From a virus, in IMG/VR virus record IMGVR_UViG_3300021400_001206, positions 11,782-75,781 of that record: a stretch of DNA of 64,000 nt. One strand, written 5' to 3'. The position numbers and the translations under genes are program-made. Positions 1 through 64,000 of this stretch are shown piece by piece. How positions within the stretch are numbered: position 1 is the first letter of the stretch; the number at the start of each line of letters is the position of its first letter. Below the pieces are notes generated by a model. It was given only the letters and a program-made list of their open reading frames with translations, made no database searches and was not told where the DNA came from.

Positions 1-814
1 ACATAAAGTATATGTTATTTGTTTGGGAGACCCATTCCAGTTGCCACCTATTGATAAAGATGAAGATAATCATCTATTAGATAATCCTCATATCTTTCTT
101 GATGAAATTATGAGACAGGAAGAAGATTCTGAAATTATTCAGCTTACTATGAAAATTAGAAATCAAGAATCAATTGATTATTTTAATGGTAATGAAGTAA
201 AAATTATTCCTTATTCAGATTTAAATACTGGAGTGCTACAATGGGGAGACCAAGTTCTAACTGCAACAAATGCAAAGCGACGAGCAATTAATAACCAGAT
301 GCGCGCATTACAAGGAAGAACTGGAGAGCCTGTTGATGGAGATAAAATTATATGTCTCCGCAATTACTGGGATGATTCAAGTTTAAATGGTGATGCTCTA
401 ATTAATGGAACTATTGGTATTCTTCAAAATAGTTTTCGTACTTGGAGAGAAATTCCCAGATTTATACAAAGTGATATAAGAAAATTTGATGTTTTAGTTG
501 GCGATTTAGTTGTACCAGAAACTAATGATGTTTATGAAATGACAGAAATGGATCGTCAAATGATTATTACTGGAGAAAAATGTTGTGATTGGCGACTATC
601 TTATAAATTAGGTAAGTTGCGTTCTAAATATGGAGAAATTGTTCCTAAAGAGTTTACATACGCTTATGCTATTACAACTCACAAAAGTCAAGGTAGTGAA
701 TGGGATAAGGTAGTTGTTCTTGAAGAAAAGTTTCCGTTTGATAAAAATGAACATGCTCGATGGCTATACACAGCTTGCACGAGAGCCAGTGAAAAATTAG
801 TTTTAGTGAGGTAA
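1..814 (+). CDS. RecD/Dda-like superfamily 1 helicase, C-terminal part (gene continues off the left edge; frame is open to position 2)
   Basis: VYVICLGDPFQLPPI, TTHKSQGSEWDKVVV and TACTRASEKLVLV motifs are typical of RecD-like helicase C-terminal domains. The ORF is open upstream of the annotated 23 start. Confidence 0.75.
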   Translation, partial: HKVYVICLGDPFQLPPIDKDEDNHLLDNPHIFLDEIMRQEEDSEIIQLTMKIRNQESIDYFNGNEVKIIPYSDLNTGVLQWGDQVLTATNAKRRAINNQMRALQGRTGEPVDGDKIICLRNYWDDSSLNGDALINGTIGILQNSFRTWREIPRFIQSDIRKFDVLVGDLVVPETNDVYEMTEMDRQMIITGEKCCDWRLSYKLGKLRSKYGEIVPKEFTYAYAITTHKSQGSEWDKVVVLEEKFPFDKNEHARWLYTACTRASEKLVLVR

Positions 815-817
815 AAT

Positions 818-970
818 ATGTCTAAAAATAATATATTAACTTTTGCCACATCTTTTAGAGGAGATAATCTCACTAAAGAAGAAAAATGTGCTTTAGAGCA
901 TTTGCTTGAAATAATGGCAGCTGTGAAGCAACAAATTTTATTAAGAAAATTATTAATAAATAAAATTTAA
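818..970 (+). CDS. hypothetical small protein (50 aa)
   Basis: ATG preceded by GTGAGGTAAAAT RBS immediately after the helicase stop. Confidence 0.45.
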   Translation: MSKNNILTFATSFRGDNLTKEEKCALEHLLEIMAAVKQQILLRKLLINKI

Positions 971-1001
971 AATATAAAATTAGTATTAGTGAGGTAATAA
1001 T

Positions 1002-1340
1002 ATGACTACAGGTATATTTAATGCAAAAATAAAACGTGCTAATTTAATTAAAGATATAGATACGAATAAAATAGTCTTAAAATTAGAAATAAAATCAACA
1101 GCAGGAACTGCTTGTTTAACATTTTCTGTTGATGATTTAATTAAAATTTTTTCTATATTAGAAATTGAAAATTTTGATGAAATAATTGGTCAACCCTGTT
1201 TAGTATTAATTAATGATGGTATTATGAAAGATATTGGTAATTTTATGTTCCGTCATTATGATTTTATTAAAGAACCATTAAAAGAAGAATCAAAATATTG
1301 GGTACTTAATGATCCAATTAGATTAAAAATATATGAATAA
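1002..1340 (+). CDS. hypothetical protein (112 aa)
   Basis: ORF with RBS GTGAGGTAATAAT upstream. Confidence 0.5.
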   Translation: MTTGIFNAKIKRANLIKDIDTNKIVLKLEIKSTAGTACLTFSVDDLIKIFSILEIENFDEIIGQPCLVLINDGIMKDIGNFMFRHYDFIKEPLKEESKYWVLNDPIRLKIYE

Positions 1341-1516
1341 AAAATTTGACAAACTTAAAAATTTTTTATATAATATAATTGTAAGAAATAAATATTATGA
1401 AAGAGAGGTACGGTCCAATGGTTTAAATAGTTGTAACTCGTTAACATATTGAACCGATATAATATGGAGGGTACTCCAATGGACAGGATAGCTTAAATAT
1501 TTATTTTTATATGACT

Positions 1517-1550
1517 AGTCAAGCGGGGCAACTCGCTTGACTTTTTTATT
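1517..1550 (+). terminator. intrinsic terminator (hairpin AGTCAAGCG-gggcaact-CGCTTGACT plus T-run)
   Basis: Perfect 9-bp stem followed by TTTTTTATTTATTTATTTT. Confidence 0.6.
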
Positions 1551-1598
1551 TATTTATTTTATAATATAATTATATTATAATGTGAAAGAGGTAAAGTG

Positions 1599-4500
1599 AT
1601 GGTCAAGAGATTTGAGGTGCACTCTCACTCAGAATTTTCAAACATAAGATTATTAGATTGCATTAATAAAATTCCAGCACTTATTGATAGAGCAATAGAA
1701 ATTGGTTTAAGTGGGATAGCTCTTACTGACCATGAATGTTTAAGTGGTGCTCCGCAAGCAAACTTCTATGCTCAAGAAATTTTAAAGACTCATCCAGATT
1801 TTAAAGTAGCATTAGGAAATGAAATATATTTAACTCCTGATAGAGAAATGGGACAAAAATATTATCATTTTATTTTAATTGCAAAAAACAAAACTGGATT
1901 TAGAGCATTAAGAGAACTTTCTTCAAGAGCATGGATGAACAGTTATTGGGATAGAGGTCTTGAAAGAGTTCCTACAACATATGATGAACTTGAGGAGATT
2001 GTTAATAAATATCCAAATAGTTTAATTGCAACAACAGCTTGTCTTGGTGGAGAAGTTTCTTCTCAACTTCTAAATCTCATAAAAGCAGAAAAGCATGATG
2101 ATAAAATAGAAACCGCCGAAGCCCATAATGATATTGTGGATTTTATCTTATGGTGCAAGCGTCTTTTTGGTGATGACTTTTATATCGAGTGCGCGCCAGG
2201 TCAATCAAATGAACAGGTTATGGTTAATAGACGTCTTAAGGCTGTGGCTGCCGCTTTTAATTGTAAAATGGTTCTTGGATCAGATGCTCATTATCTTAAA
2301 AAAGAAGATAGATATGTACATAAGGCGTATCTTAACTCAAAAGGTGGAGAGCGTGAAGTTGATGCATTCTATGAATATGCATATCTTCAAGATGAAAATG
2401 ATATAAAAGAAAACATTTTACCATCTGAATTAAACTATGATGAGTTAGTTTTTAACTCATATGAAATTTATAATAAGATTAAGAACTATGATATTAGACA
2501 TCAACAAACAATTCCAAAAGTAAAGGTAAAAGATTATAGACCTTATTATTTTGATTCTAAACTTAGAAGTTTTGATAAACAAGACCAAGCTAAAGAATTT
2601 TCAGAAAAATATCCAACATTAGTATCTTTATATGAAAGTGATAATATTTATCATAGATATTGGATAAATGAATGTGTTCAAAAACTTCATCAAATAGATG
2701 AATTTAATGATGTATATTTATCTCGATTAGAAGAAGAAGCAGATATTAAAAAAACTATTAGTGAAAAATTAGGAACTAATATGTTTAGTTATCCAATAAC
2801 TCTTCAACACTATGTTGATCTCTTTTGGGAGTGCGGAAGTACAGTTGGTGCGGGACGTGGCTCATCTTGTTCAGGTTTAAATCATTATCTTTTAGGCATT
2901 ACTCAGCTTGACCCAATTAAATGGGATCTTCCGTTCTGGCGTTATCTTAATAAAGAACGTGTTGAGTTAGGCGACATAGACTTAGATCTTTGCCCCTCAA
3001 AACGTCCATTAATTCTTCAAAAGATAAAAGAAGAACGTGGTCAGAATTTTAATAAAGATATTGATGATTTAAGTAGAAAAAACCTTGGTTGTACACTTAT
3101 TGCGACTTTTGGTACAGAAGGAACTAAATCAGCAGTATTAACAGCTTGCCGCGGTTACCGCTCAGAAGATTTTCCAGACGGGATTGATGTTGATACAGCT
3201 CAGTTTTTATCTTCTTTAATTCCAAGTGAAAGAGGTTTCTTATGGCCTCTTAAAGATGTTGTCTATGGAAATAAAGACAAAGATAGAAAACCAATTGCGC
3301 CTTTTATTTCAGAAATTAATTTATATCCTGGTTTATTAGATATTGCAATGGCGATTGAAGGATTGATAAATAAAAGGTCTAGTCATGCTTCTGGTGTTAT
3401 TCTTTTTGATGAAGATCCATATGAATTTGGATGTTTTATGAAAACTCCAAAAGGAGAAATTATAACTCAATGGGATCTTCATAAATGTGAAGCATGTGGC
3501 ATGACAAAATACGACTTCCTTGTAACGGAAGTTCAAGATAAAATTGTTCAAACAATTAAACTTCTTCAAGAAAATAATAAAATTGATAAAGACCTTTCTC
3601 TAAGAGAGGTATATGATAAGTATCTTCATCCAGAAGTTTTACCTTTAGAAGACAAAAGAATATGGAAAGCTCTTCAAAATAACAGTGTTTTAAATGTTTT
3701 CCAGTTTGATTCAGATGTAGGGTCACAAGCCGCAAAGAAAATTAAACCAACTAATATTCTTGAAATGGCGGATGCCAATGGTTTAATGCGTCTTATGACA
3801 TCTGAAAAAGGTGAAGAGACACCTATGGAAAAATATATTCGTTATAAAAATAATATCTCATTATGGTATCAAGAAATGAATCGAGCAGGTTTAACAAAAG
3901 AAGAGCAAACATTTATTGAACCATATTTTAAACAGTCTTATGGAGTTCCGCCATCACAAGAACAATTAATGAAAATGTTGATGGATAAAAATATTTGTAA
4001 CTTCTCATTAAAAGAAGCTAATGCCGCACGTAAAATTGTTGGTAAAAAACAAATGGCAAAAATTCCAGAATTACATCAAAAGATATTAGATACAGCCTCC
4101 AGTTCATCTCTTGGTAAATACGTTTGGAAATGCGGTGTTGGTCCTCAGATGGGATATTCGTTTTCTATTATTCATGCTCTTGCTTATTCTTTTATTGGAG
4201 TTCAGACAATTTATTTAGCGACTAATTGGAATCCAATTTATTGGAATACTGCATGTTTAATCATTAATAGCGCTTCTCTTGAAGATAATGATGAAGACGA
4301 TGATGAAGATAACACTAAAGATAAATCTACTGATTATTCTAAATTAGCAAAAGCTATTGGAGATATAACTTCAAAAGGAATTAAAGTATCATTAATTGAT
4401 ATTAATAAATCTGGATATAGTTTTGAACCAGATGAAGAAAATAATGAAATTCTTTTTGGATTAAAAGGTGTTAATAAAATTGGTGGGCCAGTCATTGATA

Positions 4501-5564
4501 AGATTATTGGCGGTCGCCCATACACTGGAATTATTGATTTTATGAATAGATGCCCGCTAAATAAAACTCAAATGATTTCATTAATTAAGTCAGGAGCTTT
4601 TGACAAGGTTGATAACAATTGGGCATCAGAAATTTGTAAAAAAAACCCAAGATATGCAATAATGGCATATTATATATCAATAGCTAGTGAACCAAAGAAA
4701 AAATTAACATTACAAAATTTTAATGGATTATTAAAAAATAAATTAATTCCAGAAGATTTACTTAAGCAACAACAAATTTTTATATTTAATAAATTTCTTA
4801 AAGAAAATAAAAAAGTTGGTAAATACTATGTTTTTGATGAAGGTTCTTTAAATTTTTATTCTTATTATTTTGACTTAAATGAATTAGATGTTATTAATGG
4901 AATCACTTGTATTCTTCAAAGTAAATGGGATAAAATTTATAAAAGAGAAATGGATGAAGTTAGAGATTGGTTAAAAGAAAATCAAGAAGAGATTTTAAAT
5001 CAATATAATAACTTATTGTTTAAAGAAACTTGGAATAAATATGCAACTGGAAATGTCTCTGCTTGGGAAATGGAAAGCTTATGTTTTTATTATCATGAAC
5101 ATGAATTACTTAATATTGATAATTATAAATATGGAATTGTAAACTTTTCATCTCTGCCAGAAGAACCAGTGGTTGATTATTTCTTTAAGAGGGGAGATAG
5201 AAAAATTCCAATCTTTAAATTATATAGAATTGCTGGAACAATTATTAGTAAAAATAATACTAAAGCATCTATTACAATTTTAACAACAGATGGAGTTGTA
5301 AATGTAAAATTTACAAAAGAATATTATGCTATGTTTAATCGTCAAATTTCTGAAAAGCAACCAGATGGTACTAAAAAAGTATTAGAAAAAGGTTGGTTTT
5401 CTCGTGGCACAAAAGTTTTAATCACAGGATTTAGACGAGAAGATACCTTTGTAGCAAAAACCTATAAAGCGACTCCTACTCATCAATTATATAGAATTAT
5501 TAATGTAAATAATAAAAAAATTACCTTAGAACATGAAAGGATAAACGCAAATGTAGAAAATTAA
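1599..5564 (+). CDS. dnaE: DNA polymerase III alpha subunit (DnaE-like, PHP domain N-terminus), 1321 aa, no in-frame TAG
   Basis: N-terminal PHP motifs HSHSEFS, LTDHE and GSDAHY. Size is typical of PolIII alpha. RBS AAAGAGGTAAAG. Confidence 0.8.
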   Translation: MVKRFEVHSHSEFSNIRLLDCINKIPALIDRAIEIGLSGIALTDHECLSGAPQANFYAQEILKTHPDFKVALGNEIYLTPDREMGQKYYHFILIAKNKTGFRALRELSSRAWMNSYWDRGLERVPTTYDELEEIVNKYPNSLIATTACLGGEVSSQLLNLIKAEKHDDKIETAEAHNDIVDFILWCKRLFGDDFYIECAPGQSNEQVMVNRRLKAVAAAFNCKMVLGSDAHYLKKEDRYVHKAYLNSKGGEREVDAFYEYAYLQDENDIKENILPSELNYDELVFNSYEIYNKIKNYDIRHQQTIPKVKVKDYRPYYFDSKLRSFDKQDQAKEFSEKYPTLVSLYESDNIYHRYWINECVQKLHQIDEFNDVYLSRLEEEADIKKTISEKLGTNMFSYPITLQHYVDLFWECGSTVGAGRGSSCSGLNHYLLGITQLDPIKWDLPFWRYLNKERVELGDIDLDLCPSKRPLILQKIKEERGQNFNKDIDDLSRKNLGCTLIATFGTEGTKSAVLTACRGYRSEDFPDGIDVDTAQFLSSLIPSERGFLWPLKDVVYGNKDKDRKPIAPFISEINLYPGLLDIAMAIEGLINKRSSHASGVILFDEDPYEFGCFMKTPKGEIITQWDLHKCEACGMTKYDFLVTEVQDKIVQTIKLLQENNKIDKDLSLREVYDKYLHPEVLPLEDKRIWKALQNNSVLNVFQFDSDVGSQAAKKIKPTNILEMADANGLMRLMTSEKGEETPMEKYIRYKNNISLWYQEMNRAGLTKEEQTFIEPYFKQSYGVPPSQEQLMKMLMDKNICNFSLKEANAARKIVGKKQMAKIPELHQKILDTASSSSLGKYVWKCGVGPQMGYSFSIIHALAYSFIGVQTIYLATNWNPIYWNTACLIINSASLEDNDEDDDEDNTKDKSTDYSKLAKAIGDITSKGIKVSLIDINKSGYSFEPDEENNEILFGLKGVNKIGGPVIDKIIGGRPYTGIIDFMNRCPLNKTQMISLIKSGAFDKVDNNWASEICKKNPRYAIMAYYISIASEPKKKLTLQNFNGLLKNKLIPEDLLKQQQIFIFNKFLKENKKVGKYYVFDEGSLNFYSYYFDLNELDVINGITCILQSKWDKIYKREMDEVRDWLKENQEEILNQYNNLLFKETWNKYATGNVSAWEMESLCFYYHEHELLNIDNYKYGIVNFSSLPEEPVVDYFFKRGDRKIPIFKLYRIAGTIISKNNTKASITILTTDGVVNVKFTKEYYAMFNRQISEKQPDGTKKVLEKGWFSRGTKVLITGFRREDTFVAKTYKATPTHQLYRIINVNNKKITLEHERINANVEN

Positions 5565-6126
5565 AGTTCTTGCGCTTTTTGGAGAGTCTGGTGCTGGGAA
5601 AGATACTATCCAGCACTGGCTCGAATGGTACTTAAAAGATGCCGTACATGGAATAGTATCTTATACAACAAGACCGCGACGTAGCTATGAAGTTGAAGGT
5701 CGTGATTATTATTTTATATCAGAAGATAAATTTTTTAATTAGATGGAAAACAATAAAATACTCGAATTCACTTGTTTTAATGGTTGGTTCTATGGCACCT
5801 CTGTTAATGAATTAAAAAAAGATAAAATTAATATAGGAGTTTTTAATCCTCAAGGTGTTCGAAGTTTATTAGCTCATTCAGATATTATAGAAGTTCTTCC
5901 AGTTTGGATTAAAGCAAATGAAAAACAAAGACTTTTACGTTCTTTAAAAAGAGAAATTTGTCCAGACTGTGCAGAAATTTGCCGTCGGTTTTTAGCAGAT
6001 CAAAAGGATTTCCAAGGAATTAATTTTGAATATGAATTCTTTTTAAATGATACAGATACAGACTATTGGACAGACTTTTTTAATAGACCAAAAATTGCAG
6101 CTTTTTTAAAGGACAAAAATGATTAA
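5551..6126 (+). CDS. guanylate kinase-like (d)NMP kinase, read through two in-frame TAG codons (5554, 5740)
   Basis: P-loop LFGESGAGKDT plus SYTTRPRRSYEVEGRDYYF guanylate-kinase signature. Start ATG-TAG overlaps the dnaE stop. The track ORF 5743-6126 is the C-terminal part in the same frame. Confidence 0.65.
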
Positions 6127-6194
6127 TTTTATTAAAAGTTTTTTATAATATATAGTAACCCTAAAAATATTTTATCTAACTAGGAGGATATATT

Positions 6195-8504
6195 ATGATT
6201 TATATAATCAAAAGAGATGGTAGACAAATGCCATTTGACACACAAAAAATTAAAAATGCAATTTTAAAATCTTTTAAAGCAGTAGATGGATAGATTTCTG
6301 AATATGCTGAAACAAAAGCATAGAATATAGCAAACTACATTGAAGGCTATTGTGAAGAAGAAACTCATCCATTGTCTATTGAAGAAATTCAAGATTTAGT
6401 AGAAAACGGATTAATGTCTACTAAAAGAAAAGATGTAGCAAAAGCGTACATTAAATATCGTGAAGAAAGAACAAGAGAAAGAAATTGGAATAATAAAATG
6501 ATGCGGGCGGCGCAAGAAAAACTTGCAGGTTCTAAAATTGATAATCAAAACGCCAATGTTGATGAACATTCATTTGGCGGGCGCCGCGGCGAGTTTGATT
6601 CAATTATTTCCAAACAATATGCTCTTGATAATTGCATGTCAAAAATGGCTAGAGAAAACCATCTAAATAATGAAATTTATATTCATGATTTAGATGCATA
6701 TGCAGTTGGTATGCATAATTGTCTATCAGTGCCTTTTGATGATTTATTAGCAAAAGGATTTAATACTCGTCAAACAGACGTAAGACCAGCAAATTCAATT
6801 AATACAGCTTTTCAACTTGTTGCGGTAATATTCCAACTACAAAGCTTACAACAATTTGGAGGTGTATCAGCAACTCACTTAGATTGGACAATGGTTCCAT
6901 ATGTACGAAAAAGTTTTTGGAAACATTATTGTGATGGTCTAAAATATGTTGCAAGATGGGATCAAGAATCTATTAATAGTGAAAAAAATAGTAGAATCAA
7001 TTTTTTAGATTTCCCTATTAATGATACTGATTTTTATGAAGTGCAAAGCGCTTATTTATATGCGATGGATATGACTGAACGTGAACTTCAACAAGCGGTT
7101 GAAGGTATGTACCATAATCTTAATACATTACAAAGTAGAAGTGGTAATCAATTGCCCTTTACTTCAATTAATTATGGAACTTGTACTCTTCCAGAAGGAA
7201 GAATGGTTATTAAAGCTTTACTTGAGGGTAGCATAAAAGGAAATGGTAAATTTCATAAAACATCAATTTTCCCTTGTGGAATCTTTCAAGTAATGAAAGG
7301 TGTTAATAAAGAACCAGGGACTCCAAATTACGATTTATATAGATTAGCTCTTAAATCAACAGCAAAAAGATTATATCCAAATTATGCTAATGTTGATTGG
7401 AGCGGCAATGCTGGTTATGATATAAATGATCCAACTACTTATTTTTCAACAATGGGATGTCGTACAGCAAATGGAGCAGATATAAACGCAGAACCAGGAG
7501 TAAATCCACAGCGTAAAGATGGGCGCGGTAATATTTGTCCTGTAACAATTATTCTTCCCACTCTTGCTAAAAAGGCAGAAGATACTTTTGCTGTACATAA
7601 TTATACAAAAAATAAAACAACATTTGATAAAATTGAAATTTTTATGAATATTCTTGACCAAAAAATTGATGAAGCAAAAGATATGCTTCTTGAAAGATTT
7701 GAATATATCTGTTCTCAATCGCCTGAATCCGCGAAGTTTATGTGGGAAAATAATACTATGTTAGGTTATAAACCTGAAGAAGGAATTAGATCCGCACTTA
7801 AACATGGCACATTAGCTCTTGGTCAGCTTGGCTTAGCAGAAACTCTTCAAATTCTTATAGGTAAAGATCATACAACAGAAGAAGGTATGAAATTGGCTAA
7901 AGAAATTGAACAGTTATTTAAAGATAGATGTGCTGAATTTAAACAAAAATATCATTTAAATTTTGGTGTTTATATGACTCCTGCTGAGAATCTTTGCTAT
8001 ACCGCAATGAAAAAATTTAAAGACAAGTATGGAGAAATCCCAAATGTAAGTGATAAAGAATTTTTCACAAATTCTATTCATGTTCCTGTTTGGAAAGAAA
8101 TTGACCCATTTACAAAAATTGATATTGAAAGTCAATTAACTGGATATAGTTCTGCTGGTTGCATCACATACGTAGAATTAGATAGTGGTATTTTACATAA
8201 TATTGATGCACTTGAACAAATTGTTAATTATGCTATGGATAAAGATATTCCTTATTTTGCTTTAAATGTTCCAAATGATTTATGTTTAAATTGCGGATAC
8301 ACTGGAGAAATTAATAATGAATGTCCAATGTGTGGAGGAACAAATATTTAGAGATTACGTAGAGTTACAGGATATTTAACAGGAGATTATAAGACAGCCT
8401 TTAATCTTGGAAAACAACAGGAAACAGAAATGAGATTTAAACATTCATCCTTATTAAGAGGACAACGTCGTTATATGGGAGCAATGGAAGATTATGTGTG
8501 TTAA
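6195..8504 (+). CDS. nrdD: anaerobic ribonucleoside-triphosphate reductase NrdD (class III), read through 3 in-frame TAGs (6291, 6321, 8349)
   Basis: N-terminal ATP-cone (IIKRDGRQMPFDTQKIKNAI). The glycyl-radical motif RVTGYL lies only downstream of the TAG at 8349. RBS TAGGAGGATAT. Confidence 0.85.
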
Positions 8505-9054
8505 AAAATCAGCTCTCGCAGGAATCTTAATTGGATTGGGGGTTATTATTAACCTTCAATCTTCAGTTCCTGCTTTAGGAGCTTTATTATTTAGTTTTGG
8601 ACTTTTAACAATAATTAATATGCAATTAAATTTATTTACTGGAAAAATTGGTTTCTATTCTAAAGCAACATTAGAATAGCAAAAAACTTTAGCTACAATA
8701 TTATTATTTAATTGCATTGCAATAGCAGCTACAATAGGTTTTTATGCTTTAGGAAATCCAGATTTTGTTAATATTATATCTGCGGCTGGCGCAACTAAAT
8801 TTGCTAAAAGCGCATTAACTTTATTTGTAAATGCTAGTTTCTGTGGAATGTTAATTCATTTTGCTGTAAAAAATAAAGTAACTATATTAACAATTTTTGC
8901 AATTATGATTTTTATTCTTATTGGAGCAGAGCATTGTATAGCAGATTTTCCTTATCTGTTATTCAATTTGTCTTTAATAAATATTTTTAAATTTATGGCT
9001 ATTGTTCTTGGTAATTCACTAGGAGCAATATTAATTGAGGAGTTAAGTAAATAA
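8494..9054 (+). CDS. small membrane protein with FNT (formate/nitrite transporter)-like motifs, read through TAG at 8680
   Basis: NLFTGK and GAEHCIADF resemble the FNT signatures ELFTGN and EHSIANM. Track ORFs 8494-8679 and 8848-9054 are in the same frame. Hydrophobic. Confidence 0.45.
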
Positions 9055-9056
9055 AA

Positions 9057-9542
9057 ATGGATAGATATGCAGGTTTAATAAAAAATGACTTCGCAAATGG
9101 GACTGGCACTTGTGTTTCATTTTGGACACAAGGTTGCCCACATCATTGTCCAGGTTGTCAAAATCCTGAAACATGGAATTTCAATGGCGGCAAAGAGACC
9201 CCCGCTGATATACGAGGACAAATTATTAAAGCAATCTGTGCAAATAATATTACAAGAAACTTTTCTGTTTTAGGGGGAGAACCCCTATGTAAAGAGAATT
9301 TAGAAGAAGTTGATAAAATTATTACAAGTGTAAGGACTGCTTTTCCACAAATCAAAATTTTTGTTTGGACAGGCTATCTTTTGGAAGATTTAAAAAAGAA
9401 ACATAATGATAAGATTAATCATATATTATCTCAAATTGATGTTTTAATAGACGGTCCTTACATTGAAGCAGAAAGAGATATTACACTTGAATTACGTGGC
9501 AGTAAAAATCAAAGAGTCTTATATCAAGGTCTTGATTTTTAA
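9057..9542 (+). CDS. nrdG: anaerobic ribonucleotide reductase activating protein NrdG (radical SAM)
   Basis: CPHHCPGC radical-SAM cysteine motif, ~160 aa, immediately downstream of nrdD. Confidence 0.8.
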   Translation: MDRYAGLIKNDFANGTGTCVSFWTQGCPHHCPGCQNPETWNFNGGKETPADIRGQIIKAICANNITRNFSVLGGEPLCKENLEEVDKIITSVRTAFPQIKIFVWTGYLLEDLKKKHNDKINHILSQIDVLIDGPYIEAERDITLELRGSKNQRVLYQGLDF

Positions 9543-9564
9543 TTAAATAAGAAGGAGTTTTCTA

Positions 9565-9951
9565 ATGAAAGAAACTAATAAACATGATGTTTCATTAGGA
9601 ACATTATATGATTTTAATAAACAATTAATATTACGACAAGGTAAGCTAACTGGTAAAAAAATTGAATCAATTAAAAAAGAATTAGAAGATTGGTTTAATT
9701 GGCAAATTGATGGATATGCTATGCTACTTTGTCGAGAAAGATATGATTTTACAGTATTCCATTTATATGAGAAATTAAACCGCAACCCACCTGCGGTTGC
9801 CGCAAATGAACTCATTGACATATTAAAAAATAGAGGAAGAATCCTTTCAATAGAACAAGAAGAAGATAAATGGGAAATTTGGTTAGAAATTGGCGGAGAA
9901 GCATTTGCCTACTATTTATTTAATTGTGATGATTGGGTTATCCAATGTTAA
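9565..9951 (+). CDS. hypothetical protein (128 aa)
   Basis: ORF with AAGAAGGAG RBS. Confidence 0.5.
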   Translation: MKETNKHDVSLGTLYDFNKQLILRQGKLTGKKIESIKKELEDWFNWQIDGYAMLLCRERYDFTVFHLYEKLNRNPPAVAANELIDILKNRGRILSIEQEEDKWEIWLEIGGEAFAYYLFNCDDWVIQC

Positions 9952-9960
9952 GGAGAAAAT

Positions 9961-10221
9961 ATGAAAAAGATTATAGGAATTATTCATCCTTTTGACTTAT
10001 ACCAAACTCTTTACGTCTATTAGGATGGAAATAAATTAGAAGTAAGAAAAGTTAAAACAGGAGATATTCCAGAAACAATATTTGAATTATCTTAGATTTA
10101 TGATACTTATCAAATTGATTTAACTGGAGCTAAACATTATAATCTAGGTATTATAAAACAAATACAAGAAAAAGAATTATTAAGATACAATAAAAATAAA
10201 TTAACTATAAAATGTATTTAA
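9961..10221 (+). CDS. hypothetical protein (~86 aa) with two in-frame TAGs (10021, 10093)
   Basis: ATG after AAGGAGAAAAT RBS. Continuous frame to TAA at 10219 if TAG is a sense codon. Confidence 0.4.
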
Positions 10222-10231
10222 AGGAGATAAT

Positions 10232-10477
10232 ATGTCAAAATATTTAGTAAGTACAGTAGAAACATATAGAGTTGATACAGAAGCAGAAGCAACAAAAGCA
10301 ATAGAAGAAGCAAAAAATGATAACGCATATGTTCTTGGTAAATATACAAGCGAACATAAAACTCGCAAAGCAAAAGGTGAAATTGTTGATGAATATTGGA
10401 AGTTATCTTTAACAAAATTGTTCAATGATATTAAGGAACCTGAGTCTATTGTTAATATTGATTACGAGGTAGAATAA
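10232..10477 (+). CDS. hypothetical protein (81 aa)
   Basis: ORF with AAGGAGATAAT RBS. Stop overlaps the dut start (TAATG). Confidence 0.5.
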   Translation: MSKYLVSTVETYRVDTEAEATKAIEEAKNDNAYVLGKYTSEHKTRKAKGEIVDEYWKLSLTKLFNDIKEPESIVNIDYEVE

Positions 10478-10926
10478 TGGAATATTGGGTAGATGTAAAA
10501 GTAAAAAAACTTAATGATTTAGCTAAGTTTCCAACAAGAGGAAGCGAACATGCGGCAGGATATGATTTGTATGCGGCAACCGATGGGCCTGTTTATATTT
10601 TGCCTCATTCCACAATGAAGATTGGAACAGGTCTTTCTTTTTAGATCCCAGACTGGACTTTTGCAGCGATTTTTGCTAGATCAGGCATTGCTGCAAAACA
10701 AGGTCTTCGTCCTGCAAATTGTGTAGGCATATGCGATAGTGACTATCGTGGATAGTATATTGTAGCTATTCATAATGATACAGATGAGGTTCAAACTATT
10801 GTGTCTCAATAGCGAATTGCTCAGATGATTCTTCTTCCTTATATTGAAATGAATTTTTATGAAACAGATAATTTATCTGAGACAGAGCGTGGAGACGGCG
10901 GATTTGGCTCAACTGGTAAACAATAA
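10477..10926 (+). CDS. dut: dUTP diphosphatase (dUTPase), read through 3 in-frame TAGs
   Basis: Motifs GSEHAAGYDL, RSG, VGICDSDYRG-(TAG)-Y, RIAQMI and RGDGGFGSTG. The TAG after DSDYRG aligns with Gln of E. coli DSDYQGQ. Confidence 0.85.
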
Positions 10927-10927
10927 A

Positions 10928-10968
10928 AAAGAGGGTAGATGATTTAATCATCTACCCTTTTATTTTTT
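10928..10968. terminator. bidirectional intrinsic terminator between convergent early (+) and late (-) operons
   Basis: AGGGTAGATGAtttaaTCATCTACCCT hairpin flanked by A-run and T-run. Confidence 0.7.
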
Positions 10969-11524
10969 ATTCATTATTCATTGGTAAATTAGTTTTAATA
11001 TTTCTACCACCGTTTGCATAAGTAGCAAAATCAATTACTTGTTTATATTTATTCATATCAAAACTTTCTACAATTTTTGCGGCGGCTTCTGCATTAGCAG
11101 GTAAATCATTAATAAGTGATTGAATAATTGCCGCAACGCTCATATGATTCTGTGTTAAAGAATCTTTAATCGCATTAAGTTGTACAAAAAGTTCATTATA
11201 TTCTTCTTCATTTATAGCTTGGAAAAATTGTTCAAAGAATCCATTACTTTTTAATGTATCATATAATTTTAATTCGTCTTCTCTTTGTTTTTCAGTAAAG
11301 GAAATATTTGTATATAAATATACTAAATTTAGTTCAAAATAAAGATTTAGTTTAAATTCATTATAAATACCATTTTCCTAAGCTTTTTGTAATGTAATCA
11401 TTAATAAATCGTATTTATCTCTTGCGGGAAGGTACTGTAAAACCTAAATCTTTTGCCCGCAAAAATCAAAAGTTTTCACTTGTGTATTAACTTTTAATTT
11501 CATATTTGCATATGATACTTTCAT
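10967..11524 (-). CDS. hypothetical late protein (~185 aa, 2 TAGs)
   Basis: ATG with AAAAGGAGAA RBS. Last gene of the minus-strand operon. Confidence 0.4.
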
Positions 11525-11587
11525 ATCCAGTTCTCCTTTTAACTCTTTTTTATATTATAATATAAAATTTTTATTTTGTCAAGTTAG

Positions 11588-12592
11588 TTAGGTTACTTTA
11601 AAGCCCCATGATTGTAATAATTTTGTTAAATTCTATAAAGCCTAATCCCGACCAGCTTGCTCTGCTTTTGTAGCAGCTTGTTTATTATTTTTAATAAAAA
11701 TATTATTAATAGCTTCTTTAAAAGATTGATCTAACTTAGAATTTTCTGTCATTTTTAAAATACTACTAATTTCTTTTAAAGATGTTCTAATTAAATTAGT
11801 AGTGGCAAGAGAAGGCGCTGCAGAATAAAATTTAATTTGGCTTAAAAGATAATCTCCTCCTTTTAATGAACTTGCTGTATTACTTCTAACTTCTGTTAAA
11901 GTTTGCTCTATTAGATCAGTAGAAACTTTTGGGGGAATTTGATTTCCTCGCTCAGCAACAATCTTTTTGTAAGCTTCATAAGCATTACCTTTATTAATCT
12001 TATGCCCATGTGAATGCTAAACTTTAACATAATCATAAACAGCAGAAAAGACTGTACTAGCATCGTTTACATCTGAACCAACAATATTTTTAGCTTCTTG
12101 ATATGTGTTTAATAAAGAAGTTTTGCCTCCAAACATTCTTAGCTTAAAAATATTATCTATTGTTGAACGAGTATTAAAAGAAGCTTTTGTATTTTTTAAT
12201 AACTACTCTAAAGTCAGTTGAAACTCAAATAATTGTCCACCTTTAATCAATCCTATTTCATATACTATTTTTTCATTTGTAAAAAATTCTCTAATTTTAT
12301 CCAATATAATATAACCTTGTTTTAATAATGAATCAATTTCAGATTCATTATAACTTAATTTTTTAAAAACTGCATATTTTATAGTTATCTCATTAGCTCC
12401 TATATCTTGATATTGGTTTTCAATGGGAGATATTTGACTTCCTAAAGTATTATAAAAATTTTCTAACTATAATAAATAATTATCTATATTCTGTCCAAGT
12501 AATAATAAATTACTACGAATAAAATCAGGAGACTTTGATGATAGAATTTCTTTTAAATTAGATTCTATAATTTCTACATTATTTATTGCCAT
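11588..12592 (-). CDS. hypothetical late protein (~334 aa, ~5 TAGs)
   Basis: Reconstructed by reading through TAG. RBS AATAGGAGATAAAGT. Confidence 0.4.
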
Positions 12593-12599
12593 ACTTTAT

Positions 12600-12665
12600 C
12601 TCCTATTTAACAAAAAACAGGGAGAGTAAAATTATACTCTCCCTATAAAATTTTTAATGTTTCAA
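12600..12665. terminator. strong hairpin terminator (AGGGAGAGTAtaatttTACTCTCCCT) flanked by A/T runs
   Basis: Perfect 10-bp stem directly downstream of the 12674-13683 gene. Confidence 0.6.
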
Positions 12666-12673
12666 AGTTAGCC

Positions 12674-13683
12674 TTACGGCGCATCTCCTTCTACACCATC
12701 TTCATTGTCTGGACCGTCAACAGAATCACCATATCTAGTAACTTGTCCATCAGCTTCAGTTCTAGGAATAGATTCTTCAATATTAAATCCTGTTGGATGT
12801 GGGAATAATGGTTTAGCTTCATATTTAGCTTCAGTAGCGTCATCAACAACCTGAATAGCACATAAAACTTTATTTGTTTTATTAAAATATGTATATCCAG
12901 GGAACGCGTCCATGGTAAAAGTAAACGTACTTGGATCACCAGTTGAAGCCATAGAGAATGTAAAGTTAGACTGAATCTTAACATTAGGGAATGTAAGATT
13001 TGCAGGTAAGTCTTTACCATCTGACTGACGTCTAAATAATGTATCAGCTTCTACATAATAGTATCCACCAAAGTGTTCTGCATCGATTTGAAGTTCGGAA
13101 ACAGTTCCTTCTTTCTTTAATACATAATAGTCAACCATAATAGCGCCTTCTAATCCACTAACTTTACTATGAGTTAATTTCTTACCAGCACTATCAACAG
13201 TCCATCCTGTAAGAACTTCTCCAGTTAAATCTCCATAAGCATCAAGTTTCATAATATAAATAGGAGCAGTCGGACAAATTTTTTCTGTAGATTCTAAAGC
13301 TTCTGTTAAATCAATTTCAAGTCCTCCACCCTGAGCCGTTTCAATTACTGCATTAGTAGTTTGATGGAAATGAATTGTTTTTTCAGAATCTGCCGCACCT
13401 TTTATAATACCAGCACCAGAAAGCATAGCAAAACTTACTGGTGAAAGAAGAGCATCTTCAACAGTAAATGTTAAAGTTTTTTCACCTTCCCAAGCGATTA
13501 AACGAGTATTACCACGACCACCTGTTGCATATACTGTAGTAGCCGCTCCTTCCATAGAAGAAGTTTTTGCAGAATCAAGATAAAAAACTGGTTGTCCTTT
13601 TGCGAAAATTTGGCTACCAATTCTTTGTTGATTCTTAGCCTTAAATACTACGTTAGCAATTTCACGTACACCAAATTTCATTT
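12674..13683 (-). CDS. abundant structural protein (336 aa, no TAG) with dedicated terminator
   Basis: Strong RBS TAAGGAGGAAATCC. The only large late ORF without TAGs and it has its own terminator, suggesting high expression. Identity (tube-like or other major structural protein) not resolved. Confidence 0.45.
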
Positions 13684-13694
13684 GGATTTCCTCC

Positions 13695-15075
13695 TTATAT
13701 TTTGTACAAAATATCATTATCCTAATCGTTAGACTAATTGTTATTATGAATATCTTTTAACCAATCTTCAGGGTCATCCATACCGGTACATCCGCCTGCC
13801 TTAAATCTCTACCAAGAGTCATAACGCATTTTTAATTCAAATCGGTTAAATTCATCCATTAATTGATAAATAGTATAATTCATTAAATCATTCATATCTT
13901 TTCTTTCGCCAACAGCAAGAATAGAGATATAACGACTTAATACTGACATCTTAGAATCTGGCGCCAGCTCCGCCTTTTTCTGTCTGCCTTTTTTTATTTT
14001 ATCAGCAATTTTTTTTGCTAACTATCCACTTGGATTATACTATTTATTTTCTTTATTTGTTAGGCAAAATATATTAGTGATAATTCCTTTAAAAATTTCA
14101 AAATTATTTTCATTAATTTCATTAACTTCGCCAGTCTAATTATCACGTAATTGTATTGCCTTTTTTCCCAACAAAATTTCTTTTGTTGGGAATAATAATG
14201 CAAGAATAGATAAAACATTTAATCTAGCCTAATGAGCCTATAAATTTTTTTCTTGTATTATCATCATTATTATATTAAAATTTGACATATTTGATAAATC
14301 AACTTTGTCCTAAGTTGCTAAATTTTCTTTATTAAATTTTAATATTTCGCATCCAAACCAAAAACGCTATTCAGTAATATAAGCTATTTCTTTCAGTCGC
14401 GGCTGATGAATTATTAACTGAGCCTATGGAAAAGGAATATCATTACCAGATAATAATAATAATTCATCAATCATTCTTTGAAATCCACCCATGCGCGCTT
14501 GGTAGAACGTCATCTGTTCCATGAATCGCTGAATATGTTAAAGTGTAACCAGATAAAGTCTCATCTAAAACTAATTCATTACAACCCGCAAACTGAAAGG
14601 TGCCTATTCCAGATAAACGTGCTTTGTTAAGAATTCCATCAATATAACCCGCAATTTTTAAAGGTCTAATTCTAAAATTTCCTAAATCCCAATAGTCAGT
14701 ATGACAAAGAATATCAATATGAACACTACAATCTCTAAACTCAGGATTTGTAATATTTGGTCTAAAATTATCAAAACTAATTAATAAATAACTTTTAACC
14801 TATTCATGTTCAGGCATTTTTATCTTAGGCTCAAATTTTATATAACCTTGCTATCTTAATTTAGCTAAACTCATATCTTTAATAGCATTTTGATAAACTG
14901 TGCTTGTTTTATTATCTAAACAATCTTTTGTATTTATTACTAACAATCTTTTTAATTCATCACTATAAGGCTGACTAGTAACAAAAAGTCTTTTTAAAAT
15001 TTCTTCTAAATCTTTCTAGCATGATAAAAAAGATGAAGTAAAATCAACAGGTCTTAAAGCTAAATCTCTCTTCAT
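13695..15075 (-). CDS. structural (baseplate/tail-like) protein, ~460 aa with ~13-14 in-frame TAGs
   Basis: Continuous frame only if TAG is sense. RBS AAAAGGAGTAGATAAAAT. Stop overlaps the RBS of the next gene. Confidence 0.4.
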
Positions 15076-15101
15076 ATATTTTATCTACTCCTTTTATCTC
15101 T

Positions 15102-16393
15102 TTATAAAGATACTATCTTTACATTTAATTTAATATCTTCTTGTCCTTCTACTCTATATATTAAAGTAAAAGATTTTAATTTTCCTACTATTTCTAATGG
15201 GAGAATTTTTAAAGAACTATTTAAATCTTTTTCTTCATCTCCCCATAATATATACCAATGTCCATTTTCAGCATTACATATTTCATAATATGCTTTACTA
15301 TATTGCTGTACTTGAGTTGGACCATTAATATATGCGGCAGTCTCATCTATAGATTCTTGTTGTCCAGTTTCTTGGTTTTCTTCAGCAGCTGCTTCCGCAA
15401 TAGTATTTTCAAAGAATTCATCTAAAAATACTTGAATTATACCGTCACCATAATAAGGATCAACTCCTACGACCTGCCAAGTTTTTTCAATATTCTTTCT
15501 TGGGTCTAAAATTTTAATAGTTTTAAATCTTTCGAAATAATTATTTGTATCTTCATCAGCCGTAATATACATAACCAATGAATAATTCATAGTATTCCAT
15601 TCAATTCCAGATTTTTGTGACCATTCAATGGAAGTTTCAACTGGGCCTCTAATATAAACCCAATAGTTCTTCTATCCTATTTTTACCTATTGATCACATC
15701 TACGAATTTCTGACCTAAAATACGCATCTTCTTCAAGAAACTATAAATAAACTAGCCAATGTGTATTAGTCTATTTCCAAGTAAAAGTATTTCCAGGTTT
15801 CATATTAATATCAACTTCACCTTCAGAAGTTTTACCAATTCTAGGTTCATTTAAACAAATATCTTTATATGGAATCGAAATAATTTTATTATCATAGGCG
15901 GGTTTATTCTTATCAGGGTTAATTAAACATCTAAACTATTTTCCATCTTCTAGAATAGCTGTTGCCGCCTGATAAGAATATAACAAAGCTTTCTTTAAAC
16001 TTCTTAATTTGTCATTAATAAATCTTTGCTATTGATTCCCGCCTTGATATTGCAATCTTTTATTTAATAATTCTAATGACATATCTTCTCTTTCAATTCA
16101 TTCATTAACCCTAAACATTCAAAAATAGTTCTACGATAACATAGAAAATCTTCTTCCTTAGTTAATGAATAAAGCCCTTCTAATTTATTTAACAGTGGGA
16201 AGAAGATTTCTGAATATTCATTATTCATCAATCTATACATTCCCACTAACTATTCTAAAATTGTTTCTAATGGTTTTTCCCAATCAATTCCCTATTCACG
16301 GTTTGGTAAAAGTTTATAAGTTTGATTTATTAAACTCTGAATTCTATTAACAATAATTTTATTTTCTATTTCAATACTATATTTTAAAATCAT
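15102..16393 (-). CDS. structural protein (~430 aa, 3 TAGs)
   Basis: Track ORF 15102-15590 is the C-terminal fragment. Extended upstream through TAGs to ATG at 16393. Confidence 0.4.
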
Positions 16394-16425
16394 TTAATAA
16401 ACTCCCTTTTTAATTAAGGATTATT

Positions 16426-18768
16426 TTAAGTATTTGAATTAACTGTTAAATTATAAATAAATTGGATTCCAACTACTCCATTTGTAATACTAGAATCAAT
16501 CTGGGAATTTTTTACTACGGAAACATTTATCCCTAATGGAGTTCCTGTATAAGTAAAAGTATAACCTGAATCTCCCTGCGAAACACTCTCTACTAAATAT
16601 CCATTAGATTTTCTAACTTTTAATTCAGTGCAAGTAACACTAATATCACTCTATCTATTGCTAGCTCCAATAAAAGGAATTGTAAAGAAAACACCTTTTC
16701 CATCACGAGTTACGATACCGCCCCCAAACCATGTTTGATTATTATAGATACCTGCATGAGGATATAAAAAATTAGACTGGGTTTGAGTAATAGCATCAAT
16801 TTTTATTTTATCACTACTAGACAATAGTCCATCTGCTGAATGAGTCGCTAATCCAATATTTTCAGGACCAGATCTATTAGAATTTGAAAAAGTAATTGAA
16901 AAAGTAGTATTAGAATTATTTCTTCCAACAATTATTTTATTATTATAAATTGCTAAACACTAAACAACCCAATTTTTATATGCCCCTTTACTTAAATCTA
17001 TTTCTGCAATTTTTTCTTTTGAAACTAAAGATTGCACCATAAGATAATTTGGAGATGTCGCTCCACCATGACCAAATATCATATAAATTTTTCCATCTTT
17101 AAAACGACATCCTTGTTGATAATTCTAATCATACTTAGTCTTCCATTGATTGTCAACATCTTCCCAACCTAAAGTTACTGAAGAATTTGATAAACTAGGT
17201 CGATAAAATTTTGTTATTATGTGCTCATTATTAAACTTTGCAGCTCCATCAGGATAAGGAACTGCGCGTGAAACATGCCCGATAGTATACAAATATCCAT
17301 TGTAGCTATGAAATTGGACCCAAGGAAAACCCCAATGTATCCCACTAGTAGTAAGACTATTAGCATCAATATTAATAGTTTGAACTAATGTTGATGAAAA
17401 AGTATTACCAGATCTTTGAATTCGTTCGACAAAGCACTATCCATGATTCGCATCTCCCGCTGTTACATATAATAAAGGAAAAGGATCATTTGCATCATAA
17501 AATTCATCTGAAAAACACAAACAATCAGCATGGTTTGTTGTGCTATCGCCTGTATAGCTTCCTAAATTGAAATAACTAATAGCATTTAAAGAAGTCGCAC
17601 TTGTATTTAGGTCATAAACTGCACATTGTCCACCGACTACCGTTCTAAACATTAAATTACCATATATTTCCATTCCTTGCCAGCCATGAGTTCCAAAAGC
17701 TGAAGGTTTTACCGTAGTTTTATAATCTTCTATATAACAAATTGGCTACTATAAAGAATTTAAAGTAATATGTTCTCCTGCATATTGGTATTTTGTCCCA
17801 CTATACTCAAGAGGCTCTTTGTAGCCAAGTTCTTCTGGTGATAAAGTCCAATCTGTTGCGATAGTACCATATTCAAGTTTAAAATTTTTAATCTTAAAAA
17901 TAGCACCAGATGTAGCTGATTTTAAAACTATTCTAATAGAACTATCCTAAACATAAGCAGCTTGTTCAGCAGTTACTTTAATAGTTTCTTTATATTTTCC
18001 CTAAGTAGTATTTCCAATAACTTTTTGAATACTCTAAGATGTATTATATCTATTTCCAACAGTAAGTAAAGAACCTTGACTTCCATTTATCTAAGGATAA
18101 ATATAAGCATCAACATTAGAATTTCCTGTTAAAGTATAATTAAAAGAAATTGTAAAAATTTCATCAGTAATATGAAAAACTCTTTTATCAATAGCATAAG
18201 CAGTTAAATTTAAATAAGGAGAATATTCTGTACTTGACGCTACTAAACAAGTAAAAGGTGCTGCAGTATCATCAATTAAATTACGTCCCCCTACATCTAA
18301 AGTATCAGATAATTGTTTATCTCTTTGTGACATTAAACCATCTGAACTTTGAGTTGCTAATCCAGTGTCTAAATAATTTCCAATTAATTGCCAGTATGAT
18401 CCATCATAAACAAAATCTAAAGTACCATATAATAAGTTTTTATTTGAAGCTGAAGCTATTAACGCTCCATTATGTTGTATTCTTTTTGCTCCTGTTGAAT
18501 TTACATTTAAAGTTGGCGAATTTGCAGTATTTTTATTTGTAAATTTTACAGTAACTTTTGCCCCTCGATCAAGAGTAAAAGTCCCTGAATCAATACTAAC
18601 TGTTTTTGCGGCAGTACTGGCGCCAGTACTACATATTCCAAACCTAATAATAGTCGCGCCAGTAATTCCGTCTTGTTTTATTGTTTGGTGGGTTTTTAAA
18701 GCATTACTATCCTATATTTGATATATATTCCCACCATACTCTATCTTATCTATAATATGTGTTGCCAT
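16426..18768 (-). CDS. tail fiber/tailspike protein 3 (~780 aa, ~8 TAGs)
   Basis: N-terminus MATHIIDKIEYGGNIYQ resembles the shared fiber anchor. Beta-rich Ser/Thr/Gly/Asn composition. Track ORFs 17437-17673 and 18091-18333 are fragments. Confidence 0.5.
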
Positions 18769-18800
18769 ATATAATTACCCTCTTTTATTTTATTTTAAAA

Positions 18801-20684
18801 TTAATCTGAACTTCCAGTAAAAGTCTGTGCCGCCGCAGTTGCTTCTGTATACCCAGTCCAAGCTTTAATTGCAGAAGCGCTTCTACTTGGTAATGTTCCT
18901 TGATTAAAAGTAATTTTTAATTTTTTAGTATCAGTAGTATCCATTTCAAAAGTAAGAGTGGGTAAAGTTCCTACATTTGTTATGGAATATATATCTGTTG
19001 TACTAGGAGTAATACTAACAGATGACTCTGAATTAGAGCCACCTGTTAATACAATTTTATCATTAGAATAAAGCGCTGGGGCGCGCACTTCTGCAGGAAA
19101 AGTTGCATTCTGAAGGCTATCATAACTATATAAATGACCTGTTTTTGCCATTGTGGATGGACAAGCCCATCCCATGCCACCATAACCTTGAATTAAAATA
19201 ATTGCGGCGGCGGAATTTGTTGCGGATATTTTAGAGTGTCTAAAAGTAAGTCTAACTCGTCCATACTGTGTGCTAGCGCTGTTTCTATAAGTTTTTAAAA
19301 TAGGAATATTTAAAATATTCCAACCTGAGTAACCTGCAATTCCAGTCCAATCTAAATGAACATCATAATCATTAGGAGCACTTTGCAATGCCTTTTCTAT
19401 TTTTACTTGCGTAGTATTGCCTTTTGTTGTCATATAGATGGCAATTTTATTTAATTCAGTATAAACTTGTGCCTAATAAGTTGATATAGTTATTCGTAAC
19501 ATATCTCCTATTGTACTTGAACCTTTTGCACTATGTTTACCTAAATAATGATTCCATCCGTCTCCAAATAAACCTAATTTAGCATTATCGGAACTTTCAT
19601 AATCATACCAAGTTTCTCCAGAGTCAGTAGAATATTCAATAGTTACTCCTTCGGGTCTTAAAAAAGCAAATCTATTAGCCCCTAAATCACTTATCATGGC
19701 GGCATCAAGGGGTCCATAGTCACCGCTAAAATTTTTTCCACCCCAAGTTAAATAAGCTTCAGGGAAAGAATGATCTTCTCCAGAAAAAATTCGAACACTT
19801 CCATCTTTATATCTATATACGGGATGAGATAACATTAGCTATAAATTAGTTGCAGAAGAAGCTATCCCTAAAAAAATATATATATTATTATCTTCTATTT
19901 CAGGAATTGTTTGAACAATAGGCTCATCAGCATCCATGATACCTGATCCATCTTCTTGCAGTGCACATCTTAAATATATAGGCAAAAAAGGAGTTAATGT
20001 CAATGCAGCTCCTGTGGTATTAAAAGAATATCCAAGCGCAAAGCCATTATATTGTTGAAATAATGTAGATGTTCCAGGACGACTTTCTGCAGCCACACTA
20101 CCAGTTGAATAAAAAATTCTAATATCTCCAAAAGGATCTATTTTTTCTTGGTTAACTGCTCTTTTTGATGTTGCATTAGTTGATGTTGATACATTAGCGG
20201 GTACATAATGAGTCCCATCTGCAGATGTAAATAATAATCTATATCTGTAAGTAAGTTGACTGACAGGCAAAGAAGTTGCATGCGTTCTTATTTGATAACC
20301 TAGTATATCAGTATTTGAATTGTACCCCCTATAACAAATCCACGCGCCATCTTGTCCTCTTGTACTGTCATAAACAAATAACATGGTATATTTTTCATTA
20401 AATATTGTGGTATCCGCAGTATTAAGTTCCATGTTATTATAAACAGGTTTTGCTCCTAAATTATTTATATTTATAGTAAAACCTGCCGCACTCGTTACAA
20501 CACCATTTTTTAATAAAACACAAGTTCCATCTCTTAATTCTGTAATTCCCTCAACAGTCGCAGTAAAAACTTTTGATGTAGAAGTGTCATCTACAACTCC
20601 AAAAGGAATTCCATTTCTTGCATATTTATCTTTTAAATTATAATAATTGCCATCGGGCAGGGTAATTTTGGAAATATCCGCCAT
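18801..20684 (-). CDS. tail fiber protein 1 (~627 aa, 2 TAGs)
   Basis: N-terminal MADISKITLPDGNYYNLKDKYARNG. Track ORFs 19839-20684, 19473-19835 and 18801-19433 are co-frame fragments separated only by TAG. Confidence 0.6.
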
Positions 20685-20699
20685 AAGATTACCCCCTTA

Positions 20700-22304
20700 T
20701 TAACTAACTGTAACAGTTTTTGATGTACCCGTGAATGTAGGTTGAGATACAGAACCTTTTGCAGTTGTTGTACCAGAAATTTGAGTTTTTGTTCCTGTAA
20801 ATGTAGGCTGAGATACAGAACCATTTGGAGTTCCAGAAACTGAAATATCACTTTCTGTTCCAGTCCAAGTTGCAGTATAAGCGCTAGGTACAGGAATATT
20901 TCCAGTTACAAGTCTAACTCCAGTACCAGTAAAAGTTGGCTGTGACACATTTCCAGTTGCAGTTCCACTTACTGTAATATTTCCTTCTGTACCAGTAAAA
21001 GTAGCACTAGTTGGAACAGAAATATTATCAGTAATCAATCTAACTCCCGTTCCAGAGAAGGTAGGTTTAGATACTGTTCCTGATGGAGTTCCTGAAACGC
21101 TAATATCCTATTCAGTTCCCGTAAAAGTAGCACTACTAGGAACAGAAATATCACCAGTTACCAATCTAACTCCCGTTCCAGAGAAAGTAGGCTTTGAAGA
21201 CTAATAAACGGCATCTCCATCTTTTACTGTCACATTGGTTGTTGTAATAGAAGCTCCGGTTGTATATCCCAATTGATATAAACTTAAATTCTAATCAGTA
21301 ACATCATAATATGTTATTGCATTACTTGGTGCTGAAGCCCCAGGAGCCGCCGCGACCACAGTTTTTGCAACCGTTACGCTAGTAGGATTTTTGATTGTTG
21401 TTGTTGAACCTGCGGTTTTCACTGAAATAGTAGGAGTTCCAACACTTCCTGCAGGAGTGTATGTTGCTGTTCCTGACGCGGCGGCACTGACTGTAGTAGT
21501 TTGATTTGAATTACTTAAACTAATACTTCCATGTGGTGTAAAAGTGCCTTCTGAAGTTAAACTATTTCCAGTAAAAGTAGGTTGTGTAACAGTTCCCCCT
21601 GGTGTATAAGTAGCTGTACCTGTTGTTGTTTTTACAGCAACAGTTGTATTTGAATTACTTAATCCAATGCTTCCTGAAGGAGTAAAAACTCCAGTAGAAT
21701 CAAAAGCAGTTCCAGTAAAAGTTGGTTGAGAAATAGATCCATCTGGAGTATATGTTGTAGTCCCTGATGAAGCTGGTGAAACTGTCGCAGTTTTATTTGA
21801 AGTCGATTTTGTAGTTACAGATACTGAACCTGCAGGTGTAAAAGTACCAGTAAAAGTAGAATTAGAACCAGTAAAAGTAGGTTTACTTACTGTACCTTTT
21901 GGTTGATAATTCCCGCTTGTGTTATCTGTTGCAGTAATTGTTACTGAAGAACTTTCTCCAGTAAAAGTTGGTTGACTTACAGTACCTTCAGGTTTATAAG
22001 TTCCACTCGCACTATCTTTATATGCAAGATCTCCTAAAGCACTTAAATCACCAAATTCCTGCCAAGCTGTACCATTAAAAATAAATTCTTTACTATTATA
22101 ATTAACGATATTACCTTTCTTGGCAGTAACATCCTATGTATTTATTTTAATCGGATTTGTAGTTGATCCGTCTGAAATTTCGGTAGTAGTGACTCCTAAG
22201 TAGTCAGTATAGCTTTGTAATTCTTCAATCAAAGCTCTTGCAGTAGCGTCTTTTATGTCATAGGTAGTCCCACTGGGCAAGGTAATCTTCGAAATATCAG
22301 CCAT
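20700..22304 (-). CDS. tail fiber protein 2 (~534 aa) with PTFTGT pseudo-repeats
   Basis: N-terminus MADISKITLPSGTTYDIKDATARAL, paralogous to fiber 1. Repeated GSVSQPTFTGT units in 20700-21038. RBS TAAGGAGGGGC. Confidence 0.55.
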
Positions 22305-22317
22305 TTTTTGCCCCTCC

Positions 22318-22719
22318 TTAATATCTATTTAAAACCAGAGTCTATGACTCTGGAGACAATGATAAATTTAATTTGTTATTCCAAAATTCTCTATCCTAAA
22401 GACTAACATGAATAACTTTATTATTAATATGATCTAAAATTGCATCATCTATCGCGCCGCTATTTAAAAAAGGCAAATCAATTAAATAAGTTTTTCCATC
22501 TCCCCATTTTAATCCAGGCAAATAAACTTCATCACCTTTTTCATTCTTTGTTTTTTTATAATCAGAATATATATATAAAACATCTTTTGAAGATAGCAAA
22601 TCTCTATTCTCATTCCATTCTTCAACGGTGCCAGTTTGATAAGTAAGAATATCAAAATTATATTTTTTAATTTTACTCCATAAATAAGCAACCCCTTGTG
22701 AATTAAGATATTGTTTCAT
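22318..22719 (-). CDS. hypothetical virion protein (~133 aa, 2 TAGs)
   Basis: RBS AAAGGGGGGGTTGTTTT-ATG. Extends past the track ORF through TAG. Confidence 0.4.
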
Positions 22720-22733
22720 AAAACAACCCCCCC

Positions 22734-23451
22734 TTTAATCGTCTGTCAAAATTTCATCTAGTTCTTCAAGGCTAATGTTCTATAAACCAAGTTCTTCAAA
22801 AGTCTTATCTCCAACTAAAGTACGTGATTCAATTTTAGGTTTATTAATTAATTCATTATAGTCAATAATATTTCTAGCTCTATATGAAGTTTCTTCTAAT
22901 TTTCCAGATGAATAATTGACAGGCTCCATAATTCTCCCAAAAGTAGAACGCATGACACCTCTAGAATCTGGAATTCTTCTTTTATATAATCTTTGAAGAT
23001 GAAAGCCTTCTCTTTCATAATCTTTTTTTAATTGAAGAAGTTTTTGCATATGGTTAGCTTGTGATGTGAACTTAAAATCTGTTCCACTATATTTCATTCT
23101 AGTATTTTCTACACTCGCAAGCTGTTGACTTAACCATTCTACAATCATATATACAGCTAAAATATTTATTTCTTCGTGTGTTAATTTTATATTAAACTAA
23201 CCGCCGCCATATATGATTGCAACAGCGTCTTGATGATTACTTTCCGCACCATTATAAATTCTTTCATCATTTATTTCAAATAATGAGTAATCCCACAAAT
23301 TAACTCTAGGAAACTAAAATTTTTCAATAGCAGAAAGTAACAACTACTATAACATTCTAAATGTATCAATTTCTGTCAACTATAAAAACATGTCATCTGT
23401 AATTTTTGAAAAAAAGGAGTCATATACAAGTGAAAAAGAAGTAGTATTCAT
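22734..23451 (-). CDS. putative head-tail adaptor/connector-region protein (~238 aa, ~6 TAGs)
   Basis: Positioned between capsid and fibers. RBS TAGGGGGTAT. Functional assignment is positional only. Confidence 0.3.
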
Positions 23452-23474
23452 TTATATACCCCCTATATAAAAAA

Positions 23475-24062
23475 TTATTCTTTGTTTGGTTGGTATCTTC
23501 TTCCTGTTGGTGCGGCGGCAGTTGCATGACTTTTAATTGGAGCAGCCCTTCTAGTAGTTTTTAAATTAGATGAAGCAAGGCTGGAATCATCTTCACTTTC
23601 ACCATCATATTTAGTATTCTTAATTTCAATAGCTCTTGTTACGTCTAAGCCAAGTTTTTCTTTAATAGCTTCTCTTTTAGCCATATCATTTACAGGTAGA
23701 CTAACTGCCAAATCTTTAATTAAATCAAGAATCCCCTATGGAGCAAAATCTAAACAATCTAAAAATTGATCCAATGTACCTACTGTTAGTAATGTTTTTA
23801 CATCTTCTTCTGAATAATGATATTCTGGTTCTAATTTTGTATTAAACAACTCCATAATAGCATCTTCATCTGTAATTTCTAAATAATTTTTTAAAATAGA
23901 TTCTCCACCAGGTAAAAAAGATAACTTCTATAATTCATTAAAAGTAATATTTTTACTTTCTTTTGGATAAAAAGTTCTATTAACTCCAAGCTATGGAACT
24001 CTATATCCAACAATTCCATCATATTTATTTATAACTTTTATAGCTTTATTTCCATCAATCAT
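23475..24062 (-). CDS. hypothetical head-proximal protein (~195 aa, 4 TAGs)
   Basis: Reconstructed through TAGs. Directly downstream of the putative capsid gene. Confidence 0.35.
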
Positions 24063-24155
24063 ATAAAATCTCCTTTTATCTCTACTTACAAAAAATAGGG
24101 GAGAATTAAAACAATTCTCCCCTATGTAATTTTATTGATAATTAATCCTTACTTA

Positions 24156-25217
24156 TTATACACCATAATAAGGATTTAACGCTTCATTCTTATAGATACA
24201 AATACCTGGATGTACTAAATAAGTAGCTACACCAAATTTTTGATAAGTCTGAATTTCTGTTGACCAATCACGATTATCAAAAGATTTAACCTGTGCAGAA
24301 CCTTCAAAAGCAACTTTTACAGGTTTTTCTGAACCAGTCGGAATGATATAAGCAAGCTGAGGATTAATAACTTTATTAATTTTAGTAGCTGTCATACCTA
24401 CATTATCTTCAATAGACTGCGGAAGAATAATTACTCTATGTCCTTTATAAGTAGCAAAATATCCATTGTTCCAGATTTCTTCTTTCATTCCATCTGACCA
24501 ATTATCACTCGAAGCTGGAAGCATTTTTGAAGCAAATTCAAATGTACAATAAATTGTACTCTTTCCGCCATAGCTGTCAGCAAGTGCTAATAATGTATCC
24601 ATCTTGGCTTCGTCGAAACCAGTATTAACTACCTTTTGAAGTGCAGGAATACTATTGATTAAAGCTTCAAGAGCTTTTGCGATTTCTTTATAAACCTGTT
24701 CATCCATTCCTTCAAGAACAAGACTATAATAATCATTCATTGTCATACGTCCATCAAGAAGTTCTTCCCATTCTACACGAGAAGCTCCGCCGTATGCAGC
24801 TGTAGCAACTTCGAATGAATATCCATCAAGCTTGAAGACTTCATATCTACCTGCTAAACCGACTCTAGTCACGAACTGTTTAGCACGCTTTCTTGAAGCC
24901 TCACTAATCTTAACCTTATAAACAGGCTTTGTTCCTTGTGCAAAAGTACGAACATCAGCAAACTGTCCATAAGATTGCATAATCTTTTGCGGAAGAACTT
25001 CCGTAAGACTAACCTACATTAATGTGTAAATAAGATTTTTATTTTCTCTAAAATCTTGAGGAGTTGCCCCAAGTTCATTTAATTCCTTAATAAAAGTTTT
25101 ATTCAGAGCTTCAGCAGAAAGTTTTTCTCCACCAAAAGAAAAAGTTGAAGAAGGATTTAATGAAGCTTTCGCATTGGCTCTAGCTAATTCAATTAATTGA
25201 TCTTTTTGTAATGCCAT
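24156..25217 (-). CDS. putative major capsid protein (~353 aa, 1 TAG joining track ORFs 25014-25217 and 24156-24980)
   Basis: Size and position (after scaffold-like protein) are typical of HK97-fold capsid proteins. The two track ORFs are co-frame across a TAG. Confidence 0.45.
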
Positions 25218-25238
25218 TTTATTTCTCTCCTTCCCTTA

Positions 25239-25799
25239 TTACTGCACTCTCTGAATTTTAACACCAGGCTGTCCATCTGGCATTGTATATTCTTTAACAA
25301 CCTTCCAAACCATTCCAGATGCAGGCATACTAGCTCCAGTAGCTTTAGTTAAGAAACCAGTAGTACCAGGTTGTAAATAATTTCCAACTGAAAGTTCTAC
25401 TGTACCAACTTCAGCAGTATCAGAAGTATTTGCAACTGCAATTGTATTAGTTGTCATAATATCACCAACATAAGTTCTGATTAAACGAGGGAATATTCTT
25501 CCATCGGTAAAATCCTCTGTTTTATATACAAAATCCTTATGATGTTGCTTTCTTTCATCATAAAGCTTTTCTTCATTATAAACAAGCATGAACTCGCCTT
25601 CACCGTCAAAATTTACTTCACCAGCCGCATAATCATACTTAGCAAACTGTCCTTGTTCAAGCTGAGTAATAGAATCTGCTCCAGTGTCTCCAACCTTCAC
25701 ATGTGCCGGTAACTGAGCGTAGATTTGACCGGTAACAATACCAGAAAGGTGATTAGGTTCAACCTGTCCATATCCTTTTCTCTTCATTGTAAGTGCCAT
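25239..25799 (-). CDS. hypothetical head protein (186 aa, no TAG), possible decoration/minor capsid protein
   Basis: Complete ORF between scaffold-like and capsid genes. Confidence 0.35.
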   Translation of the reverse strand: MALTMKRKGYGQVEPNHLSGIVTGQIYAQLPAHVKVGDTGADSITQLEQGQFAKYDYAAGEVNFDGEGEFMLVYNEEKLYDERKQHHKDFVYKTEDFTDGRIFPRLIRTYVGDIMTTNTIAVANTSDTAEVGTVELSVGNYLQPGTTGFLTKATGASMPASGMVWKVVKEYTMPDGQPGVKIQRVQ

Positions 25800-25823
25800 G
25801 TTTCAGCATCCTCCTAATAAAAA

Positions 25824-27170
25824 TTAATGTTGTTCTTGCTCTTTAACAGCTTTCACCCATTCTGGTAGGCTGTCATTTTTATCATTATTTAAAGTATAAG
25901 TAACAATTGTTTCTTCTTCATTAGACTCTTTTTCTTTATCTAATGAAAAACTTACTTTCTTATCAAAACAAATAACCGAAAGTTTTGCTTTAATTTCTTC
26001 TAAAGTGTACTTCTCTTTATTGCTAATAACATCTGCTTTATCTGCATCAGAAAGCATATAAAATTCAGCAATAAGCGCATCCTTTTTCTGATTATCAATT
26101 TCTCTTTTAAATTCTACAAGTTCTTGATATTGATTTTGAAGAGTCTAATAAGAAGTTTTCAAAGTTTCAAGCTAATTTTTAATTAATTCATATTTCTTTG
26201 CATTTTTCTTATCTTTGTCATCATCTTCATCATCCTTATCTTCACTGTCTGATGAATCTTCAGAAGAATCCTCTGAATCTTCAGTTTTTTCTTCTTCTTC
26301 TTTTTCTTTTTCTTCATCCTTTTTTACATAATCAGCAGGAGCAGAAGTATCTTCACTTTGATCAACTACAGGAGTTGTTTCAATCTTTTCTTCTGACTGA
26401 GTAAACTCTGTTACAACAGAATCAGAATTTTCATTTTCAACAACTGTAGTTTTTTCAAGATTATCCATCTGTTGTCCTCCTCCGCTTAAGGCATTCTTTA
26501 AGTCTTGCATCATACTAAAATATGTATGTTTAAAATTATCATCTAATGTAAATTTTAAACTTACATCTGGAGCCGTTACAGAAGCGCCTTCGAAGCAAGG
26601 CTCAACATCGTCTCCTAATATACAAATTTTTTGAATAATTGCATCATCTATAATAAAGAAGTCTAATCCATTTTCATAATTTGTTTGCCAATTTCCTTTT
26701 AAAGTTTCTGGTTTAAATTCCATTGATTGTGGACGACCTTCATTCACAGGTAAGCTGGATTCTGGAAATTGATCAGTCCAAAGATAACCTGTTGTCATAA
26801 GATATTTTCTTACAACAGTATTACCCATACCATCGCTATCCTAAAAATCTTGAAACCAAACTTTTGCATCAGGAGATACAAAGCCATAAGGAACAGTTTG
26901 ACATTCGAATTTTACTCCTTCATCATCAATAATTACCTTTTCTCCATGATCTGTAAAATCTTCTTTACTATCTCTATAATAACCTACAATTGGCGCACCT
27001 CGCAACCTTTTTCCAATTTCAACAGCAACCTATTTAGAAATAAAACTATGGTTTCTATTCGCGCCAAGATAAAATACTTTAATATCACATTTAGACATTA
27101 AAGGATTTATATCAAGAGGTTGAAGATTTAAAAACTCAGGAGAGTTTATTGTTGCAACTGATTGGTGCAT
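25824..27170 (-). CDS. scaffolding-like protein (~448 aa, 4 TAGs): N-terminal globular part, long acidic Ser/Asp/Glu tract, C-terminal coiled coil
   Basis: Track ORFs 26172-26828 and 25824-26057 plus an upstream segment are co-frame across TAGs. Acidic tract DSEDSSEDSSDSEDKDDEDDDKDKK. Confidence 0.45.
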
Positions 27171-27324
27171 AATAAAAATTCTCCTTTTTCATTTCCATAT
27201 ATAATAAAAATTTGAATAAGTTTCTTAATAACTTTTGTCCAAAAAATTTTTAATTCATACTTTCACGATTTTGAATAGTTTTTGTCGCTTTTTCATCATC
27301 TGCTTTTTCTGGTCTTCCCGCGCC

Positions 27325-28821
27325 CTATTTTGCTTCTCCGCCAGTTTTATTTCGATTTAGAACTTCTGCATTCATAGTACTAGACATTAATGGTGGAATA
27401 AAGACATTAACTAAATCAAGAATATCATTTTCAAAGTATGCTGTTGCTAAGATAGCACTTTGAGCTTGTCCAAGAGCTATTTGAGGTAACATCTTAGAAT
27501 AACCTAATTGAGTATGCTCTTTATATTGTTTAGCTAAATCTTTATAATTATAAATAGTTGTAGGAAGAATCTGTGCCCTATAATTAACTTTTTTTGGACT
27601 TTTATTGTAAGGTATTAATAAAGTATTTAAAAAAGTTTCAAATTGTTGAATCAAATTCCACATTGAAGCTTCATCGTTCAAGATAGATTTTTCAAGAGCA
27701 ATATTACCATCCGTATTAAATTGCATTTGTGAAACACCAGCTTCATTATAAACTGTACGTTCAACTTTTTCTAAATCATCTGTTGTAGTAGTAGTATGAT
27801 TATCCGCCATATCCGCAACGTCAACATCAGCGAAAGTGGTTAAAACATCAATTCCAATAGCCTTAGATAACATTTGTACCGCATTATTATGAAGTTGTTG
27901 AGCTTCATCAACATCAAATACTAAATCACCATTCTTATCAATAGGCATCTTCTGAATAATGATTTTTAATAATTGTTGTTGCATCTTGCGGCGATCAAGG
28001 TCTTGGGCGGCATCTAAGTCAATTATAGCAGGAATAACCGCAATGAAAGGTGGAAAGTCTTCTCCATTCAAATTAAATTTTATAACAGATCCAACTTCAA
28101 GTAAATACCAACCTGAATCATCTCCTAAAAATTCTGGTTTTAATTTACCCTTCTTATAAAGTCTATAACCTTTTTCAAATTCTTGTGGAAAAATTTTTAA
28201 TATCTTCATTCTTTCTTCCACATCAACAAACATATCGTCAAAATATTTCATATTAAATTCAACCGCAGGTTGCCCATTTACAACAAATCTTGACCTGCAA
28301 TATTTTGGTGGTAATTCTTGAACTACAACAGTTCCTTCTTTTGCAGTTAAATAACCATAATAACAACCATTCTTTATTACTTTTAAAGCTACATCACCAA
28401 AGAATTTTTTAGCTTCAAATTTATCTAAATAATTTAAAACTTTATTAAAACCTTCAAGAAGTTTCTCTTGTTTTATAGATTCCTTATTATAATATGGTGT
28501 AACTAACCAATCATATCTATACATATAAGCCATGTAACGGCATAATCTTTGATAGATACCACTAATTTTATAAAAATAATTAGAAATATCTCTCATTTTA
28601 TTTAGGTCTCCATAATGAATGGCTCTTAAAACCTGTTCTTTATCTGCCAATTGAGGATTTACTCTACGTAAATCACCTAGTTTTAAAATAGCATCAGACA
28701 CTGATTTTACACCAATTCTAATTTTTGCAAAGTCAGTAGGCACATATCCAACACTATCAATAGGAATTTGATCATCTTCAGCCCCAATCATATTAAAGCC
28801 TTTTTTCTTTATCTAAGCCAT
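27325..28821 (-). CDS. putative portal protein (~495 aa, 1 TAG near N-terminus)
   Basis: ~490 aa gene directly downstream of terminase. 5' end uncertain (ATG at 28821 or 28791). Confidence 0.45.
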
Positions 28822-28853
28822 TCGATTTATCAACTTTAGATACCTCTCCTTCT

Positions 28854-29213
28854 TTACCATCCATACGCCGCTTTAAGAATATAATCATAATTTACACGTG
28901 CCTAATCCCAATAAGGAATAATAACTAATTTTATATTATGATCTCGACAATACTATCTTTTTCTCATATCATTATACTGTTGTTTTCTTAATCCATTATA
29001 ACCACCAAATTTATCTTTAGCTTCATAATGTTGAATTCCCTGAAACTCAATTAAGAAATCAATATTATGCTAATCATCAAAAACCGCAAAATCAAATCTT
29101 AAAGGACGTCCAGTATTACTTACTAAATCTGGAAAAGAGTATTCTTCTACGAACTCTAAACCAGACTCTTGTAATATTTCTTCTATTTTAATTTCTCCTC
29201 TGGATGCTCGCAT
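28854..29213 (-). CDS. Vsr/DUF559-like PD-(D/E)xK endonuclease-fold protein (~119 aa, 3 TAGs)
   Basis: GRPLRFDFAVFDD...IDFLIEFQGIQHY resembles the RxDF...IExDGxxH signature of Vsr/DUF559 endonuclease-like proteins. Own RBS GAAGGAGAAAAAAT. Confidence 0.4.
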
Positions 29214-29274
29214 ATTTTTTCTCCTTCACTATATTATATAAAAAAAACTTTTATAAACTTAATAACTTTTGACC

Positions 29275-32200
29275 TTAAGTTTGAGTAAAAAATAAAAAAT
29301 CTGATATATTTCTTTTTCTTCTTCTTTTATTTAACTCTTCTTCATAACGTATATAATAAAGTCCATAAATAAAGGCAGAAAATTTATCTTTTTTAATACC
29401 TCTATTACTTTGCTTTAAAATAATATTAACACCCTAATTTTCTTCTACAAGATTTAACATTTGCTATTTTAAAATAGACGTTAAAATGAAAGGACGTAAA
29501 TATTCATTTCTTTCATCCATATTCATATTTTGCCCTTGTTTAGTAGACATTAGCTTTGTCTTCGCTAAACTTTCATCTATTAAAAATCTAATTTTGCCAC
29601 TAAACATTTGAGTTTGAGCATAACTATATGCTTCTGTATTAATTGGCGCGTTAGCTTTTATTATATATAATATATCACGCTAAGTTTCTGGAGTTACAAA
29701 TTTCTTATATTCTGGATATTCATCTGTATTAAAAACTCCAAAAGGTGGTAAATACTATCCATCCACAGTTTCTTGAGCTTTTATTAAATAATCAATTAAA
29801 CCAACACCCAATCCATTACCGTCAATAGCAATTCGTTTAGGCTTATATTTATAATACAAATGTTTTATATGAATACATTGAGTCTCAAAATGCTAAGCAT
29901 CATAAGTATAAATATTAACAAGAGTCTTATGAGCAGCACCTTGTACTTGCGGCGTTACTTTAAAAACACAAATTTCAGTTGTACATCCTATACGTCCAAC
30001 GTCCACTCCAAATACATAATATGCGGTTTTGGAAGATCTTCCACTATACTCATACTATGGTTGCAGTAAAACTCGATATTTATCAAACTTCTCAGAAGAG
30101 AAGAAAGCATTTTCTACATCTCCGGACCAAATACTTCGATATTCTCTGTTAAAAGACTAATCATTAAATGTTCCTTGTAATCTTAATTGTTCAACGAAAT
30201 CTTCATCTAATAATCCAGAAACAACAGGAGTTTCATAAGTTCCGCCCATTATCATATACTAATCAGGATCTATAATAGAATTAATTAAAATCTAAATTAA
30301 TTTATGATATGCAAATGAATTTTTCCATCCTGCGGTTGTTATATAAATTTGAGATTTATTAACATTTTCTTCTTTATGGCGGCTACCATCTGAAAGACGT
30401 CTATCAACGTTTGTAGTAGGAATAATAACTTCATTCAGAATATCTCCATCAATAAGAACACACTATTCCATTAAACCGCCAGTTCGACGTTGACCTCTAG
30501 AAGATTGCCTTGCCGCAAGAATATCAATAGTTGAGCCATTTTTAAAAACGTATTTTACATTATCTTTTGATTTTGTAGAAACACCTCTGTCCCAATTAAT
30601 TTCATCATTTAAACCAGGAATAAGTCTACAAATTTCTTCAATTTTTGCAACAGTAATACTAGCAGCTTGCTCTTTTCCACCTGTTGTTACAAATAAATGT
30701 GAGTTAGGATATAAAATACATCTAATCATTAAAGCCATCATTGATAAAAACGACTTTGAATAAGCACGTGGGAATGTTGCATATACGTACCTATGTCTCA
30801 TAACTATCCGCAAAAAGACTCTTTGATAAAAAAGAAATTCAAAAGTACTATCCTTACCTTTAATAAAATCAACAAAAACATCTGGATACTATCTAAAATA
30901 GGCAATTAAATCTCTTAATTGATCTATATCTTGTAAAAGTCTTTCTTCTGATATTCCTTGTTTTCGGTATTCTCTCTCAGAAGACAATTGTAACAATTCC
31001 TTTAGCTTCATGACGTTTGAACCCTCCGATTCAAATATTCTTTTTCAATATCTTCATCATTTAAATTATCATCATGAGCTTTCATATGATTTAAGGAATT
31101 TTTATAATTTACAAAATCTTCATCTTCAAGTTCAACTGTATCTAAACCTTTTGCTCTAGCATCTTTTTTATCTTTTTTCATTTCTTCTGAAATCCGCTTA
31201 TCTTGAAGATATTTTTCAATTTCTTGAGCCAATGATTTATCTTCATAAATAAGATTTCTATTATATTCTTTTAAATCTCTAATAATCTAATCAACTATAT
31301 CTTGCGGCTAATTACATTTATACCTAGGAATTGAACCACTATGAGTCTAAACAAAATCTACAATAGCAGAAGCAGAATCTATACCTATACCATTACCATC
31401 TTTATTTTGAGCCTCTGTGAATTTTGCGGATTTCATCATTGTATCATAAACACGCGATAACTTTTGATAAGAATCAATATCGCCACTATCAATAGCCTAA
31501 TCCATCTTTAAAGAGGTTTTACAAATTTTCTTTAAAGTGTCAATACGTGCCGCACCTTGAATATCAAAAGAACTCATAAATTCATTATATAATTGTTCAA
31601 GAGCAACCCATTGACTAGGTCTATAAAGACGTCCCCACTTAATTGCAAGATACATTTTATCTTCTTGGTCCAAATCCGCACCAGGATCAGTGATCTCACT
31701 CTAAGGTATAAACAACTGCTCTTGAAATGGATTCTTTACCTGACTTAAAGCTTCAGCATAAGATTGCGGCTATCCATGAATTTCAATTTTATCTCCAATA
31801 TGTTGACCAGTAATATTGTTTCCCCATTGTTGAGGCAATTCTTTATTTTGAGTCTCAGTACTTACTAAAGTTTGATATTCAGATAATGAAATTTTTCCTT
31901 CACTTAATTTAACTTTAAGTTCAGCTTCATATCTAGCTTTTTCTTCTGCTTCTTCTTTTTCTTTAGCAGCCTTTTCCGCCTCCATCTATTTTTGGATTTT
32001 TTCAGTATCTTTATAGCCATATTTATTCCACTGTTTAAGTTTCATCTTAGCAAGATACTTACCAATAACAGACATTCCATTCATTTTATAAGGATCTTTT
32101 GCAAAAGCCTTATCTCTTAATACATTCCATTCAACAGGAATATAAGGAACATCCATTTTTTCAAGAATCCATTCAAAAGTATGAGGATCAAAATTATCAA

Positions 32201-32348
32201 TATGTGCGGTTATACATGCTTTGCAAATTTCACATTTACTTCCATCTTTATAACTATAAAAATTTATTTGACCAAATTTCTTCCCGCATCTTTCGCACGT
32301 ACATTTGCCGTTCTAATCTGGCTATTGTCCCATTATTTTCTTTGCCAT
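29275..32348 (-). CDS. terL: terminase large subunit with long N-terminal extension (~1024 aa, ~15 TAGs)
   Basis: Nuclease-domain motifs YVFGVDVGRIGCTTEICVFKV and IAIDGNGLGVGLIDYL plus IYITTAGW. N-terminal C4 zinc-ribbon (CTCERCG...CEICKAC). Track ORFs 31008-31232, 31770-31985 and 30463-30813 are co-frame fragments. Confidence 0.6.
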
Positions 32349-32392
32349 AAAATTCTCCTTTCTATTATTATAGAAAAAAATACTATATAGAA

Positions 32393-33529
32393 TTAAGTAG
32401 TTTTGACCTGTATTTTATTTTTTTTATTTCTACAACATTTGCACATACTATATAAACCATCTTTTGCGGTTTTATTTTTTGTAAAAAAATAAGGATGTGC
32501 AAGTTTTATTTCATGACATCTAGAGCATCTTTTCCACTTACCTTTTTCTTCAACAGTATAGTGCCAGATTATCCAATCTTCTTTTGCTCTTTCTGAAATT
32601 ATTTTTGGGATTTTTTTGCGCCAAACGACAGAGAGGTATTCAATAGAATAAGTAACATTATATTTCTATTTAATTCGTGCGGAAATGTCTTTATTTTGTA
32701 ATCCATCAATTTTATATTTTACAATATCATATAAAATAGGGTAATCTTCTTTTAACGATCTATCTATAAGATTATCAAAATCCTCCATTAGAAACCACCA
32801 ATCTCCATCAAAATTTCCCCAAGCCTATTCTTTGATTTTGGAATAATTACATAATAAACAACTCACATGATGAGGATCAAATAATGATATTAAACAATTG
32901 CTTATTGGATTTCCGCTGTCATCGACTTTTATTTTTTCATTTAAATTAATTTGATTTACATTCTTAGTTAATTTCATGGAGGTAATAGGAGGTTTAAATG
33001 AGCTTTTTAAGATATATTGATCTTGTCTCATTTCTATTAATTGTTTAGTTAATAGATATTTTTTTCTTCCAGTTGCTACCTTTTGTTGAATTTCAATTTT
33101 TTTTATTTCTTCTCTTAATTCTCTTAATCCTGGTATTGTTTCAATATCGTCTTCAGTAATCTATATTTTTGGAACTAATAGAATATTTTTATCCCCGCCA
33201 GTCATAAAATTATAAATACCATCTTCGCCATTTTCTAATTTTAAAACCAACCCCTAATAAGAAGTCTCTCTCTTATTAACAGTTACCATTCTATTGTCTG
33301 TTAATACAGTTTTTTCTTTTTTGCTTTCAGGAGTCTCAACTAAATATCTAGTTAATTCTTCTAAATAATATGGAGTCAATTTATCTACCGCAACGCTATT
33401 TACAATTTCATGCACTAATCTATTTCGCTATTGTATATCTGTAATTGTATAATCTAGTTTAGCGTAAGGTCTTTTACTATTGTTGTTTTCCAATAGAGGA
33501 GTATCTTTTATAACATCTTTTTGTTCCAT
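32393..33529 (-). CDS. zinc-ribbon DNA-binding-like protein, first gene of late operon (~378 aa, 5 TAGs)
   Basis: C-terminal KGKWKRCSRCHEIK...DGLYSMCKCC Cys cluster. RBS AAAAAGGAGTATTT. Position upstream of terL suggests a possible small-terminase or packaging role (inference). Confidence 0.35.
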
Positions 33530-33560
33530 AAATACTCCTTTTTATTAATTCTATACTTAT

Positions 33561-33589
33561 ATTATAGCAAAAAATTTTTTCTCTGTCAA
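33561..33589 (-). promoter_or_regulatory. late-operon promoter: TTGACA-N17-TATAAT on minus strand
   Basis: Perfect sigma70 consensus hexamers 60 nt upstream of the 33529 start codon. Confidence 0.6.
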
Positions 33590-33612
33590 TCTAGTATAAG
33601 AGATTATTTTAT

Positions 33613-33640
33613 TGATTTTTAAAAAAATATATTATATAAT
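33613..33640 (+). promoter_or_regulatory. divergent plus-strand promoter TTGATT-N16-TATAAT for the 33670 operon
   Basis: Hexamers upstream of AAAAAGGAGATAATAAAAATG. Confidence 0.45.
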
Positions 33641-33669
33641 AGTTATATAATAAAAAGGAGATAATAAAA

Positions 33670-33867
33670 ATGATTACAAAAGAAGAGATTAAACAGATAA
33701 GTAATATTTTTTGTGATGCAGAAGATTGTGATTATTGTCCTTTTACTGAGATGTGTGTTCCAGTTTGGGAAATTTCAGAAAATTGGAGAGAAGATGGAAC
33801 CTTAGATACATGGAAAAGTGGTTTTCAGAAAGCTCTTGAAAAAGGATTAGAGGTGCTTGACAAATGA
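33670..33867 (+). CDS. hypothetical small protein (65 aa), Cys-containing
   Basis: ORF with strong RBS. Confidence 0.5.
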   Translation: MITKEEIKQISNIFCDAEDCDYCPFTEMCVPVWEISENWREDGTLDTWKSGFQKALEKGLEVLDK

Positions 33868-34292
33868 TTTTAGCTGTCACAGGACATCGTCCACAAAGAT
33901 TAAAAGGACAAGAGCAATTGATAAAAAAATGGGCGGTTGAGCAGCTTACTCGCCTTCAGCCATCACTGGTTCTTGACGGAATGGCACAAGGAACTGACCA
34001 AATTATAGCAACCGCCGCAAAAGAATTAGGAATTCCTATTCTTTGTTGTTATCCATTCCCTAAGAAATATTATCATCCAGTTGAGCAATGGATTATGGAA
34101 GGTAATCATATTGCTTTTATTTCTAAAGAATACTCAAAAAAAGCATATTATATTAGAGATTGTTATATGGTAGATAATGCAGATGCTCTTTTATGCGTTT
34201 GGGATGGTATAGGTAATGGAGGAACTTTTTTAACTAGAAATTATGCTCTTAAAAAGAATAAACAAATTATTGATTATAAAGGTTTAAGGTGA
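33864..34292 (+). CDS. SLOG-domain protein (YpsA/DUF1273-like)
   Basis: ILAVTGHRPQRL...LDGMAQGTDQIIATAA resembles the SLOG/DUF1273 N-terminal signature. Confidence 0.4.
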   Translation: MILAVTGHRPQRLKGQEQLIKKWAVEQLTRLQPSLVLDGMAQGTDQIIATAAKELGIPILCCYPFPKKYYHPVEQWIMEGNHIAFISKEYSKKAYYIRDCYMVDNADALLCVWDGIGNGGTFLTRNYALKKNKQIIDYKGLR

Positions 34293-34474
34293 TAAAAATG
34301 AAAGTCAAAGCAAATTATAATATTACCCTTGATGAGGGGAGCTTTATTAAAGGTAAGGAATATAATTATAAAATAACGAACGAAGGAAAATATCTTGTAA
34401 CAACAGAAGAAGGAATGGAACAGGATTTAAATTTTGCGGAATTTGATATATTCTTTACACTTTTGAAAAAATAA
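34289..34474 (+). CDS. hypothetical small protein (61 aa)
   Basis: ORF overlapping the upstream stop (ATGA). Confidence 0.4.
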   Translation: MIKMKVKANYNITLDEGSFIKGKEYNYKITNEGKYLVTTEEGMEQDLNFAEFDIFFTLLKK

Positions 34475-34582
34475 AAAATTTATAATATAATATACTTGTA
34501 AATGATAAATAAATAAAAATATTAAAGATTAAAGAGAAAAGGAGGCGGCAGGTATGAGACGGTCATATACCTGCAAAACCGC

Positions 34583-34972
34583 ATGGTAACAACAGAATTT
34601 ATTGTAAATGAAGAGAAGCGCACAGTAGTTTGTATTATTACAACAGTAGATGACATGGCAGATAGACTTGCTAAGTATGGTCTTGCGGATGACCAGTATG
34701 ATGATATTGAAGATATTCGTATTTATAAGGGAATTGCGAAGTGCTGCCCGCAGGATACTTGGGATGAGTCTTTTGGAAAGAAGCTTGCAGAGTGGAGAGC
34801 CGCACGGAAGCGTGAGGTAGATATTAATAATGAAATCTATGATTATATTGATAGTATGACTGAAAGGCTTGAAACACTTGAGCTTTATGGTAGACTAAAA
34901 GAGCCGACTCCGCCCAAGGGGTATTGGGAAGAAGACCCTGAAGTTGAAGCCGCAAATAAAGGACTGGTATAA
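34583..34972 (+). CDS. hypothetical protein (129 aa)
   Basis: ORF with AAAGGAGGCGGCAGGT upstream. Confidence 0.45.
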   Translation: MVTTEFIVNEEKRTVVCIITTVDDMADRLAKYGLADDQYDDIEDIRIYKGIAKCCPQDTWDESFGKKLAEWRAARKREVDINNEIYDYIDSMTERLETLELYGRLKEPTPPKGYWEEDPEVEAANKGLV

Positions 34973-35355
34973 TGAAAGAAAAATTAACAAGAGAAACAGC
35001 ATTAAATCTTCATAGACAGATGTGGGTAGATATGCTAATAAAATTAGGTAATAATCCTAGTGGCTTAGCCCGCACGATATTTAAACGAAATTGGCTTCAG
35101 GCTCATGGTTATAAAGACGTTGAATGTAATTGTTTTTTGTGTGAATATGATTATCAACAGCTTCAACAGATAAAAACAGGAAGAAATAATTGTGAATCTT
35201 GTTTAATTGACTGGTCTCCTCTTTCAATGGAAGAGGATGCAAGTTGCGGAGATAGATATATTCATAACAATAACAATTCTGATTTTTATGAAAGTATATG
35301 GAAATCCGCCCCAATTGATGAAATTTTGAATTTACCTGAAAAAGAAGGAGTATAA
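34972..35355 (+). CDS. Cys-rich hypothetical protein (127 aa)
   Basis: CNCFLCEYD...CESC...SCGDRY cysteine pattern. Confidence 0.45.
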   Translation: MKEKLTRETALNLHRQMWVDMLIKLGNNPSGLARTIFKRNWLQAHGYKDVECNCFLCEYDYQQLQQIKTGRNNCESCLIDWSPLSMEEDASCGDRYIHNNNNSDFYESIWKSAPIDEILNLPEKEGV

Positions 35356-35357
35356 GA

Positions 35358-35687
35358 ATGTTTATTGTAAATCCGTGGATTTTTTATTTTGCTGGAATAT
35401 GTGATAATTTAGGATGTGTTGTTATACTTGCTGCTCTTGTTATTGGTATTTATATGCTAATTAGAGTAGTGGGTTATTATGCTGATGAGATGCCTCATTG
35501 GTGGGATAAGAATTTTAAAATTGCGGCAATCGTTGGACTTTTACTTCTAGCTCTTGCAGTAGTGATTCCTTCACAGAGTACTTGCTATAAAATGATTATA
35601 GCATCACAGGTCACCGCAGAAAATTTGGATAAAGTAGAAGATACTGTTGAAAGAATCGCCGATTATGTGGCGGATAAGGATGAATAA
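35358..35687 (+). CDS. membrane protein (109 aa, 2-3 TM)
   Basis: Hydrophobic segments. RBS GAAGGAGTATAAGA. Confidence 0.45.
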   Translation: MFIVNPWIFYFAGICDNLGCVVILAALVIGIYMLIRVVGYYADEMPHWWDKNFKIAAIVGLLLLALAVVIPSQSTCYKMIIASQVTAENLDKVEDTVERIADYVADKDE

Positions 35688-35688
35688 A

Positions 35689-35841
35689 ATGGATATATTT
35701 TTATTGATAGTTTGGATTTTTGTTGGAATAATTAATATTGCGGGGGCTGCCGCAAATGGCGGAGTAGTTTCTATTGCTAGTTATATTTGTTGCTGGATTG
35801 TGTTAATTGTATTTTTAACTATAAGATGTTTTGATAATTAA
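35689..35841 (+). CDS. small membrane protein (~50 aa)
   Basis: MDIFLLIVWIFVGIINIAGAAANGGVVSIASYICCWIVLIVFLTI. The track ORF 35647 start is probably too far upstream. Confidence 0.4.
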   Translation: MDIFLLIVWIFVGIINIAGAAANGGVVSIASYICCWIVLIVFLTIRCFDN

Positions 35842-35857
35842 GAGGAGTTTTAGAATA

Positions 35858-36019
35858 TGAATGAAAAGAATGTTGTAATTAGAGAAGATGAGAAGGATGT
35901 TGTTTGGTGTCCGACGTGCGGTGCGGCATTTTATAAGGATTCCCCCAATTGGGGCAGAGAAACTTGCGGGCATTGCGGAACGGTGCTGAATTGGGAAAAT
36001 GTAGAAAAAGAGGATTAAG
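35858..36019 (+). CDS. zinc-ribbon small protein (~53 aa)
   Basis: CPTCG...CGHCG motif. RBS AGAGGAGTTTTAGAAT. Confidence 0.4.
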
Positions 36020-36021
36020 TC

Positions 36022-36384
36022 ATGTATTATGGAAATAAAAGTTCACATTGGATAGCGGCGCTGGCTCTGTTTTTTTACGCTATTTTGATAGTAGGACTTA
36101 TTGCTTTTTCACTTTGGAGACCTGTTGATAAGGTTTCCAATATACGAGAAGAGACAATTGTAGTTACGGATAAAATGGTAAAAGATGACGTTTATTTGAT
36201 TTATTCGGAAGATGCTACATATGAAATTACTGATAGTTGGTTGTATCCAAGATTTAATTCGTCTGACTTATATGGAAAGATTCAGGTTGGAGAGAGTTAT
36301 AGAATAACAGTGGGTGGAAGCAGAATTCCATTTTTGAGTTGGTATCCAAATATATATAGGGCGGATAAGATAGAGAAGGGATGA
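36022..36384 (+). CDS. membrane-anchored hypothetical protein (120 aa)
   Basis: N-terminal TM helix then soluble domain. Confidence 0.45.
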   Translation: MYYGNKSSHWIAALALFFYAILIVGLIAFSLWRPVDKVSNIREETIVVTDKMVKDDVYLIYSEDATYEITDSWLYPRFNSSDLYGKIQVGESYRITVGGSRIPFLSWYPNIYRADKIEKG

Positions 36385-36389
36385 TAAGA

Positions 36390-36425
36390 AGGGATGATAA
36401 ATCATCCCTTCTTTTTTTGATTTAT
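36390..36425 (+). terminator. intrinsic terminator AAGGGATGATaaATCATCCCTT plus T7
   Basis: Perfect hairpin followed by TCTTTTTTTG. Confidence 0.6.
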
Positions 36426-36699
36426 CGTTTTTTGGTCTATCGTTTTTTGGTTTTTAAAATTGATTTGGAGAGGGAAATGCGGAGAACATACCCTTTTGTT
36501 AATTTTAAAAAAATTTTATCCCGAAATATACCCCCCCACATAAACATACAGGGAGTGGCACTAGCTGAGAAGAATGTACGAGTACGTCGGTAGAAAGCAC
36601 GGCCCTAAAAAACGTAGAATCAAACAATACCTGGGGAATAATAAATATTAGCAAATAAAAAAAGAATCTTTTTTAGGACAAATAAGCCTGATTAAAAAG

Positions 36700-37260
36700 A
36701 GTTTTGAAAATGAGCGCGGCATGCAAGCGTCCGCTGGATAGACGCTTGCATGCCGGTTTGGCACTTTAACGCGTTAAAGCGTTATACTTTAGCGCGGTGA
36801 AGCGTGACACTGTAACGCGGTGAAGTCCCGATTTGCCCTTGATTTCAGCGCTTCACCGCGCTAAAGCGTTAACGCGTTACCACTGCACTGCGTTAAAGTG
36901 TAGCACTTCACCGCGGTGAAGTGATGAAATCGGGGGCAAAATTGTTTTTGGCTGTTTTTCGTGCGGCGTCGCGGTGACACTTCACCGCGTTAAAGCACGA
37001 CACTTCAATGCGTTAAAGCACGACACTCCACTACGGTGAAGTGCTAAAGAAGCCAGCACTTCACCGCGTTAAAGTGCTAAAGAAGCCAACACTTCAGCGC
37101 GTTGAAGTGCTAACACATCATCACTTTAACACGTTGAAGTGTAACGATGTAAAGTGATACAACATTAATACATTAATATGTTAATACATTAATACATTAA
37201 TGTGTTAATAAGATAACACTTTAATGCGTTAAAGTGATAAAGAACTAAAGTAAAAAAAAT
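36700..37260. repeat. iteron-like repeat array: long hairpin, ~15 degenerate CACTTCACCGCGTTAAAGYG / CGCGGTGAAG units in both orientations, then TTAATACA AT-rich tandem repeats
   Basis: Hairpin GGCATGCAAGCGTC-cgctggata-GACGCTTGCATGCC at ~36717-36753. AACGCGTT and CCGCGG palindromes. GC-rich island in an AT-rich context. AT-rich TTAATACATTAATATGTTAATACATTAATACATTAATGTGTTAATAAG at ~37170-37215. Confidence 0.7.
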
Positions 37261-37283
37261 AAAAAATTTTTTCAAAAAAATGC

Positions 37284-37312
37284 TTGACAAAAGACTAACT
37301 CAATAGTATAAT
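37284..37312 (+). promoter_or_regulatory. sigma70 consensus promoter TTGACA-N17-TATAAT (first cassette promoter)
   Basis: TTGACAaaagactaactcaatagTATAAT. Confidence 0.6.
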
Positions 37313-37369
37313 AATATCAAGAGATGAGGGAAGAAACCTCACAGACCAAAAGAAAAGGAGATTAAAACA

Positions 37370-37549
37370 ATGACGACAATGGAACTGAGAATCAAGGAAA
37401 TGGAACTGAGTGCAATGGTAGATGTAGCTTACAACAGATTGATGGAAAATCCAAAAACCGATTTATCTTGGATGGATGCAGATGCCAAGTACAGAAAAGC
37501 CTTTAAGGAGTGGTCAAAAATTGCGGATGAGGCGCTCAAGCGCATCTGA
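37370..37549 (+). CDS. cassette small protein (59 aa)
   Basis: ATG after AAAAGGAGATTAAAACA. Followed by terminator AGCTCAACTgaaaAGTTGAGCT+T-run. Confidence 0.5.
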   Translation: MTTMELRIKEMELSAMVDVAYNRLMENPKTDLSWMDADAKYRKAFKEWSKIADEALKRI

Positions 37550-37589
37550 GAAAAAAAAGCTCAACTGAAAAGTTGAGCTTTTATTATTT

Positions 37590-37660
37590 GGCTAACGTGA
37601 ACAGCCGTTCGGGCACCGAAAAATTATACCACACAGCGATGCAGTTTGTCAAGACTAAAT
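37590..37660 (-). ncRNA. promoter-plus-GC-hairpin element (copy 1): minus-strand TTGACA-N18-TGgTATAAT firing into hairpin GTGCCCGAACGGCTGTTCACG
   Basis: Reverse complement of ATTATACCACA-N10-TTTGTCAA gives consensus -10/-35. Transcript would begin in the GC hairpin and end at the upstream bidirectional terminator. Confidence 0.4.
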
Positions 37661-37781
37661 TATTCGTCAAATGTAACAAAAAGAAACACCTAAAATTGGG
37701 CAAAATTATTTACTAAAACCTATTGACAAAAGAGGGCAAGCATGATATGATAGTATCATCAAAAGAAAGGAGAACAAAGAC

Positions 37782-38087
37782 ATGACAAGCAACCACTACA
37801 GTTCAGACAGAAAAAAGAGAGAAGAACTTATTCAAATGATCGGTTTAGGAACACCAGTAAAAGAAGTTAGAGTAGACAGAGGACATCGCAACGGCGCTGA
37901 AATCCACGTTATCAGCACAACAGCAATCATCACAATCTACAATGAGAGAACACACAAAATGATAACAAAACTTATTGCAAGACCAGGTCAGATAAAAAGA
38001 TACTACAACGCAAATGAAACAATTCCAACAGACCTGCTGAGACTTGCAAAAGAACACACAAAAGCTGGATATAATGAAGTAAGATAA
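37782..38087 (+). CDS. cassette protein (101 aa)
   Basis: Own promoter TTGACAaaagagggcaagcatgaTATGAT, RBS AAAGGAGAACAAAGAC, terminator GGCGGAAACGCC+T-run. Confidence 0.55.
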   Translation: MTSNHYSSDRKKREELIQMIGLGTPVKEVRVDRGHRNGAEIHVISTTAIITIYNERTHKMITKLIARPGQIKRYYNANETIPTDLLRLAKEHTKAGYNEVR

Positions 38088-38109
38088 AGGCGGAAACGCC
38101 TTTATTTTT

Positions 38110-38200
38110 TATATAACCGACTGACCCGAACGGTCGTTCGGGGCCCGCAAAATTATACCACATATGAGTGCGGTTTGTCAAGACTAAATTATTCGTCAAA
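38110..38200 (-). ncRNA. promoter-plus-GC-hairpin element (copy 2)
   Basis: AAAATTATACCACATATGAGTGCGGTTTGTCAAGAC reverse-complements to TTGACA-N18-TGgTATAAT. Hairpin CCCGAACGGTCGTTCGGG. Confidence 0.4.
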
Positions 38201-38319
38201 TGTGACAAAAAACAAATCCTATTTTTATGCAATATTTTTAATATAATTTTTAAAAAACTATTGACACCAAAAACCTAACATGATATACTTATATCATCAA
38301 GAGAGAGGAGAACAAAAAA

Positions 38320-38469
38320 ATGACAAACTTCATCAACTACATCGTAGGAAAAGACATTAGAGACAAGGACGACAAAATCCTGCACTACGCAATCTTAGCA
38401 TGGACATTCGCTGGTTCAATTCTTGGTATCGTTGTTATGACAGCTGAGTGCCTTGGATATATCGCATAA
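38320..38469 (+). CDS. cassette small membrane protein (49 aa)
   Basis: MTNFINYIVGKDIRDKDDKILHYAILAWTFAGSILGIVVMTAECLGYIA. Promoter TTGACAccaaaaacctaacatgaTATACT. Confidence 0.45.
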   Translation: MTNFINYIVGKDIRDKDDKILHYAILAWTFAGSILGIVVMTAECLGYIA

Positions 38470-38485
38470 ATAAAAAAAAATAAAA

Positions 38486-38520
38486 AAGGGCTTGACAAAA
38501 GCCAAGCCCTTTGATATAAT
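38486..38520 (+). promoter_or_regulatory. terminator-promoter module: hairpin AGGGCTTGacaaaaGCCAAGCCCT contains the -35 TTGACA; TTTGATATAAT follows
   Basis: Spacer 17 nt, extended -10 TGaTATAAT. The hairpin terminates the upstream gene. Confidence 0.6.
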
Positions 38521-38550
38521 AAAATCATCAAAGGAAAGGAAATAAAAAAA

Positions 38551-38820
38551 ATGAAAAATATTTATTTTGAAAGAATCAATAATTTAGTCCTTGCTCTTAA
38601 TGATAATGAAGTCCCCTGCAATGTAGAAAATTGTTATGACGGTTACAAAGTAACTTTTCCTTGGTGCAAAGGTGATGTAATTGCTCATTCTGGAATGTAC
38701 AACAATGAAGATTATGGATATACGGTGGAGTCTTTCGGGTTCCCGTGGGATGGATGTGATGTTACAGTGCTCAGTGTAAGAGAAGCCGTTGAATTAATCA
38801 CTGACTTCTATGGGGCTTAA
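38551..38820 (+). CDS. cassette protein (89 aa), paralog of 42558-42827
   Basis: MKNIYFERINNLVLALNDNEVPCNVENCYDGYKVTFPWC. About 65% identical to MKNNYFETIADLVLALCDNGIPCNVEDLYDGYKVTFPWC. Confidence 0.6.
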   Translation: MKNIYFERINNLVLALNDNEVPCNVENCYDGYKVTFPWCKGDVIAHSGMYNNEDYGYTVESFGFPWDGCDVTVLSVREAVELITDFYGA

Positions 38821-38832
38821 AAAAATTAAAAA

Positions 38833-38867
38833 TGGGGGTTGACAAATTTCAACCCCCATGATATAAT
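38833..38867 (+). promoter_or_regulatory. terminator-promoter module (GGGGGTTGacaaatttCAACCCCC + ATGATATAAT)
   Basis: Same architecture as 38486. Confidence 0.6.
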
Positions 38868-38899
38868 AAGACCATAGAAAAGAAAAGGAGATTAAAAAA

Positions 38900-39136
38900 A
38901 TGACATTTGAAATGACACTTGGACTTATCGCTCTTGGCTCCGCAATTGCAATGTTTGGTCTTTTCTTCCTTAGCATTTGCTTCTCAGCAAAAAAGGCTGA
39001 AAAAGATTTAAAGGAAAACTTAGAACACATGGCTAAAATCGATGAAGTGTTTAAGGAAAAAGCGAAAAGAGAAGGCTACGGAAACAGACTTGAAAACTTA
39101 GAAAACTTTAATATAAGTGACATTTGGAATTGCTAA
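38900..39136 (+). CDS. cassette membrane protein (78 aa), paralog of 42236-42472
   Basis: MTFEMTLGLIALGSAIAMFGLFFLSICFSAKKAEKDLKENLEHMAKIDEVF, ~88% identical to its paralog. Confidence 0.6.
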   Translation: MTFEMTLGLIALGSAIAMFGLFFLSICFSAKKAEKDLKENLEHMAKIDEVFKEKAKREGYGNRLENLENFNISDIWNC

Positions 39137-39210
39137 AAAAAAATAAAAAAGGCTTGACAAAAGTCAAGCCTTTTGATATACTTATATCATCAAGAGAGAG
39201 GAGAACAAAA

Positions 39211-39411
39211 ATGATAGTTCATTACATGGTAACAAGCGGAGACTGGTGCATGGGAGCTCATTCAAGATATAATTCTTATGAAGAAGCTAAAAAAGAATAT
39301 GAAGTATGCAAAGAAAACAGTATCTATGGTTCATTAAAAAAGGTTACTATCAAAGGCTTTTTAAAGAAAAACATCTTTATCGAGGAAATCGAAAGTTTTT
39401 CAATTAAGTAA
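39211..39411 (+). CDS. cassette protein (66 aa)
   Basis: ATG at 39211 after GAGAGAGGAGAACAAAA. The track ORF 39124 start lies in the promoter module. Confidence 0.5.
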   Translation: MIVHYMVTSGDWCMGAHSRYNSYEEAKKEYEVCKENSIYGSLKKVTIKGFLKKNIFIEEIESFSIK

Positions 39412-39479
39412 CATAAAGGGTTGACAACTCCAACCCTTTATGTTACAATAAAATCATCAAAAGAAAGGAAATAAAAAAA

Positions 39480-39662
39480 ATGACAACATTTGTAGTATGG
39501 GTAATAGATTCTGCGGGACGGCACTGGGAAGAAGAAACTTTCACTATTTATGAAGCCGCTTATAATTTTGGAGCTCATCTGGCGGAAGACATGTGTGCTG
39601 AAGAAGATTGGTATATTGAACGCCGTGTTGATGGACAGTTTGATTGTTATATAGGTTTTTAA
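39480..39662 (+). CDS. cassette acidic protein (60 aa)
   Basis: Promoter module GGGTTGACAACTCCAACCC + TGTTACAAT. Terminator ACTGGCAAAACGCCAGT + T7. Confidence 0.55.
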   Translation: MTTFVVWVIDSAGRHWEEETFTIYEAAYNFGAHLAEDMCAEEDWYIERRVDGQFDCYIGF

Positions 39663-39689
39663 AAAAATAAGAAACTGGCAAAACGCCAG

Positions 39690-39760
39690 TTTTTTTGTTA
39701 CCCCGAACGGTCGTTCGGGGTCCGAAAAATTATACCACGCGCGTCAGCCATTTGTCAACA
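39690..39760 (-). ncRNA. promoter-plus-GC-hairpin element (copy 3); predicted ~75-nt transcript hairpin-A7-hairpin-U tract
   Basis: Reverse complement TTGACAAATGGCTGACGCGCGTGGTATAAT. Transcript GGACCCCGAACGACCGTTCGGGGTAACAAAAAAACTGGCGTTTTGCCAGTTTCTTATTTTTTT. Confidence 0.45.
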
Positions 39761-39890
39761 AAAAAATATCCGTCAAAATGCACAAAGATCTCATCCTGAA
39801 ATTGTGCAATATTTTTTATAAAAAATTATTGACAAATATATATAATAGAGTTATAATTATATCATCAAAAGAAGAAAGGAAATAAAAAAA

Positions 39891-40052
39891 ATGACAACAA
39901 TCAACAACCTTCCGGCATACGCAAGCAACTATGAATACATGGTAGTAAGACTGATTGACGGTGAGTACTGGTTCTATGGTGCATATAGCAACGGTAAACG
40001 TGCTGAGAGTGTCGCTCTTGAAATCGGTGGAGAAATCATTCACAATAAATAA
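39891..40052 (+). CDS. cassette small protein (53 aa)
   Basis: Promoter TTGACAaatatatataatagagtTATAAT. RBS AAGAAAGGAAATAAAAAAA. Confidence 0.5.
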   Translation: MTTINNLPAYASNYEYMVVRLIDGEYWFYGAYSNGKRAESVALEIGGEIIHNK

Positions 40053-40057
40053 AAAAA

Positions 40058-40092
40058 TAAAAATGGGGGTTGACAAACCTCAACCCCCATGA
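40058..40092 (+). promoter_or_regulatory. terminator-promoter module (GGGGGTTGACAAACCTCAACCCCC + ATGATATAAT) driving an ORF-less unit
   Basis: Consensus hexamers with 17-nt spacer. Confidence 0.6.
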
Positions 40093-40107
40093 TATAATAA
40101 AATCATC

Positions 40108-40200
40108 AAAAGAAAGGAAGCAACAAAACAGAATAGGGTGGGCGGACGAGCCAAGCGCCGGTTGCTCATCTGAAATGCAGAAAGCTTCTAAAAAAATAAA
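40108..40200 (+). ncRNA. ORF-less cassette: candidate small RNA A (homolog of 45425-45510)
   Basis: GGGTGGGCGGACGAGCCAAGCGCCGGTTGCTCATCTGAAATGCAGAAAGCTTC aligns with GGTGGTCGGCAGAGCCTAGCGCCTATCGGCTATCTGAACAACGGAAAGTCACTTC, with a compensatory GAGC/GCTC versus AGCC/GGCT pairing. Longest ORF is only 18 codons. Confidence 0.4.
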
Positions 40201-40269
40201 AAAAGTAGTTGACAAACTACAAAACATCTGATATAATAAGACCATAGAAAAGAAAGAGAGGAAAACAAA

Positions 40270-40374
40270 ATGAAGTATATGATGTTTGAGGAACTGGTCA
40301 AGATGGTAGCATACAACGAAATCACCGAAGCGGAAGCTGAGGAAATCGCTGAAGAGCTTCTCAAAGATTTCTAA
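40270..40374 (+). CDS. cassette micro-protein (34 aa), paralog of 41747-41854
   Basis: MKYMMFEELVKMVAYNEITEAEAEEIAEELLKDF versus MMKYMMFEMLVEMVAKNELTEAEAEAVAEELLLPY. Confidence 0.5.
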   Translation: MKYMMFEELVKMVAYNEITEAEAEEIAEELLKDF

Positions 40375-40456
40375 AAAAAATTAAAAAGAGGGGTTGACAA
40401 ACCTCAGCCCCTCTGATATAATAGAATCATAGAAAAGAGAAAGAGAGGGAAACAAA

Positions 40457-40645
40457 ATGAAAATTTGGATTGTAAAAGGACACGCATACGCAACAAAAGA
40501 ACTTGCTAAAGAAGCTTGTGCTTATGCTAATTACTGTGAAGAGATGTGCGGTGGTTATGGTCTTTATGAAGTAACTGAAGCCGAAATTGAAACAGAAGTA
40601 AAAGAGAGAGTGCCAGAAAAATACAGAAAAATATATTGTAAATAA
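40457..40645 (+). CDS. cassette protein (62 aa)
   Basis: Promoter module GAGGGGTTGACAAACCTCAGCCCCTC + TGATATAAT. Confidence 0.55.
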   Translation: MKIWIVKGHAYATKELAKEACAYANYCEEMCGGYGLYEVTEAEIETEVKERVPEKYRKIYCK

Positions 40646-40689
40646 AATTAAAAAAGGGGTTGACAAACCTCAACCCCTTTGATATAATA

Positions 40690-40850
40690 AAGACATAAGG
40701 TAAGGGCAGTCAGAGAGGCTGACAGCAACACAAGGTTCGATTCCTTCCCCTACTTCGAAGGGTGTTTTAAAGCAAGTTCACCCAGACGAGGCGAGTAAGT
40801 TCTAAACTAAGTCGAAAATCTCCCACTCATATCAAAAACTTCTAAAAAAT
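40690..40850 (+). ncRNA. ORF-less cassette with tRNA-like T-arm (CAAGGTTCGATTCCTTC) and hairpin GTCAGagaggCTGAC; candidate structured RNA
   Basis: GGTTCGATTCC is the canonical tRNA T-arm sequence. A full cloverleaf could not be built by eye, so it is called tRNA-like only. Confidence 0.3.
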
Positions 40851-41111
40851 AAAAATAAAAGGTTGACAAACTTCAACCTATCTGATATAATAAAATCATC
40901 AAGAGAGAGGAACATAAAAAATGAGAGACCCGCCGTAAAAATCAACAAACTAAAGAAATGCGCCAGAGCCTGGGGACATTAGGGCGCGATGAATGCAGGC
41001 ACGGTGAGCGGACAAGTTCCCATCCCTCACCAAAAAAAAATAAAAAAAATAGTTGACAAATTCAGCTCGGTTTGATATAATAGAATCATCAAGAGAGAGG
41101 AGAACAAAAAC

Positions 41112-41303
41112 ATGACAACAATCATCATCGCCGAAGGAATCACAGCAACCATGACAAACCGCAAGGTAGAGCAGTACCGCAAGGCTATGGCGGCTACTGA
41201 GGCAAGTCGAAGCGTCTGGTGGGATGAACACTTCGACTGGTCGGACTGGGAAGAGTTCTGGAATGACGAGTTTGAAGCTTGGGAGAGATTTGTCAACTCC
41301 TGA
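41112..41303 (+). CDS. cassette acidic Trp-rich protein (63 aa)
   Basis: Promoter module at ~41048-41085. Protein ends WDEHFDWSDWEEFWNDEFEAWERFVNS. Confidence 0.55.
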   Translation: MTTIIIAEGITATMTNRKVEQYRKAMAATEASRSVWWDEHFDWSDWEEFWNDEFEAWERFVNS

Positions 41304-41304
41304 G

Positions 41305-41365
41305 TTTCGGCGCGCCGTGGGCGCACGGGCTTCGCCCGTTCAACCATTATAGCATATCCTCAGGG
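41305..41365 (-). ncRNA. promoter-plus-GC-hairpin element (copy 4)
   Basis: Reverse complement TTGACAAAACCCTGAGGATATGCTATAAT then GGCGCGCC-containing hairpin region. Confidence 0.4.
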
Positions 41366-41700
41366 TTTTGTCAATAGGCAAATTGCACAAAGATTTAGCA
41401 TAAAAATTTCCCATTTTTGTGCAATTTGCCTATTGACAAATCAGTGCAGATGTGCTTCTCGTCAAACTGCACAAAAATAACGCCCAAAACCACCTCATTT
41501 TTGTGCAATATTTCTACTTGACTTTTTTGAAGTTGTGCAAACTACACAAAAGAAGCGCTCTATTATTGTGCAGTTTGCACAAAAAAATTTTTTGTCAATA
41601 GTAAAAATAAAAAATAGCAAAATATACAAAATTTTTATGATCCTTTTGTGCAAAATGTAAAACCGCATAAAAATTAAAAAAATCATTTGACAAGTCTCTA
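41340..41700. promoter_or_regulatory. noncoding hub dense in TGTGCA/TGCACA dyads, with a perfect 25-bp inverted repeat TTTGTCAATAGGCAAATTGCACAAA ... TTTGTGCAATTTGCCTATTGACAAA
   Basis: At least 8 copies of TTGTGCAA/TTGCACAA within ~360 bp, including TGTGCAgttTGCACA. No ORF. Confidence 0.6.
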
Positions 41701-41746
41701 AAAAAGTAGTATTATTATATCAGAAACAAGAGAGGAGAACAAAAAA

Positions 41747-41854
41747 ATGATGAAGTACATGATGTTTGAAATGCTTGTAGAAATGGTCGCAAAAAACGAA
41801 CTGACTGAGGCTGAGGCTGAGGCGGTCGCTGAAGAACTTCTTCTTCCCTACTAA
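41747..41854 (+). CDS. cassette micro-protein (35 aa), paralog of 40270-40374
   Basis: See paralog. Promoter TTGACAagtctctaaaaaagtagTATTAT. Confidence 0.45.
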   Translation: MMKYMMFEMLVEMVAKNELTEAEAEAVAEELLLPY

Positions 41855-41934
41855 AAAAAATAAAAAAAGGGGGTTGACAAACCTCAACCCCTATAGTATA
41901 ATAAAGACAGATCAAAAGAAAAGGAGATAAAAAA

Positions 41935-42156
41935 ATGACAAAGGATTTCTACTACAACGTAAATGGTACAGAGTTTCATGATACAGTAGCTTTTGGACAG
42001 GCTTGGAAAGAAGCTAAGGCACTTGCTAGAGAAGAGCATTGCGGGATTGAAAGAACTGTAGTTTGTGGGGAAAACATTAGATACGAATTCTATGCAAAGG
42101 GCGGAATTTTCGTAGGCAATGAATTTAAAGCCGACTGGGATATGGAAATTCTTTAA
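41935..42156 (+). CDS. cassette protein (73 aa)
   Basis: Promoter module GGGGGTTGACAAACCTCAACCCC + TAGTATAAT. Confidence 0.55.
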   Translation: MTKDFYYNVNGTEFHDTVAFGQAWKEAKALAREEHCGIERTVVCGENIRYEFYAKGGIFVGNEFKADWDMEIL

Positions 42157-42235
42157 AAAAATAAAATAGGGGGTTGACAAATTCAATCCCCTATAGTATA
42201 ATAAGACCATAGAAAAGAAAGAGAGGAAATAAAAA

Positions 42236-42472
42236 ATGACATTCGAAATGACACTTGGACTTATTGCTTTTGGTTCTGCGGTTGTGATGTTCGGTTTCTT
42301 CCTTCTTAGTATTTACTTTTCAGCAAAAAAAGCTGAAAAAGATTTAAAAGAAAATTTAGAACATATGGCAAAAATTAATGAGGTGTTTGAAGAGAAGGCA
42401 AGAAGAGAAGGCTACGGAAACAGACTTGAAAATTTAGAAAATTTTAATATAAGCGACCTTTGGAATTGCTAA
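42236..42472 (+). CDS. cassette membrane protein (78 aa), paralog of 38900-39136
   Basis: See paralog. Confidence 0.6.
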   Translation: MTFEMTLGLIAFGSAVVMFGFFLLSIYFSAKKAEKDLKENLEHMAKINEVFEEKARREGYGNRLENLENFNISDLWNC

Positions 42473-42557
42473 AAAAAAATTAAAATGGGGGTTGACAAAT
42501 CAACCCCCGACTGATATAATAAAATCATCAAGAGAGAAAAAGAAAGGAAATAAAAAA

Positions 42558-42827
42558 ATGAAAAATAACTATTTTGAGACAATTGCTGATTTAGTCCTTG
42601 CTCTTTGTGATAATGGAATCCCCTGCAATGTAGAAGATTTATATGATGGTTACAAGGTGACTTTCCCTTGGTGTTGCGGTGATGTGATTGCTCACTCTTA
42701 TATGCTTGGCAAGGGTAAGCACAGATACACGGTTGAATCTATGGGATTCCCGTGGGATGAGGACGATGTCACATTGCTCGATGTGCAGGAAGCTATTGAT
42801 TTAATCACCAAGTACTATAAAGAATAA
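42558..42827 (+). CDS. cassette protein (89 aa), paralog of 38551-38820
   Basis: Start at ATG 42558 after AAAGAAAGGAAATAAAAAA. The track ORF 42492 start lies inside the promoter. Confidence 0.55.
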   Translation: MKNNYFETIADLVLALCDNGIPCNVEDLYDGYKVTFPWCCGDVIAHSYMLGKGKHRYTVESMGFPWDEDDVTLLDVQEAIDLITKYYKE

Positions 42828-42839
42828 AAGGGGGTTTTA

Positions 42840-42925
42840 ACCCCCTTTTTTCGTCGCCGCCTGGGCGGCCGGGCGCAGCCCGTGGAACCATTATAACATA
42901 CCTTCCAGCTTTTGTCAATAGGCAA
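42840..42925 (-). ncRNA. promoter-plus-GC-hairpin element (copy 5)
   Basis: Reverse complement TTGACAAAAGCTGGAAGGTATGTTATAAT. Hairpin CGCCGCCTGGGCGGCCGGGCGCAGCCCG. Confidence 0.4.
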
Positions 42926-43035
42926 TTTGTACAAAAAATTAGCTGAAAAAATTCCCAAATTTGTGCAATATTTTACTTGACTTCCTATGTAGGCTATGCT
43001 ATACTAGTATCATCAAGAGAGAGGAGAACACAGAC

Positions 43036-43203
43036 ATGACAGAGGCAATCGCAATCTACAACAAGACAATCGAGAATTTTGAATATATGGTCGGTCATAG
43101 GGCAAATATTTCTGACCGAATGGACCTTTGGTTCCGTATCGTTGATAGACTGGCAAAGACGCCGGATGAATACAAGGCTATGATGGAAGCCTTCCCGAAT
43201 TAA
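43036..43203 (+). CDS. cassette protein (55 aa)
   Basis: Promoter TTGACTtcctatgtaggctatgcTATACT. ATG at 43036. Confidence 0.5.
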   Translation: MTEAIAIYNKTIENFEYMVGHRANISDRMDLWFRIVDRLAKTPDEYKAMMEAFPN

Positions 43204-43279
43204 AAAATTTAAAATGGGGGTTGACAAATCTCAACCCCTATAGTATAATTATATCATCAAGAGAAAGGAAGTTAAAACA

Positions 43280-43441
43280 ATGACAAGAATTCAGATTGAT
43301 GAAATAGAAAAACAGCTTAAAGATAAAAGACGTGCTTATAATAAGTGCCGGAGTTTTGCAAAAAGAATTAAATTGGATTATGAAATTGGAGTTCTGTATG
43401 AGCAACTGGCGGAACTTTATAAAAACCTTAAGGAAAATTAA
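43280..43441 (+). CDS. cassette protein (53 aa)
   Basis: Promoter module GGGGGTTGACAAATCTCAACCCC + TAGTATAAT. Confidence 0.5.
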   Translation: MTRIQIDEIEKQLKDKRRAYNKCRSFAKRIKLDYEIGVLYEQLAELYKNLKEN

Positions 43442-43458
43442 AAAGGGGGTAAATAAAA

Positions 43459-43644
43459 ATGTCTTTAATGAAATCAATCACAAGCGGAAAAGAACATAGA
43501 CGCCCCTATTCTGGAAGTAAAGCAATAGATAAAACATGCAGAAATCATGGCGGGTGCCCTTGGTGTGAGGAAAATCGAAAGTATAAATATTTAAAAACTT
43601 CTCAAAAAATGCTTGACAAAATGAAAGAAGCAGGCTATAATTAA
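43459..43644 (+). CDS. cassette Zn-binding-like protein (61 aa), co-transcribed with 43280 gene
   Basis: CRNHGGCPWC motif. Its 3' coding sequence (MLDKMKEAGYN) itself encodes TTGACA-N17-TATAAT for the next unit. Confidence 0.5.
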   Translation: MSLMKSITSGKEHRRPYSGSKAIDKTCRNHGGCPWCEENRKYKYLKTSQKMLDKMKEAGYN

Positions 43645-43679
43645 TACATAAGATAAAGAAAAGAGAGGAGAAACACATA

Positions 43680-43844
43680 ATGAGTAGATTTGACATGATG
43701 TTCGCAGTAGCCAAGCGGTGGGGATTTGAAGCTGAGATGACCATTTGGTTTTGCCGACTCGCTGAGCGTGAAGATGTAGATGACAGCGTTGTCACCCTGG
43801 CATTTGTAACAACTTTAAATACTCCAGTATGCGAAGCTAACTAA
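43680..43844 (+). CDS. cassette protein (54 aa)
   Basis: ATG after AAGAGAGGAGAAACACATA. Confidence 0.45.
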   Translation: MSRFDMMFAVAKRWGFEAEMTIWFCRLAEREDVDDSVVTLAFVTTLNTPVCEAN

Positions 43845-43914
43845 AACAAAAGGGGTTGACAAACCTCAACCCCTTTGATATAATAAATACAGAATAAAGG
43901 AAAGGAAAGAAAAA

Positions 43915-44151
43915 ATGAAAGTGCTTGTAACAAAAGCTAATAGTGATTATTGGTATAAAATTCGTGTCATCAATACTATGGAAGACCTTCAAAGATTTAT
44001 TAAAGAATGTAAACATGATGTTGTTATTGGAGAGAACACTTATACTGATGATGACATTTTTGATTATTGGGAAGGAATGAAAGCAGAAGATATTCCCATT
44101 ATCAAAGAATGTTCTTTACATCTTATAATTTATAATAGCTGGCTTGAATAA
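43915..44151 (+). CDS. cassette protein (78 aa)
   Basis: Promoter module AAGGGGTTGACAAACCTCAACCCCTT + TGATATAAT. Confidence 0.55.
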   Translation: MKVLVTKANSDYWYKIRVINTMEDLQRFIKECKHDVVIGENTYTDDDIFDYWEGMKAEDIPIIKECSLHLIIYNSWLE

Positions 44152-44159
44152 AAATGGGG

Positions 44160-44250
44160 GGCAAGTACCCTCATTTTTTGTCGCCTCGTGGGCGCGCGGG
44201 CCCTGCCCGCGGAACCATTATAGCATATAGGTTGGGTTTTTGTCAAGAGA
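44160..44250 (-). ncRNA. promoter-plus-GC-hairpin element (copy 6)
   Basis: Reverse complement TTGACAAAAACCCAACCTATATGCTATAAT. Hairpin GCGGGCAGGGCCCGCGCGCCCACGAGGCGAC. Confidence 0.4.
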
Positions 44251-44372
44251 AAAATGAAAAAATTTTACACAAAAATTTTTCCTTTAATTTATGCAATTTG
44301 TATATTGACTTTTTTACTATTTTTTATTATAATTTATACATAAGATAAAGAAAGGAAATAGGAAATAAAGAA

Positions 44373-44609
44373 ATGATAGCCTATAGAACAGTTTATATCC
44401 CAGTAGAAAAGAAATGTGAAGTTAAATTTATTCTTTTTATTCAGCCAATTTGCGACCCTCATTCTTATGAGGAACCACATTATTTAAGAGATAGATTTGG
44501 TGATTTAATTACTTTTGATACTCGTAAAGAAGCTGAGGAAAGAAAAGCTATCTATGAGCAGGGATGGTGTACCGTAACAATTGAGGAGCAAGTTACCCCG
44601 ATTGAATAA
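44373..44609 (+). CDS. cassette protein (78 aa)
   Basis: Promoter TTGACTtttttactattttttatTATAAT. Confidence 0.5.
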   Translation: MIAYRTVYIPVEKKCEVKFILFIQPICDPHSYEEPHYLRDRFGDLITFDTRKEAEERKAIYEQGWCTVTIEEQVTPIE

Positions 44610-44694
44610 AAAAATTAAAAAGGGGGTTGACAAAACAACCCCCAACTGATATAATAAAATCATCAAAGAAAAGCAAAAAGAAAGGAAATAAAAA

Positions 44695-44874
44695 ATGAGA
44701 ACAGTAAGATATATCACAAAGTGCGGTAATGTAACAGAAAACTTTTCAGTAGCTAAGACAGAGGGAATTGAGGAAACTTTCCTGCTTGAGGTCAATGAGA
44801 CCCCCGAAAATGTAAAGCTTCAGATGCGGAAACACGCTCTGAAAGCCGAACAGAAAAGGCGTGAAAAAAAGTAA
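44695..44874 (+). CDS. cassette basic protein (59 aa)
   Basis: MRTVRYITKCGNVTENF...KAEQKRREKK. Promoter module GGGGGTTGACAAAACAACCCCC. Confidence 0.45.
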   Translation: MRTVRYITKCGNVTENFSVAKTEGIEETFLLEVNETPENVKLQMRKHALKAEQKRREKK

Positions 44875-44951
44875 AAAAAGGGGGTTGACAACCTCGACCC
44901 CTTATGATATAATAAAATCATCAAGAGAAAAAAAGAAAGGAAATAAAAAAA

Positions 44952-45224
44952 ATGAAGATTTGTATTAATACTTGTTTTGGCGGTTTTGGTCTTTCAGATG
45001 AAGCTTTGCGGATGCTTGGATTTAAAACTCGTTATCCACTAATTTCTCGAACAGACCCTCGTCTAATCGAGGTAGTTAGCACTCTCGGAGAAGCCGCAAA
45101 CGGTTGTTTCGCTCGGCTTGCTATTGTAAGTATTCCGGATGAAGCTACTGATTGGGAGATTGACGAGTATGATGGCTCTGAGGGCATCATCTACGTTCTT
45201 GACGGAAAACTTCATCATATTTAA
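44952..45224 (+). CDS. cassette protein (90 aa)
   Basis: Promoter module GGGGGTTGACAACCTCGACCCC + TATGATATAAT. Confidence 0.55.
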   Translation: MKICINTCFGGFGLSDEALRMLGFKTRYPLISRTDPRLIEVVSTLGEAANGCFARLAIVSIPDEATDWEIDEYDGSEGIIYVLDGKLHHI

Positions 45225-45239
45225 AAACAGGGGGTAATA

Positions 45240-45330
45240 CCCTCTGTTTTTTTTCGTTCGGCGCGCCAACACTCGGGTTGGCGCGAAAAATCCATTATAC
45301 CACACCCTGAGTGGTTTTGTCAAGCATTTT
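45240..45330 (-). ncRNA. promoter-plus-GC-hairpin element (copy 7); predicted RNA GGAUUUUUCGCGCCAACCCGAGUGUUGGCGCGCCGAACG-A8-CAGAGGGUAUUACCCCCUG-U5
   Basis: Reverse complement GCTTGACAAAACCACTCAGGGTGTGGTATAATGG. Two hairpins, the second being the upstream gene's terminator read from the other side. Confidence 0.45.
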
Positions 45331-45424
45331 TTCGAAAAAAATTGCACAAAAAAATATCCCAAAATTAGTACAAAATTCCGACTTGTATTTTCTAAAAAAT
45401 TTTAGTATAATTATATCAAGATAA

Positions 45425-45510
45425 AGAAAGGACAACAAAATTAAGTAAGGTGGTCGGCAGAGCCTAGCGCCTATCGGCTATCTGAACAACGGAAAGTCAC
45501 TTCAAAAAAT
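45425..45510 (+). ncRNA. ORF-less cassette: candidate small RNA B (homolog of 40108-40200)
   Basis: See 40108-40200 alignment. Promoter TTGTATtttctaaaaaattttagTATAAT. Confidence 0.4.
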
Positions 45511-45932
45511 CTTAAAAAAACTGTTGACAAATAAAAAATCTTATGGTATAATAAATACATAAGATAAAGAAAGGACAGTGACACTCCCATGAGAGACCCG
45601 CCGACATAAGCCCTTTGAATTGAGCCTTTGGATGGGCATAAGGCTTAGAAAAAAAATAAAAAAAACTGTTGACAAAATAAAAAAGATATGATATAATAAA
45701 TACAGAAGTTAAGCAAAGGAAAGGACATTAAGTGTATGGGAGTCAGGCAGAAAGCCCCATGTAGGTGGATGTAAGGGGCTAACAAAAATACTATCAGCCA
45801 CGTGGTATAAGGCGCCAAATCCACGAAAACAAAATAAAAAAAAATAAAAAAACTGTTGACAAAATAAAAAAAATAAGTTATAATAAATACATAGTAAAGA
45901 AAACAAAACATAAAAAGAAAGAGGTGTCTAGT

Positions 45933-46289
45933 ATGACAAAACGTGAGATGTTCGCAGAAATTCGTAAGGTAGTTATTGACAACGCTGAGATGGTAGCTTT
46001 CATTGACAAGCAGATTGAGCTTCTTGACAATAGAAAGGCGTCCCCAAAGAAGCCGACTAAAACTCAGCTTGAGAACGAGGGCTTCAAGGCTGACATTATC
46101 GCTTCCCTCATTGAGGTTGGCAAGCCTGTAACAATTAAGGAGCTGTGTGACGCTTGTCCGTCCATTGTAAAGCTGTCCAATCAGAGAATTACTCACCTGC
46201 TCATGGCTCTCCAGTCTGAGAACAAGGTCGAGAGAACTCAGGTGAAGAAAGTTCCGTACTTCGCCATTGCTCAGACTGAGACTGAGTAA
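45933..46289 (+). CDS. cassette protein (118 aa), winged-helix-like; paralog of 53762-54103
   Basis: MTKREMFAEIRKVVIDNAEMVAFIDKQIELLDNRKASPKK..., ~55% identical to MTKREMFVAIREVVVDNADMVAFIDKEIALLDKKRNAPKK.... RBS AAGAAAGAGGTG. Confidence 0.55.
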   Translation: MTKREMFAEIRKVVIDNAEMVAFIDKQIELLDNRKASPKKPTKTQLENEGFKADIIASLIEVGKPVTIKELCDACPSIVKLSNQRITHLLMALQSENKVERTQVKKVPYFAIAQTETE

Positions 46290-46406
46290 CACAAAGGGTT
46301 TTGCGGTTATCCCTAAAAACCGCTCCTTATGGGGATTGTACCGTTGCGGAAAGTAAGACATACAGTGTATGCTGAATCGTGGTTCAACTCCACGTATCCC
46401 CACTGA

Positions 46407-46481
46407 GGGGGTGTAGCTCAGTAGGTTTAGAGCACACGACTTTTAATCGTGGTGTCGAGGGTTCGAATCCCTTCACCCCCA
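46407..46481 (+). tRNA. tRNA-Lys (anticodon UUU; loop CUUUUAA)
   Basis: Cloverleaf: acceptor GGGGGTG/CACCCCC, D-arm GCTC-AGTAGGTTTA-GAGC, anticodon stem CACGA/TCGTG, T-arm GAGGG-TTCGAAT-CCCTT, discriminator A. No encoded CCA. Confidence 0.7.
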
Positions 46482-46696
46482 CTCAGAATCTAATATTCGT
46501 TTTCCTTTCTTTTGGTGCGGGGGTTGTCGTAGATGGCAACCCCCTTTTGGCGTCGCGCGATGGGTCGCCGTGCGACGCCATTGTCAATATGTAATGTTGC
46601 ACAAATTTTTGATCCGCATTTTGTATAAAATTACTTATTGACTTTTTTCCTAATTTTTTGTATAATTATATCATCAACAGAAAGGAAATAAACGAT

Positions 46697-46894
46697 ATGA
46701 ACAACATGGATTGGGTTACAAAAATGAAAACTGGTATGGAACTTATTCACTCTGCTTGTAAAGAAAACACTGATTGGACTAAATGCAAAGAATGTCCATT
46801 TACAAACTATTGTGATGCTATTAATCTCGCTATATCTCAAAAGACACCCGAAGAAGAGAGATGGATTGAGGAAGGCGGTGAGAGTATAAGATGA
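46697..46894 (+). CDS. cassette Cys-containing protein (65 aa)
   Basis: MNNMDWVTKMKT...CKECPFTNYC. Confidence 0.5.
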   Translation: MNNMDWVTKMKTGMELIHSACKENTDWTKCKECPFTNYCDAINLAISQKTPEEERWIEEGGESIR

Positions 46895-47184
46895 AAATGT
46901 ATAAAATTTATATCTCTGATAAGGTTGGCGGTTGGAACACTATGCCGACCGACTGGATGGTAAAGGAAGACTTTGAGAGAGCCTACAAAACGCTCACAAA
47001 GCCTAGCATGTTTGGTTCTGACCGCTTCAAGATTGAAGTCAAAGAAAGAGACAGTTTTTGTATAAAAGAGTGTGTTTGTGGCACTTGTGAGAGAAAAGAT
47101 AATTGTAGTTACTGTGATTGCGATATTTGTGAAGATTTTGACTGCCAAGTCTGCTTCTGCAATATGTACAAAGAAGGGGATTAA
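46891..47184 (+). CDS. cassette Cys-rich protein (97 aa), co-transcribed
   Basis: CVCGTCERKDNCSYCDCDICEDFDCQVCFC. Confidence 0.5.
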   Translation: MKMYKIYISDKVGGWNTMPTDWMVKEDFERAYKTLTKPSMFGSDRFKIEVKERDSFCIKECVCGTCERKDNCSYCDCDICEDFDCQVCFCNMYKEGD

Positions 47185-47275
47185 AAATCCTCTTTTTTTG
47201 TGCAAAATTACAACTTGACATTTTTCCTAAAATTTATTATAATTTATACATAAGATAAAGAAAGGAACACACCAA

Positions 47276-47467
47276 ATGAAAGTAAAAATCTCTTATATAA
47301 TGCGAGTAGAAAAAGTTGTAGAAATGACACCTGAAAAATATTGTTATCTTAGGGCAGACCACAATGACCCTCAATATTTTCCACCTGAAGCTCGTGAAAC
47401 TGATATGCGCCCTTATAGCGAAAAAGATGAAAGTGAACTCACAGATTATTTCTTTAGAGAAAGATAA
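47276..47467 (+). CDS. cassette protein (63 aa)
   Basis: Promoter TTGACAtttttcctaaaatttatTATAAT. Confidence 0.5.
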   Translation: MKVKISYIMRVEKVVEMTPEKYCYLRADHNDPQYFPPEARETDMRPYSEKDESELTDYFFRER

Positions 47468-47703
47468 AATAAGGGGTTGACAACTCCAACCCCTTATGAT
47501 ATACTAATAACATAAGCGGTTCCACTGGATGCAAGTCGGAAGACCCGCAAATCTGCGGAGCGTCACCAGACGAAGATGATTAAATGTCGGATAAAAAGGA
47601 TGCAGCGCATCCCGACAGCCGCCTAAATAAAAAAATAAGGGGTTGACAACTCCAGCCCTTTATGATATACTAATATCATCAAGAAAAGAAAGGAAATAAA
47701 AAA

Positions 47704-47931
47704 ATGGCAATTAAGAATACAAAACAAAGTGAGATTGAAAGAAAGATTGAACTTCTCAAAGATATGCATAATTACATTCTTGATATGGGGGATGACTTTG
47801 TTTATGATATTTGGATTAAAGATGGTGTCCCCGATGAACCCGATGATGAAATCTTTGAATTTATCGCAAGCAACGATGATGACTGGCGTGAAGTTTGTGA
47901 ACTGTTTGGGAAGCTTATAGAAGAAGATTGA
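47704..47931 (+). CDS. cassette acidic protein (75 aa)
   Basis: Promoter module AAGGGGTTGACAACTCCAGCCCTTT + TGATATACT. Confidence 0.55.
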   Translation: MAIKNTKQSEIERKIELLKDMHNYILDMGDDFVYDIWIKDGVPDEPDDEIFEFIASNDDDWREVCELFGKLIEED

Positions 47932-47943
47932 AAGGAGATAAAA

Positions 47944-48201
47944 ATGACATCAACATCATTTATTCAGTATTATAAAAAGAGCGGTTTTGGTTGGCTTCGT
48001 ATGGAAGAGCTTCCAGTGGCGGTACAGAAAGATTTGATGAAAAGACTTGCGCGCTGTGACAAAAGAATTGGTGTATATGTATATCACTCTCATGAGGGGA
48101 ATCCTCAGGACGGAATTCATTTTGTGGGAATGAAAATTGGATACTATGTAAGAAGTAAAAATCCGTTTTCTTGGAAATTCAGAGCAACCGCTGGAAATTA
48201 A
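47944..48201 (+). CDS. cassette protein (85 aa), co-transcribed
   Basis: RBS AAAGGAGATAAAA. Confidence 0.5.
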   Translation: MTSTSFIQYYKKSGFGWLRMEELPVAVQKDLMKRLARCDKRIGVYVYHSHEGNPQDGIHFVGMKIGYYVRSKNPFSWKFRATAGN

Positions 48202-48267
48202 AAAAATAAGGGGTTGACAAAACTCAACCCCTTTGATATAATAATATTATCAAAAGGAAAGTAAAAA

Positions 48268-48387
48268 ATGAAAATTAAAATTGGTTGGAACCGTTGGAAT
48301 GACCCACACTGGGGTTATAACTACAATGAGAACTGTGATTATCATCATGAACTTTGTTTCTATAAACTCTATATCTGTTGGAAGTGA
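48268..48387 (+). CDS. cassette micro-protein (39 aa, Trp/Cys/His-rich)
   Basis: MKIKIGWNRWNDPHWGYNYNENCDYHHELCFYKLYICWK. Confidence 0.4.
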   Translation: MKIKIGWNRWNDPHWGYNYNENCDYHHELCFYKLYICWK

Positions 48388-48396
48388 GGTATTAAA

Positions 48397-48660
48397 ATGA
48401 AATATTACAAAATAACTTGCACAAATGGCTATTGTGGTTGTGATGAACATTTTTACATTCAAGCAGAATCTGAAAGTGAAGCCTGGGCTGAAGCAGACGA
48501 GATTTGTTCTGATGAATACTCTTTTGCTTATCCTGATGAGCGGTTTGTCGATGATATGGATAATTGGGATGAAATTGAAATGTATGAAATGAATGTTGAA
48601 GCTTACGTTGAAGAAATTTCAAAAGAGGAATATCTTGAAGCAGAAGAGCAGGGTTATTAA
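48397..48660 (+). CDS. cassette acidic protein (87 aa)
   Basis: Co-transcribed. Strongly acidic C-terminus. Confidence 0.5.
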   Translation: MKYYKITCTNGYCGCDEHFYIQAESESEAWAEADEICSDEYSFAYPDERFVDDMDNWDEIEMYEMNVEAYVEEISKEEYLEAEEQGY

Positions 48661-48760
48661 ACCCTACTTTTGTGCGGGACGTTGTCGCGCGGGCTGCGCC
48701 CGAAACTCCATTATACCACATAACCAGGCTTTTTGTCAATAGGCAATTTGAACAAAATTT
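48660..48760 (-). ncRNA. promoter-plus-GC-hairpin element (copy 8)
   Basis: Reverse complement TTGACAAAAAGCCTGGTTATGTGGTATAAT. Hairpins GGGCGCAGCCC and AGGGTTtaatAACCCT. Confidence 0.4.
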
Positions 48761-48866
48761 CAACCCTAATTTTCCCAGAATTTGTGCAACTTTTTTATTA
48801 AAAACTGTTGACTTCACTATTCTAATCTGATATACTTATATCATCAACAGAAAGGAAATAAATAAA

Positions 48867-49034
48867 ATGAACGAACCTTTTGAACTTTTTAAAATACTAT
48901 TCAAGTTTTATATTTGGTTTATAGTTATTATCTTTACTACTAATGATATTTTTCCAAAGCCTCTTCCCGGGAATTGGAGTTATGTAGTAATCATCATTGT
49001 AGCAATTATCAGTTTTTTAATGGCAATTTTTTAA
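48867..49034 (+). CDS. cassette small membrane peptide (~55 aa; coordinates +/-1)
   Basis: MNEPFELFKILFKFYIWFIVIIF...IIIVAIISFLMAIF, two hydrophobic segments. Promoter TTGACTtcactattctaatctgaTATACT. Confidence 0.35.
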   Translation: MNEPFELFKILFKFYIWFIVIIFTTNDIFPKPLPGNWSYVVIIIVAIISFLMAIF

Positions 49035-49103
49035 AAATACCTATTGACAAAAAAGAATTAATCTGATATAATAAGACCATAAGATAAAGAAAGGAAATAA
49101 AAA

Positions 49104-49541
49104 ATGACAACTACAGTATATTTCGATATGGATGGAACAATAGCAGACCTTTACAGCGTTCCCAATTGGCTTCCTCTTCTCAGAGCTTATGACCCGAAAC
49201 CTTATGCGGAAGCTAAGCCACTTGTAAACTTAAATTCTCTTGCTAGAATCCTTAATAGACTTCAGCGACAGGGAATTAGAATCGGCATTATTTCATGGTT
49301 GAGCAAAACCTCAACGCCTGAGTATGACGCGAAAGTTACCGCCGCAAAAGAAAAATGGCTTGCTAAACATCTTGCCAGTGTAACTTTTGATGAGGTTCAT
49401 ATTATTCCTTACGGAACACCTAAAGAAAAATTCGCCACCGCAAATGATATTTTGTTTGATGATGAAGCTAAAAACAGGGAAAACTGGATTGGTAAGGCTT
49501 TTGATGTAGATTCAATTATTGAAATTCTCAAGGGGATGTAA
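49104..49541 (+). CDS. HAD-superfamily 5'(3')-deoxyribonucleotidase-like phosphatase (NT5C-like)
   Basis: N-terminal VYFDMDGTIADL (HAD motif I, DxDGT), as in NT5C-type deoxynucleotidases. Confidence 0.55.
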   Translation: MTTTVYFDMDGTIADLYSVPNWLPLLRAYDPKPYAEAKPLVNLNSLARILNRLQRQGIRIGIISWLSKTSTPEYDAKVTAAKEKWLAKHLASVTFDEVHIIPYGTPKEKFATANDILFDDEAKNRENWIGKAFDVDSIIEILKGM

Positions 49542-49609
49542 AAATCCCCTTGACAATTCAAAGAAAATGATATATAATTAATATATCAAAAGAAAAGGAG
49601 CTAATAGCG

Positions 49610-49852
49610 ATGTTTATATTTTTTAACAAGAAAGAAAAAGCAACCGATTCCCCTCAATATGTAATTGCTTTTTGTGATGAAAATGACCTTTCAACTAAAT
49701 TTGGTGCATATCCGCATGTTTTTGATTCCTATGATTCCGCAAAACAAATGATTTTTTCAAAAGCTAACGGATGGGGAAACGCTATTATTGAAAGAGTTGG
49801 TGATTCAGCTTGTATTAATTGCGGTTGGCTAATCATTGAAAAAATAAATTAA
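49610..49852 (+). CDS. cassette protein (80 aa)
   Basis: Promoter TTGACAattcaaagaaaatgaTATATAAT. Confidence 0.5.
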   Translation: MFIFFNKKEKATDSPQYVIAFCDENDLSTKFGAYPHVFDSYDSAKQMIFSKANGWGNAIIERVGDSACINCGWLIIEKIN

Positions 49853-49922
49853 TCATTGACAAATAACAAAAAATAATATATAATATAAAAAACAAAAACA
49901 AAAGAAAAAGGAGAAAAAAATT

Positions 49923-50102
49923 ATGACAAAAATAGCAGTTCTTATTGGTACAATTCTTGGTCTTATTCTTGGTTATGGCATTGTCTTTGGTATTGTATCT
50001 CTCATTGTGTGGGCAATTTGTTGGGCATTCGCTATTACATTCTCATGGAAGATTGCCGTTGGAATCTTCGCAGTTATATTCCTGTTAAAAATGTTTCTTT
50101 AA
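49923..50102 (+). CDS. cassette membrane peptide (59 aa, 2 TM)
   Basis: MTKIAVLIGTILGLILGYGIVFGIVSLIVWAICWAFAITFSWKIAVGIFAVIFLLKMFL. Confidence 0.5.
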   Translation: MTKIAVLIGTILGLILGYGIVFGIVSLIVWAICWAFAITFSWKIAVGIFAVIFLLKMFL

Positions 50103-50124
50103 GAAAAATTAAGAAGAGTGGCAA

Positions 50125-50215
50125 TTGCCACTCTTTTTTCTATGGGGCGCGAGCCGTCGCCTCGCGCCGAAATTCCATTATACCATATCGCCGCACTTTT
50201 TGTCAATAGACAAAT
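50125..50215 (-). ncRNA. promoter-plus-GC-hairpin element (copy 9); predicted RNA GGAAUUUCGGCGCGAGGCGACGGCUCGCGCCCCAUAG-A6-GAGUGGCAAUUGCCACUCUUCUUAAUUUUUC
   Basis: Reverse complement CTATTGACAAAAAGTGCGGCGATATGGTATAATGGAAT. Terminates at the hairpin shared with the 49923 gene. Confidence 0.45.
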
Positions 50216-50328
50216 TAAACAAATTTTCAATTTAAAAAATCCCGAATTTTGTGCAATTTTTTCCTTGACGCAACCGCTAACATCTGATATACTTATATCA
50301 TCAACAGAGAGAAAGGAAAAGAAAAAAA

Positions 50329-50760
50329 ATGATTTATTGCGGTTATCAGGGTTGCGGAAAAAGCACATATTGTAGGGAACATCCCGACACTACAATTGAT
50401 TTAGATTCATCCATGTTCACTAAAAGAGCCGGATGGGAAGAAGATTATGTTATGATTGCTAAAGCACTCAGTGATTATGGCAATAAAAATGTTTTTATAT
50501 CCGCCCATAAAGTAGTTATTAATTATCTTATTGATAATCATATTGATTTTGAATTAATGATTCCTGTTCAAAATCCTAAAGCATGGCGTAATAGGTTAGA
50601 ATTTAGATATAATCTTTATCCAACTCAAGCAAATATGAACGCTATTCTTGATTTTGACAAGCATTATGAGGAAGATATGGCTTTTTATGAAACTGTTAAT
50701 TGTAAAAAGCATTATATCTCTGCAAGAGTTGTTACTGATATTTCTTGTTTTATTGAATAA
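50329..50760 (+). CDS. P-loop kinase-like protein (143 aa)
   Basis: Walker A GYQGCGKST at N-terminus. Nucleotide/polynucleotide kinase-like, specificity unknown. Confidence 0.45.
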   Translation: MIYCGYQGCGKSTYCREHPDTTIDLDSSMFTKRAGWEEDYVMIAKALSDYGNKNVFISAHKVVINYLIDNHIDFELMIPVQNPKAWRNRLEFRYNLYPTQANMNAILDFDKHYEEDMAFYETVNCKKHYISARVVTDISCFIE

Positions 50761-50824
50761 AAAGTATTGACAAATAGCAAATAATAAAGTATAATATATA
50801 TAACATCAAAAAAGGAGATAAAAA

Positions 50825-51004
50825 ATGGAAAAGAAAATGTATGTACTGGTTAATGGCGTGGGAGACCCTGCATGTTTTTACAAGCTTACACAGGAAGAGC
50901 GTTTTGTAATTGAAGACATTCTTTATGAAACAGGAACGGACTATGAACTTCGCTCTATTGAAGATATTGAATTCACAGAAATTAAAGGAGAAAAATATGA
51001 ATAA
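50825..51004 (+). CDS. cassette protein (59 aa; coordinates +/-1)
   Basis: MEKKMYVLVNGVGDPACFYKLTQEERFV.... Promoter TTGACAaatagcaaataataaagTATAAT. Confidence 0.45.
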   Translation: MEKKMYVLVNGVGDPACFYKLTQEERFVIEDILYETGTDYELRSIEDIEFTEIKGEKYE

Positions 51005-51455
51005 AGAAATCTTAAAAGCCATTGAAGACAAACAGAAAAAGCATCCTTTCCGTGACTGGTGGAATAGTGACGATAGTTTGAAAGCAAGAAGAATTATCTT
51101 CTTCCCCATTTGGATTTATGTTGTAATTAGCGATAAAATCAAAAAATGGAATTATGACCGCACAACTTGGGATGAAAAAAGAGCTGATGAAATTCTTACT
51201 TATTACATCCCCCGAACAAGTGATTGGAACCCCGATGATAAAACCTTTTTCTTTTATGATAATGGAATGGGGTGGAGCATAGGACTTGCAAAAAAATATT
51301 TAAAAATAAAAGACCGTCTTTTTTGGAGAAAATTCAATTGGGCAATTGAAGAATATCTTAATAATAAATTTGAATTAGAAGGGTTTGAAAAAGAAGTTAT
51401 AAGCACTCGTTCTTACTACACTGGTACAGAAATTATTTTTAAACAAAAGTCTTGA
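50997..51455 (+). CDS. cassette protein (152 aa), co-transcribed (ATGA overlap)
   Basis: MNKEILKAIEDKQKKHPFRDWWNSDD.... The track ORF 50910 start is probably too far upstream. Confidence 0.5.
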   Translation: MNKEILKAIEDKQKKHPFRDWWNSDDSLKARRIIFFPIWIYVVISDKIKKWNYDRTTWDEKRADEILTYYIPRTSDWNPDDKTFFFYDNGMGWSIGLAKKYLKIKDRLFWRKFNWAIEEYLNNKFELEGFEKEVISTRSYYTGTEIIFKQKS

Positions 51456-51510
51456 CAAATAATAATTTCTGTATTATAATTAAATCATCAAAAAGAAAGG
51501 AAATAAAAAA

Positions 51511-51741
51511 ATGACAAAAGAAATTGAATTTATGGGATACACTCTTACAGACGATGAATGTGAAGCACTTCATAAATGTTTAATGGAAATTAAAGAAAAG
51601 AAAAGACATGACCAGTTGATTCAGGCATGTAAAACTAACATCTCCTTTCAGATTAGTGACGCTATTACCTTAATCGGTCTTGCTGAAACTAAAAGGCTTG
51701 TAAGAGAATTGAATCGGGAACTGAGAGGATATGAGGATTAA
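51511..51741 (+). CDS. cassette protein (76 aa)
   Basis: Promoter TTGACAaataataatttctgtaTTATAAT. Confidence 0.55.
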   Translation: MTKEIEFMGYTLTDDECEALHKCLMEIKEKKRHDQLIQACKTNISFQISDAITLIGLAETKRLVRELNRELRGYED

Positions 51742-51754
51742 GAGGGCTTATACC

Positions 51755-51850
51755 CTCTTTTTTTTGATGGCGCGCCAGCCATCGGACTGGCGCGAAAAAT
51801 CCATTATAACATATCCCGCATGTTTTTGTCAAGCATTTTTTGCAAAAAAT
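51755..51850 (-). ncRNA. promoter-plus-GC-hairpin element (copy 10)
   Basis: Reverse complement GCTTGACAAAAACATGCGGGATATGTTATAATGGAT. Hairpin CGCGCCAGtccgatggCTGGCGCG (contains GGCGCGCC). Confidence 0.45.
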
Positions 51851-52039
51851 TTGCACAAATTTTTTTCCCAAAATTTGTGCAAATTTCCAACTTGTATTTT
51901 GTGTCGTTATCCCTTATAATGATAATTGTCAAGAGAAAAAGCTAAAACAAAAGAAACAAAAAAAATTAAAAAACCTCTTGACAACTCAAACATAATCATG
52001 TATAATAAAGACATAAGATAAAGGAAAGGAAAAAACAAC

Positions 52040-52756
52040 ATGGACAGACGGAAAAATTATTACCTTACACTTGACACTGAAACTTGTGGGAGCCTTGGCG
52101 AACCGCTTGTATATGACATTGGCTATACTATCCATGATAAAAAGGGTGTTATTTATGAAAGACGCTCTTATGTTGTAAGAGAAATTTTTTATGGTGAGTG
52201 GAAGAAAATGAGAACCGCTTACTATGCTGAAAAGATTCCCTCATATAAAGAGGGTATCAAGATAGGTAAGTGGACTGTAAAATCTTTTTGGGAAATTCGC
52301 AAGGAAATTTTTTCTCTTATGAGAAAGTATAATATAAAAGCCGTGGTTGCCTATAATGCGGGTTTTGACACAAGGGCACTAAATTCAACTCTTAACTATC
52401 TGAGCAAATTTGATGAAAAGCAGACCTTTTTCAATGAAAAAACTGTTATTTGGTGTTCATGGGGTATGAGCTGTCAGACAATTTTCAAACAGAAAACATT
52501 CTTTAAACTTGCCAATCGTGAAGCATGGGTCAGTGAAGCAGGGAATGTAAAAACATCGGCTGAAATTGCCCACCGCTATCTTAATAAAGAACTTGATTTT
52601 GAGGAAGCCCACACCGCCCTTGAAGATGCACTAATTGAAACATCTATCTTTGCTAAGTGCATGGCACAGCATAAGAAAATGGATAAAAATATTTTAGTTA
52701 TGCCGTGGCGGATTCCTCAACCTGATTTTAAAGCGTTTCTTGCGGAATGTGCCTAA
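52040..52756 (+). CDS. DEDDh-family 3'-5' exonuclease (DnaQ/RNase T-like), 238 aa
   Basis: Exo I LTLDTETCG, Exo II YNAGFD, Exo III AHTALEDALIE (H-x4-D). Confidence 0.7.
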   Translation: MDRRKNYYLTLDTETCGSLGEPLVYDIGYTIHDKKGVIYERRSYVVREIFYGEWKKMRTAYYAEKIPSYKEGIKIGKWTVKSFWEIRKEIFSLMRKYNIKAVVAYNAGFDTRALNSTLNYLSKFDEKQTFFNEKTVIWCSWGMSCQTIFKQKTFFKLANREAWVSEAGNVKTSAEIAHRYLNKELDFEEAHTALEDALIETSIFAKCMAQHKKMDKNILVMPWRIPQPDFKAFLAECA

Positions 52757-52838
52757 AATAAAAAATTAAAAATAGGGATTGACAAAACAATCCCTATTTG
52801 ATATAATAATATCATCAAGAAAAGAAAGGATAAAAAAA

Positions 52839-53006
52839 ATGAAAAAAGAACTGTATGTATTGTATCTACCTTGTTCAGAACCTAGATTTTTGAATCTTAC
52901 TAAGGGAGAAGCAAATTTGGTTGAAGAAATTTTGGATTTAGTTTCTGTTGAAGTAGAATTTGAGAAAGTAGCCAATTTTGATATTTTTGAAGTAATGGGG
53001 GATTAA
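52839..53006 (+). CDS. cassette acidic protein (55 aa)
   Basis: Promoter module AGGGATTGACAAAACAATCCCT + TTGATATAAT. Confidence 0.5.
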   Translation: MKKELYVLYLPCSEPRFLNLTKGEANLVEEILDLVSVEVEFEKVANFDIFEVMGD

Positions 53007-53009
53007 AAA

Positions 53010-53186
53010 ATGGAAACTAGAATGACAATGTTTATTATTTTTGTAATTGTTATGTTTATTGGTCACATTGCAGATTGCTACACTAAATGGTATGACGATA
53101 TATGGGAGCCGTATTTTAGTAAGGCTGTACAGGCTTCTTGCTTCCGCTTGGCGTTCATCTGTATCGTGTATTTTATCTTTATGTAA
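53010..53186 (+). CDS. cassette membrane peptide (~58 aa)
   Basis: METRMTMFIIFVIVMFIGHIADCY.... Followed by terminator AAATCCGcatatGCGGATTT + T-run. Confidence 0.4.
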   Translation: METRMTMFIIFVIVMFIGHIADCYTKWYDDIWEPYFSKAVQASCFRLAFICIVYFIFM

Positions 53187-53249
53187 ACCAATTAATAAAA
53201 TCCGTATATGCGGATTTTATTTTTTCTCTTGACACTTTTACACTTTAGT

Positions 53250-53345
53250 GCGCTAAAGTCGCCCCGCGGGGGCTCGGGCAAAGCCCGAAAATTCCATTAT
53301 ACCACATCGCTCGATTTTTGTCAATAGACAAAATAAACAAAAATC
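53250..53345 (-). ncRNA. promoter-plus-GC-hairpin element (copy 11)
   Basis: Reverse complement GTCTATTGACAAAAATCGAGCGATGTGGTATAATGGAA. Hairpins CGGGCtttGCCCG and GCCCCCGCGGGGC. Confidence 0.45.
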
Positions 53346-53761
53346 TCACTCTAAAAATCCCATAATTTGTGCATAATCCCATATTGATTTTTTAAAAAAT
53401 TTTTAGTATAATAGTTATACAAGGTAAGGGAAAAACACCTTGAAGGGTCAAGAAAAAAAATAAAAAAAGTTCTTGACAAATAAAAAAACCTATGTTATAA
53501 TAAATACATAAGGTAAGGAAAGTCAAAGAAGTCAACCACTAAAAATTTATTTTATCTCGGTGACAATGCAAACAACCCCTAACTAAACTTAGGATAAAAC
53601 AACCCCAGAGCGCAAAAATCCGTTATAATAAGAGGCTGGTTACGGATAAAAAGAGATAAAAAAAGTTAAAAAAGTTCTTGACAAACAAAAGACCTTATGT
53701 TATAATAATAACATAGAAAACAAACAAACAACAATTTTTACAAAAGAAAGAGGTGTCTAGT

Positions 53762-54103
53762 ATGACAAAGAGAGAAATGTTCGTAGCAATCCGTGAAGTA
53801 GTTGTTGACAATGCAGATATGGTCGCTTTTATTGACAAGGAAATTGCACTTCTTGATAAGAAGAGAAATGCTCCTAAGAAGCTGACCGACACCCAGCTTG
53901 AGAATGAGCGTTGCAAGGCTGACATTATTGCCTATCTGATTGAGGTAGACCAGCCGAAAAACATCTCTGAAATTCAGGCGGATGTTGCTTCTGTCGCTAA
54001 GTTCTCAAATCAGAGAATTACACACATCCTGTCTGCGCTTGTCGCTGATAGTAAGGTAGTAAAGACTTACGTTAAGAAGAGACCGTATTTCTCAATCGCA
54101 TAA
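53762..54103 (+). CDS. cassette winged-helix-like protein (113 aa), paralog of 45933-46289
   Basis: See paralog. Upstream are two ORF-less promoter units (53480-53750). Confidence 0.55.
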   Translation: MTKREMFVAIREVVVDNADMVAFIDKEIALLDKKRNAPKKLTDTQLENERCKADIIAYLIEVDQPKNISEIQADVASVAKFSNQRITHILSALVADSKVVKTYVKKRPYFSIA

Positions 54104-54215
54104 GTTTCCCAGTGGGGGAAGTAAAAAAACTTCCCCCACTTTGAAAAAAATGCTTGACAAAAGCTAGGGAATACGATATAATAAGACCATAGAAAAGAAA
54201 AGAGAGGATTCAAAC

Positions 54216-54608
54216 ATGAAATACGATTTTAATGGAAAGACAATCAATATTCCCGATGCTGAACTTGAAAAAAGCATGAAACTCCTGGGGCTGTCAAAAG
54301 AAGAAGCTATTGAGATGTACCTTGAGGATGAGGGATACCTTGAAAATGAGGAAGTGGAAGAGCTGACCAAAAAAGCTAAGGCTAATAAAATCAATCATGA
54401 AGCCAAAGCTGATAAGCCTAGAAAGGCGGTCAAGCGTGAGCGGAAACCTGATGTTGAAAAGGAAAAAATTATTGAAATCCTTGCAAATTGTCTGAAAAAT
54501 GAGGGTTTTGTAGCGGAAATTACAAATAAATCCAAGCTGATTGAGTTCTCTGTCGGTGAAAATCACTACAAACTGGATTTAGTGAAGAAAAGACCGCCGA
54601 AAAAGTAA
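54216..54608 (+). CDS. cassette protein (130 aa), Lys/Glu-rich C-terminus
   Basis: Promoter TTGACAaaagctagggaatacgaTATAAT. Confidence 0.55.
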   Translation: MKYDFNGKTINIPDAELEKSMKLLGLSKEEAIEMYLEDEGYLENEEVEELTKKAKANKINHEAKADKPRKAVKRERKPDVEKEKIIEILANCLKNEGFVAEITNKSKLIEFSVGENHYKLDLVKKRPPKK

Positions 54609-54689
54609 ATAATCTGACATTTTAAGTCAGTTTTTCGTCAAAATGACGAAAAACTGACTATTTTTTTGTTAAAAATTACTACTTGACAA

Positions 54690-54750
54690 CCATATTCTGA
54701 TATGATATAATGGTTGGCCCGTCGCGGAGCGCCGGGCGCCGCAATTTGTC
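54690..54750 (+). ncRNA. promoter-plus-GC-hairpin element, plus-oriented copy (TTGACAaccatattctgatatgaTATAAT then GGCCCGTCGCGGAGCGCCGGGCGCCGC)
   Basis: Same architecture as the minus-strand copies but in direct orientation. Confidence 0.4.
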
Positions 54751-54862
54751 AAGATGTAATATTTAACAAATTTTTCACCGCACTTTTGTATAAAATGCCA
54801 GGTTGACATTTTTCCTAAAATTTATTATAATTTATACATAAGATAAAGAAAGGAAGTAAACA

Positions 54863-55099
54863 ATGAAAACAGAAACTATTACAATGGATGGTATTCAAAA
54901 TTGGATTTTAACGAAATATGAAACCGCATGTGTCTTTAAAAAAGTTGATTCAACCACAAGTATAGAAACTCTTATAAACGGCTGTCAAGGTGTAATTGAT
55001 TTTATTTCTAGCTGTCATCCTGATTGGCGTAATGATTTGCTTAGTTGGTGGTATGAAAAAATACTTCCTAAATTCAAAAAATTAGAAAAAAATGCTTGA
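54863..55099 (+). CDS. cassette protein (78 aa)
   Basis: Promoter TTGACAtttttcctaaaatttatTATAAT, identical to the one before 47276. Confidence 0.55.
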   Translation: MKTETITMDGIQNWILTKYETACVFKKVDSTTSIETLINGCQGVIDFISSCHPDWRNDLLSWWYEKILPKFKKLEKNA

Positions 55100-55313
55100 C
55101 AAACCATTTATTAGCTGTTATAATAAATATATCAAATGAAAGGAAATAAAAATATGGATTGGGAAAAAATTTGTCATGCTGTTCAGAATCAAGCTTTTGT
55201 AATTAAATATTGTCTTTTTATAAATATTATAAGAAGTATTTCAAATGAAGATTTAGAGTATCTTTTGGTAGAAATGGAATGTGAAATAGAAAATAAAGAA
55301 AGGAAATAAAAAA

Positions 55314-55586
55314 ATGGATGAAAAAATTGTAAACATTTACTTTGATGAACCCGCCCTTCCCTCAACAACTATGTTTCACTTTATGTACTCTTTAAGACCT
55401 TTTATTATGGCTGAGGGTCCAAGAGCAAGTGATGGGGTTATTTTTATAGATTTAACAAATGGATGGGCTTATACTTGGGATGACCTTGCACTTTCTGATT
55501 TATACTTTTATGGTGCGGATGGCAAGGAAAGAGATGATAATGACGATGAATTCTATGGTGTTGCGGTGATTGGTGAAATTTGGTAA
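55314..55586 (+). CDS. cassette protein (90 aa)
   Basis: Follows a 51-aa ORF at ~55134-55289. RBS AAGAAAGGAAATAAAAAA. Confidence 0.5.
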   Translation: MDEKIVNIYFDEPALPSTTMFHFMYSLRPFIMAEGPRASDGVIFIDLTNGWAYTWDDLALSDLYFYGADGKERDDNDDEFYGVAVIGEIW

Positions 55587-55599
55587 GGAAGGTGATAAA

Positions 55600-55788
55600 A
55601 TGAAGAAAGCAAATATAACTTTTATGACATATGATTTTTTTGAAGCTGTTATCCCTGATGACGTCTATGAAACAAAAAATTGTAGAAAAGCTATTGAAAT
55701 AGCTCAAAAACAAATGTTTGAAGAACTGGGGTATAATTGCACTGACTATGATGATGTTGAAATTGACTTTGTGGATGAAGAGGATTAA
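55600..55788 (+). CDS. cassette acidic protein (62 aa)
   Basis: MKKANITFMTYDFFEAVIPDD...DDVEIDFVDEED. Confidence 0.45.
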   Translation: MKKANITFMTYDFFEAVIPDDVYETKNCRKAIEIAQKQMFEELGYNCTDYDDVEIDFVDEED

Positions 55789-55791
55789 TAA

Positions 55792-55962
55792 ATGACAGAA
55801 AAAGAAATATTCTTAAATATGTTGAAAAGAGTTTGTGGTTATGAACCTGGTGATTCTTTATTTTACTGGGAAGAGGGAGACACTGTTGTTATTACTAATG
55901 AACAGGATGAAATAACTAATTTTAATTTTGATGATAAAGGTAATTTAATTTGGTATTATTAA
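55792..55962 (+). CDS. cassette protein (56 aa)
   Basis: Followed by terminator GGGCGGAAACGCCC + T-run. Confidence 0.45.
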   Translation: MTEKEIFLNMLKRVCGYEPGDSLFYWEEGDTVVITNEQDEITNFNFDDKGNLIWYY

Positions 55963-56014
55963 TTTTTCAATAAAGGGCGGAAACGCCCTTATTTTTATTT
56001 TTTTTAAAATAATC

Positions 56015-56125
56015 TTGACAAACTACATTATTATGTGGTATAATCGTCGGCCCGCTGGCCTCCAGCCGAGGGCCGCTCCGCCACTCCAGACCCCTTAGGC
56101 GACTTTTTTCCAGAACATGGCCGAT
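56015..56125 (+). ncRNA. promoter-plus-GC-hairpin element, plus-oriented copy with CCCCTTAGGC repeats and U-tract terminator
   Basis: CTTGACAaactacattattatgtgGTATAAT then GTCGGCCCGCTGGCCTCCAGCCGAGGGCCGCTCCGCC...CCCCTTAGGCGACTTTTTT. Confidence 0.45.
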
Positions 56126-56310
56126 TGGTTTTGCCGCCCCATTTTTCCCAAAATTCGACCCCCTTAGGCCGAATCCCGCTAGAACAATTCTATTTGAAAT
56201 TTTAAAAAATTTTTGTTATAATTTAAAAAAACACTTTTTTAAAACCACTTGATTTTTTTAAAAATTTTTGATATAATATAATTACAATAATAAAGGAGAG
56301 AAAAAAATAT

Positions 56311-56712
56311 ATGAATATTTATGAGACACTAAAATCAGGTAAAACTCCAGATGAAGTTCGAGCCATCGTTGAAAAAGAAATTAAATCTGCACAGACCATA
56401 ATTGAAAAAGAGAAAGTCGAAAAAGAAACAAAAATTAAAGAGACTCGAAAAACTCTTGTAGATGCTTTTGATGATTATTATTATGCTCTTACTGGCAAAT
56501 GGCTTAATATTGGAGAACGCGAATCTCTTGAACAGGTTATTAAAGAAACAGAAAAGGAAATTGTGACTATCCAGACATTGCTTGAAAAAACAAAAGCAGC
56601 AGGACCAAAGAAGCCTGATAAGAAGCCTGTCTGTACTTATTGGAAGCCAGAATCGGTTAAATTCACAACAGACGACGCAACAATTCAAGATTTTATTAAA
56701 ACACTTATTTAA
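56311..56712 (+). CDS. coiled-coil Lys/Glu-rich protein (133 aa)
   Basis: Promoter TTGATTtttttaaaaatttttgaTATAAT. Terminator AAGAGCTTAGAAgcaaTTCTAAGCTCTT. Confidence 0.55.
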   Translation: MNIYETLKSGKTPDEVRAIVEKEIKSAQTIIEKEKVEKETKIKETRKTLVDAFDDYYYALTGKWLNIGERESLEQVIKETEKEIVTIQTLLEKTKAAGPKKPDKKPVCTYWKPESVKFTTDDATIQDFIKTLI

Positions 56713-57287
56713 TATTAACAAGAGCTTAGAAGCAATTCTAAGCTCTTTTGTTGTTTACGGTCGCTTTACCGCATTGAGAAACGTCATGGGGTCTGGTCTC
56801 GGGCTCTACACACTCACTATTTTAGCAATTCTCATTATCTATCCTTCTTATTAGCCCAATTAATTAATCATTATCATCACCCTCTTTATAAAATAAATCC
56901 ATACAATACCACACAAAAACCGCATAAAGAATATATAATAAACAAATAAAAATCCATCCTAATATTCCTATTATTGTATATACAATCTCCATACTCCCCT
57001 CACTTATTCACTATCTTAAAATTCCTTATATCCTTCCGTCCATTCCCTAATATTATCAATCAACTATTTTCTCCTCTATGCTTCCTTTTGCTGCTCCTTA
57101 ACTTCCTTCTTATGTTCAATTACCCAATAAACTCCAAACCCAATTAATATCAACCAAAAAAGAAACACCGCAATCAATAGGCATACTGTAACTCCCGCCA
57201 TTATCATAAAACTACCTTCCATCTCTTTTCACATCCTTCTCCACAATATTACTAACATTATCCCCAAAACCGCAATAAACTCCATAC

Positions 57288-57542
57288 TTACTCCTGATAA
57301 TAATTTATTAAATCAAAAGAACGAATTTGATAATTAAGACTATCAATAAGTTCCCATTCCTTTGTAAAATCCGCCATCTTTCTATACCACAAAGTTTTCT
57401 TTTTTCTTGTTTTTCCAAATATATCATAAAAATTCACTAAAATTCTCCTATCTCCATCATAATCCATCTCAATAACAAAAGGTCTATTATCCATCACTTC
57501 TAGTCTATTCTCATTATTCTTAGCTCTAACTATTTCTATCAT
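57288..57542 (-). CDS. hypothetical protein (84 aa)
   Basis: Complete minus-strand ORF. Confidence 0.45.
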   Translation of the reverse strand: MIEIVRAKNNENRLEVMDNRPFVIEMDYDGDRRILVNFYDIFGKTRKKKTLWYRKMADFTKEWELIDSLNYQIRSFDLINYYQE

Positions 57543-58000
57543 ATCAAATCAATTTTCAAATGAATTTTCATTTGATTCCTTTCCAAAATTTTAAAATCAT
57601 TTTTTGAAATGCGGCTATTGCCTCATTTTCTTTTTATTTTCCCCCCACTTTTTGGGTCCCCCATATCAATTTTGCGGCAATTTTAAATACCTCTCCACAT
57701 CACCCCTCATCACCTTCACCGCATTTTCTTTTCATTTCATTTTTAATGCGGTTTAGGATACCCAAAAAATTCGATTTTTCGTCTTGCCCTTCATCCCCAT
57801 GAAACGAGCCCGGCGGAGTTTGGTTGGGCGAAGCCCAACCAAACATATAACTTATTTTCTTTCATCTCTAATAAAATATTTAAAATTGTCTAAATTTATT
57901 AAATTTTAATTGAACTCTTAACGATTATATATTTATACTTAATCGTTAAGAGTTTATCCATTTTTTAACAAATTTAGACAATTCTGATGAAAATGCCTAA

Positions 58001-58745
58001 TTAATCATTCCACCAGGCGGTTAGGTCAACATTACTGCCTTTACAATAACAATAGCTTCCAACTCTTGAAATCTTAAAAATTTCACTTTCTTGTAACATT
58101 TTAATAGCATCTCTTATCTGATAATTAGATAGCCCTGTTAATTCTTCAATATCTTTATTAGTAAAAGGTTGATGTTCAAAACAAATTTGAACAGCTAACC
58201 AAACTTTTATCAACTGAGAAACTTTATCTGCGGTTTTATTATGTTTTTTCACAATTTCGCGGCATTGCTTTATCATTTTAGAACCAAGTTTCATTTCTTC
58301 TTCAATCTTTTCTCTAATATATATAATTATATGGCTACCATCCTCATGAAAAGCAATATATTCTTTATCAACTAAACCAAAAAACGCCTTCTCCAACAAT
58401 TCTAAATTCTTTTTATTCTTCTTAACATCTATATATTTAAGAAACTCTTCTCTAGTCCCTCTAAAAACACCCCACGGTGTCATTACCACTCCAAGAAAAA
58501 CTATAAACTAAAAATTCTCAAATTTTAAAACCTTTTTACCAATCTTTATCTTCCTCTCTTCACCTTCATTATAAATAGTATTGGCACGGCCGTCAGTTAT
58601 CTAATAAGTAACATTTCCACTACCATCTTTTTTTCTAGTCAAAATAATATTATATTTCTTCTGAATGGATGCGGCAGTTCTATTAAAATTACTCATGATA
58701 CTACTTTCAGAAAAACCAAATCTTAAACTTATATCTTCAACTGTC
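58001..58745 (-). CDS. putative DNA-binding regulator (~248 aa, 2 TAGs): N-terminal HTH-like segment plus C-terminal winged-helix-like LTGLSNYQIRDAIKML
   Basis: The track ORF 58001-58489 extends co-frame upstream through two TAGs to MTVEDISLRFGFSESSIMSNF at 58745. Confidence 0.4.
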
Positions 58746-59028
58746 ATATAAAATATTTAGTGTATTAATTTAATTTACACTACTCCTTTCAAATAAAATA
58801 AAAATTATTAAAAAAGAGTTATCTATTTTAGGCCATTTTACCCAACAAACATCATTTTTTACCTCTAACAAACGTAGATTTTTACCCAAAATTTTTACCT
58901 ATCAAAATACGGCAGTCCCGTTAAAAAGATCCGCCAGTCTAGTCCGCCGCATCTTCACAATAAAACTGCACCTAAATCGGATTCAGAAACTTTCCATTTT
59001 CAATATCCCCAGCCTTATTCATTGCTTC

Positions 59029-59295
59029 CTAAATATAAGAAATACACCTTTTTAAATGTTCTTTAGCCTCGTTTGCATTTTCAACAGAAAAAAGGCTAAC
59101 TTTATCAACCATAAAAAGCACAGATACATTTTTATCATCTAAAAAATTTTTTACTGTATTAAATATATCTAAATACTCATCGAGACTTAAATAAGGCAAC
59201 CCCGCATCATCAGTCTTTATATAAAAAATTAATACATCACCAGCCGCCGCATTCATCTTTTCTACTCTTGAAAAAATATCATCATAATTAATCAT
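59029..59295 (-). CDS. hypothetical protein (~88 aa)
   Basis: ATG at 59295 (MINYDDIFSRVEKMNAAAG). The track ORF start at 59397 overlaps the upstream gene. Confidence 0.4.
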   Translation of the reverse strand: MINYDDIFSRVEKMNAAAGDVLIFYIKTDDAGLPYLSLDEYLDIFNTVKNFLDDKNVSVLFMVDKVSLFSVENANEAKEHLKRCISYI

Positions 59296-59479
59296 TATAA
59301 ATATCATCATCTCCATGGTCTGTATAATCTTTTTCACCTTCATTAAGTGTTTCATCATCCATCCATTTCTTTTGGAACATTTTTTCCAAATCATCAAGTG
59401 CTTTTGCGGAGGTCTCGTTAACGATGCCCTTGTAACCCGGTATTTTCTTCATTAGTCTTCTTCTTTGCGCTCTATTCAT
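59288..59479 (-). CDS. hypothetical basic/acidic small protein (63 aa)
   Basis: Complete ORF. Confidence 0.4.
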   Translation of the reverse strand: MNRAQRRRLMKKIPGYKGIVNETSAKALDDLEKMFQKKWMDDETLNEGEKDYTDHGDDDIYND

Positions 59480-59712
59480 AACTTTTCTCCTATATCTATA
59501 AAATCAGATGCTTTCCGCCACTGACCTACATCTCGTCCTTTTTCTTCATCATATAAATATACATATATTTCATCTCTATTTAAAGAACAAATGTCTTCAG
59601 ATTGCGGATATTCATTATCATCAATAACATAAAAAGCATTTTTAATCTTTGTTAACAGTGTTTCCATCAATTCTTCCTTCATCATAGTATATACCTTCAT
59701 GCTCCTTTCCAT
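59476..59712 (-). CDS. hypothetical protein (78 aa)
   Basis: Complete ORF, overlapping stop/start with neighbours. Confidence 0.4.
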   Translation of the reverse strand: MERSMKVYTMMKEELMETLLTKIKNAFYVIDDNEYPQSEDICSLNRDEIYVYLYDEEKGRDVGQWRKASDFIDIGEKL

Positions 59713-60052
59713 CTATAATTATTACTTCTCCTTTTGGATAATAAAAATTTTCAAAAGGCTTATCTAAAACACGCGGCTGACCTCTTTTCCACACCACCCG
59801 GCACATTCCATTTTCATCTATATTTACAACAGTAGGTTTTAAACAAACGTTCTATTTACTATGATATGGGCATCCGCCCACATAGCAAGTTACCAACATT
59901 TTAATCACATCCTTTTACCTTTTATACTATATTATACAATATTTTTTTTAGTTTATCAACCCCTTGCCGCTCTTATCATTTATCTTCTATTGATTTTTTA
60001 AAATTTTTATGATATAATATTTACATAATAAAAAAAGGAGAGAAAAAGCAAT

Positions 60053-60559
60053 ATGTGGACAATAGAAAGAATTACAGAGCGTTGTATTGATTATTGCGGC
60101 AGGTGTGGTATTAAATTCAATTCTCCTGTTAGTATTAATGGCAGACTTACCCGCACTCTTGGTAGATGCACCTATCAGAAGATTGATTCTGTTTGGCAGC
60201 CTATCCGCATCGAAATTTCGCGGAAGCTTCTTGAAACTTCTCCAGATAATTGCATCGAAGAAGTCATTGCTCACGAGTGTGCCCATTATGTAGTTTGTGC
60301 TATCACACATGAAATGCATGGTCATGACGCTACATTCCGCTTCTATTGTCATGAGATTGGAACAACAAACGACCAGCCGGTTTATAAGAATCTTGAACGA
60401 ACAGTAGAAAAGGATAAGGTCTATAAATATTCCATCTATTGTTCTAAATGCGGCAAGTATGTTGGCGGCAAGTCTCGTGCTTGTAATGTGACTAAATATC
60501 CGCATAACTTTACTACAAATTGCTGTGGCGCGAAAATTAATGTTATTCAGAATTGGTAA
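60053..60559 (+). CDS. SprT-like zinc metalloprotease domain protein (168 aa)
   Basis: HExxH motif IAHECAHYVV, downstream H (HEMHGH), Cys-rich zinc-ribbon tails. Promoter TTGATTttttaaaatttttatgaTATAAT. Confidence 0.6.
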   Translation: MWTIERITERCIDYCGRCGIKFNSPVSINGRLTRTLGRCTYQKIDSVWQPIRIEISRKLLETSPDNCIEEVIAHECAHYVVCAITHEMHGHDATFRFYCHEIGTTNDQPVYKNLERTVEKDKVYKYSIYCSKCGKYVGGKSRACNVTKYPHNFTTNCCGAKINVIQNW

Positions 60560-60660
60560 AAACAACTTTCAGTTGTTTTTACCAAAAAATTATTTTATAA
60601 TTTATAATAAAAGGAAGAAAAAATGTTAAATAAAGATTATTTAGTTAAAGGAGAAAATAA

Positions 60661-60876
60661 ATGATTGGATTAAAAATTACACTTGCATTTTGGCTAACTA
60701 CTATCTTATGGAAAATGCTAACCCGCCATTTTTTCATTAAGCGCGAATCACCAAGAATTCTAAAGAAAATTATCAATAGAACCGAAAAGCCTTGGTATCT
60801 ATGGGTTCTTGCGGATTTACGTGTTGTTAGCATTATTGGTTTTATTTATTCTATTATTTATATTTGGAGAGCTTGA
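60661..60876 (+). CDS. small membrane protein (71 aa)
   Basis: Two hydrophobic helices. Confidence 0.45.
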   Translation: MIGLKITLAFWLTTILWKMLTRHFFIKRESPRILKKIINRTEKPWYLWVLADLRVVSIIGFIYSIIYIWRA

Positions 60877-60879
60877 CAA

Positions 60880-61290
60880 ATGATTGATGTAGTTAGATTA
60901 CCAAAAGAACTTGATATAGATAAACGCATTTGGAATAAAATGTTAGAAGTTTATGGGACATGTCCTTATTGTGCCAATGAAGATGTTAGAGAAGAAGTTT
61001 CTTATCATTTTACTTATGACCCAGATTATGAGAAATCAGTTACTTACGAAGAGAAAGATGTTGGAATTCGTCCTATTGGAAAAACTGGTCTATTTAAGAA
61101 AAAAGAATATAAATGGAAAAAAATCCGTTTTCATTGTCGTAAATGTGATATGGTATGGGATTCTCCAAGCTATCCAATAGTTGGAAATGATGTTGATGCA
61201 AACAATGCAATTTTCCATGCTTGGCAGAGGGGCAAAAACATGGAAGTTAATACTCTTCTATTAACAGTGCTTGATAAGAAAGAGAAATAA
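60880..61290 (+). CDS. Zn-finger-like hypothetical protein (136 aa)
   Basis: CPYC...CRKC cysteine pairs. Confidence 0.45.
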   Translation: MIDVVRLPKELDIDKRIWNKMLEVYGTCPYCANEDVREEVSYHFTYDPDYEKSVTYEEKDVGIRPIGKTGLFKKKEYKWKKIRFHCRKCDMVWDSPSYPIVGNDVDANNAIFHAWQRGKNMEVNTLLLTVLDKKEK

Positions 61291-61582
61291 ATCATATGAT
61301 TAAAAGAAGAGACTATCTAAAAACAACATTAGAAGAAGCAATTCAATATTTTGAAGCTCTCGCGGCGACCTCTGACTTTTACCGTCAAATCGCCGCATGG
61401 TTGTATGAACTTAAAGAAAGACGAGATGCAGAAAGGGGAAATTAATGAGATTTCTATATGCGGCAATAGCCGCAATTACATGGATGATACTCACTGCAAA
61501 TGCTGTTGAATCTGTTAGTCTAGAAATGAGATTGTTAATGTTAGCTATTGTTGTAGCTGGAGCATTGGCTGGAGGTGACTAA

Positions 61583-61786
61583 ATGAAGAAAATAACTCAA
61601 AAACAATTGATTGATTATTGCAATAATGCACCTTGGGGTCACTGTTCTATTTGTCCTTATGATAGTAAAGAATGTAAGGTATATTGTACTAAATATGGTA
61701 CAACCCCTGCCGGTGAACATTATTATAATCCTGAACGATATACTGATGAAGACATATTATTGAAGGATAGCGAAAACCATGAGTAA
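61583..61786 (+). CDS. Cys-rich small protein (67 aa)
   Basis: CNNAPWGHCSICPYDSKECKVYC. Confidence 0.45.
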   Translation: MKKITQKQLIDYCNNAPWGHCSICPYDSKECKVYCTKYGTTPAGEHYYNPERYTDEDILLKDSENHE

Positions 61787-62066
61787 GATATACAAGTTAG
61801 ATGTTATGGAAAAACGTATGTATTGTCATAATGTTGTTATACAAGTTGATGATGACACGGATATTGATGTAATCTGTAATCGTATAGAAGAAGTTTTAAA
61901 CAATCTACATGGGGATATACGGAGCGTTAATTATACTCCTGGGGCAAAAGTTGTTGATATTTTCAAGGATGAAAGCCCGAAATGTGAATGTGAAATCTTA
62001 GATTATAAGGAGTTGTTGATGTTTTCGAGGATGTGTGGAAGCTTAGATAGAGAGAATAGTAAGTAA
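61779..62066 (+). CDS. hypothetical protein (95 aa)
   Basis: Overlapping-start operon gene. Confidence 0.45.
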   Translation: MSKIYKLDVMEKRMYCHNVVIQVDDDTDIDVICNRIEEVLNNLHGDIRSVNYTPGAKVVDIFKDESPKCECEILDYKELLMFSRMCGSLDRENSK

Positions 62067-62067
62067 A

Positions 62068-62394
62068 ATGAGTGATAAAATGTATGTGAGAACTATGATA
62101 CTTGAGCAGGCGATTAAACATGCCGAAGAAGTAGCAAACGACTATGAAGAAATGACGCACGATTATACTTTGGATTCAGAAAAACTGGCGAAGTGTGCAG
62201 CCGAACACAGACTACTTGCTGCATGGCTCCGTGAGTTGCAGGAGCGCAGGAAGGCACCGGAAATTATTAGGTGTAAAGAATGTAAACTTAACAAGACGCC
62301 TCTTTGCGCTATGTCATTTCAGCAAGAGTGCGAGTGGAATGAGGATGATGATTATTGCTCTTGGGCGGAAAGGAGCATTGATGCTGACAATTGA
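62068..62394 (+). CDS. hypothetical Cys-motif protein (108 aa), tandem paralog of 62380-62701
   Basis: LRELQERRK...CKECK versus LRELIERRK...CEGCK in the next gene. Confidence 0.45.
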   Translation: MSDKMYVRTMILEQAIKHAEEVANDYEEMTHDYTLDSEKLAKCAAEHRLLAAWLRELQERRKAPEIIRCKECKLNKTPLCAMSFQQECEWNEDDDYCSWAERSIDADN

Positions 62395-62701
62395 GGAATT
62401 AATTACATATGAAACAGCAAAAGCAAAAGAATGCAAAGCGCAAGCTGATTTCGGATGGGATTGTTTTACGCATAAGAAATTATCTTTTTTAGAACAAGAG
62501 AGAAATGCATTTTATGCCAAGCAGCATAATCAGATAGCTGAATTACTACGTGAGCTTATCGAACGTAGAAAAATTGATAGTTGTGAGGGGTGTAAGCATA
62601 TTAGTTTATGGGAAAATGAATATGAGAATGGGTTAAGTTGTCCTTGCTTAAGATGCGCCAGAAGGGCGGAGGATAACTACGAACCAGAAAGGGAAAAATA
62701 A
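62380..62701 (+). CDS. hypothetical Cys-motif protein (107 aa)
   Basis: ATG 62380 after GGAAAGGAGCATTG. The track ORF 62195 start is probably too far upstream. Confidence 0.4.
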
Positions 62702-62923
62702 TGTTTAATTCAGAAGTTTTAGCAGATTGTGGCTTGTTTTTTATAGCTGCATTAGGATTCGTAATTATTACAGGTGTAGCTGGTTTAGCTTTATCAATTG
62801 GAGATGAAGATTCTATGGCGCCTTCCGCCTGGCTTGTTGGATGTTTAATGTACGCTATAACTGTAGTATATATGTGGCAGAGATAAATGAAAGGAAATAT
62901 ACAGTAAAAGGAGAGGATAAGAA

Positions 62924-63124
62924 ATGGATAAATATGGCATAAAAATCATAATGGTATCGACATGGAGTGATGGCTTTGATCGTATAGCAAATAAGCTTTG
63001 TGCAAAGGCCGTAGAACAAGGTTACCGATTTAATTCGGCAAGTCCACTGGACGTAACACAAAACCCTGATGGTAAGAAGATATTTTCACAGACGTTCATT
63101 CTTGAAAAAGGAGAAAAGAAATGA
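62924..63124 (+). CDS. hypothetical protein (66 aa)
   Basis: RBS AAAAGGAGAGGATAAGAA. Confidence 0.45.
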   Translation: MDKYGIKIIMVSTWSDGFDRIANKLCAKAVEQGYRFNSASPLDVTQNPDGKKIFSQTFILEKGEKK

Positions 63125-63567
63125 AATTTTTACATGAATATTTAAAATCTCCTAATGGGACAATTTTACAGGACGCCTATTGGGAGATAAGAGGCAACCG
63201 CTTATATAATGCTGCTGGCGGTTTTCATTTTTATGAGCCAAAAGAAGATGATGAAATTATAGAGTCAACGTGGGATAAAATTCTTTATGAAGCAGCACTT
63301 AAAAAGCTTGATTCTTCAAAAATAACAGGTTGGATTGCGCCTGATGGAACTTTTTATGGATGCGATCCTACTGATCATTGGGAAGTCGCTGAAAGAATTC
63401 TTAATTGTAGTGAACGAGAATTAGAAGAACGTGGATATTGTAAAATTTATCGTAATCCAATTTGGCATATGACAGATGAGTCAGAATATTCATATTATTA
63501 TGAAAAGCATTTAACAGAAGCTCAAATTGATGTTCTTACTTCTAAGGGGCTTGAAATAACACATTAA
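63121..63567 (+). CDS. hypothetical protein (148 aa)
   Basis: Overlapping start ATGA. Confidence 0.5.
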   Translation: MKFLHEYLKSPNGTILQDAYWEIRGNRLYNAAGGFHFYEPKEDDEIIESTWDKILYEAALKKLDSSKITGWIAPDGTFYGCDPTDHWEVAERILNCSERELEERGYCKIYRNPIWHMTDESEYSYYYEKHLTEAQIDVLTSKGLEITH

Positions 63568-63891
63568 TGATAAATATAAAATAGAGATAAGGAGAAAAAA
63601 TTTGTTAATACTTAATATAATGATTGGGGCGCTGTGTGGATGGCTAATAGGGGAAAGCGCTATAGAAGCTGAATATGCTTATACAATAGTTGGCATTTTA
63701 ATTCTCATTGTACATATTATAGAATTGTGTTATTATTATTCATTATGATGAAGATTTTTATAATATTAATAATTTTTATTTTTATATGTGCCCCATTGTT
63801 TATTGATATGTAAAGCTGCGGATTGCAGCTTTATTTTTTTAAAAATTTTTGATATAATATATACATAATAAAGGAAAGGAAAAGAAAAGAC

Positions 63892-64000
63892 ATGGAAAAA
63901 TTCTTTGTGGCTGATTCTTATAAGAATATGGAAGTTATCGGTGAGCCGTTCGAGAATGAAAAAGGTAAAATGGTTATCAAAGTAAAAGAGCCGTGCGACC
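63892..64000 (+). CDS. hypothetical protein, 5' part (continues off the right edge)
   Basis: MEKFFVADSYKNMEVIGEPF... after terminator GCTGCGGATTGCAGC+T-run and promoter-like TTTTTAAAAATTTTTGATATAAT. Confidence 0.4.
   Translation, partial: MEKFFVADSYKNMEVIGEPFENEKGKMVIKVKEPCD

Follow-up and report, generated by a model that had tools for sequence, protein, structure and literature searches.

Stem-loops embedded across the -35 box of a promoter array in a large uncultured phage resemble the promoter-early stem-loops of T4-like phages

Serial strong host-type promoters in front of very small genes are found in the terminal redundancy of SPO1, in the pre-early and early regions of T5 and in the early region of T4, and in these arrays promoters and terminators are as a rule described as distinct neighbouring sites, not one interlocked palindrome. 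In the T4-like phages RB49/phi1, PST/T4 and nt-1/KVP40, promoter-early stem-loops (PeSLs) combine an early promoter with an AT-rich tract upstream of it, a stem of polyG/polyC, a Shine-Dalgarno sequence and an ATG. They crowd into hyperplastic regions rich in ORFans, are located where close relatives differ by indels and are able to give rise to mini-circles (Arbiol 2010, PMC2839356; Comeau 2014, PMC4122927). Five positional PeSL subclasses are distinguished, one of them overlapping the -35 box (PMC2839356; PMC4122927); both promoter and terminator-like activity have been measured for the PeSLs of RB49/phi1, and PeSL stem-loops devoid of a U-tract lowered downstream expression in E. coli in the sense orientation (PMC2839356). 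For phages other than the T4-like group, only passing mentions of the term were found in the searchable literature. Here we describe, in a phage that is not T4-like, a family of modules that displays every feature by which PeSLs can be recognized at the sequence level.

The window is a 64,000-nt stretch of phage DNA (positions 11,782 to 75,781 of IMG/VR record IMGVR_UViG_3300021400_001206) with a G+C content of 28-39%. Replication and nucleotide genes, encoding a Dda-like helicase, a DnaE-type PolIII alpha subunit, NrdD and NrdG, occupy 0-10 kb on the plus strand, and virion genes, including those for the portal and a virion protein, occupy 12-34 kb on the minus strand. The DnaE-type polymerase shares 41% identity with its counterpart in Enterococcus phage H1 and 40% with SPbeta YorL, and a megablast search of 20 kb against a phage collection retrieved no close cultured phage at the DNA level; by its sequence, this is a large, uncultured phage outside the T4 group whose DNA polymerase is SPbeta-like. 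The host probably belongs to the Bacillota, the sole grounds for this assignment being TG-extended -10 boxes of sigmaA type, strong Shine-Dalgarno sequences and a low G+C content. An exact 22-mer (GGGGTTGACAAACCTCAACCCC) is shared by 12 IMG/VR contigs, 11-144 kb in length, and also by 6 contigs from genomes that are metagenome-assembled or uncultured; the taxonomic labels of the latter contradict one another (Lachnospiraceae, Bacillota, Bacteroidales and an 'Acinetobacter' rumen bin) and were dropped as a source of host assignment. Searches against Rfam, with gathering and E-value thresholds, returned only a tRNA-Lys and chance miRNA-like matches on long hairpins.

Motif scans revealed an array of ~50 sigma70/sigmaA-type consensus promoters (Table 1). 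TTGACA-N14-20-TATAAT had 51 exact matches in the window, where chance alone would give 0.24; on the plus strand, between 36 and 57 kb, there were 47 sites of the form TTGACA-N17(16-18)-TATAAT with at most one mismatch, and 52 when up to two mismatches were allowed. These sites combine the TTGACA hexamer, a 17-bp spacer, TATAAT and, often, a TG-extended -10, as is typical of sigma70/sigmaA promoters. Each array promoter precedes either a non-coding stretch or a tiny ORF (34-238 aa), mostly ORFans, 7 of the 10 tested being devoid of a PHROG match, and a further 11 strong consensus promoters lie on the minus strand within the array. As in the early arrays of SPO1, T5 and T4, many strong promoters, each with one or few tiny genes, are gathered at one end of the early region, and the array is probably the early, hyperplastic region of this phage. 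It recurs in related loci (28 scanned), and among those of them that had been recruited by the hairpin sequence itself, most contain embedded hairpins.

Among the 47 plus-strand promoters, 18 contain a strong embedded hairpin, three a weak one (40209, 40863 and 41053) and ~25 none. The 5' arm of the hairpin consists of 3-5 G (sometimes GGGC, GGC or GGGA) followed by the TTG(A) of the -35 box, the loop of 4-8 nt reads mostly (A)CAAAYY, and the 3' arm, situated within the spacer, is formed by (T)CAA and a C-run, for example TCAACCCC; outer A/T pairs often lengthen the stem to 10-13 bp. The whole module (~90 bp) runs from an A-rich UP-element-like tract through the GC hairpin and the TG-extended -10, with TGn before the -10 in 15 of the 18 hairpin modules, to a short leader, a strong Shine-Dalgarno sequence and an ATG ~58-68 nt past the start of the -35. 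Consistently with the described make-up of PeSLs, the AT-rich tract, the -35 and -10 boxes 17 bp apart, the stem-loop, the Shine-Dalgarno sequence and the start codon all fall within ~100 bp (18/18), the stable G-run/C-run stem-loop overlaps the promoter with its 5' arm over the -35, and the modules are gathered in a hyperplastic stretch rich in small ORFans.

A first-pass annotation of this DNA had described the junctions between cassettes as a GC hairpin that stops one transcript and starts the next. All seven junctions that it singled out indeed carry a GC hairpin with TTG(A) of a consensus -35 in the 5' arm and a TATAAT at 17 bp, its two example sequences, GGGGGTTGACAAACCTCAACCCCC (40065-40088) and AGGGCTTGACAAAAGCCAAGCCCT (38487-38510), are exact and correctly placed, and folding of the junctions confirmed stable hairpins, with energies of -13.9 to -19.5 kcal/mol for the strong ones and z-scores of -4 to -6.7 for single modules on either strand. 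Its description of the 5' arm as TTGACA holds for TTG(A), the only part of the hexamer within the stem, but not for the CA, which lies mostly in the loop. Moreover, its figure of about 40 repeats is an overcount, the 18 strong and three weak hairpins amounting to about half that number; the number of promoters had been mistaken for the number of hairpins. A tRNA-like fold of the cassette at 40696-40840 was unsupported by folding energy (z = 0.17).

Table 1 Coordinates in the window of the promoter array, the strong embedded hairpins and two weak variants
Position	Strand	Hairpin	Start of -35	Remarks
37284..56222	+			Array of ~50 sigma70/sigmaA-type consensus promoters, from motif scans
38485..38520	+	38485-38512 (AAAGGGCTTG/CAAGCCCTTT)	38492	Extended -10 ends at 38520; 22 nt past stop of ORF 38320-38469
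38832..38867	+	38832-38859	38839	18 nt past stop codon
39147..39182	+	39147-39174 (AAAAGGCTTGAC/GTCAAGCCTTTT)	39154	-10 TATACT
39411..39449	+	39411-39443	39421	Hairpin overlaps upstream stop codon; -10 TACAAT
40063..40098	+	40063-40090	40070	Before non-coding cassette
40387..40422	+	40387-40414	40394	One T.G wobble; left boundary of cassette 40431-40641, absent from related contig
40653..40688	+	40653-40680	40660	Right boundary of 40431-40641 indel
41869..41902	+	41869-41892	41874	No TG before -10
42166..42202	+	42166-42194	42174	Loop 5, one G.T
42486..42520	+	42486-42509	42492	Loop 4
43214..43249	+	43214-43241	43221	G.U -> A-U in L019 orthologue
43849..43884	+	43849-43876	43856	
44622..44655	+	44622-44643 (GGGGGTTG/CAACCCCC)	44627	
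44879..44913	+	44879-44903	44885	
47469..47505	+	47469-47497	47477	-10 TATACT; before non-coding cassette
47635..47671	+	47635-47663	47643	Sole strong hairpin not behind an ORF; preceded by non-coding cassette
48208..48242	+	48208-48233	48214	
52770..52807	+	52770-52799 (GGGATTG/CAATCCC)	52779	
40205..40237	+			Weak variant GTAGTT-GACA-AACTAC, -6.1 kcal/mol; behind non-coding cassette
40860..40891	+			Weak variant AGGTTGA/TCAACCT, -8.3 kcal/mol; behind non-coding cassette

The hairpins are not a chance product of promoter composition, 200 shuffles of the promoter columns having yielded 0.42 strong hairpins on average and three at most, against the 18 observed. Pairing is moreover maintained while the stem sequence changes. 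When 40 distinct modules of the same register, drawn from the window and from 12 related contigs and pre-selected for folding, were aligned, 94% of the cells were paired, against 27-55% in slid registers; in this folding-selected alignment 5 of 11 pairs had changed on both sides, and 34 cells held double changes, compared with 10.8 in shuffles, a number reached in none of 500. Position -1 was G-C in 29 modules and C-G in 10, and the outer pair was A-U in 13, U-A in 11, C-G in two and G-C in two. The compensatory stem variation noted at first pass is thus real, although its count comes from modules chosen for folding. A less biased case of covariation is provided by an orthologous junction (W52779 in the window, L019_10727 in a relative), where two compensatory double substitutions were found, A-T to G-C and T-A to A-T. 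At the junction with its -35 at 40070 (W40070), the window and its L002 counterpart have different, fully paired stems (GGGGGTTGA/TCAACCCCC and GGGGCTTG/CAAGCCCC, respectively), with a downstream flank ~91% identical and upstream homology that stops at the module. These changes support, at the sequence level, a hairpin that is a selected structure. Absence of any function, the palindromes being by-products of the duplication of one ancestral module, would fit the near-identity of many modules; it is scarcely credible in view of the compensatory changes, orthologous junctions included, of the shuffling result, of the association with ORF ends reported below and of the occurrence of the same layout in unrelated cultured phages.

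Register and loop length both vary within this one genome, with at least four registers, which argues for a structure and against a fixed protein site. We considered whether the inverted repeat might be the operator of a dimeric phage repressor covering the -35 and spacer at a subset of early promoters, since an inverted repeat over this part of a promoter has the classic operator geometry and only a subset of the promoters carries one. The half-sites, however, differ within the genome (GGGGG, GGGC, GGC, GGGA) and covary, their spacing changes with the loop, G.T wobbles break the symmetry of the DNA, and the presence of the repeat tracks an abutting upstream ORF and not the downstream gene. 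With half-sites, spacing and register all variable, an operator is very improbable and was rejected.

The position of the hairpins follows the ends of genes. Seventeen of the 18 strong hairpins begin 9-22 nt past the stop codon of an upstream plus-strand ORF, and in the window a hairpin is present at 17 of 24 promoters abutting an ORF end, compared with 1 of 28 others (Fisher p = 2.3e-7); in 22 related loci the corresponding figures are 68 of 168 and 10 of 232 (p = 8.5e-20). Abutting junctions that have no hairpin number 7 of 24 in the window, where they are concentrated at 49-55 kb, and 100 of 168 in the relatives, so that the element is dispensable. The hairpin-less promoters fall mostly into three groups: those that abut an ORF, those behind non-coding cassettes and those belonging to a separate type of junction. 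In the latter (11 junctions, 10 of them with a clear terminator), the ORF stop is followed by a standalone bidirectional terminator, by a GC-only hairpin arising from a minus-strand consensus promoter and by the plus-strand promoter; no shared loop motif was found in these antisense GC hairpins. A single hairpin, embedded or separate, thus delimits most cassettes, which supports the hairpin as a gene-end signal, and the placement supports its assignment to the 3' end of the gene before it.

To compare the two directions, we counted T residues in the 8 nt that follow each hairpin, using the phage's own standalone terminators as yardstick. The 18 embedded hairpins of the window have 2-5 T in the sense direction (mean 3.9, none with at least 6) and 4-7 T in the antisense direction (mean 6.0, 14 of 18 with at least 6). 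The 80 embedded hairpins of related loci gave a sense mean of 3.9, with one reaching at least 6, and an antisense mean of 5.3, with 45 reaching at least 6, while the 10 standalone terminators of the window have 5-8 T in sense (mean 6.6) and a mean of 5.6 in antisense. In agreement with these counts, a consensus terminator scan called the embedded hairpins on the minus strand only.

For the sense strand, the modules have the GC-rich stem (5-12 bp), the loop (3-8 nt) and the location just past a stop codon that are expected of an intrinsic terminator, but the U-rich tract is not comparable with that of the standalone terminators; a U-tract reading TTTGATATAAT, as first described, is present in a minority of modules. 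With so poor a sense U-tract, efficient sense termination is not predicted from the sequence, and as a sense terminator the module would be at best weak, and possibly NusA-dependent, judging from what is generally known of Firmicute terminators. Termination on the opposite strand, which had been proposed from the palindromic stem, is better supported than the first-pass annotation held: on the minus strand the GC-rich hairpin is followed by a U-rich tract templated by the A-tract, and the module is, by sequence, a canonical intrinsic terminator for antisense transcription.

An A-tract, however, also lies upstream of hairpin-less promoters (10.5 vs 12.9 A in 18 nt; background A fraction 0.37). 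It is probably a UP-like promoter element that doubles as template of the antisense U-tract, and the antisense T-tract may be a by-product of this UP element. No strand asymmetry was found in the overall stability of the hairpins (-14.73 vs -14.77 kcal/mol, p = 0.59). Wobble type was dropped as evidence for the strand under selection, because the fixed -35 pushes transitions in the partner arm towards plus-strand wobbles (10 G.T vs 3 A.C in all, 5 vs 3 at unconstrained pairs).

These data bear on the possibility that the module is a terminator in the antisense direction only, with sense transcription reading through to produce nested polycistronic early RNAs and the stopping of minus-strand transcripts as the selected role, for which the A-rich tract of the promoter would serve as template of the U-tract. 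The asymmetry of the tails, in the window and in related loci, and of the scan calls would agree with it, as would the 11 strong minus-strand promoters inside the array and the GCCAAG-type stem, which has two more pairs on the minus strand (-20.2 vs -16.2 kcal/mol). The A-tracts of hairpin-less promoters and the absence of an overall asymmetry in stability speak against it, every minus-strand unit already has its own terminator, and PeSL stem-loops that lack a U-tract did, in E. coli, lower the expression of sequences downstream when in sense orientation (PMC2839356). We regard a purely antisense role as unlikely, though not negligibly so. That one element might stop the previous transcript and start the next remains plausible by analogy, in view of the PeSL precedent, for which promoter and terminator activity were both measured.

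Comparison with a related contig brought out a recombination or cassette-shuffling side of the array, which had been missed at first pass. The 144-kb contig IMGVR_UViG_3300021256_000064, from which both loci L002 and L019 derive, is syntenic with 35.3-63.9 kb of the window, and conserved blocks are 70-95% identical. Within the array the two differ by insertions, deletions and replacements of cassettes and by one multi-cassette translocation, in which the segment at 49.1-51.9 kb of the window sits between the equivalents of 45.37 and 45.26 kb. Both flanks are syntenic at only 12 of 48 junctions, or 14 when two offsets of ~50 nt are counted. When a module was taken to span -25 to +62 relative to the start of the -35, modules contained 26 of the 45 ends of homology blocks, compared with 24.6% expected from coverage (p = 2e-6), with the positions -19/-21 and +37 to +62 recurring; some such coincidence is expected under any cassette-wise turnover, because the modules are alike everywhere. 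The cassette at 40431-40641 is missing in the relative, where a single chimeric module (L2rc 3612) joins the left half of W40394 (left flank AGAGGGG...CCCCTCTG) to the right half of W40660 (right flank ACATAAGGTAA.GGCAGTCAG). The modules thus share with PeSLs their location at insertion, deletion and replacement points between related phages.

The block ends in modules and the existence of chimeric modules would also be expected of a DNA-level recombination element, in which a hairpin or cruciform is used for excision and integration of cassettes in an attC-like manner and any effect on transcription is secondary. Hairpin-less promoters, however, are found at breakpoints equally often, hairpin placement follows ORF stops and not cassette ends generally, and plain homologous recombination over ~90 bp of similarity would suffice; we therefore hold such an element to be distinctly improbable. 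The likeness to integron attC sites, which comprises promoter-proximal arrays of single-gene cassettes, imperfect inverted repeats and cassette-wise gain and loss, is one of outcome only, since the repeats described here carry their own promoter and homology-driven exchange is enough.

The reading that we favour, and hold to be probable with moderate confidence on sequence grounds, is that the modules are composite cassette boundaries of the PeSL type, which would unite a promoter, a bidirectional but sense-leaky terminator or insulator and a substrate for recombination. Activity of the promoters, termination on either strand and the way in which cassettes recombine are here inferred. Judging from the perfect consensus only, the host sigmaA/sigma70 holoenzyme would initiate at every module. 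Located upstream of the point at which its own module starts transcription, the hairpin would form within RNA initiated further upstream, where, 9-22 nt past the stop codon and with a U-tract compromised by the -10 sequence, it would attenuate transcription in a leaky, probably factor-assisted manner and/or protect the 3' end. In the antisense direction, the hairpin and the T-tract complementary to the A-rich tract would behave as a canonical intrinsic terminator and would keep within bounds the transcripts that start at the 11 minus-strand promoters in the array and those from convergent genes. Dozens of near-identical modules flanking unrelated tiny genes would, moreover, provide portable homology for the gain, loss, replacement and translocation of cassettes.

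A more far-reaching version, which we consider tentative and rather doubtful, is a self-insulating, self-shuffling cassette system in which the -35-embedded hairpins with their A-tract are obligate bidirectional insulators that act jointly with the 11 antisense units, and the folded modules are substrates for the excision of ORFan mini-circles. In the same joint reading, the antisense units of promoter, GC-only hairpin and terminator might be cis-acting put- or nut-like antitermination elements or roadblocks, which at a later stage would direct transcription leftwards across the early array to the virion genes on the minus strand. Such a system, if real, would be a phage analogue of the integron.

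As composite PeSL-type boundaries, the modules share with PeSLs the near-perfect sigma70 -35/N17/-10 combined with a stem-loop, the residence in regions of tiny ORFans and the association with indels, replacements and translocations. They differ in that the phage is not T4-like and its host is probably one of the Bacillota; the DnaE-type polymerase places the phage outside the T4-like myoviruses, which is a matter of scope and not of mechanism. Moreover, a single geometry dominates here, with the 5' arm across the -35, whereas in RB49 (50 kb examined) most stem-loops are contained in the spacer (TTGACAggggatc...gatccccTATAAT) or cover the -10, with no T-tract on either side. The -35-spanning geometry sets the A-tract against the stem, and it is this arrangement, which RB49 PeSLs do not have, that would create a canonical antisense terminator. 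Bidirectional intrinsic terminators, of which the standalone terminators of the array are examples, likewise have a GC-rich hairpin with an A-tract on one side and a T-rich tract on the other; in the embedded modules, by contrast, the sense tail is replaced by the TG-extended -10, so that the symmetry is lost and weak sense termination is expected. The geometry thus predicts strong antisense and weak sense termination.

PeSL-type cassettes, described in T4-like coliphages and vibriophages, would hereby be extended to a clade of large uncultured phages, which may come from gut or rumen Bacillota. The modules could serve as markers of cassette boundaries in the annotation of ORFan-rich early regions and, being compact natural parts that combine promoter and insulator in ~45 bp, could be of use in synthetic biology.

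The layout GGGG-TTGAC-loop-GTCAA-CCCC was also found in intergenic position in unrelated cultured phages, namely Bacillus phage P59 (Herelleviridae), Enterococcus phage phiM1EF2 and the Klebsiella jumbo phage RCIP0023, so that the design is recurrent; the unit, initially considered unusually economical, is neither unusual nor new, PeSLs being a described class. A transcriptome paper on PA5oct contains no statement on promoter/terminator overlap. The recurrence in unrelated phages of Bacillus, Enterococcus and Klebsiella suggests a convergent and general way of packing early genes that are independently expressed and exchangeable. In RCIP0023 the layout is present in three copies within 8 kb, and the related Klebsiella phage K64-1 also matched the layout query, as a sequence match only.

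Eleven minus-strand consensus promoters (TTGACA-N17/18-TGnTATAAT), oriented antisense, lie within the plus-strand array, and each has directly downstream a GGAATTTC-like leader and a perfect GC-only hairpin, the sequence of which varies from copy to copy. The initial 50 nt downstream fold at -13 to -20 kcal/mol. In ten of the eleven units the hairpin is followed by an A-rich linker and then by the upstream gene's bidirectional terminator, and this arrangement predicts antisense RNAs of ~60-80 nt; the unit at 41374, whose promoter is overlapped by a long hairpin, is the sole one without a clear terminator downstream. Counting the window and related contigs together, we found 98 distinct instances of the promoter/GC-hairpin unit (80 antisense, 18 sense), and some of the GC-only hairpins have convergent promoters on either side, one per strand. 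Rfam gave no match to these units, and no conserved loop motif was found across their hairpins. They might serve as put/nut-like sites for antitermination, form a PR'-6S-like unit, or act as a roadblock.

Coordinates of the features described (window positions, or locus positions where a locus is named)
Feature	Position	Strand	Remark
Antisense promoters (-35 starts)	53324, 51832, 50206, 48739, 45323, 44246, 42918, 41374, 39758, 38181, 37652	minus	consensus
Sense-oriented counterparts of antisense units	54683, 56015	+	
Long near-perfect hairpin	41351-41456		~100 nt; chance Rfam matches to miRNA precursors
Second-class promoters	42977, 44305, 46638, 47215, 54803	+	
Promoter cassettes without ORF	40099-40190, 40689-40850, 40892-41040, 45400-45500, 45552-45650, 45697-45850, 47505-47640, 53501-53670		
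tRNA-Lys(UUU) gene	46407-46482	+	inside early array
GC hairpin downstream of tRNA	46520-46545		
Additional GC-rich palindrome downstream of tRNA	46551-46581		
Hairpin GGGGATGTAAAAATCCCC	49528-49549		promoter 49550
Embedded hairpin, Bacillus phage P59	L030 4009		
Embedded hairpins, Klebsiella phage RCIP0023	L031 1366, 4009, 6160		
Embedded hairpin, Enterococcus phage phiM1EF2	L032 4009		

A second promoter class, arranged as divergent pairs, carries 5' of the -35 a 'tttgtgcaaaatt...' motif in place of the A-tract, frequently with TTGACT and a T-rich spacer (tttttcctaaaatttat). The same motif is also present upstream of the minus-strand promoters of the array, and it may mark a distinct temporal class or a putative regulator binding site.

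Eight promoter cassettes contain no ORF and likely correspond to small RNAs, with no Rfam match among them. Two share a GGTGG.CGG...GAGCC.AGCGCC motif, and two a conserved ATGAGAGACCCGCCG motif, which is readable at 40892 as a mini-ORF (MRDPP-stop), is present in the related locus L002 and has shorter matches (ATGAGAGA) in the related loci L003, L004 and L010. GGACATTAAGTGTATG is common to one cassette and L004, with a near-match in the related locus L012. One cassette contains a tRNA T-arm-like GGTTCGATTCC; ARAGORN made no call there, and its fold was not significant (z=0.17).

Hairpin position also varies within the array. GGGGATGTAAAAATCCCC, which overlaps the 3' end of ORF 49104-49541, lies directly 5' of the -35 of its promoter rather than spanning it, a placement matching another positional subclass of the promoter-early stem-loops (PeSL) of T4-like phages (PMC2839356, PMC4122927) than the -35-spanning hairpins of the same array. 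The same combination of a GC hairpin built into the -35 and an A-tract upstream of it also occurs in three unrelated cultured phages, and the RCIP0023 promoters have in common a 'cagtactg' motif immediately 5' of the -10.

Follow-up and report, generated by a model that had tools for sequence, protein, structure and literature searches.

The window, by which we mean the whole 64-kb stretch of viral DNA analysed here, is AT-rich (28-39% GC) and encodes a phage DNA polymerase, NrdD, a portal protein and a virion protein. The portal protein shows 39% identity to that of the gut Phage Phass-1 and ~30% identity to those of Enterococcus Herelleviridae. To judge by the sequence, the source is a Herelleviridae-like myovirus, and megablast of 8 kb of the window found no close GenBank phage. 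Perfect promoters of the form TTGACA-N15-19-TATAAT occur 51 times in the window, compared to 0.26 expected by chance, and from ~37 to 56 kb the plus strand carries an array of tiny genes, each with its own promoter and a strong RBS. The array resembles the host-takeover module of phage SPO1, a set of small, strongly expressed early genes, in that the genes are very small and early and possess strong sigma-A-type promoters and RBSs (PMC6873191). Their portal proteins and DNA polymerases make the two phages distant kin. Descriptions of the SPO1 module present it as protein-coding, whereas several cassettes of the window array deliver RNAs or mini-ORFs of 5-10 codons.

An earlier note on this DNA had described two promoter units that lack an ORF. 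Both are present, and their extents and promoters are as follows.

40106 to 40198, plus strand: RNA copy 1, whole conserved unit (covariance-model match, 92.2 bits)
45418 to 45510, plus strand: RNA copy 2, whole conserved unit (covariance-model match, 88.8 bits)
40070 to 40098, plus strand: promoter of copy 1, TTGACA-17-TATAAT with TG extension, perfect consensus
45383 to 45411, plus strand: promoter of copy 2, TTGTAT-17-TATAAT (-35 at 45383-45388, -10 at 45406-45411)

The two units share a 23-nt core, GGTGGNCGGNNGAGCCNAGCGCC, which is found at exactly two sites in the 64-kb window, 40137 and 45449, both on the plus strand; the count remains two when three mismatches are allowed and is zero in 100 shuffles. 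The 93-nt copies align with no internal gaps and lie 5.3 kb apart, each of them single and with no tandem structure. The 3' word that they share is ATCTGAA and not TCATCTGAA, as had been proposed. Comparative analysis shows the two copies to be paralogs of one family of predicted structured RNAs.

The earlier note had assigned a consensus promoter to both cassettes. This holds for copy 1, whose promoter is perfect and whose -35 sits within a hairpin that reads as a minus-strand terminator, but not for copy 2, where the -10 is perfect and the -35 (TTGTAT) is poor, and which is outside our list of consensus promoters; relatives of copy 2 have TTGACT at the -35 position. Just upstream of the copy 2 promoter is a divergent regulatory region containing TTGCACAA-type words and a minus-strand promoter at 45294-45323. 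Words of the TTGCACAAA type are palindromes.

Convincing plus-strand terminators are found in the window array only at 45223-45251 and ~46517-46548, which places each RNA copy near the start of a plus-strand operon: copy 1 is the second cassette of an operon of ~39.83-45.25 kb and copy 2 is the first element of an operon of 45.4-46.55 kb. Almost every plus-strand promoter of the array overlaps a minus-strand terminator, and the small minus-strand units of the window have canonical terminators. Plus-strand terminators are also absent from the protein cassettes of the array; consequently, the missing terminator of the RNA unit is not evidence of a cis-acting role.

The RNA family and its fold

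Pattern scans of IMG/VR, a metagenome collection and GTDB genomes detected ~55 distinct homologs. A covariance model built on 15 homologous sequences and applied to the loci collected produced 85 matches, 67 of them distinct, with E values of 4e-7 to 2e-19, so that the pair does have homologs, the lack of which the earlier note had named as an argument against an RNA. Most of the sample identifiers of the homologs belong to what we take to be rumen or gut projects, and the family is described here as one from rumen and gut Clostridia phages.

The comparison of family members shows an RNA with the predicted shape of an irregular rod, which consists of a closing helix (P1), internal loops, a short helix (P1.1) and a terminal hairpin (P2). 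P1 pairs the purine-rich, Shine-Dalgarno-like leader with the 3' tail and is followed by a conserved purine-rich internal loop (AACA(A/C)AA on the 5' side, CAGA(A/U)A on the 3' side). P1.1 is a helix of 2 bp adjoining a conserved A(A/G)UA / GAA internal loop, and P2 is a 14-bp hairpin whose tip consists of a G-C pair, a bulged A, a G-C pair, a C-G pair and a 5-nt loop ending in C. In the two copies of the window, the elements of the fold are located as follows.

40116 to 40121, plus strand: copy 1, 5' strand of P1 (GGAAGC), pairing with 40184-40189 (GCUUCU)
40129 to 40135, plus strand: copy 1, 5' strand of P1.1 (CA, pairing with UG at 40176-40177), then G and AAUA
40136 to 40171, plus strand: copy 1, P2 hairpin of 36 nt with a 10-bp G-U-rich lower stem
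40148 to 40159, plus strand: copy 1, apical motif GAGCCAAGCGCC, within P2
40172 to 40189, plus strand: copy 1, 3' strand, with the GAA loop, A, UG of P1.1, the purine loop CAGAAA and GCUUCU of P1
45426 to 45433 with 45496 to 45503, plus strand: copy 2, P1, from the fold
45441 to 45442 (UU) with 45488 to 45489 (AA), plus strand: copy 2, P1.1, from the fold
45444 to 45447 (AGUA) and 45484 to 45486 (GAA), plus strand: copy 2, internal loop, from the fold
45448 to 45483, plus strand: copy 2, P2, with apical motif GAGCCUAGCGCC at 45460-45471

In copy 1 the 5' strand of P1 overlaps the Shine-Dalgarno-like purine tract of the standard leader, AAUA is the 5' half of the A(A/G)UA / GAA loop, and the lower stem of P2 is followed by C-G, G-C, a bulged A, G-C, C-G and the pentaloop CAAGC. 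In copy 1 the helix supported by the comparison of the two copies joins GGGUGGGCG(G) to (U)UGCUCAUCU, and in copy 2 it joins AGGUGGUCGG to UCGGCUAUCU; at two of its pairs both partners differ between the copies (G-C to U-G, C-G to A-U), four pairs differ in one partner through G-U, and none is broken. The earlier note had named another helix, GAGC/GCTC in one copy and AGCC/GGCT in the other, which is not the conserved one, since GAGCC is near-invariant while its proposed partner region varies freely in relatives. The size of ~60 nt given there is also too small: the conserved unit measures ~85-93 nt and extends from the transcription start to the A-rich upstream tract of the next promoter.

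Across the family, the whole fold is 88.4% paired, compared to 70.1% in column shuffles (0 of 500 reach the observed value) and 30-45% with slid partners. In P2 the paired fraction reaches 98%, and double compensatory changes are seen at 9 of the 14 pairs. P1.1 occurs with four Watson-Crick pair types (UA 40, CG 13, GC 6, AU 4), and the three inner pairs of P1 covary strongly as well (CG 55 / UA 6; GC 51 / AU 12; GC 28 / AU 22). RNAalifold, a check that had been recommended for the pair and its homologs, independently predicted P1, P1.1 and P2, that is, the same fold. The fold is specific to RNA of the plus strand, because its numerous G-U pairs turn into C-A mismatches when the opposite strand is read.

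The search patterns themselves account for part of the near-invariance of GAGCCNAGCGCC, ANUA and YUGAA. Ascertainment was checked on matches found by the model only (L225:3375, L255:2453, L223:9195 and L227:6360) and on loci that were fetched via a neighbouring protein (L278 and L296-L300). These unascertained matches retain AGUA/AAUA, UGAA, the bulged nucleotide and the two G-C/C-G pairs; their pentaloop is variable (UAAAC, UCCGC, UUCGC, AUGAC, CUCGC), and the "conserved apical loop" is therefore partly an ascertainment artefact. Several members are short variants without P1 and the internal loops (L161, L223:9195, L224, L227:6360, L299 and L300), which makes P2 with its flanks the minimal unit. 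Two copies in the same orientation, ~3.3-5.5 kb apart, are also found in L225, L255, L223, L227 and L266, a recurrence that we count as a probable sign of selection on both paralogs.

The unit might alternatively be something other than an RNA gene, namely a micro-peptide cassette or a DNA element such as an operator, an origin or a single-stranded DNA hairpin. GTG triplets with a frame of 11 codons in copy 1 and of 5 codons in copy 2 could be read in favour of a peptide, and neighbouring cassettes do encode peptides of 5-10 residues. However, the GTG is not kept across the family, the L038 group having GUA, and the Shine-Dalgarno-like tract is masked by pairing in P1 and missing from L002. 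Stops close two frames in all 67 distinct members and the third frame in 48 of them, the longest closed ORF having a median length of 6 codons across the family. The absence of a plausible ORF from either unit, proposed in the earlier note, is thus borne out, and a micro-peptide gene was rejected because the family has no conserved open frame. Compensatory changes that proceed via G-U intermediates, on one strand only, indicate pairing of RNA, and we consider this alternative extremely improbable. Taken with the homologs, the covariation and the RNAalifold prediction, the missing reading frame agrees with the proposal that sequence and pairing are conserved without coding capacity, and covariation, lack of an ORF and the -10 upstream likewise support a putative ncRNA family expressed like the protein cassettes.

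None of the 4227 families of Rfam 15 matches the units at its gathering score, tRNA-Lys being the only family to reach threshold in the window, and a search of both regions at E up to 10 gave only weak matches at the level expected by chance. Rfam searches of 20 relatives found no recurrent match at the unit. No homolog was detected in GenBank phages by blastn of each unit or by megablast of 8 kb, and the covariance model has no match in the first 50 kb of Phass-1, the nearest GenBank relative. A scan of viral sequence with the loose pattern CGGNNGAGCCNAGCGCC gave almost only chance matches in high-GC phages, and the apical motif, searched as a text string in the literature, only irrelevant ones. 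As judged from its absence from Rfam 15 and from GenBank phages, the RNA family is new; the general kind, a promoter-driven structured phage RNA, is already known. The family is similar to the orphan RNA motifs of comparative genomics in its covarying structure, its conserved loop nucleotides and its occurrence mostly on uncultivated phage contigs, and differs from orphan motifs of the Rfam type in matching none of the Rfam 15 families.

Promoters, neighbours and chromosomal copies

The genomic context was counted in 70 distinct members with enough flanking sequence. The -10 hexamer ends 1-18 nt (mostly 6-8) before the unit, with none detectable in 5 of the 70, and a T5 run within ~60 nt downstream is found in one member only. 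Across the family, transcription from the unit's own sigma-A-type promoter starts where the unit begins, and no terminator is present. The -35 of the next promoter lies within ~25 nt of the unit end in 50 members, mostly at 9-24 nt, and the intervening A-rich tract resembles the UP element of that promoter; the RNA is consequently the only unique product of the promoter of the unit. In ~15 distant members the unit is located directly in a 5' UTR, its end being separated from an RBS and ATG by 0-25 nt. The proteins encoded directly after the unit are mutually unrelated. The unit is usually the first or second element past a regulatory region, and in L002, L196, L197, L223, L225, L299 and L300 it directly follows a divergent one.

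The main alternative, a serious one although on balance we consider it somewhat unlikely, is that the RNA is a cis-acting 5' leader of early transcripts, which acts on the downstream operon rather than as a free RNA. Such a leader could be a processing site of the RNase III/Y type (like T7 R0.3 or the SP82 early-RNA sites), a 5' stabiliser, or a put/nut-like modifier of the polymerase. The start of the unit at the transcription start, the lack of a terminator, the location of the window copies near the start of terminator-bounded operons, the adjacent divergent regulatory regions and the members with an immediate RBS and ATG all favour such a role. In lambda and HK022, nutL/nutR and putL/putR are present as two copies per genome at two operon starts, which the paired copies of the family recall. 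Similar to the T7 and SP82 RNase III sites, lambda nut and HK022 put, the RNA of the window lies close to a promoter, in sense orientation, where early operons begin; further shared features are the presence of two paralogs in one genome, an irregular hairpin and conserved internal loops. P1, P1.1 and P2 stack to ~24 bp in full-length members, which may be enough for RNase III with its requirement of about two helical turns.

Other observations disagree with a leader. Although the promoter-proximal sense position fits put and nut sites, plus-strand terminators are found only at the operon ends, so that there are almost none inside the operons for an antiterminator to read through, and most downstream cassettes have their own promoter 9-24 nt further on, which would leave most downstream transcripts without the element. 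The RNA is a single nested rod and has neither boxA/boxB nor the two-hairpin architecture of put; no boxA-like word is conserved in the family. The 14-bp hairpin of the short variants is probably too short for RNase III, and conservation of the loops goes well beyond what an RNase III site normally needs. The covariance model has no match in the SPO1 terminal redundancy, which indicates no homology to sites of SPO1-type phages. Unlike the known processing and antitermination elements, the family also includes self-contained copies in bacterial chromosomes, with their own terminator and different neighbours.

The chromosomal copies are contained in a ~420-bp block that is ~93% identical among a Lachnospiraceae MAG (L271), a Blautia MAG (L275) and a rumen contig (L216), both MAGs being Lachnospiraceae. 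The block consists, in this order, of a promoter, the full P1-P1.1-P2 fold, a hairpin whose sequence suggests that it masks a Shine-Dalgarno sequence, an ORF of 33 codons and a strong intrinsic terminator. Its chromosomal neighbours are ordinary genes that differ between the two MAGs: asnB plus a Mac-type acetyltransferase next to one copy, LOR, DUF1349 and ZIP next to the other. The word GGGGACGTATYTTTTTGACTCATTTT can be read in the sequences on either side of the block, and these flanking words suggest a small inserted element. As the block demonstrates, the fold can form a transcription unit of its own that does not depend on the genes around it.

Several neighbours of the RNA in the window are of interest with respect to its function.

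45924 to 46289, plus strand: 121-aa protein of the "MTK(K/R)EMFAEIR" family with a C-terminal winged helix, the gene most often linked to the RNA
45589 to 45609, plus strand: mini-ORF M-R-D-P-P-T-stop, next cassette after copy 2 (promoter 45524-45552)
40921 to 40938, plus strand: mini-ORF M-R-D-P-P-stop in the copy 1 operon (promoter 40863-40891)
46407 to 46482, plus strand: tRNA-Lys(UUU), at the end of the copy 2 operon

The winged-helix gene is linked at 50 of 83 RNA sites, at a median of 454 nt downstream. Its family comprises 573 unnamed homologs of 115-121 aa, and the protein matches nothing in Pfam or PHROGs. Among six lineages that were anchored on the protein and not selected on the RNA (P0016, P0030, P0009, P0039, P0037 and P0024), all six have the RNA within ~1.3 kb upstream of the gene, and one carries a second copy of the gene without the RNA. 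An AlphaFold model of the 121-aa protein (pLDDT 88) shows a winged helix of a generic kind, preceded by an N-terminal helical arm, and its best PDB matches are ArsR/SmtB and Z-alpha at E of only ~0.01. These matches are uninformative as to a role of the protein as RNA-binding partner; it may simply be a DNA-binding regulator.

The mini-ORF at 45589 is syntenic with copy 2 in many relatives and may be functionally linked to the RNA. MRDPP mini-ORFs were found as 33 distinct instances in 28 loci, and the M-R-D-P-P peptide is preserved by synonymous codon changes (AGA/AGG/CGA, GAC/GAT, CCG/CCC); the mini-ORF looks like a minigene for ribosome stalling or peptidyl-tRNA drop-off. A terminator-like hairpin at ~46517-46548 follows the tRNA-Lys(UUU) gene, and tRNA or tRNA-like genes are present in the same operon for both window copies. 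Pairing of the RNA with the MRDPP mRNA was considered and rejected, as was a pseudoknot between the apical loop and the 3' tail; on inspection by hand, the candidate pairings of one copy are not kept in relatives.

Candidate roles of the RNA

The explanation that we tentatively favour is that the RNA is itself the product of the cassette and acts in trans by binding a conserved cellular partner. The RNA would be the payload of its cassette, parallel to the tiny host-takeover proteins of the neighbouring cassettes, and after transcription or processing it would offer its conserved loops to a host partner. The A(A/G)UA / GAA loop and the apical stem with the bulged A would be the binding surfaces. 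In its sequence signature this loop resembles the S-turn of sarcin-ricin or loop-E motifs, or a UAA/GAN module. The partner would most likely be a protein or complex of the RNA or translation machinery, titrated or redirected early in infection; the link to translation is made through synteny only, by way of the MRDPP mini-ORF and the tRNA or tRNA-like genes in both operons. We count in favour of a payload that unrelated proteins follow the unit and that the chromosomal block is self-contained. Against action in trans we count that the window's small minus-strand units have canonical terminators and that the short variants are reduced to P2 with its flanks. Since the unit has no intrinsic terminator, processing would be needed to yield a discrete small RNA, and the promoter-proximal position and the ~15 members directly in a 5' UTR fit a cis-acting leader equally well.

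A more specific variant, which we regard as unlikely, joins these elements into a translation-attack module. The RNA would dock via its S-turn-like loop on the ribosome or an associated factor, the MRDPP minigenes would trap ribosomes or peptidyl-tRNA-Pro by means of Asp-Pro-Pro, often directly before the stop, in strongly expressed mini-ORFs, and the phage would provide its own tRNA-Lys and tRNA-like RNAs. T4 RNAs C and D are small stable RNAs of unknown function that are co-transcribed with phage tRNAs, and copy 2 is likewise in an operon with tRNA-Lys and a tRNA-like element. However, the RNA has no relation to T4 RNAs C and D in sequence or structure, and copy 1 is not beside a canonical tRNA. 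Mimicry of ribosomal RNA (the GTPase-associated centre or the sarcin-ricin loop) was rejected, as the covariance model has no match on the E. coli rrn operon.

The S-turn-like loop also calls to mind T-box Stem I, which has a long irregular stem, an AGUA / GAA S-turn-like loop and a structured tip, and is found in Firmicutes. In contrast to Stem I, the RNA of the window has no double T-loop tip and no Rfam T-box match. Decoding of the T-box kind was rejected for want of a free specifier codon, because the triplet after GAA is paired and P1.1 covaries.

The promoter-driven nature of the small RNA and its location in the early region of a lytic-type phage would also be expected of a mimic that disarms host defence, either an RNA anti-CRISPR decoy or a pseudo-antitoxin for an abortive-infection toxin. 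Such RNAs are similarly small, promoter-driven and encoded in early or anti-defence regions of phages, and Racrs, phage-encoded repeat mimics that serve as decoys, are a known precedent (PMC10651486). A related contig contains a bona fide Rfam abiF RNA (L230:113-149, 46.2 bits compared to a gathering score of 37), from which it follows that this phage group carries defence-associated RNA motifs. The AGUA...stem...(U/C)UGAAA flanks bear a possible superficial likeness to Cas13d-type repeats of Ruminococcus and Eubacterium. However, no Rfam CRISPR-DR, ToxI-type or abiF model matches the units at E up to 10, and each genome or metagenome locus has one pattern match, never an array; no cognate arrays were found. 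Although the unit is a stand-alone, promoter-driven phage RNA, as Racrs are, it does not mimic a repeat of ~28-37 nt as represented by the Rfam CRISPR-DR models, being 85-93 nt long, with P2 alone taking up 36 nt, and it is unlike catalogued repeats and antitoxins. The chromosomal copies adjoin asnB, the acetyltransferase, LOR, DUF1349 and ZIP, which are not defence genes. We consider a defence mimic rather improbable. Two specific identities were rejected: a type III (ToxI-like) antitoxin RNA, because the copies are single, 5.3 kb apart and without tandem repeats, and an abiF RNA, because the abiF match of L230 is ~1.8 kb upstream of the unit of that locus.

Covarying helices enclose approximately 20 unpaired nucleotides that hardly vary, a pattern typical of a specific tertiary fold, and in the chromosomal block the unit is followed by the putative Shine-Dalgarno-sequestering hairpin, a small ORF and a terminator. 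Both observations could be explained by a ligand-binding aptamer, either a riboswitch or a platform-less "sponge", or by a new self-cleaving ribozyme. However, an expression platform is not conserved, the genes downstream are not related to one another, no model of a known riboswitch or ribozyme matches, and the internal loops are wholly absent from the short variants; we consider an aptamer or ribozyme very improbable. A riboswitch proper was rejected because the phage copies lack a terminator or anti-Shine-Dalgarno platform and their downstream genes are unrelated, and an HDV-like or hairpin-ribozyme fold because there is no Rfam support and no room for the P2/P3 arrangement.

The takeover regions of large Firmicute phages have been studied as sets of small proteins, and some of the cassettes described here deliver structured RNAs and mini-ORFs. 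The covariation support equals that of curated Rfam families, and the family constitutes a new RNA class for Rfam. The chromosomal copies show the fold in a bacterial setting, outside the phage arrays. If the translation-attack module were true, it would represent a form of host takeover by an RNA and a minigene that has not been described for any phage. With P1, P1.1 and P2 as a defined structural model for experiments, the RNA is a testable candidate for RNA-based takeover or counter-defence in phages of rumen and gut Clostridia.

Mini-ORFs and cassettes without an open reading frame

Mini-ORFs beginning with M-R-D-P-P are found at two positions in the plus-strand array of very small early genes, and also in the related loci L038, L161, L189, L205, L224, L225, L278, L296 and others.

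40921–40938, plus strand: M-R-D-P-P mini-ORF
45589–45609, plus strand: M-R-D-P-P mini-ORF

There are 33 distinct instances spread over 28 loci, and the peptide consists of M-R-D-P-P followed by 0–19 further residues. An SD-like tract lies 5' of the mini-ORF in 33/33 instances, and 28 of the 33 have their own consensus promoter. The codons vary synonymously (AGA/AGG/CGA, GAC/GAT, CCG/CCC) and the peptide remains unchanged; therefore, the mini-ORF sequence is coding. With Asp-Pro-Pro close to a stop, the M-R-D-P-P mini-ORF looks like a minigene that causes ribosome stalling or peptidyl-tRNA drop-off, of the lambda bar type.

Other promoter-driven units contain no ORF, and one further element is tRNA-like.

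45703–45850, plus strand: third ORF-less cassette, 3' of the M-R-D-P-P unit
47477–47640, 54683–54800 and 56015–56300, plus strand: promoter cassettes with no ORF behind the ribosome-binding site
40698–40850, plus strand: ORF-less cassette of the copy-1 operon (promoter 40660–40688)
46331–46402, plus strand: tRNA-like element directly 5' of tRNA-Lys(UUU)

For the cassette at 45703–45850, relatives (L163, L175, L197, L226, L230, L242 and L278:1380–1500) have in common the nucleotide word AUG(A/G)GA(N)UUAGGAU(G/U)UAAGC, followed on its 3' side by a conserved structured tail. Read as a mini-ORF, the word gives M-R-L-R-M, M-(M)-R-F-R-I or M-G-V-R-I, and these peptides recall arrest leaders of the MRLR type. 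The unit at 47506–47625 is GC-rich and looks structured.

The acceptor stem of the element at 46331–46402 is GGGGAUU/..AUCCCCA, and its T arm, which is canonical, reads CGUGG-UUCAACU-CCACG; a normal D arm and anticodon arm are absent, and neither ARAGORN nor Rfam gives a match for it. Within the cassette at 40698–40850, a T-arm-like AAGGUUCGAUUCCUU is located at 40732–40746, preceded by a 5-bp hairpin; the cassette is the second RNA of this tRNA-like kind and belongs to the operon of copy 1.

Minus-strand units and divergent regulatory regions

Eleven units of opposite orientation are located inside the plus-strand gene array.

Promoters at 37623, 38152, 39729, 41346, 42890, 44217, 45294, 48710, 50177, 51803 and 53296, minus strand: units of the array

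The promoter of each of the eleven fits the consensus, and its -10 element is TG-extended (TGTGGTATAAT in six, TATG(C/T)TATAAT and similar in the remainder); each unit contains a stretch of about 45 nt made up of GC-rich hairpins (e.g., UGGUUCCGCGGGCAGGGCCCGCGCGCCC...). An intrinsic terminator closes about nine of them, the units at 41346 and 53296 being without a clear one. These units have the look of a second small-RNA family, one that is oriented antisense.

Between 38.4 and 47.5 kb a minus-strand terminator is fused to nearly every plus-strand promoter, such that a G+C-rich hairpin has the -35 box TTGACAA in its loop and arm and is followed by a T-run on the minus strand. Of the 27 terminator-like sites in the window (8.3 expected in total), 21 are on the minus strand.

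40063–40090, 40653–40680 and 43849–43876: examples of plus-strand promoters with a fused minus-strand terminator
41351–41456 and about 39800, 45340, 46600 and 53360: divergent regulatory regions with TTGCACAAA / TTTGTGCAA words

Two TTGACA boxes lie within the region at 41351–41456, which forms a long and nearly perfect inverted repeat. The divergent regulatory regions are probably operator sites for a phage regulator.

Winged-helix paralogs, related phages and a chromosomal block

Two paralogs of a winged-helix family (113–121 aa) are encoded in the window.

45924–46289, plus strand: first winged-helix paralog
53762–54103, plus strand: second winged-helix paralog

The family has 573 homologs; it carries no Pfam domain, and no names are attached to it. 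The second paralog is preceded by ORF-less cassettes (53473–53677) from which the RNA family is absent, and the arrangement in the related locus L278 is the same.

By portal protein, Phage Phass-1 (OQ749652.1) is the closest relative in GenBank; it is placed in the 'Caudoviricetes code 15 clade', in which TAG is recoded. The large genes of the window are open throughout in code 11, and therefore this recoding is not obviously shared. In the related phage contig L230, the Rfam abiF RNA motif is found at the 3' end of a gene (113–149, plus strand; 46.2 bits versus a gathering score of 37), as a possible RNA decoy for an AbiF abortive-infection system.

The RNA fold, a rod-shaped structured RNA of ~90 nt, also occurs in a block of about 420 bp with ~93% identity among three sequences.

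L271:4180–4600: RNA-fold block, Lachnospiraceae MAG
L275:3985–4420, minus strand: RNA-fold block, Blautia MAG
L216:150–590: RNA-fold block, rumen contig

Along with the RNA fold, the block carries a 33-codon ORF (MYENRIDFNTVRQYGKDN...), and it has a terminator. Its chromosomal insertion sites differ between the two Lachnospiraceae MAGs, one of which is the Blautia MAG, and GGGGACGTATYTTTTTGACTCATTTT words can be read in the sequences on both sides of it. The block may be a miniature mobile element.

Follow-up and report, generated by a model that had tools for sequence, protein, structure and literature searches.

A promoter-phased TTGTGCA site set and its multi-site hub as the probable binding set of a regulator in a Clostridia phage

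We identified a short motif, TTGTGCA, that is enriched in the DNA of a phage, is held at fixed, helically phased positions upstream of early promoters and is concentrated in a hub (41340-41700) of a kind that recurs in relatives. We propose that these sites are probably the binding set of a sequence-specific regulator. At pairs of divergent promoters this protein would contact RNA polymerase, and the hub would be a form of the spacer between two such promoters that is enlarged and holds many sites. A set of regulator sites at promoters looks like a real and fairly ordinary kind of feature. The window, meaning the whole stretch of 64,000 nucleotides analysed, belongs to an uncultivated siphophage, ~130 kb in size, of Clostridia from gut or rumen; this phage is distantly related to phAss-1 and reads TAG as a sense codon in its late genes. 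A DNA search of INPHARED for close phage relatives returned none, the published phAss-1 paper makes no mention of promoters or repeats, and a literature search for the octamer form of the motif found primer sequences only.

Architecture of the hub

The early region (34-56 kb) is made up of tiny genes in series, all of which have a consensus host-type promoter of their own. At 11 places in the window it also carries a perfect minus-strand promoter (P_as), which diverges from a weaker gene promoter and is directed backwards into the end of the preceding gene. GC hairpins follow each P_as, and the predicted product would be a ~65-nt RNA with a GC-rich 5' hairpin. Rfam searches gave tRNA-Lys as the sole match above the gathering score, and mimicry of CRISPR repeats by the GC hairpins was rejected, as no Rfam CRISPR-DR model matched even at E<=1. 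The two promoters of a pair are ordinarily separated by a spacer of ~60 bp, compared with 313 bp at the hub.

The original prediction counted at least eight TGTGCA/TGCACA motifs in the hub, and we found eight exact copies of TTGTGCA on either strand in 41384-41652, starting at 41384 (-), 41417 (+), 41468 (-), 41501 (+), 41533 (+), 41566 (+), 41576 (-) and 41646 (+). Successive sites are spaced 33, 51, 33, 32, 33, 10 and 70 bp from start to start. Of these, six match the TTGTGCAA/TTGCACAA octamer exactly and two have the form TTGTGCAG; a further copy, the ninth, is degenerate (CTACACAAA, 41542-41550). The window-wide Poisson probability of eight heptamers in 270 bp is ~3e-11.

At its left end, the hub is bordered by the predicted 5' end of the antisense RNA, which consists of two GC-rich hairpins (CGGGCGAAGCCCG and GCGCCCACGGCGC; 41305..41340, minus strand; -25.9 kcal/mol, z -2.6) with one mismatch in the orthologous hub of a related locus, L010. 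This RNA would run into the 3' end of gene 41112-41303. Its promoter is a perfect (12/12) sigma-A-type P_as (41346..41374, minus strand), with a -35 TTGACA at 41374-41369, a 17-nt spacer and a TGnTATAAT element whose -10 box lies at 41351-41346. The -35 box of P_as and site S1 (TTGCACAAA, 41383-41391), which starts 16 nt upstream of it, make up the left arm (41367..41391) of a long inverted repeat. The right arm (41416..41440) consists of S2 (TTTGTGCAA, 41415-41423), at -49 from P_as, and of a plus-strand TTGACA (41433-41438) that has no -10 box and is a pseudo-promoter. Between S1 and S2 lies a TGGGA element, the GGGA box (41408..41412, minus strand), which is conserved in all units, including those of relatives without TGTGCA sites.

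A second divergent pair (41467..41507), S3 (CTGCACAAA, 41467-41475) and S4 (TTTGTGCAA, 41499-41507), has the same spacing as S1/S2, of which it is a direct repeat (84 bp, 72% identity); next comes a TTGACT (41519-41524) without a usable -10 box. S5 and its degenerate partner then form an imperfect 17-bp palindrome, TTGTGCAaacTACACAA (41533..41549), which is kept in L010 and in loci L307-L309. At a distance of 33 bp follows a perfect 17-bp palindrome, TTGTGCAgttTGCACAA (S6/S7, 41566..41582), of the form TTGTGCA-N3-TGCACAA, the sole such palindrome in the window. Its half-sites are about one helical turn apart, as in the operator of a dimeric repressor, and most copies of the motif are single half-sites. 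Next come TTTGTCAA (41591..41598), the plus-strand reading of minus-strand TTGACAAA and a pseudo -35 without a -10 box, and S8 (TTTGTGCAA, 41645..41653, plus strand), 41 nt upstream of the next gene promoter. This promoter (TTGACA-17-TATTAT, 11/12; 41687..41715, plus strand) closes the hub and serves a 35-aa gene (41747-41854) that is a paralog of 40270-40374. In all, the hub holds eight to nine near-consensus sites, two of them palindromic, together with three -35-like boxes that lack a -10, and a stretch of >80% A+T (41585-41700) lies next to the sites. Because five of the eight sites adjoin no recognisable promoter and S8 lies off the 10-bp ladder described below, promoter control alone does not explain the function of the hub.

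The hub had been described as being without open reading frames. A mechanical 63-aa minus-strand frame does exist at 41495-41686, so this holds in a qualified form: since the frame lacks a Shine-Dalgarno sequence and a 1-bp indel disrupts it in L010 by a frameshift, a non-coding hub is the best reading. Base for base, the same hub is present in four assemblies made independently from different samples, which indicates that it is not an assembly artefact; near-identical strains showed no variation in it.

The inverted repeat had been correctly recognised as perfect, and its arms (41367-41391 and 41416-41440, 25 bp each) are fully complementary; the spacer measures 24 nt, not 28. From its sequence we read the repeat as two mirrored arms, each a site plus a -35 box. 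The associated word TTTGTCAATAGGCAAAT does recur next to the promoter-hairpin elements, as had been claimed: allowing up to three mismatches, we found nine matches against 0.8 expected, including those at 42911, 44239, 48732, 50199 and 53317, and the units at 45323 and 51832 carry more diverged forms. It is not a dyad operator, however, being instead the reverse complement of the P_as -35 hexamer (TTGACA) and its upstream flank. Likewise, TTTGTCAA at the hub P_as is the -35 box of that promoter read on the plus strand.

Phased sites at dispersed promoters and in relatives

A comparison with shuffled background had been set beforehand as a check on the motif. The window contains 22 copies of TTGTGCA, compared with 8.9 +/- 3.1 expected from dinucleotide shuffles, and none of 100 shuffles reached this number. 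Between 36 and 56 kb, TGCACAAA/TTTGTGCA is among the top enriched 8-mers (17 observed vs 1.4 expected, z=13), and the words ranking above it belong to promoters, hairpins and ribosome-binding sites. The extended form of the heptamer is aaaTTTGTGCAAwwT, and degenerate copies occur in several units of the window.

Outside the hub, 11 of the 14 heptamers in the window sit at preferred distances from a -35 box. A TGCACAA/TTGTGCA pair (39779..39808) lies between P_as at 39758 and the gene promoter at 39829, at -27 and -50 to each. Four plus-strand sites, at 42961..42967, 48782..48788, 50249..50255 and 53367..53373, stand at -49 from their P_as (42918, 48739, 50206 and 53324, respectively) and at -16, -26, -16 and -17 from the weak gene promoters at 42977 (TTGACT/TATACT), 48808, 50265 and 53384. 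Another pair (51852..51881) is at -26 and -49 from P_as at 51832, and a minus-strand site (45343..45349) is at -26 from P_as at 45323. Two further sites belong to gene promoters: one on the minus strand (46598..46604), downstream of a winged-helix gene and tRNA-Lys, at -40 from the promoter at 46638, and one on the plus strand (47198..47204) at -17 from that at 47215.

We scored these distances on ~3200 non-redundant promoters from the window and 161 related loci. TTGTGCA starts almost exclusively at -16/-17, -26/-27 and -36/-37 from the -35 box, and TGCACAA at -39/-40, -49/-50 and -59/-60. Positions between these 10-bp rungs are essentially empty, as for a site whose action depends on the face of the helix, although the ladder could stem in part from the copying of a few ancestral unit types rather than from independent selection. 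Measured from the -35 box, site starts range from 16 to 60 bp upstream, and none lies within the core promoter, which a dimeric repressor would be expected to overlap. Across 107 related loci, a heptamer lies within 100 nt upstream of 69% of antisense-type promoters, compared with 17% of mRNA-type promoters. Together with the ladder and the recurrence of the palindrome and of hubs, this bears out the original view that the heptamers behave as protein-binding sites do and belong to the antisense elements and to the gene promoters next to them.

The gene promoters paired with sites are weak: one of seven in the window is perfect, compared with 28 of 35 stand-alone promoters. Of 173 units, 132 have a P_as that scores 12/12. 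Compensation for a weak -35 by the sites is not supported, as gene promoters in heptamer-free control units are almost equally weak (16% perfect without a heptamer, 7% with one).

Conservation in relatives had also been named as a check. The full unit occurs in 107 IMG/VR stretches, where positions not forced by the search pattern are conserved as well, and it is also found in MAG contigs binned to Clostridia and in the phAss-1 genome. Related loci were compared as stretches of up to 20 kb; those fetched through the winged-helix gene, and thus independently of the motif, contain 384 heptamers compared with 137 expected. Hubs recur in L101, L075, L003, L083 and L307-L309, sharing the sites and not the spacers, and one 13-kb contig has a hub at each end. 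The 17-bp palindrome occurs 16 times in relatives, and palindrome pairs in hubs are 31-33 bp apart. In relatives without the heptamer, the antisense unit and the GGGA box are retained, and A/T tracts occupy the position of the sites. The sites are therefore a lineage-specific addition to an older scaffold, as expected for regulator sites. Searches of IMG/VR for hub orthologs through the flanking 63-aa protein returned none, and a hub-spacer 18-mer gave 86 matches, all of them by chance except L010.

Candidate binder and competing explanations

We infer a dedicated transcription factor, as the original prediction did, from the arrangement of the sites. The candidates named there, 45933 and 53762, fared unevenly. 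The first encodes a 118-aa protein (45933..46289, plus strand) in which three N-terminal helices precede a C-terminal winged helix, and 53762-54103 encodes its paralog, so the winged-helix fold holds up; neither the presence of the family nor its recognition helix tracks the motif. Heptamers are most frequent in the 500 bp that flank the winged-helix gene on each side, yet the family is equally represented in motif-rich and motif-poor relatives and is present also where the sites are absent, and the recognition helix showed no clean covariation with motif presence. Pfam and PHROG scans of ~35 early ORFs found no DNA-binding domains except for weak RepL/Ren-like hints in 58001-58747. No protein of the window discriminated motif-rich from motif-poor loci, the apparent hits being antisense pseudo-ORFs that overlie the units. 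The winged-helix paralogs stand as candidates, putative binders with the only clear DNA-binding fold among the early genes.

Several other explanations of the hub can be weighed against a regulator-site set. That it is a replication origin or a centromere-like array, with the heptamers as iterons of an initiator or partition protein beside the A/T-rich unwinding stretch at 41585-41700 and the dispersed copies secondary, would suit non-coding site arrays that adjoin >80% A+T, that recur in relatives, even at both ends of one contig, and that are better conserved than the flanking genes. A second kind of dyad array also lies near the hub in the window and directly adjoins hubs in relatives. The sites, however, are mostly inverted and irregularly spaced rather than regular direct iterons, no initiator, primase or helicase gene adjoins the hub, and two ORFs that resemble Pol III alpha and NrdD, as judged by reading their sequences, are 30 kb away. 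DnaA boxes are absent: a search for a cluster of them (TTATCCACA or TTWTNCACA) found none of the strict form anywhere in the window, and the hub has a single relaxed match. GC skew in the window tracks gene orientation only, and an origin leaves the promoter-locked positions of 11 of 14 non-hub copies unexplained. We regard an origin as quite unlikely. It is unlikely, too, that the hub is a functionless scar of recombination or partial duplication between promoter cassettes at a module-shuffling junction, along which the heptamers were merely copied. The 84-bp direct repeat and the three -35 boxes without a -10 do resemble decayed unit copies, and flanking genes have paralogs a few kilobases away (40270/41747, 38900/42236 and 38551/42558). 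Compared with L010, the window has a different downstream gene and an upstream gene with a divergent 3' end around a common intergenic cassette, as at mosaic junctions. Across orthologous comparisons, conservation of the sites is weakly better than that of their flanks (82.6% vs 76.9%, with the -35/-10 boxes at 98-99%). Decay would not, however, leave distant hubs sharing heptamers and palindromes without sharing spacers, nor does it account for hub sites that are nearer to consensus (eight exact) than promoter-proximal sites elsewhere (4 of 11 exact). The hub itself is 91% identical to that of L010 and is unchanged in the four samples.

The element may instead be read by host RNA polymerase, through a UP-element-like contact with alpha-CTD, or by an abundant host factor, with no phage regulator involved. 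In UP elements, the C-terminal domain of alpha contacts DNA in the region upstream of the -35 box, and the position of the sites from -45 to -60, their helical phasing and their A/T-rich flanks fit this contact zone. Motif presence follows no phage protein tested, and a host-dependent distribution would account for the lineage-specific presence. Against this, the conserved core TGTGCA holds G/C, unlike the A/T-tract UP consensus (-38 to -59), the element is missing from 28 of the window's 35 stand-alone consensus promoters, and a UP element would not be expected to form true 17-bp palindromes or arrays without promoters. We consider a host reading very unlikely. Least probable by far is that the 25-bp inverted repeat acts as a structure, either a DNA cruciform or a hairpin in a read-through transcript, possibly a processing site. 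Its predicted fold is very stable (-41.9 kcal/mol, z -8.7) and persists in L010 (-32.1 kcal/mol), and Rfam searches of the hub gave sub-threshold generic hairpin (microRNA precursor) models only, caused by the long inverted repeat. The L010 version is nevertheless imperfect, with three uncompensated mismatches, the long perfect repeat is absent from other units and hubs, and a site plus a -35 box fully accounts for each arm. Because it lies upstream of both flanking promoters, the repeat would be transcribed only by read-through. By eye, against consensus sequences, we also rejected sigma-54 and sigma-H promoters, alternative -35/-10 readings of TTGCAC...GGGA, and sites of the CRP/FNR, Rex, TnrA or AraR-like type, all of which misfit in spacing or order.

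Proposed mechanism and known systems

As the binding set of a regulator, TTGTGCA would be a protein-recognition element that stands between P_as and the gene promoter, upstream of both. Each heptamer points to the promoter that it precedes, with its centre near -48, -58 or -68, and the inverted 'dyad' with a centre spacing of 24 or 34 bp is two promoter-proximal sites set back to back. The protein is most likely a dimer on the true 17-bp palindrome and would occupy single sites with lower affinity or through cooperation. Because, seen from the polymerase, the sites stay on a single helical face, the protein appears likeliest to act by direct contact with RNA polymerase bound at the promoter. 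Such contact could activate or repress; one possible outcome is that the very strong P_as is held and the weak gene promoter helped, so that about a dozen promoter pairs would flip together once early proteins accumulate. The hub may have a special role, and would be the most heavily occupied locus.

The nearest parallel to the proposed regulator is the p4 switch of phage phi29 at the divergent promoters A2c/A2b and A3, reportedly described by Monsalve, Rojo, Salas and co-workers in the 1990s. There, several inverted-repeat p4 sites separate a strong from a weak divergent promoter and lie upstream of the -35 box, p4 contacts alpha-CTD, and the strong promoter is repressed while the weak one is activated. 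Here, too, a 12/12 promoter faces one of 9-11/12 with phased sites upstream of both, but the site sequence is unrelated to that of p4 (CTTTTT-N15-AAAATG), and each genome has about a dozen copies of the module, whose strong promoter drives a predicted small antisense RNA. Class I activator sites, with CRP-type positions at -61.5, -72.5, -82.5 and -92.5, likewise move in steps of one helical turn with empty intermediates, and the target gene promoters here have a weak -35. The palindrome, however, is TGTGC-N5-GCACA rather than the TGTGA-N6-TCACA of CRP/FNR, sites stand upstream of perfect promoters as well, which require no activation, and weakness is not specific to units with sites. Like lambda OR (PR/PRM), the system combines dyad sites for a dimer, adjacent multiples that would allow cooperativity and a divergent strong/weak pair, and the two 17-bp palindromes of the hub are three helical turns apart. 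Unlike lambda operators, which overlap core promoters, the sites lie upstream, centred near -48 to -92; copies are mostly single half-sites, and no repressor gene is adjacent.

Arrays of the Omega repressor of pSM19035 consist of contiguous heptads at 7-bp spacing and serve as both operator and centromere. They resemble the present sites in having a 7-bp unit in direct, converging and diverging orientations, in standing upstream of several promoters and in doubling as a high-occupancy locus, and differ in that spacings here are 10, 24-25 and 31-34 bp and no ribbon-helix-helix protein or partition genes were seen. MotA boxes of phage T4, which replace the -35 box at about -30 and mark a temporal class of promoters, are comparable as a phage-specific short motif in a tiny-gene region with promoter/stem-loop cassettes (PeSL) at gene junctions; here, by contrast, the -35 is intact and the motif lies further upstream. 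For the P_as element rather than the dyads, lambda OOP, a short RNA that is transcribed constitutively and is antisense to the gene next to it at the 3' end, suggests the likely nature of the products flanked by sites, although P_as is present in at least 11 copies per genome and its RNA would have a GC-rich 5' hairpin and matches no Rfam family.

A further-reaching and unlikely version of the regulator hypothesis is that the heptamers are the cis-code of a genome-wide switch from early to delayed-early expression, in which the hub and the second dyad array act as a high-affinity sink that sets a threshold or delay. One factor, through the same polymerase contact, would then shut about a dozen strong antisense promoters and activate their weak divergent partners. 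If true, this would be a decoy-site timer within a phage genome, and a large clade of Clostridia phages with recoded TAG would have conserved it.

Much of the early-region 'repeat' signal in such phages is promoter architecture rather than operators. The eight- to nine-site hub, the 17-bp palindrome and the spacing rule provide testable reagents, and two winged-helix proteins without family annotation are flagged as candidates. If our preferred reading of a regulator-site set is right, it would define a repeated module in which phased factor sites accompany a strong promoter for antisense RNA and a weak one for a gene, and would be the first regulatory logic described for the widespread, uncultivated large phages of gut and rumen that are TAG-recoding relatives of phAss-1.

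Heptamers in the hub and at divergent promoters

The non-coding hub (41340-41700) contains eight copies of the heptamer TTGTGCA (reverse complement TGCACAA; sites S1-S8), in agreement with the original prediction, as well as the palindrome TTGTGCAgttTGCACAA (41566-41582) and a perfect 25-bp inverted repeat with arms at 41367-41391 and 41416-41440. The arms are separated by 24 nt, not the 28 nt first claimed, and TTTGTCAATAGGCAAAT, which had been put forward as an operator, is the -35 box and upstream flank of minus-strand promoters, read as the reverse complement. The window holds 22 heptamers where a shuffled background predicts 8.9 (at least 22 in 0 of 100 shuffles), and the window-wide probability of finding eight within 270 bp is about 3e-11. 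A related 8-mer in the 36-56 kb region reached z=13, ranking just after promoter and ribosome-binding-site words. The hub sequence is identical across four independent assemblies, and its mechanical 63-aa minus-strand ORF is frameshifted in the orthologous phage locus L010.

A promoter scan of the window revealed 11 perfect minus-strand antisense promoters (P_as; TTGACA-17/18-TGnTATAAT), with -35 boxes starting at 53324, 51832, 50206, 48739, 45323, 44246, 42918, 41374, 39758, 38181 and 37652. We aligned the 11 units formed by each P_as, its sites and the diverging gene promoter. Upstream of P_as, the order is the gene-promoter -35 box (reverse strand), N8-10, TTGCACAAA, N3-5, GGGA, N, TTTGTGCAA, N8-9 or N19-20, and TTGACA; the dyad thus sits between two divergent promoters, each half pointing at the adjacent one. 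To the 3' side of each P_as lie one or two GC-rich hairpins, whose sequences vary among the 11 RNAs while the fold is kept, then an A-rich linker and, in most units, the terminator hairpin of the preceding gene. The predicted product is an RNA of about 65 nt, antisense to the 3' end of the upstream gene. No Rfam family matched this RNA, and an OOP-like antisense control would be a guess at its role.

At some 3200 non-redundant promoters, taken from the window and 161 related loci, we measured heptamer starts relative to the first -35 base. When oriented with the promoter, TTGTGCA occurs at -16/-17, -26/-27 and -36/-37, and TGCACAA, in the opposite orientation, at -39/-40, -49/-50 and -59/-60; intermediate offsets are virtually empty. 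Divergent pairs fall into two classes with centre-to-centre distances of 24 bp (n=79) and 34 bp (n=65). Heptamers accompany 62-69% of antisense-type promoters but only 16-17% of mRNA-type promoters, and never overlap a core promoter. Outside the hub, 11 of the 14 heptamers in the window are on this ladder, and the remaining three (24936, 48418 and 62998) look like chance occurrences. The strict one-turn spacing argues for a heptamer-binding protein that would have to face the polymerase bound at the promoter, rather than one that blocks by occupancy.

Conservation of the unit and the phage setting

A whole-unit pattern search of IMG/VR contigs of 80-200 kb returned 107 stretches, often several per contig, in which the extended -10 box, the GC hairpin and the proximal site were conserved without being fixed by the pattern. 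The unit was also found in MAG contigs binned to Oscillospiraceae, Acutalibacteraceae, Lachnospiraceae and other Clostridia. The gut phage phAss-1 carries it (TGCACAA..GGGA..TTGTGCA..TTGACA) together with a five-site cluster in a 1.1-kb gap free of annotated features (42850-43200 of the piece L311; ~128.85-129.2 kb of the phAss-1 record). In 54 loci fetched through a winged-helix gene, independently of the motif, we counted 384 heptamers against 137 expected. Across orthologous units, sites are modestly more conserved than flanks (82.6% versus 76.9%), and the -35 and -10 boxes are at 98-99%. Heptamer-poor relatives have A/T tracts in place of the heptamers but retain antisense promoter, GC hairpin and TTTTGGGAAAA box; the heptamers are thus a lineage-specific addition to an older scaffold. 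A TTTTGGGA(A/T)AAA box, some 38-45 nt upstream of every antisense -35 box (for example, 41408-41412 and 51866-51869), is kept in all units, including those of relatives lacking TGTGCA sites, where it borders the gene promoter's -35 box. A more general factor, possibly from the winged-helix family, could bind there.

The portal-like protein of this A/T-rich window (27-43% G+C) is 39% identical to that of phAss-1, a member of the 'code 15' clade with presumed Clostridia hosts, and 26-30% identical to those of large Enterococcus and Brevibacillus siphophages. Late and structural genes (5500-33530, mostly minus strand, and 58001-58747) form long ORFs only if TAG is a sense codon; a single gene can contain as many as 11 in-frame TAGs, and the early genes (34-56 kb) contain none. 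This pattern fits the phAss-1 clade; no suppressor tRNA was found in the window, whose sole tRNA is tRNA-Lys(UUU) (46407-46482). Judged by reading the ORF sequences rather than by family search, two plus-strand ORFs between 1.6 and 8.5 kb resemble DNA polymerase III alpha and NrdD. The 34-56 kb region is a plus-strand array of about 50 tiny genes, with about 35 perfect (12/12) TTGACA-17-TATAAT promoters within 20 kb (36000-56000, plus strand). At many of these, a GGGGTTGA..TCAACCCC hairpin has the -35 box as its 3' arm and, on the minus strand, reads as a terminator; these promoters resemble the promoter/stem-loop cassettes at gene junctions of T4-type phages. The most widely shared early genes of the phage group encode a DnaQ-like exonuclease-family protein (phrog_20187) and an NT5C-type 5'-nucleotidase (52040-52756 and 49104-49541); these two, the winged-helix gene and 54216-54608 make up a conserved core in an otherwise variable early region. 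Paralogous small genes flank the hub (38551-39136 versus 42236-42827 and 40270-40374 versus 41747-41854; 89-aa, 78-aa and 34/35-aa proteins), which points to segmental duplication and reshuffling of early-region cassettes.

The expanded hub and its alternative readings

The hub is the interval from the P_as at 41374 to the next gene promoter at 41687; it measures 313 bp, where about 60 bp is usual. It comprises a normal site pair (S1/S2), an identically spaced second pair that is an 84-bp direct repeat of the first (72% identity), imperfect and perfect 17-bp palindromes 33 bp apart, one additional site (S8) and three -35-like boxes lacking -10 boxes. Comparable hubs are present in the related loci L101, L075, L003 and L083, and 16 of the 17-bp palindromes were counted in related loci. 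In the metagenome contigs L307-L309 the hub spacers are unrelated, while heptamers, palindromes and the 31-33-bp palindrome spacing recur. L309 (Ga0247611_10007897, 13232 bp) has TGTGCA hubs at both ends (46-229 and 13117-13216), reflecting either an assembly break at repeated hubs or a repeat boundary or genome terminus marked by them. In a second, larger non-coding array (36717-37240), a ~20-bp palindrome, CACTT(T/C)A(A/C)CGCG(T/G)T(A/G)AAGTG, is repeated about 15 times at spacings of mostly 23, 32-33 or 96-97 bp; a strong GC hairpin (36717-36755) precedes the repeats and a ATTAATACATTAAT sub-array (37160-37215) closes them. Arrays of this type directly adjoin TGTGCA hubs in L307, L308 and three further loci (L068, L083 and L100).

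Decayed unit copies and mosaic flanks would suit a recombination scar, but the hubs of relatives have the sites alone in common, making this reading unlikely. In syntenic L010 the hub is kept at 91% identity, whereas the downstream gene is replaced by a different one and the end of the upstream gene has diverged. This ortholog has three uncompensated mismatches in the 25-bp repeat and gives no support to a hairpin or cruciform, which we regard as highly improbable. That the hub is a replication origin or centromere is rather improbable: its promoter-less arrays and A/T-rich flank fit, but most sites are locked to promoters, site orientations are mixed, and both DnaA boxes and an initiator gene next to the hub are absent. 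Sites read directly by polymerase, like UP elements, would be suitably positioned; their G/C core and palindromes do not fit, and we consider this quite improbable.

Candidate binders and direction of regulation

The original prediction envisaged a dedicated dimeric regulator, with the products at 45933-46289 and 53762-54103 among the candidates. These are paralogs whose family counts over 570 unnamed members and matches no Pfam or PHROG family. A structure model (pLDDT 88) shows a C-terminal winged helix preceded by three N-terminal helices, with best Foldseek matches, at weak E-values (~0.01), to the Hop2 DNA-binding domain, ArsR/SmtB and MarR-type regulators and Z-alpha domains. In favour of a link, genes of this family rank with the commonest in motif loci, and sites peak within 500 bp on either side of the gene, which reflects a conserved order (unit, leader transcripts, winged-helix gene, tRNA, unit, exonuclease-like gene). 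Against a link, motif-poor loci carry the family equally, and the same or nearly the same recognition helix is found whether or not the motif is present, while quite different helices accompany it. No DNA-binding domain was seen in other early ORFs. The binder could be the winged-helix paralogs, a host factor or a protein encoded beyond the examined stretches. Each winged-helix gene is preceded by a tandem of two or three perfect promoters (45390-45920 and 53384-53750) whose transcripts are short, some carrying tiny ORFs such as MRDPPT* (~45592-45612; related Pro-Pro peptides occur in L203 and L213), which may be leader peptides or small RNAs.

The promoter pairs are asymmetric, a strong P_as facing a weak gene promoter. 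In related loci, 132 of 173 P_as are perfect (12/12; -35 TTGACA not scored), compared with 7.5% of paired and 45% of stand-alone gene promoters, for which a TTGACA -35 box is found in 22% and 66%, respectively. The corresponding figures for the window are 1/7 and 28/35 perfect, and 2/7 and 34/35 with TTGACA. Protein p4 of phage phi29 uses a single polymerase contact to repress a strong promoter and activate a weak one, and the asymmetry here recalls its target promoters. However, gene promoters in units without heptamers are almost equally weak (16% perfect versus 7% with heptamers), which weakens the p4-like argument, so that whether site-bearing pairs would be activated or repressed is a guess.

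Together, these data confirm the original observation with corrections and partly support its interpretation: the sites are clade-wide and phased around divergent promoters, but the winged-helix candidates do not track them. The feature adds a new, clade-wide case to a familiar class of element, putative regulator-binding sites around divergent promoters, with one region expanded into a multi-site hub.
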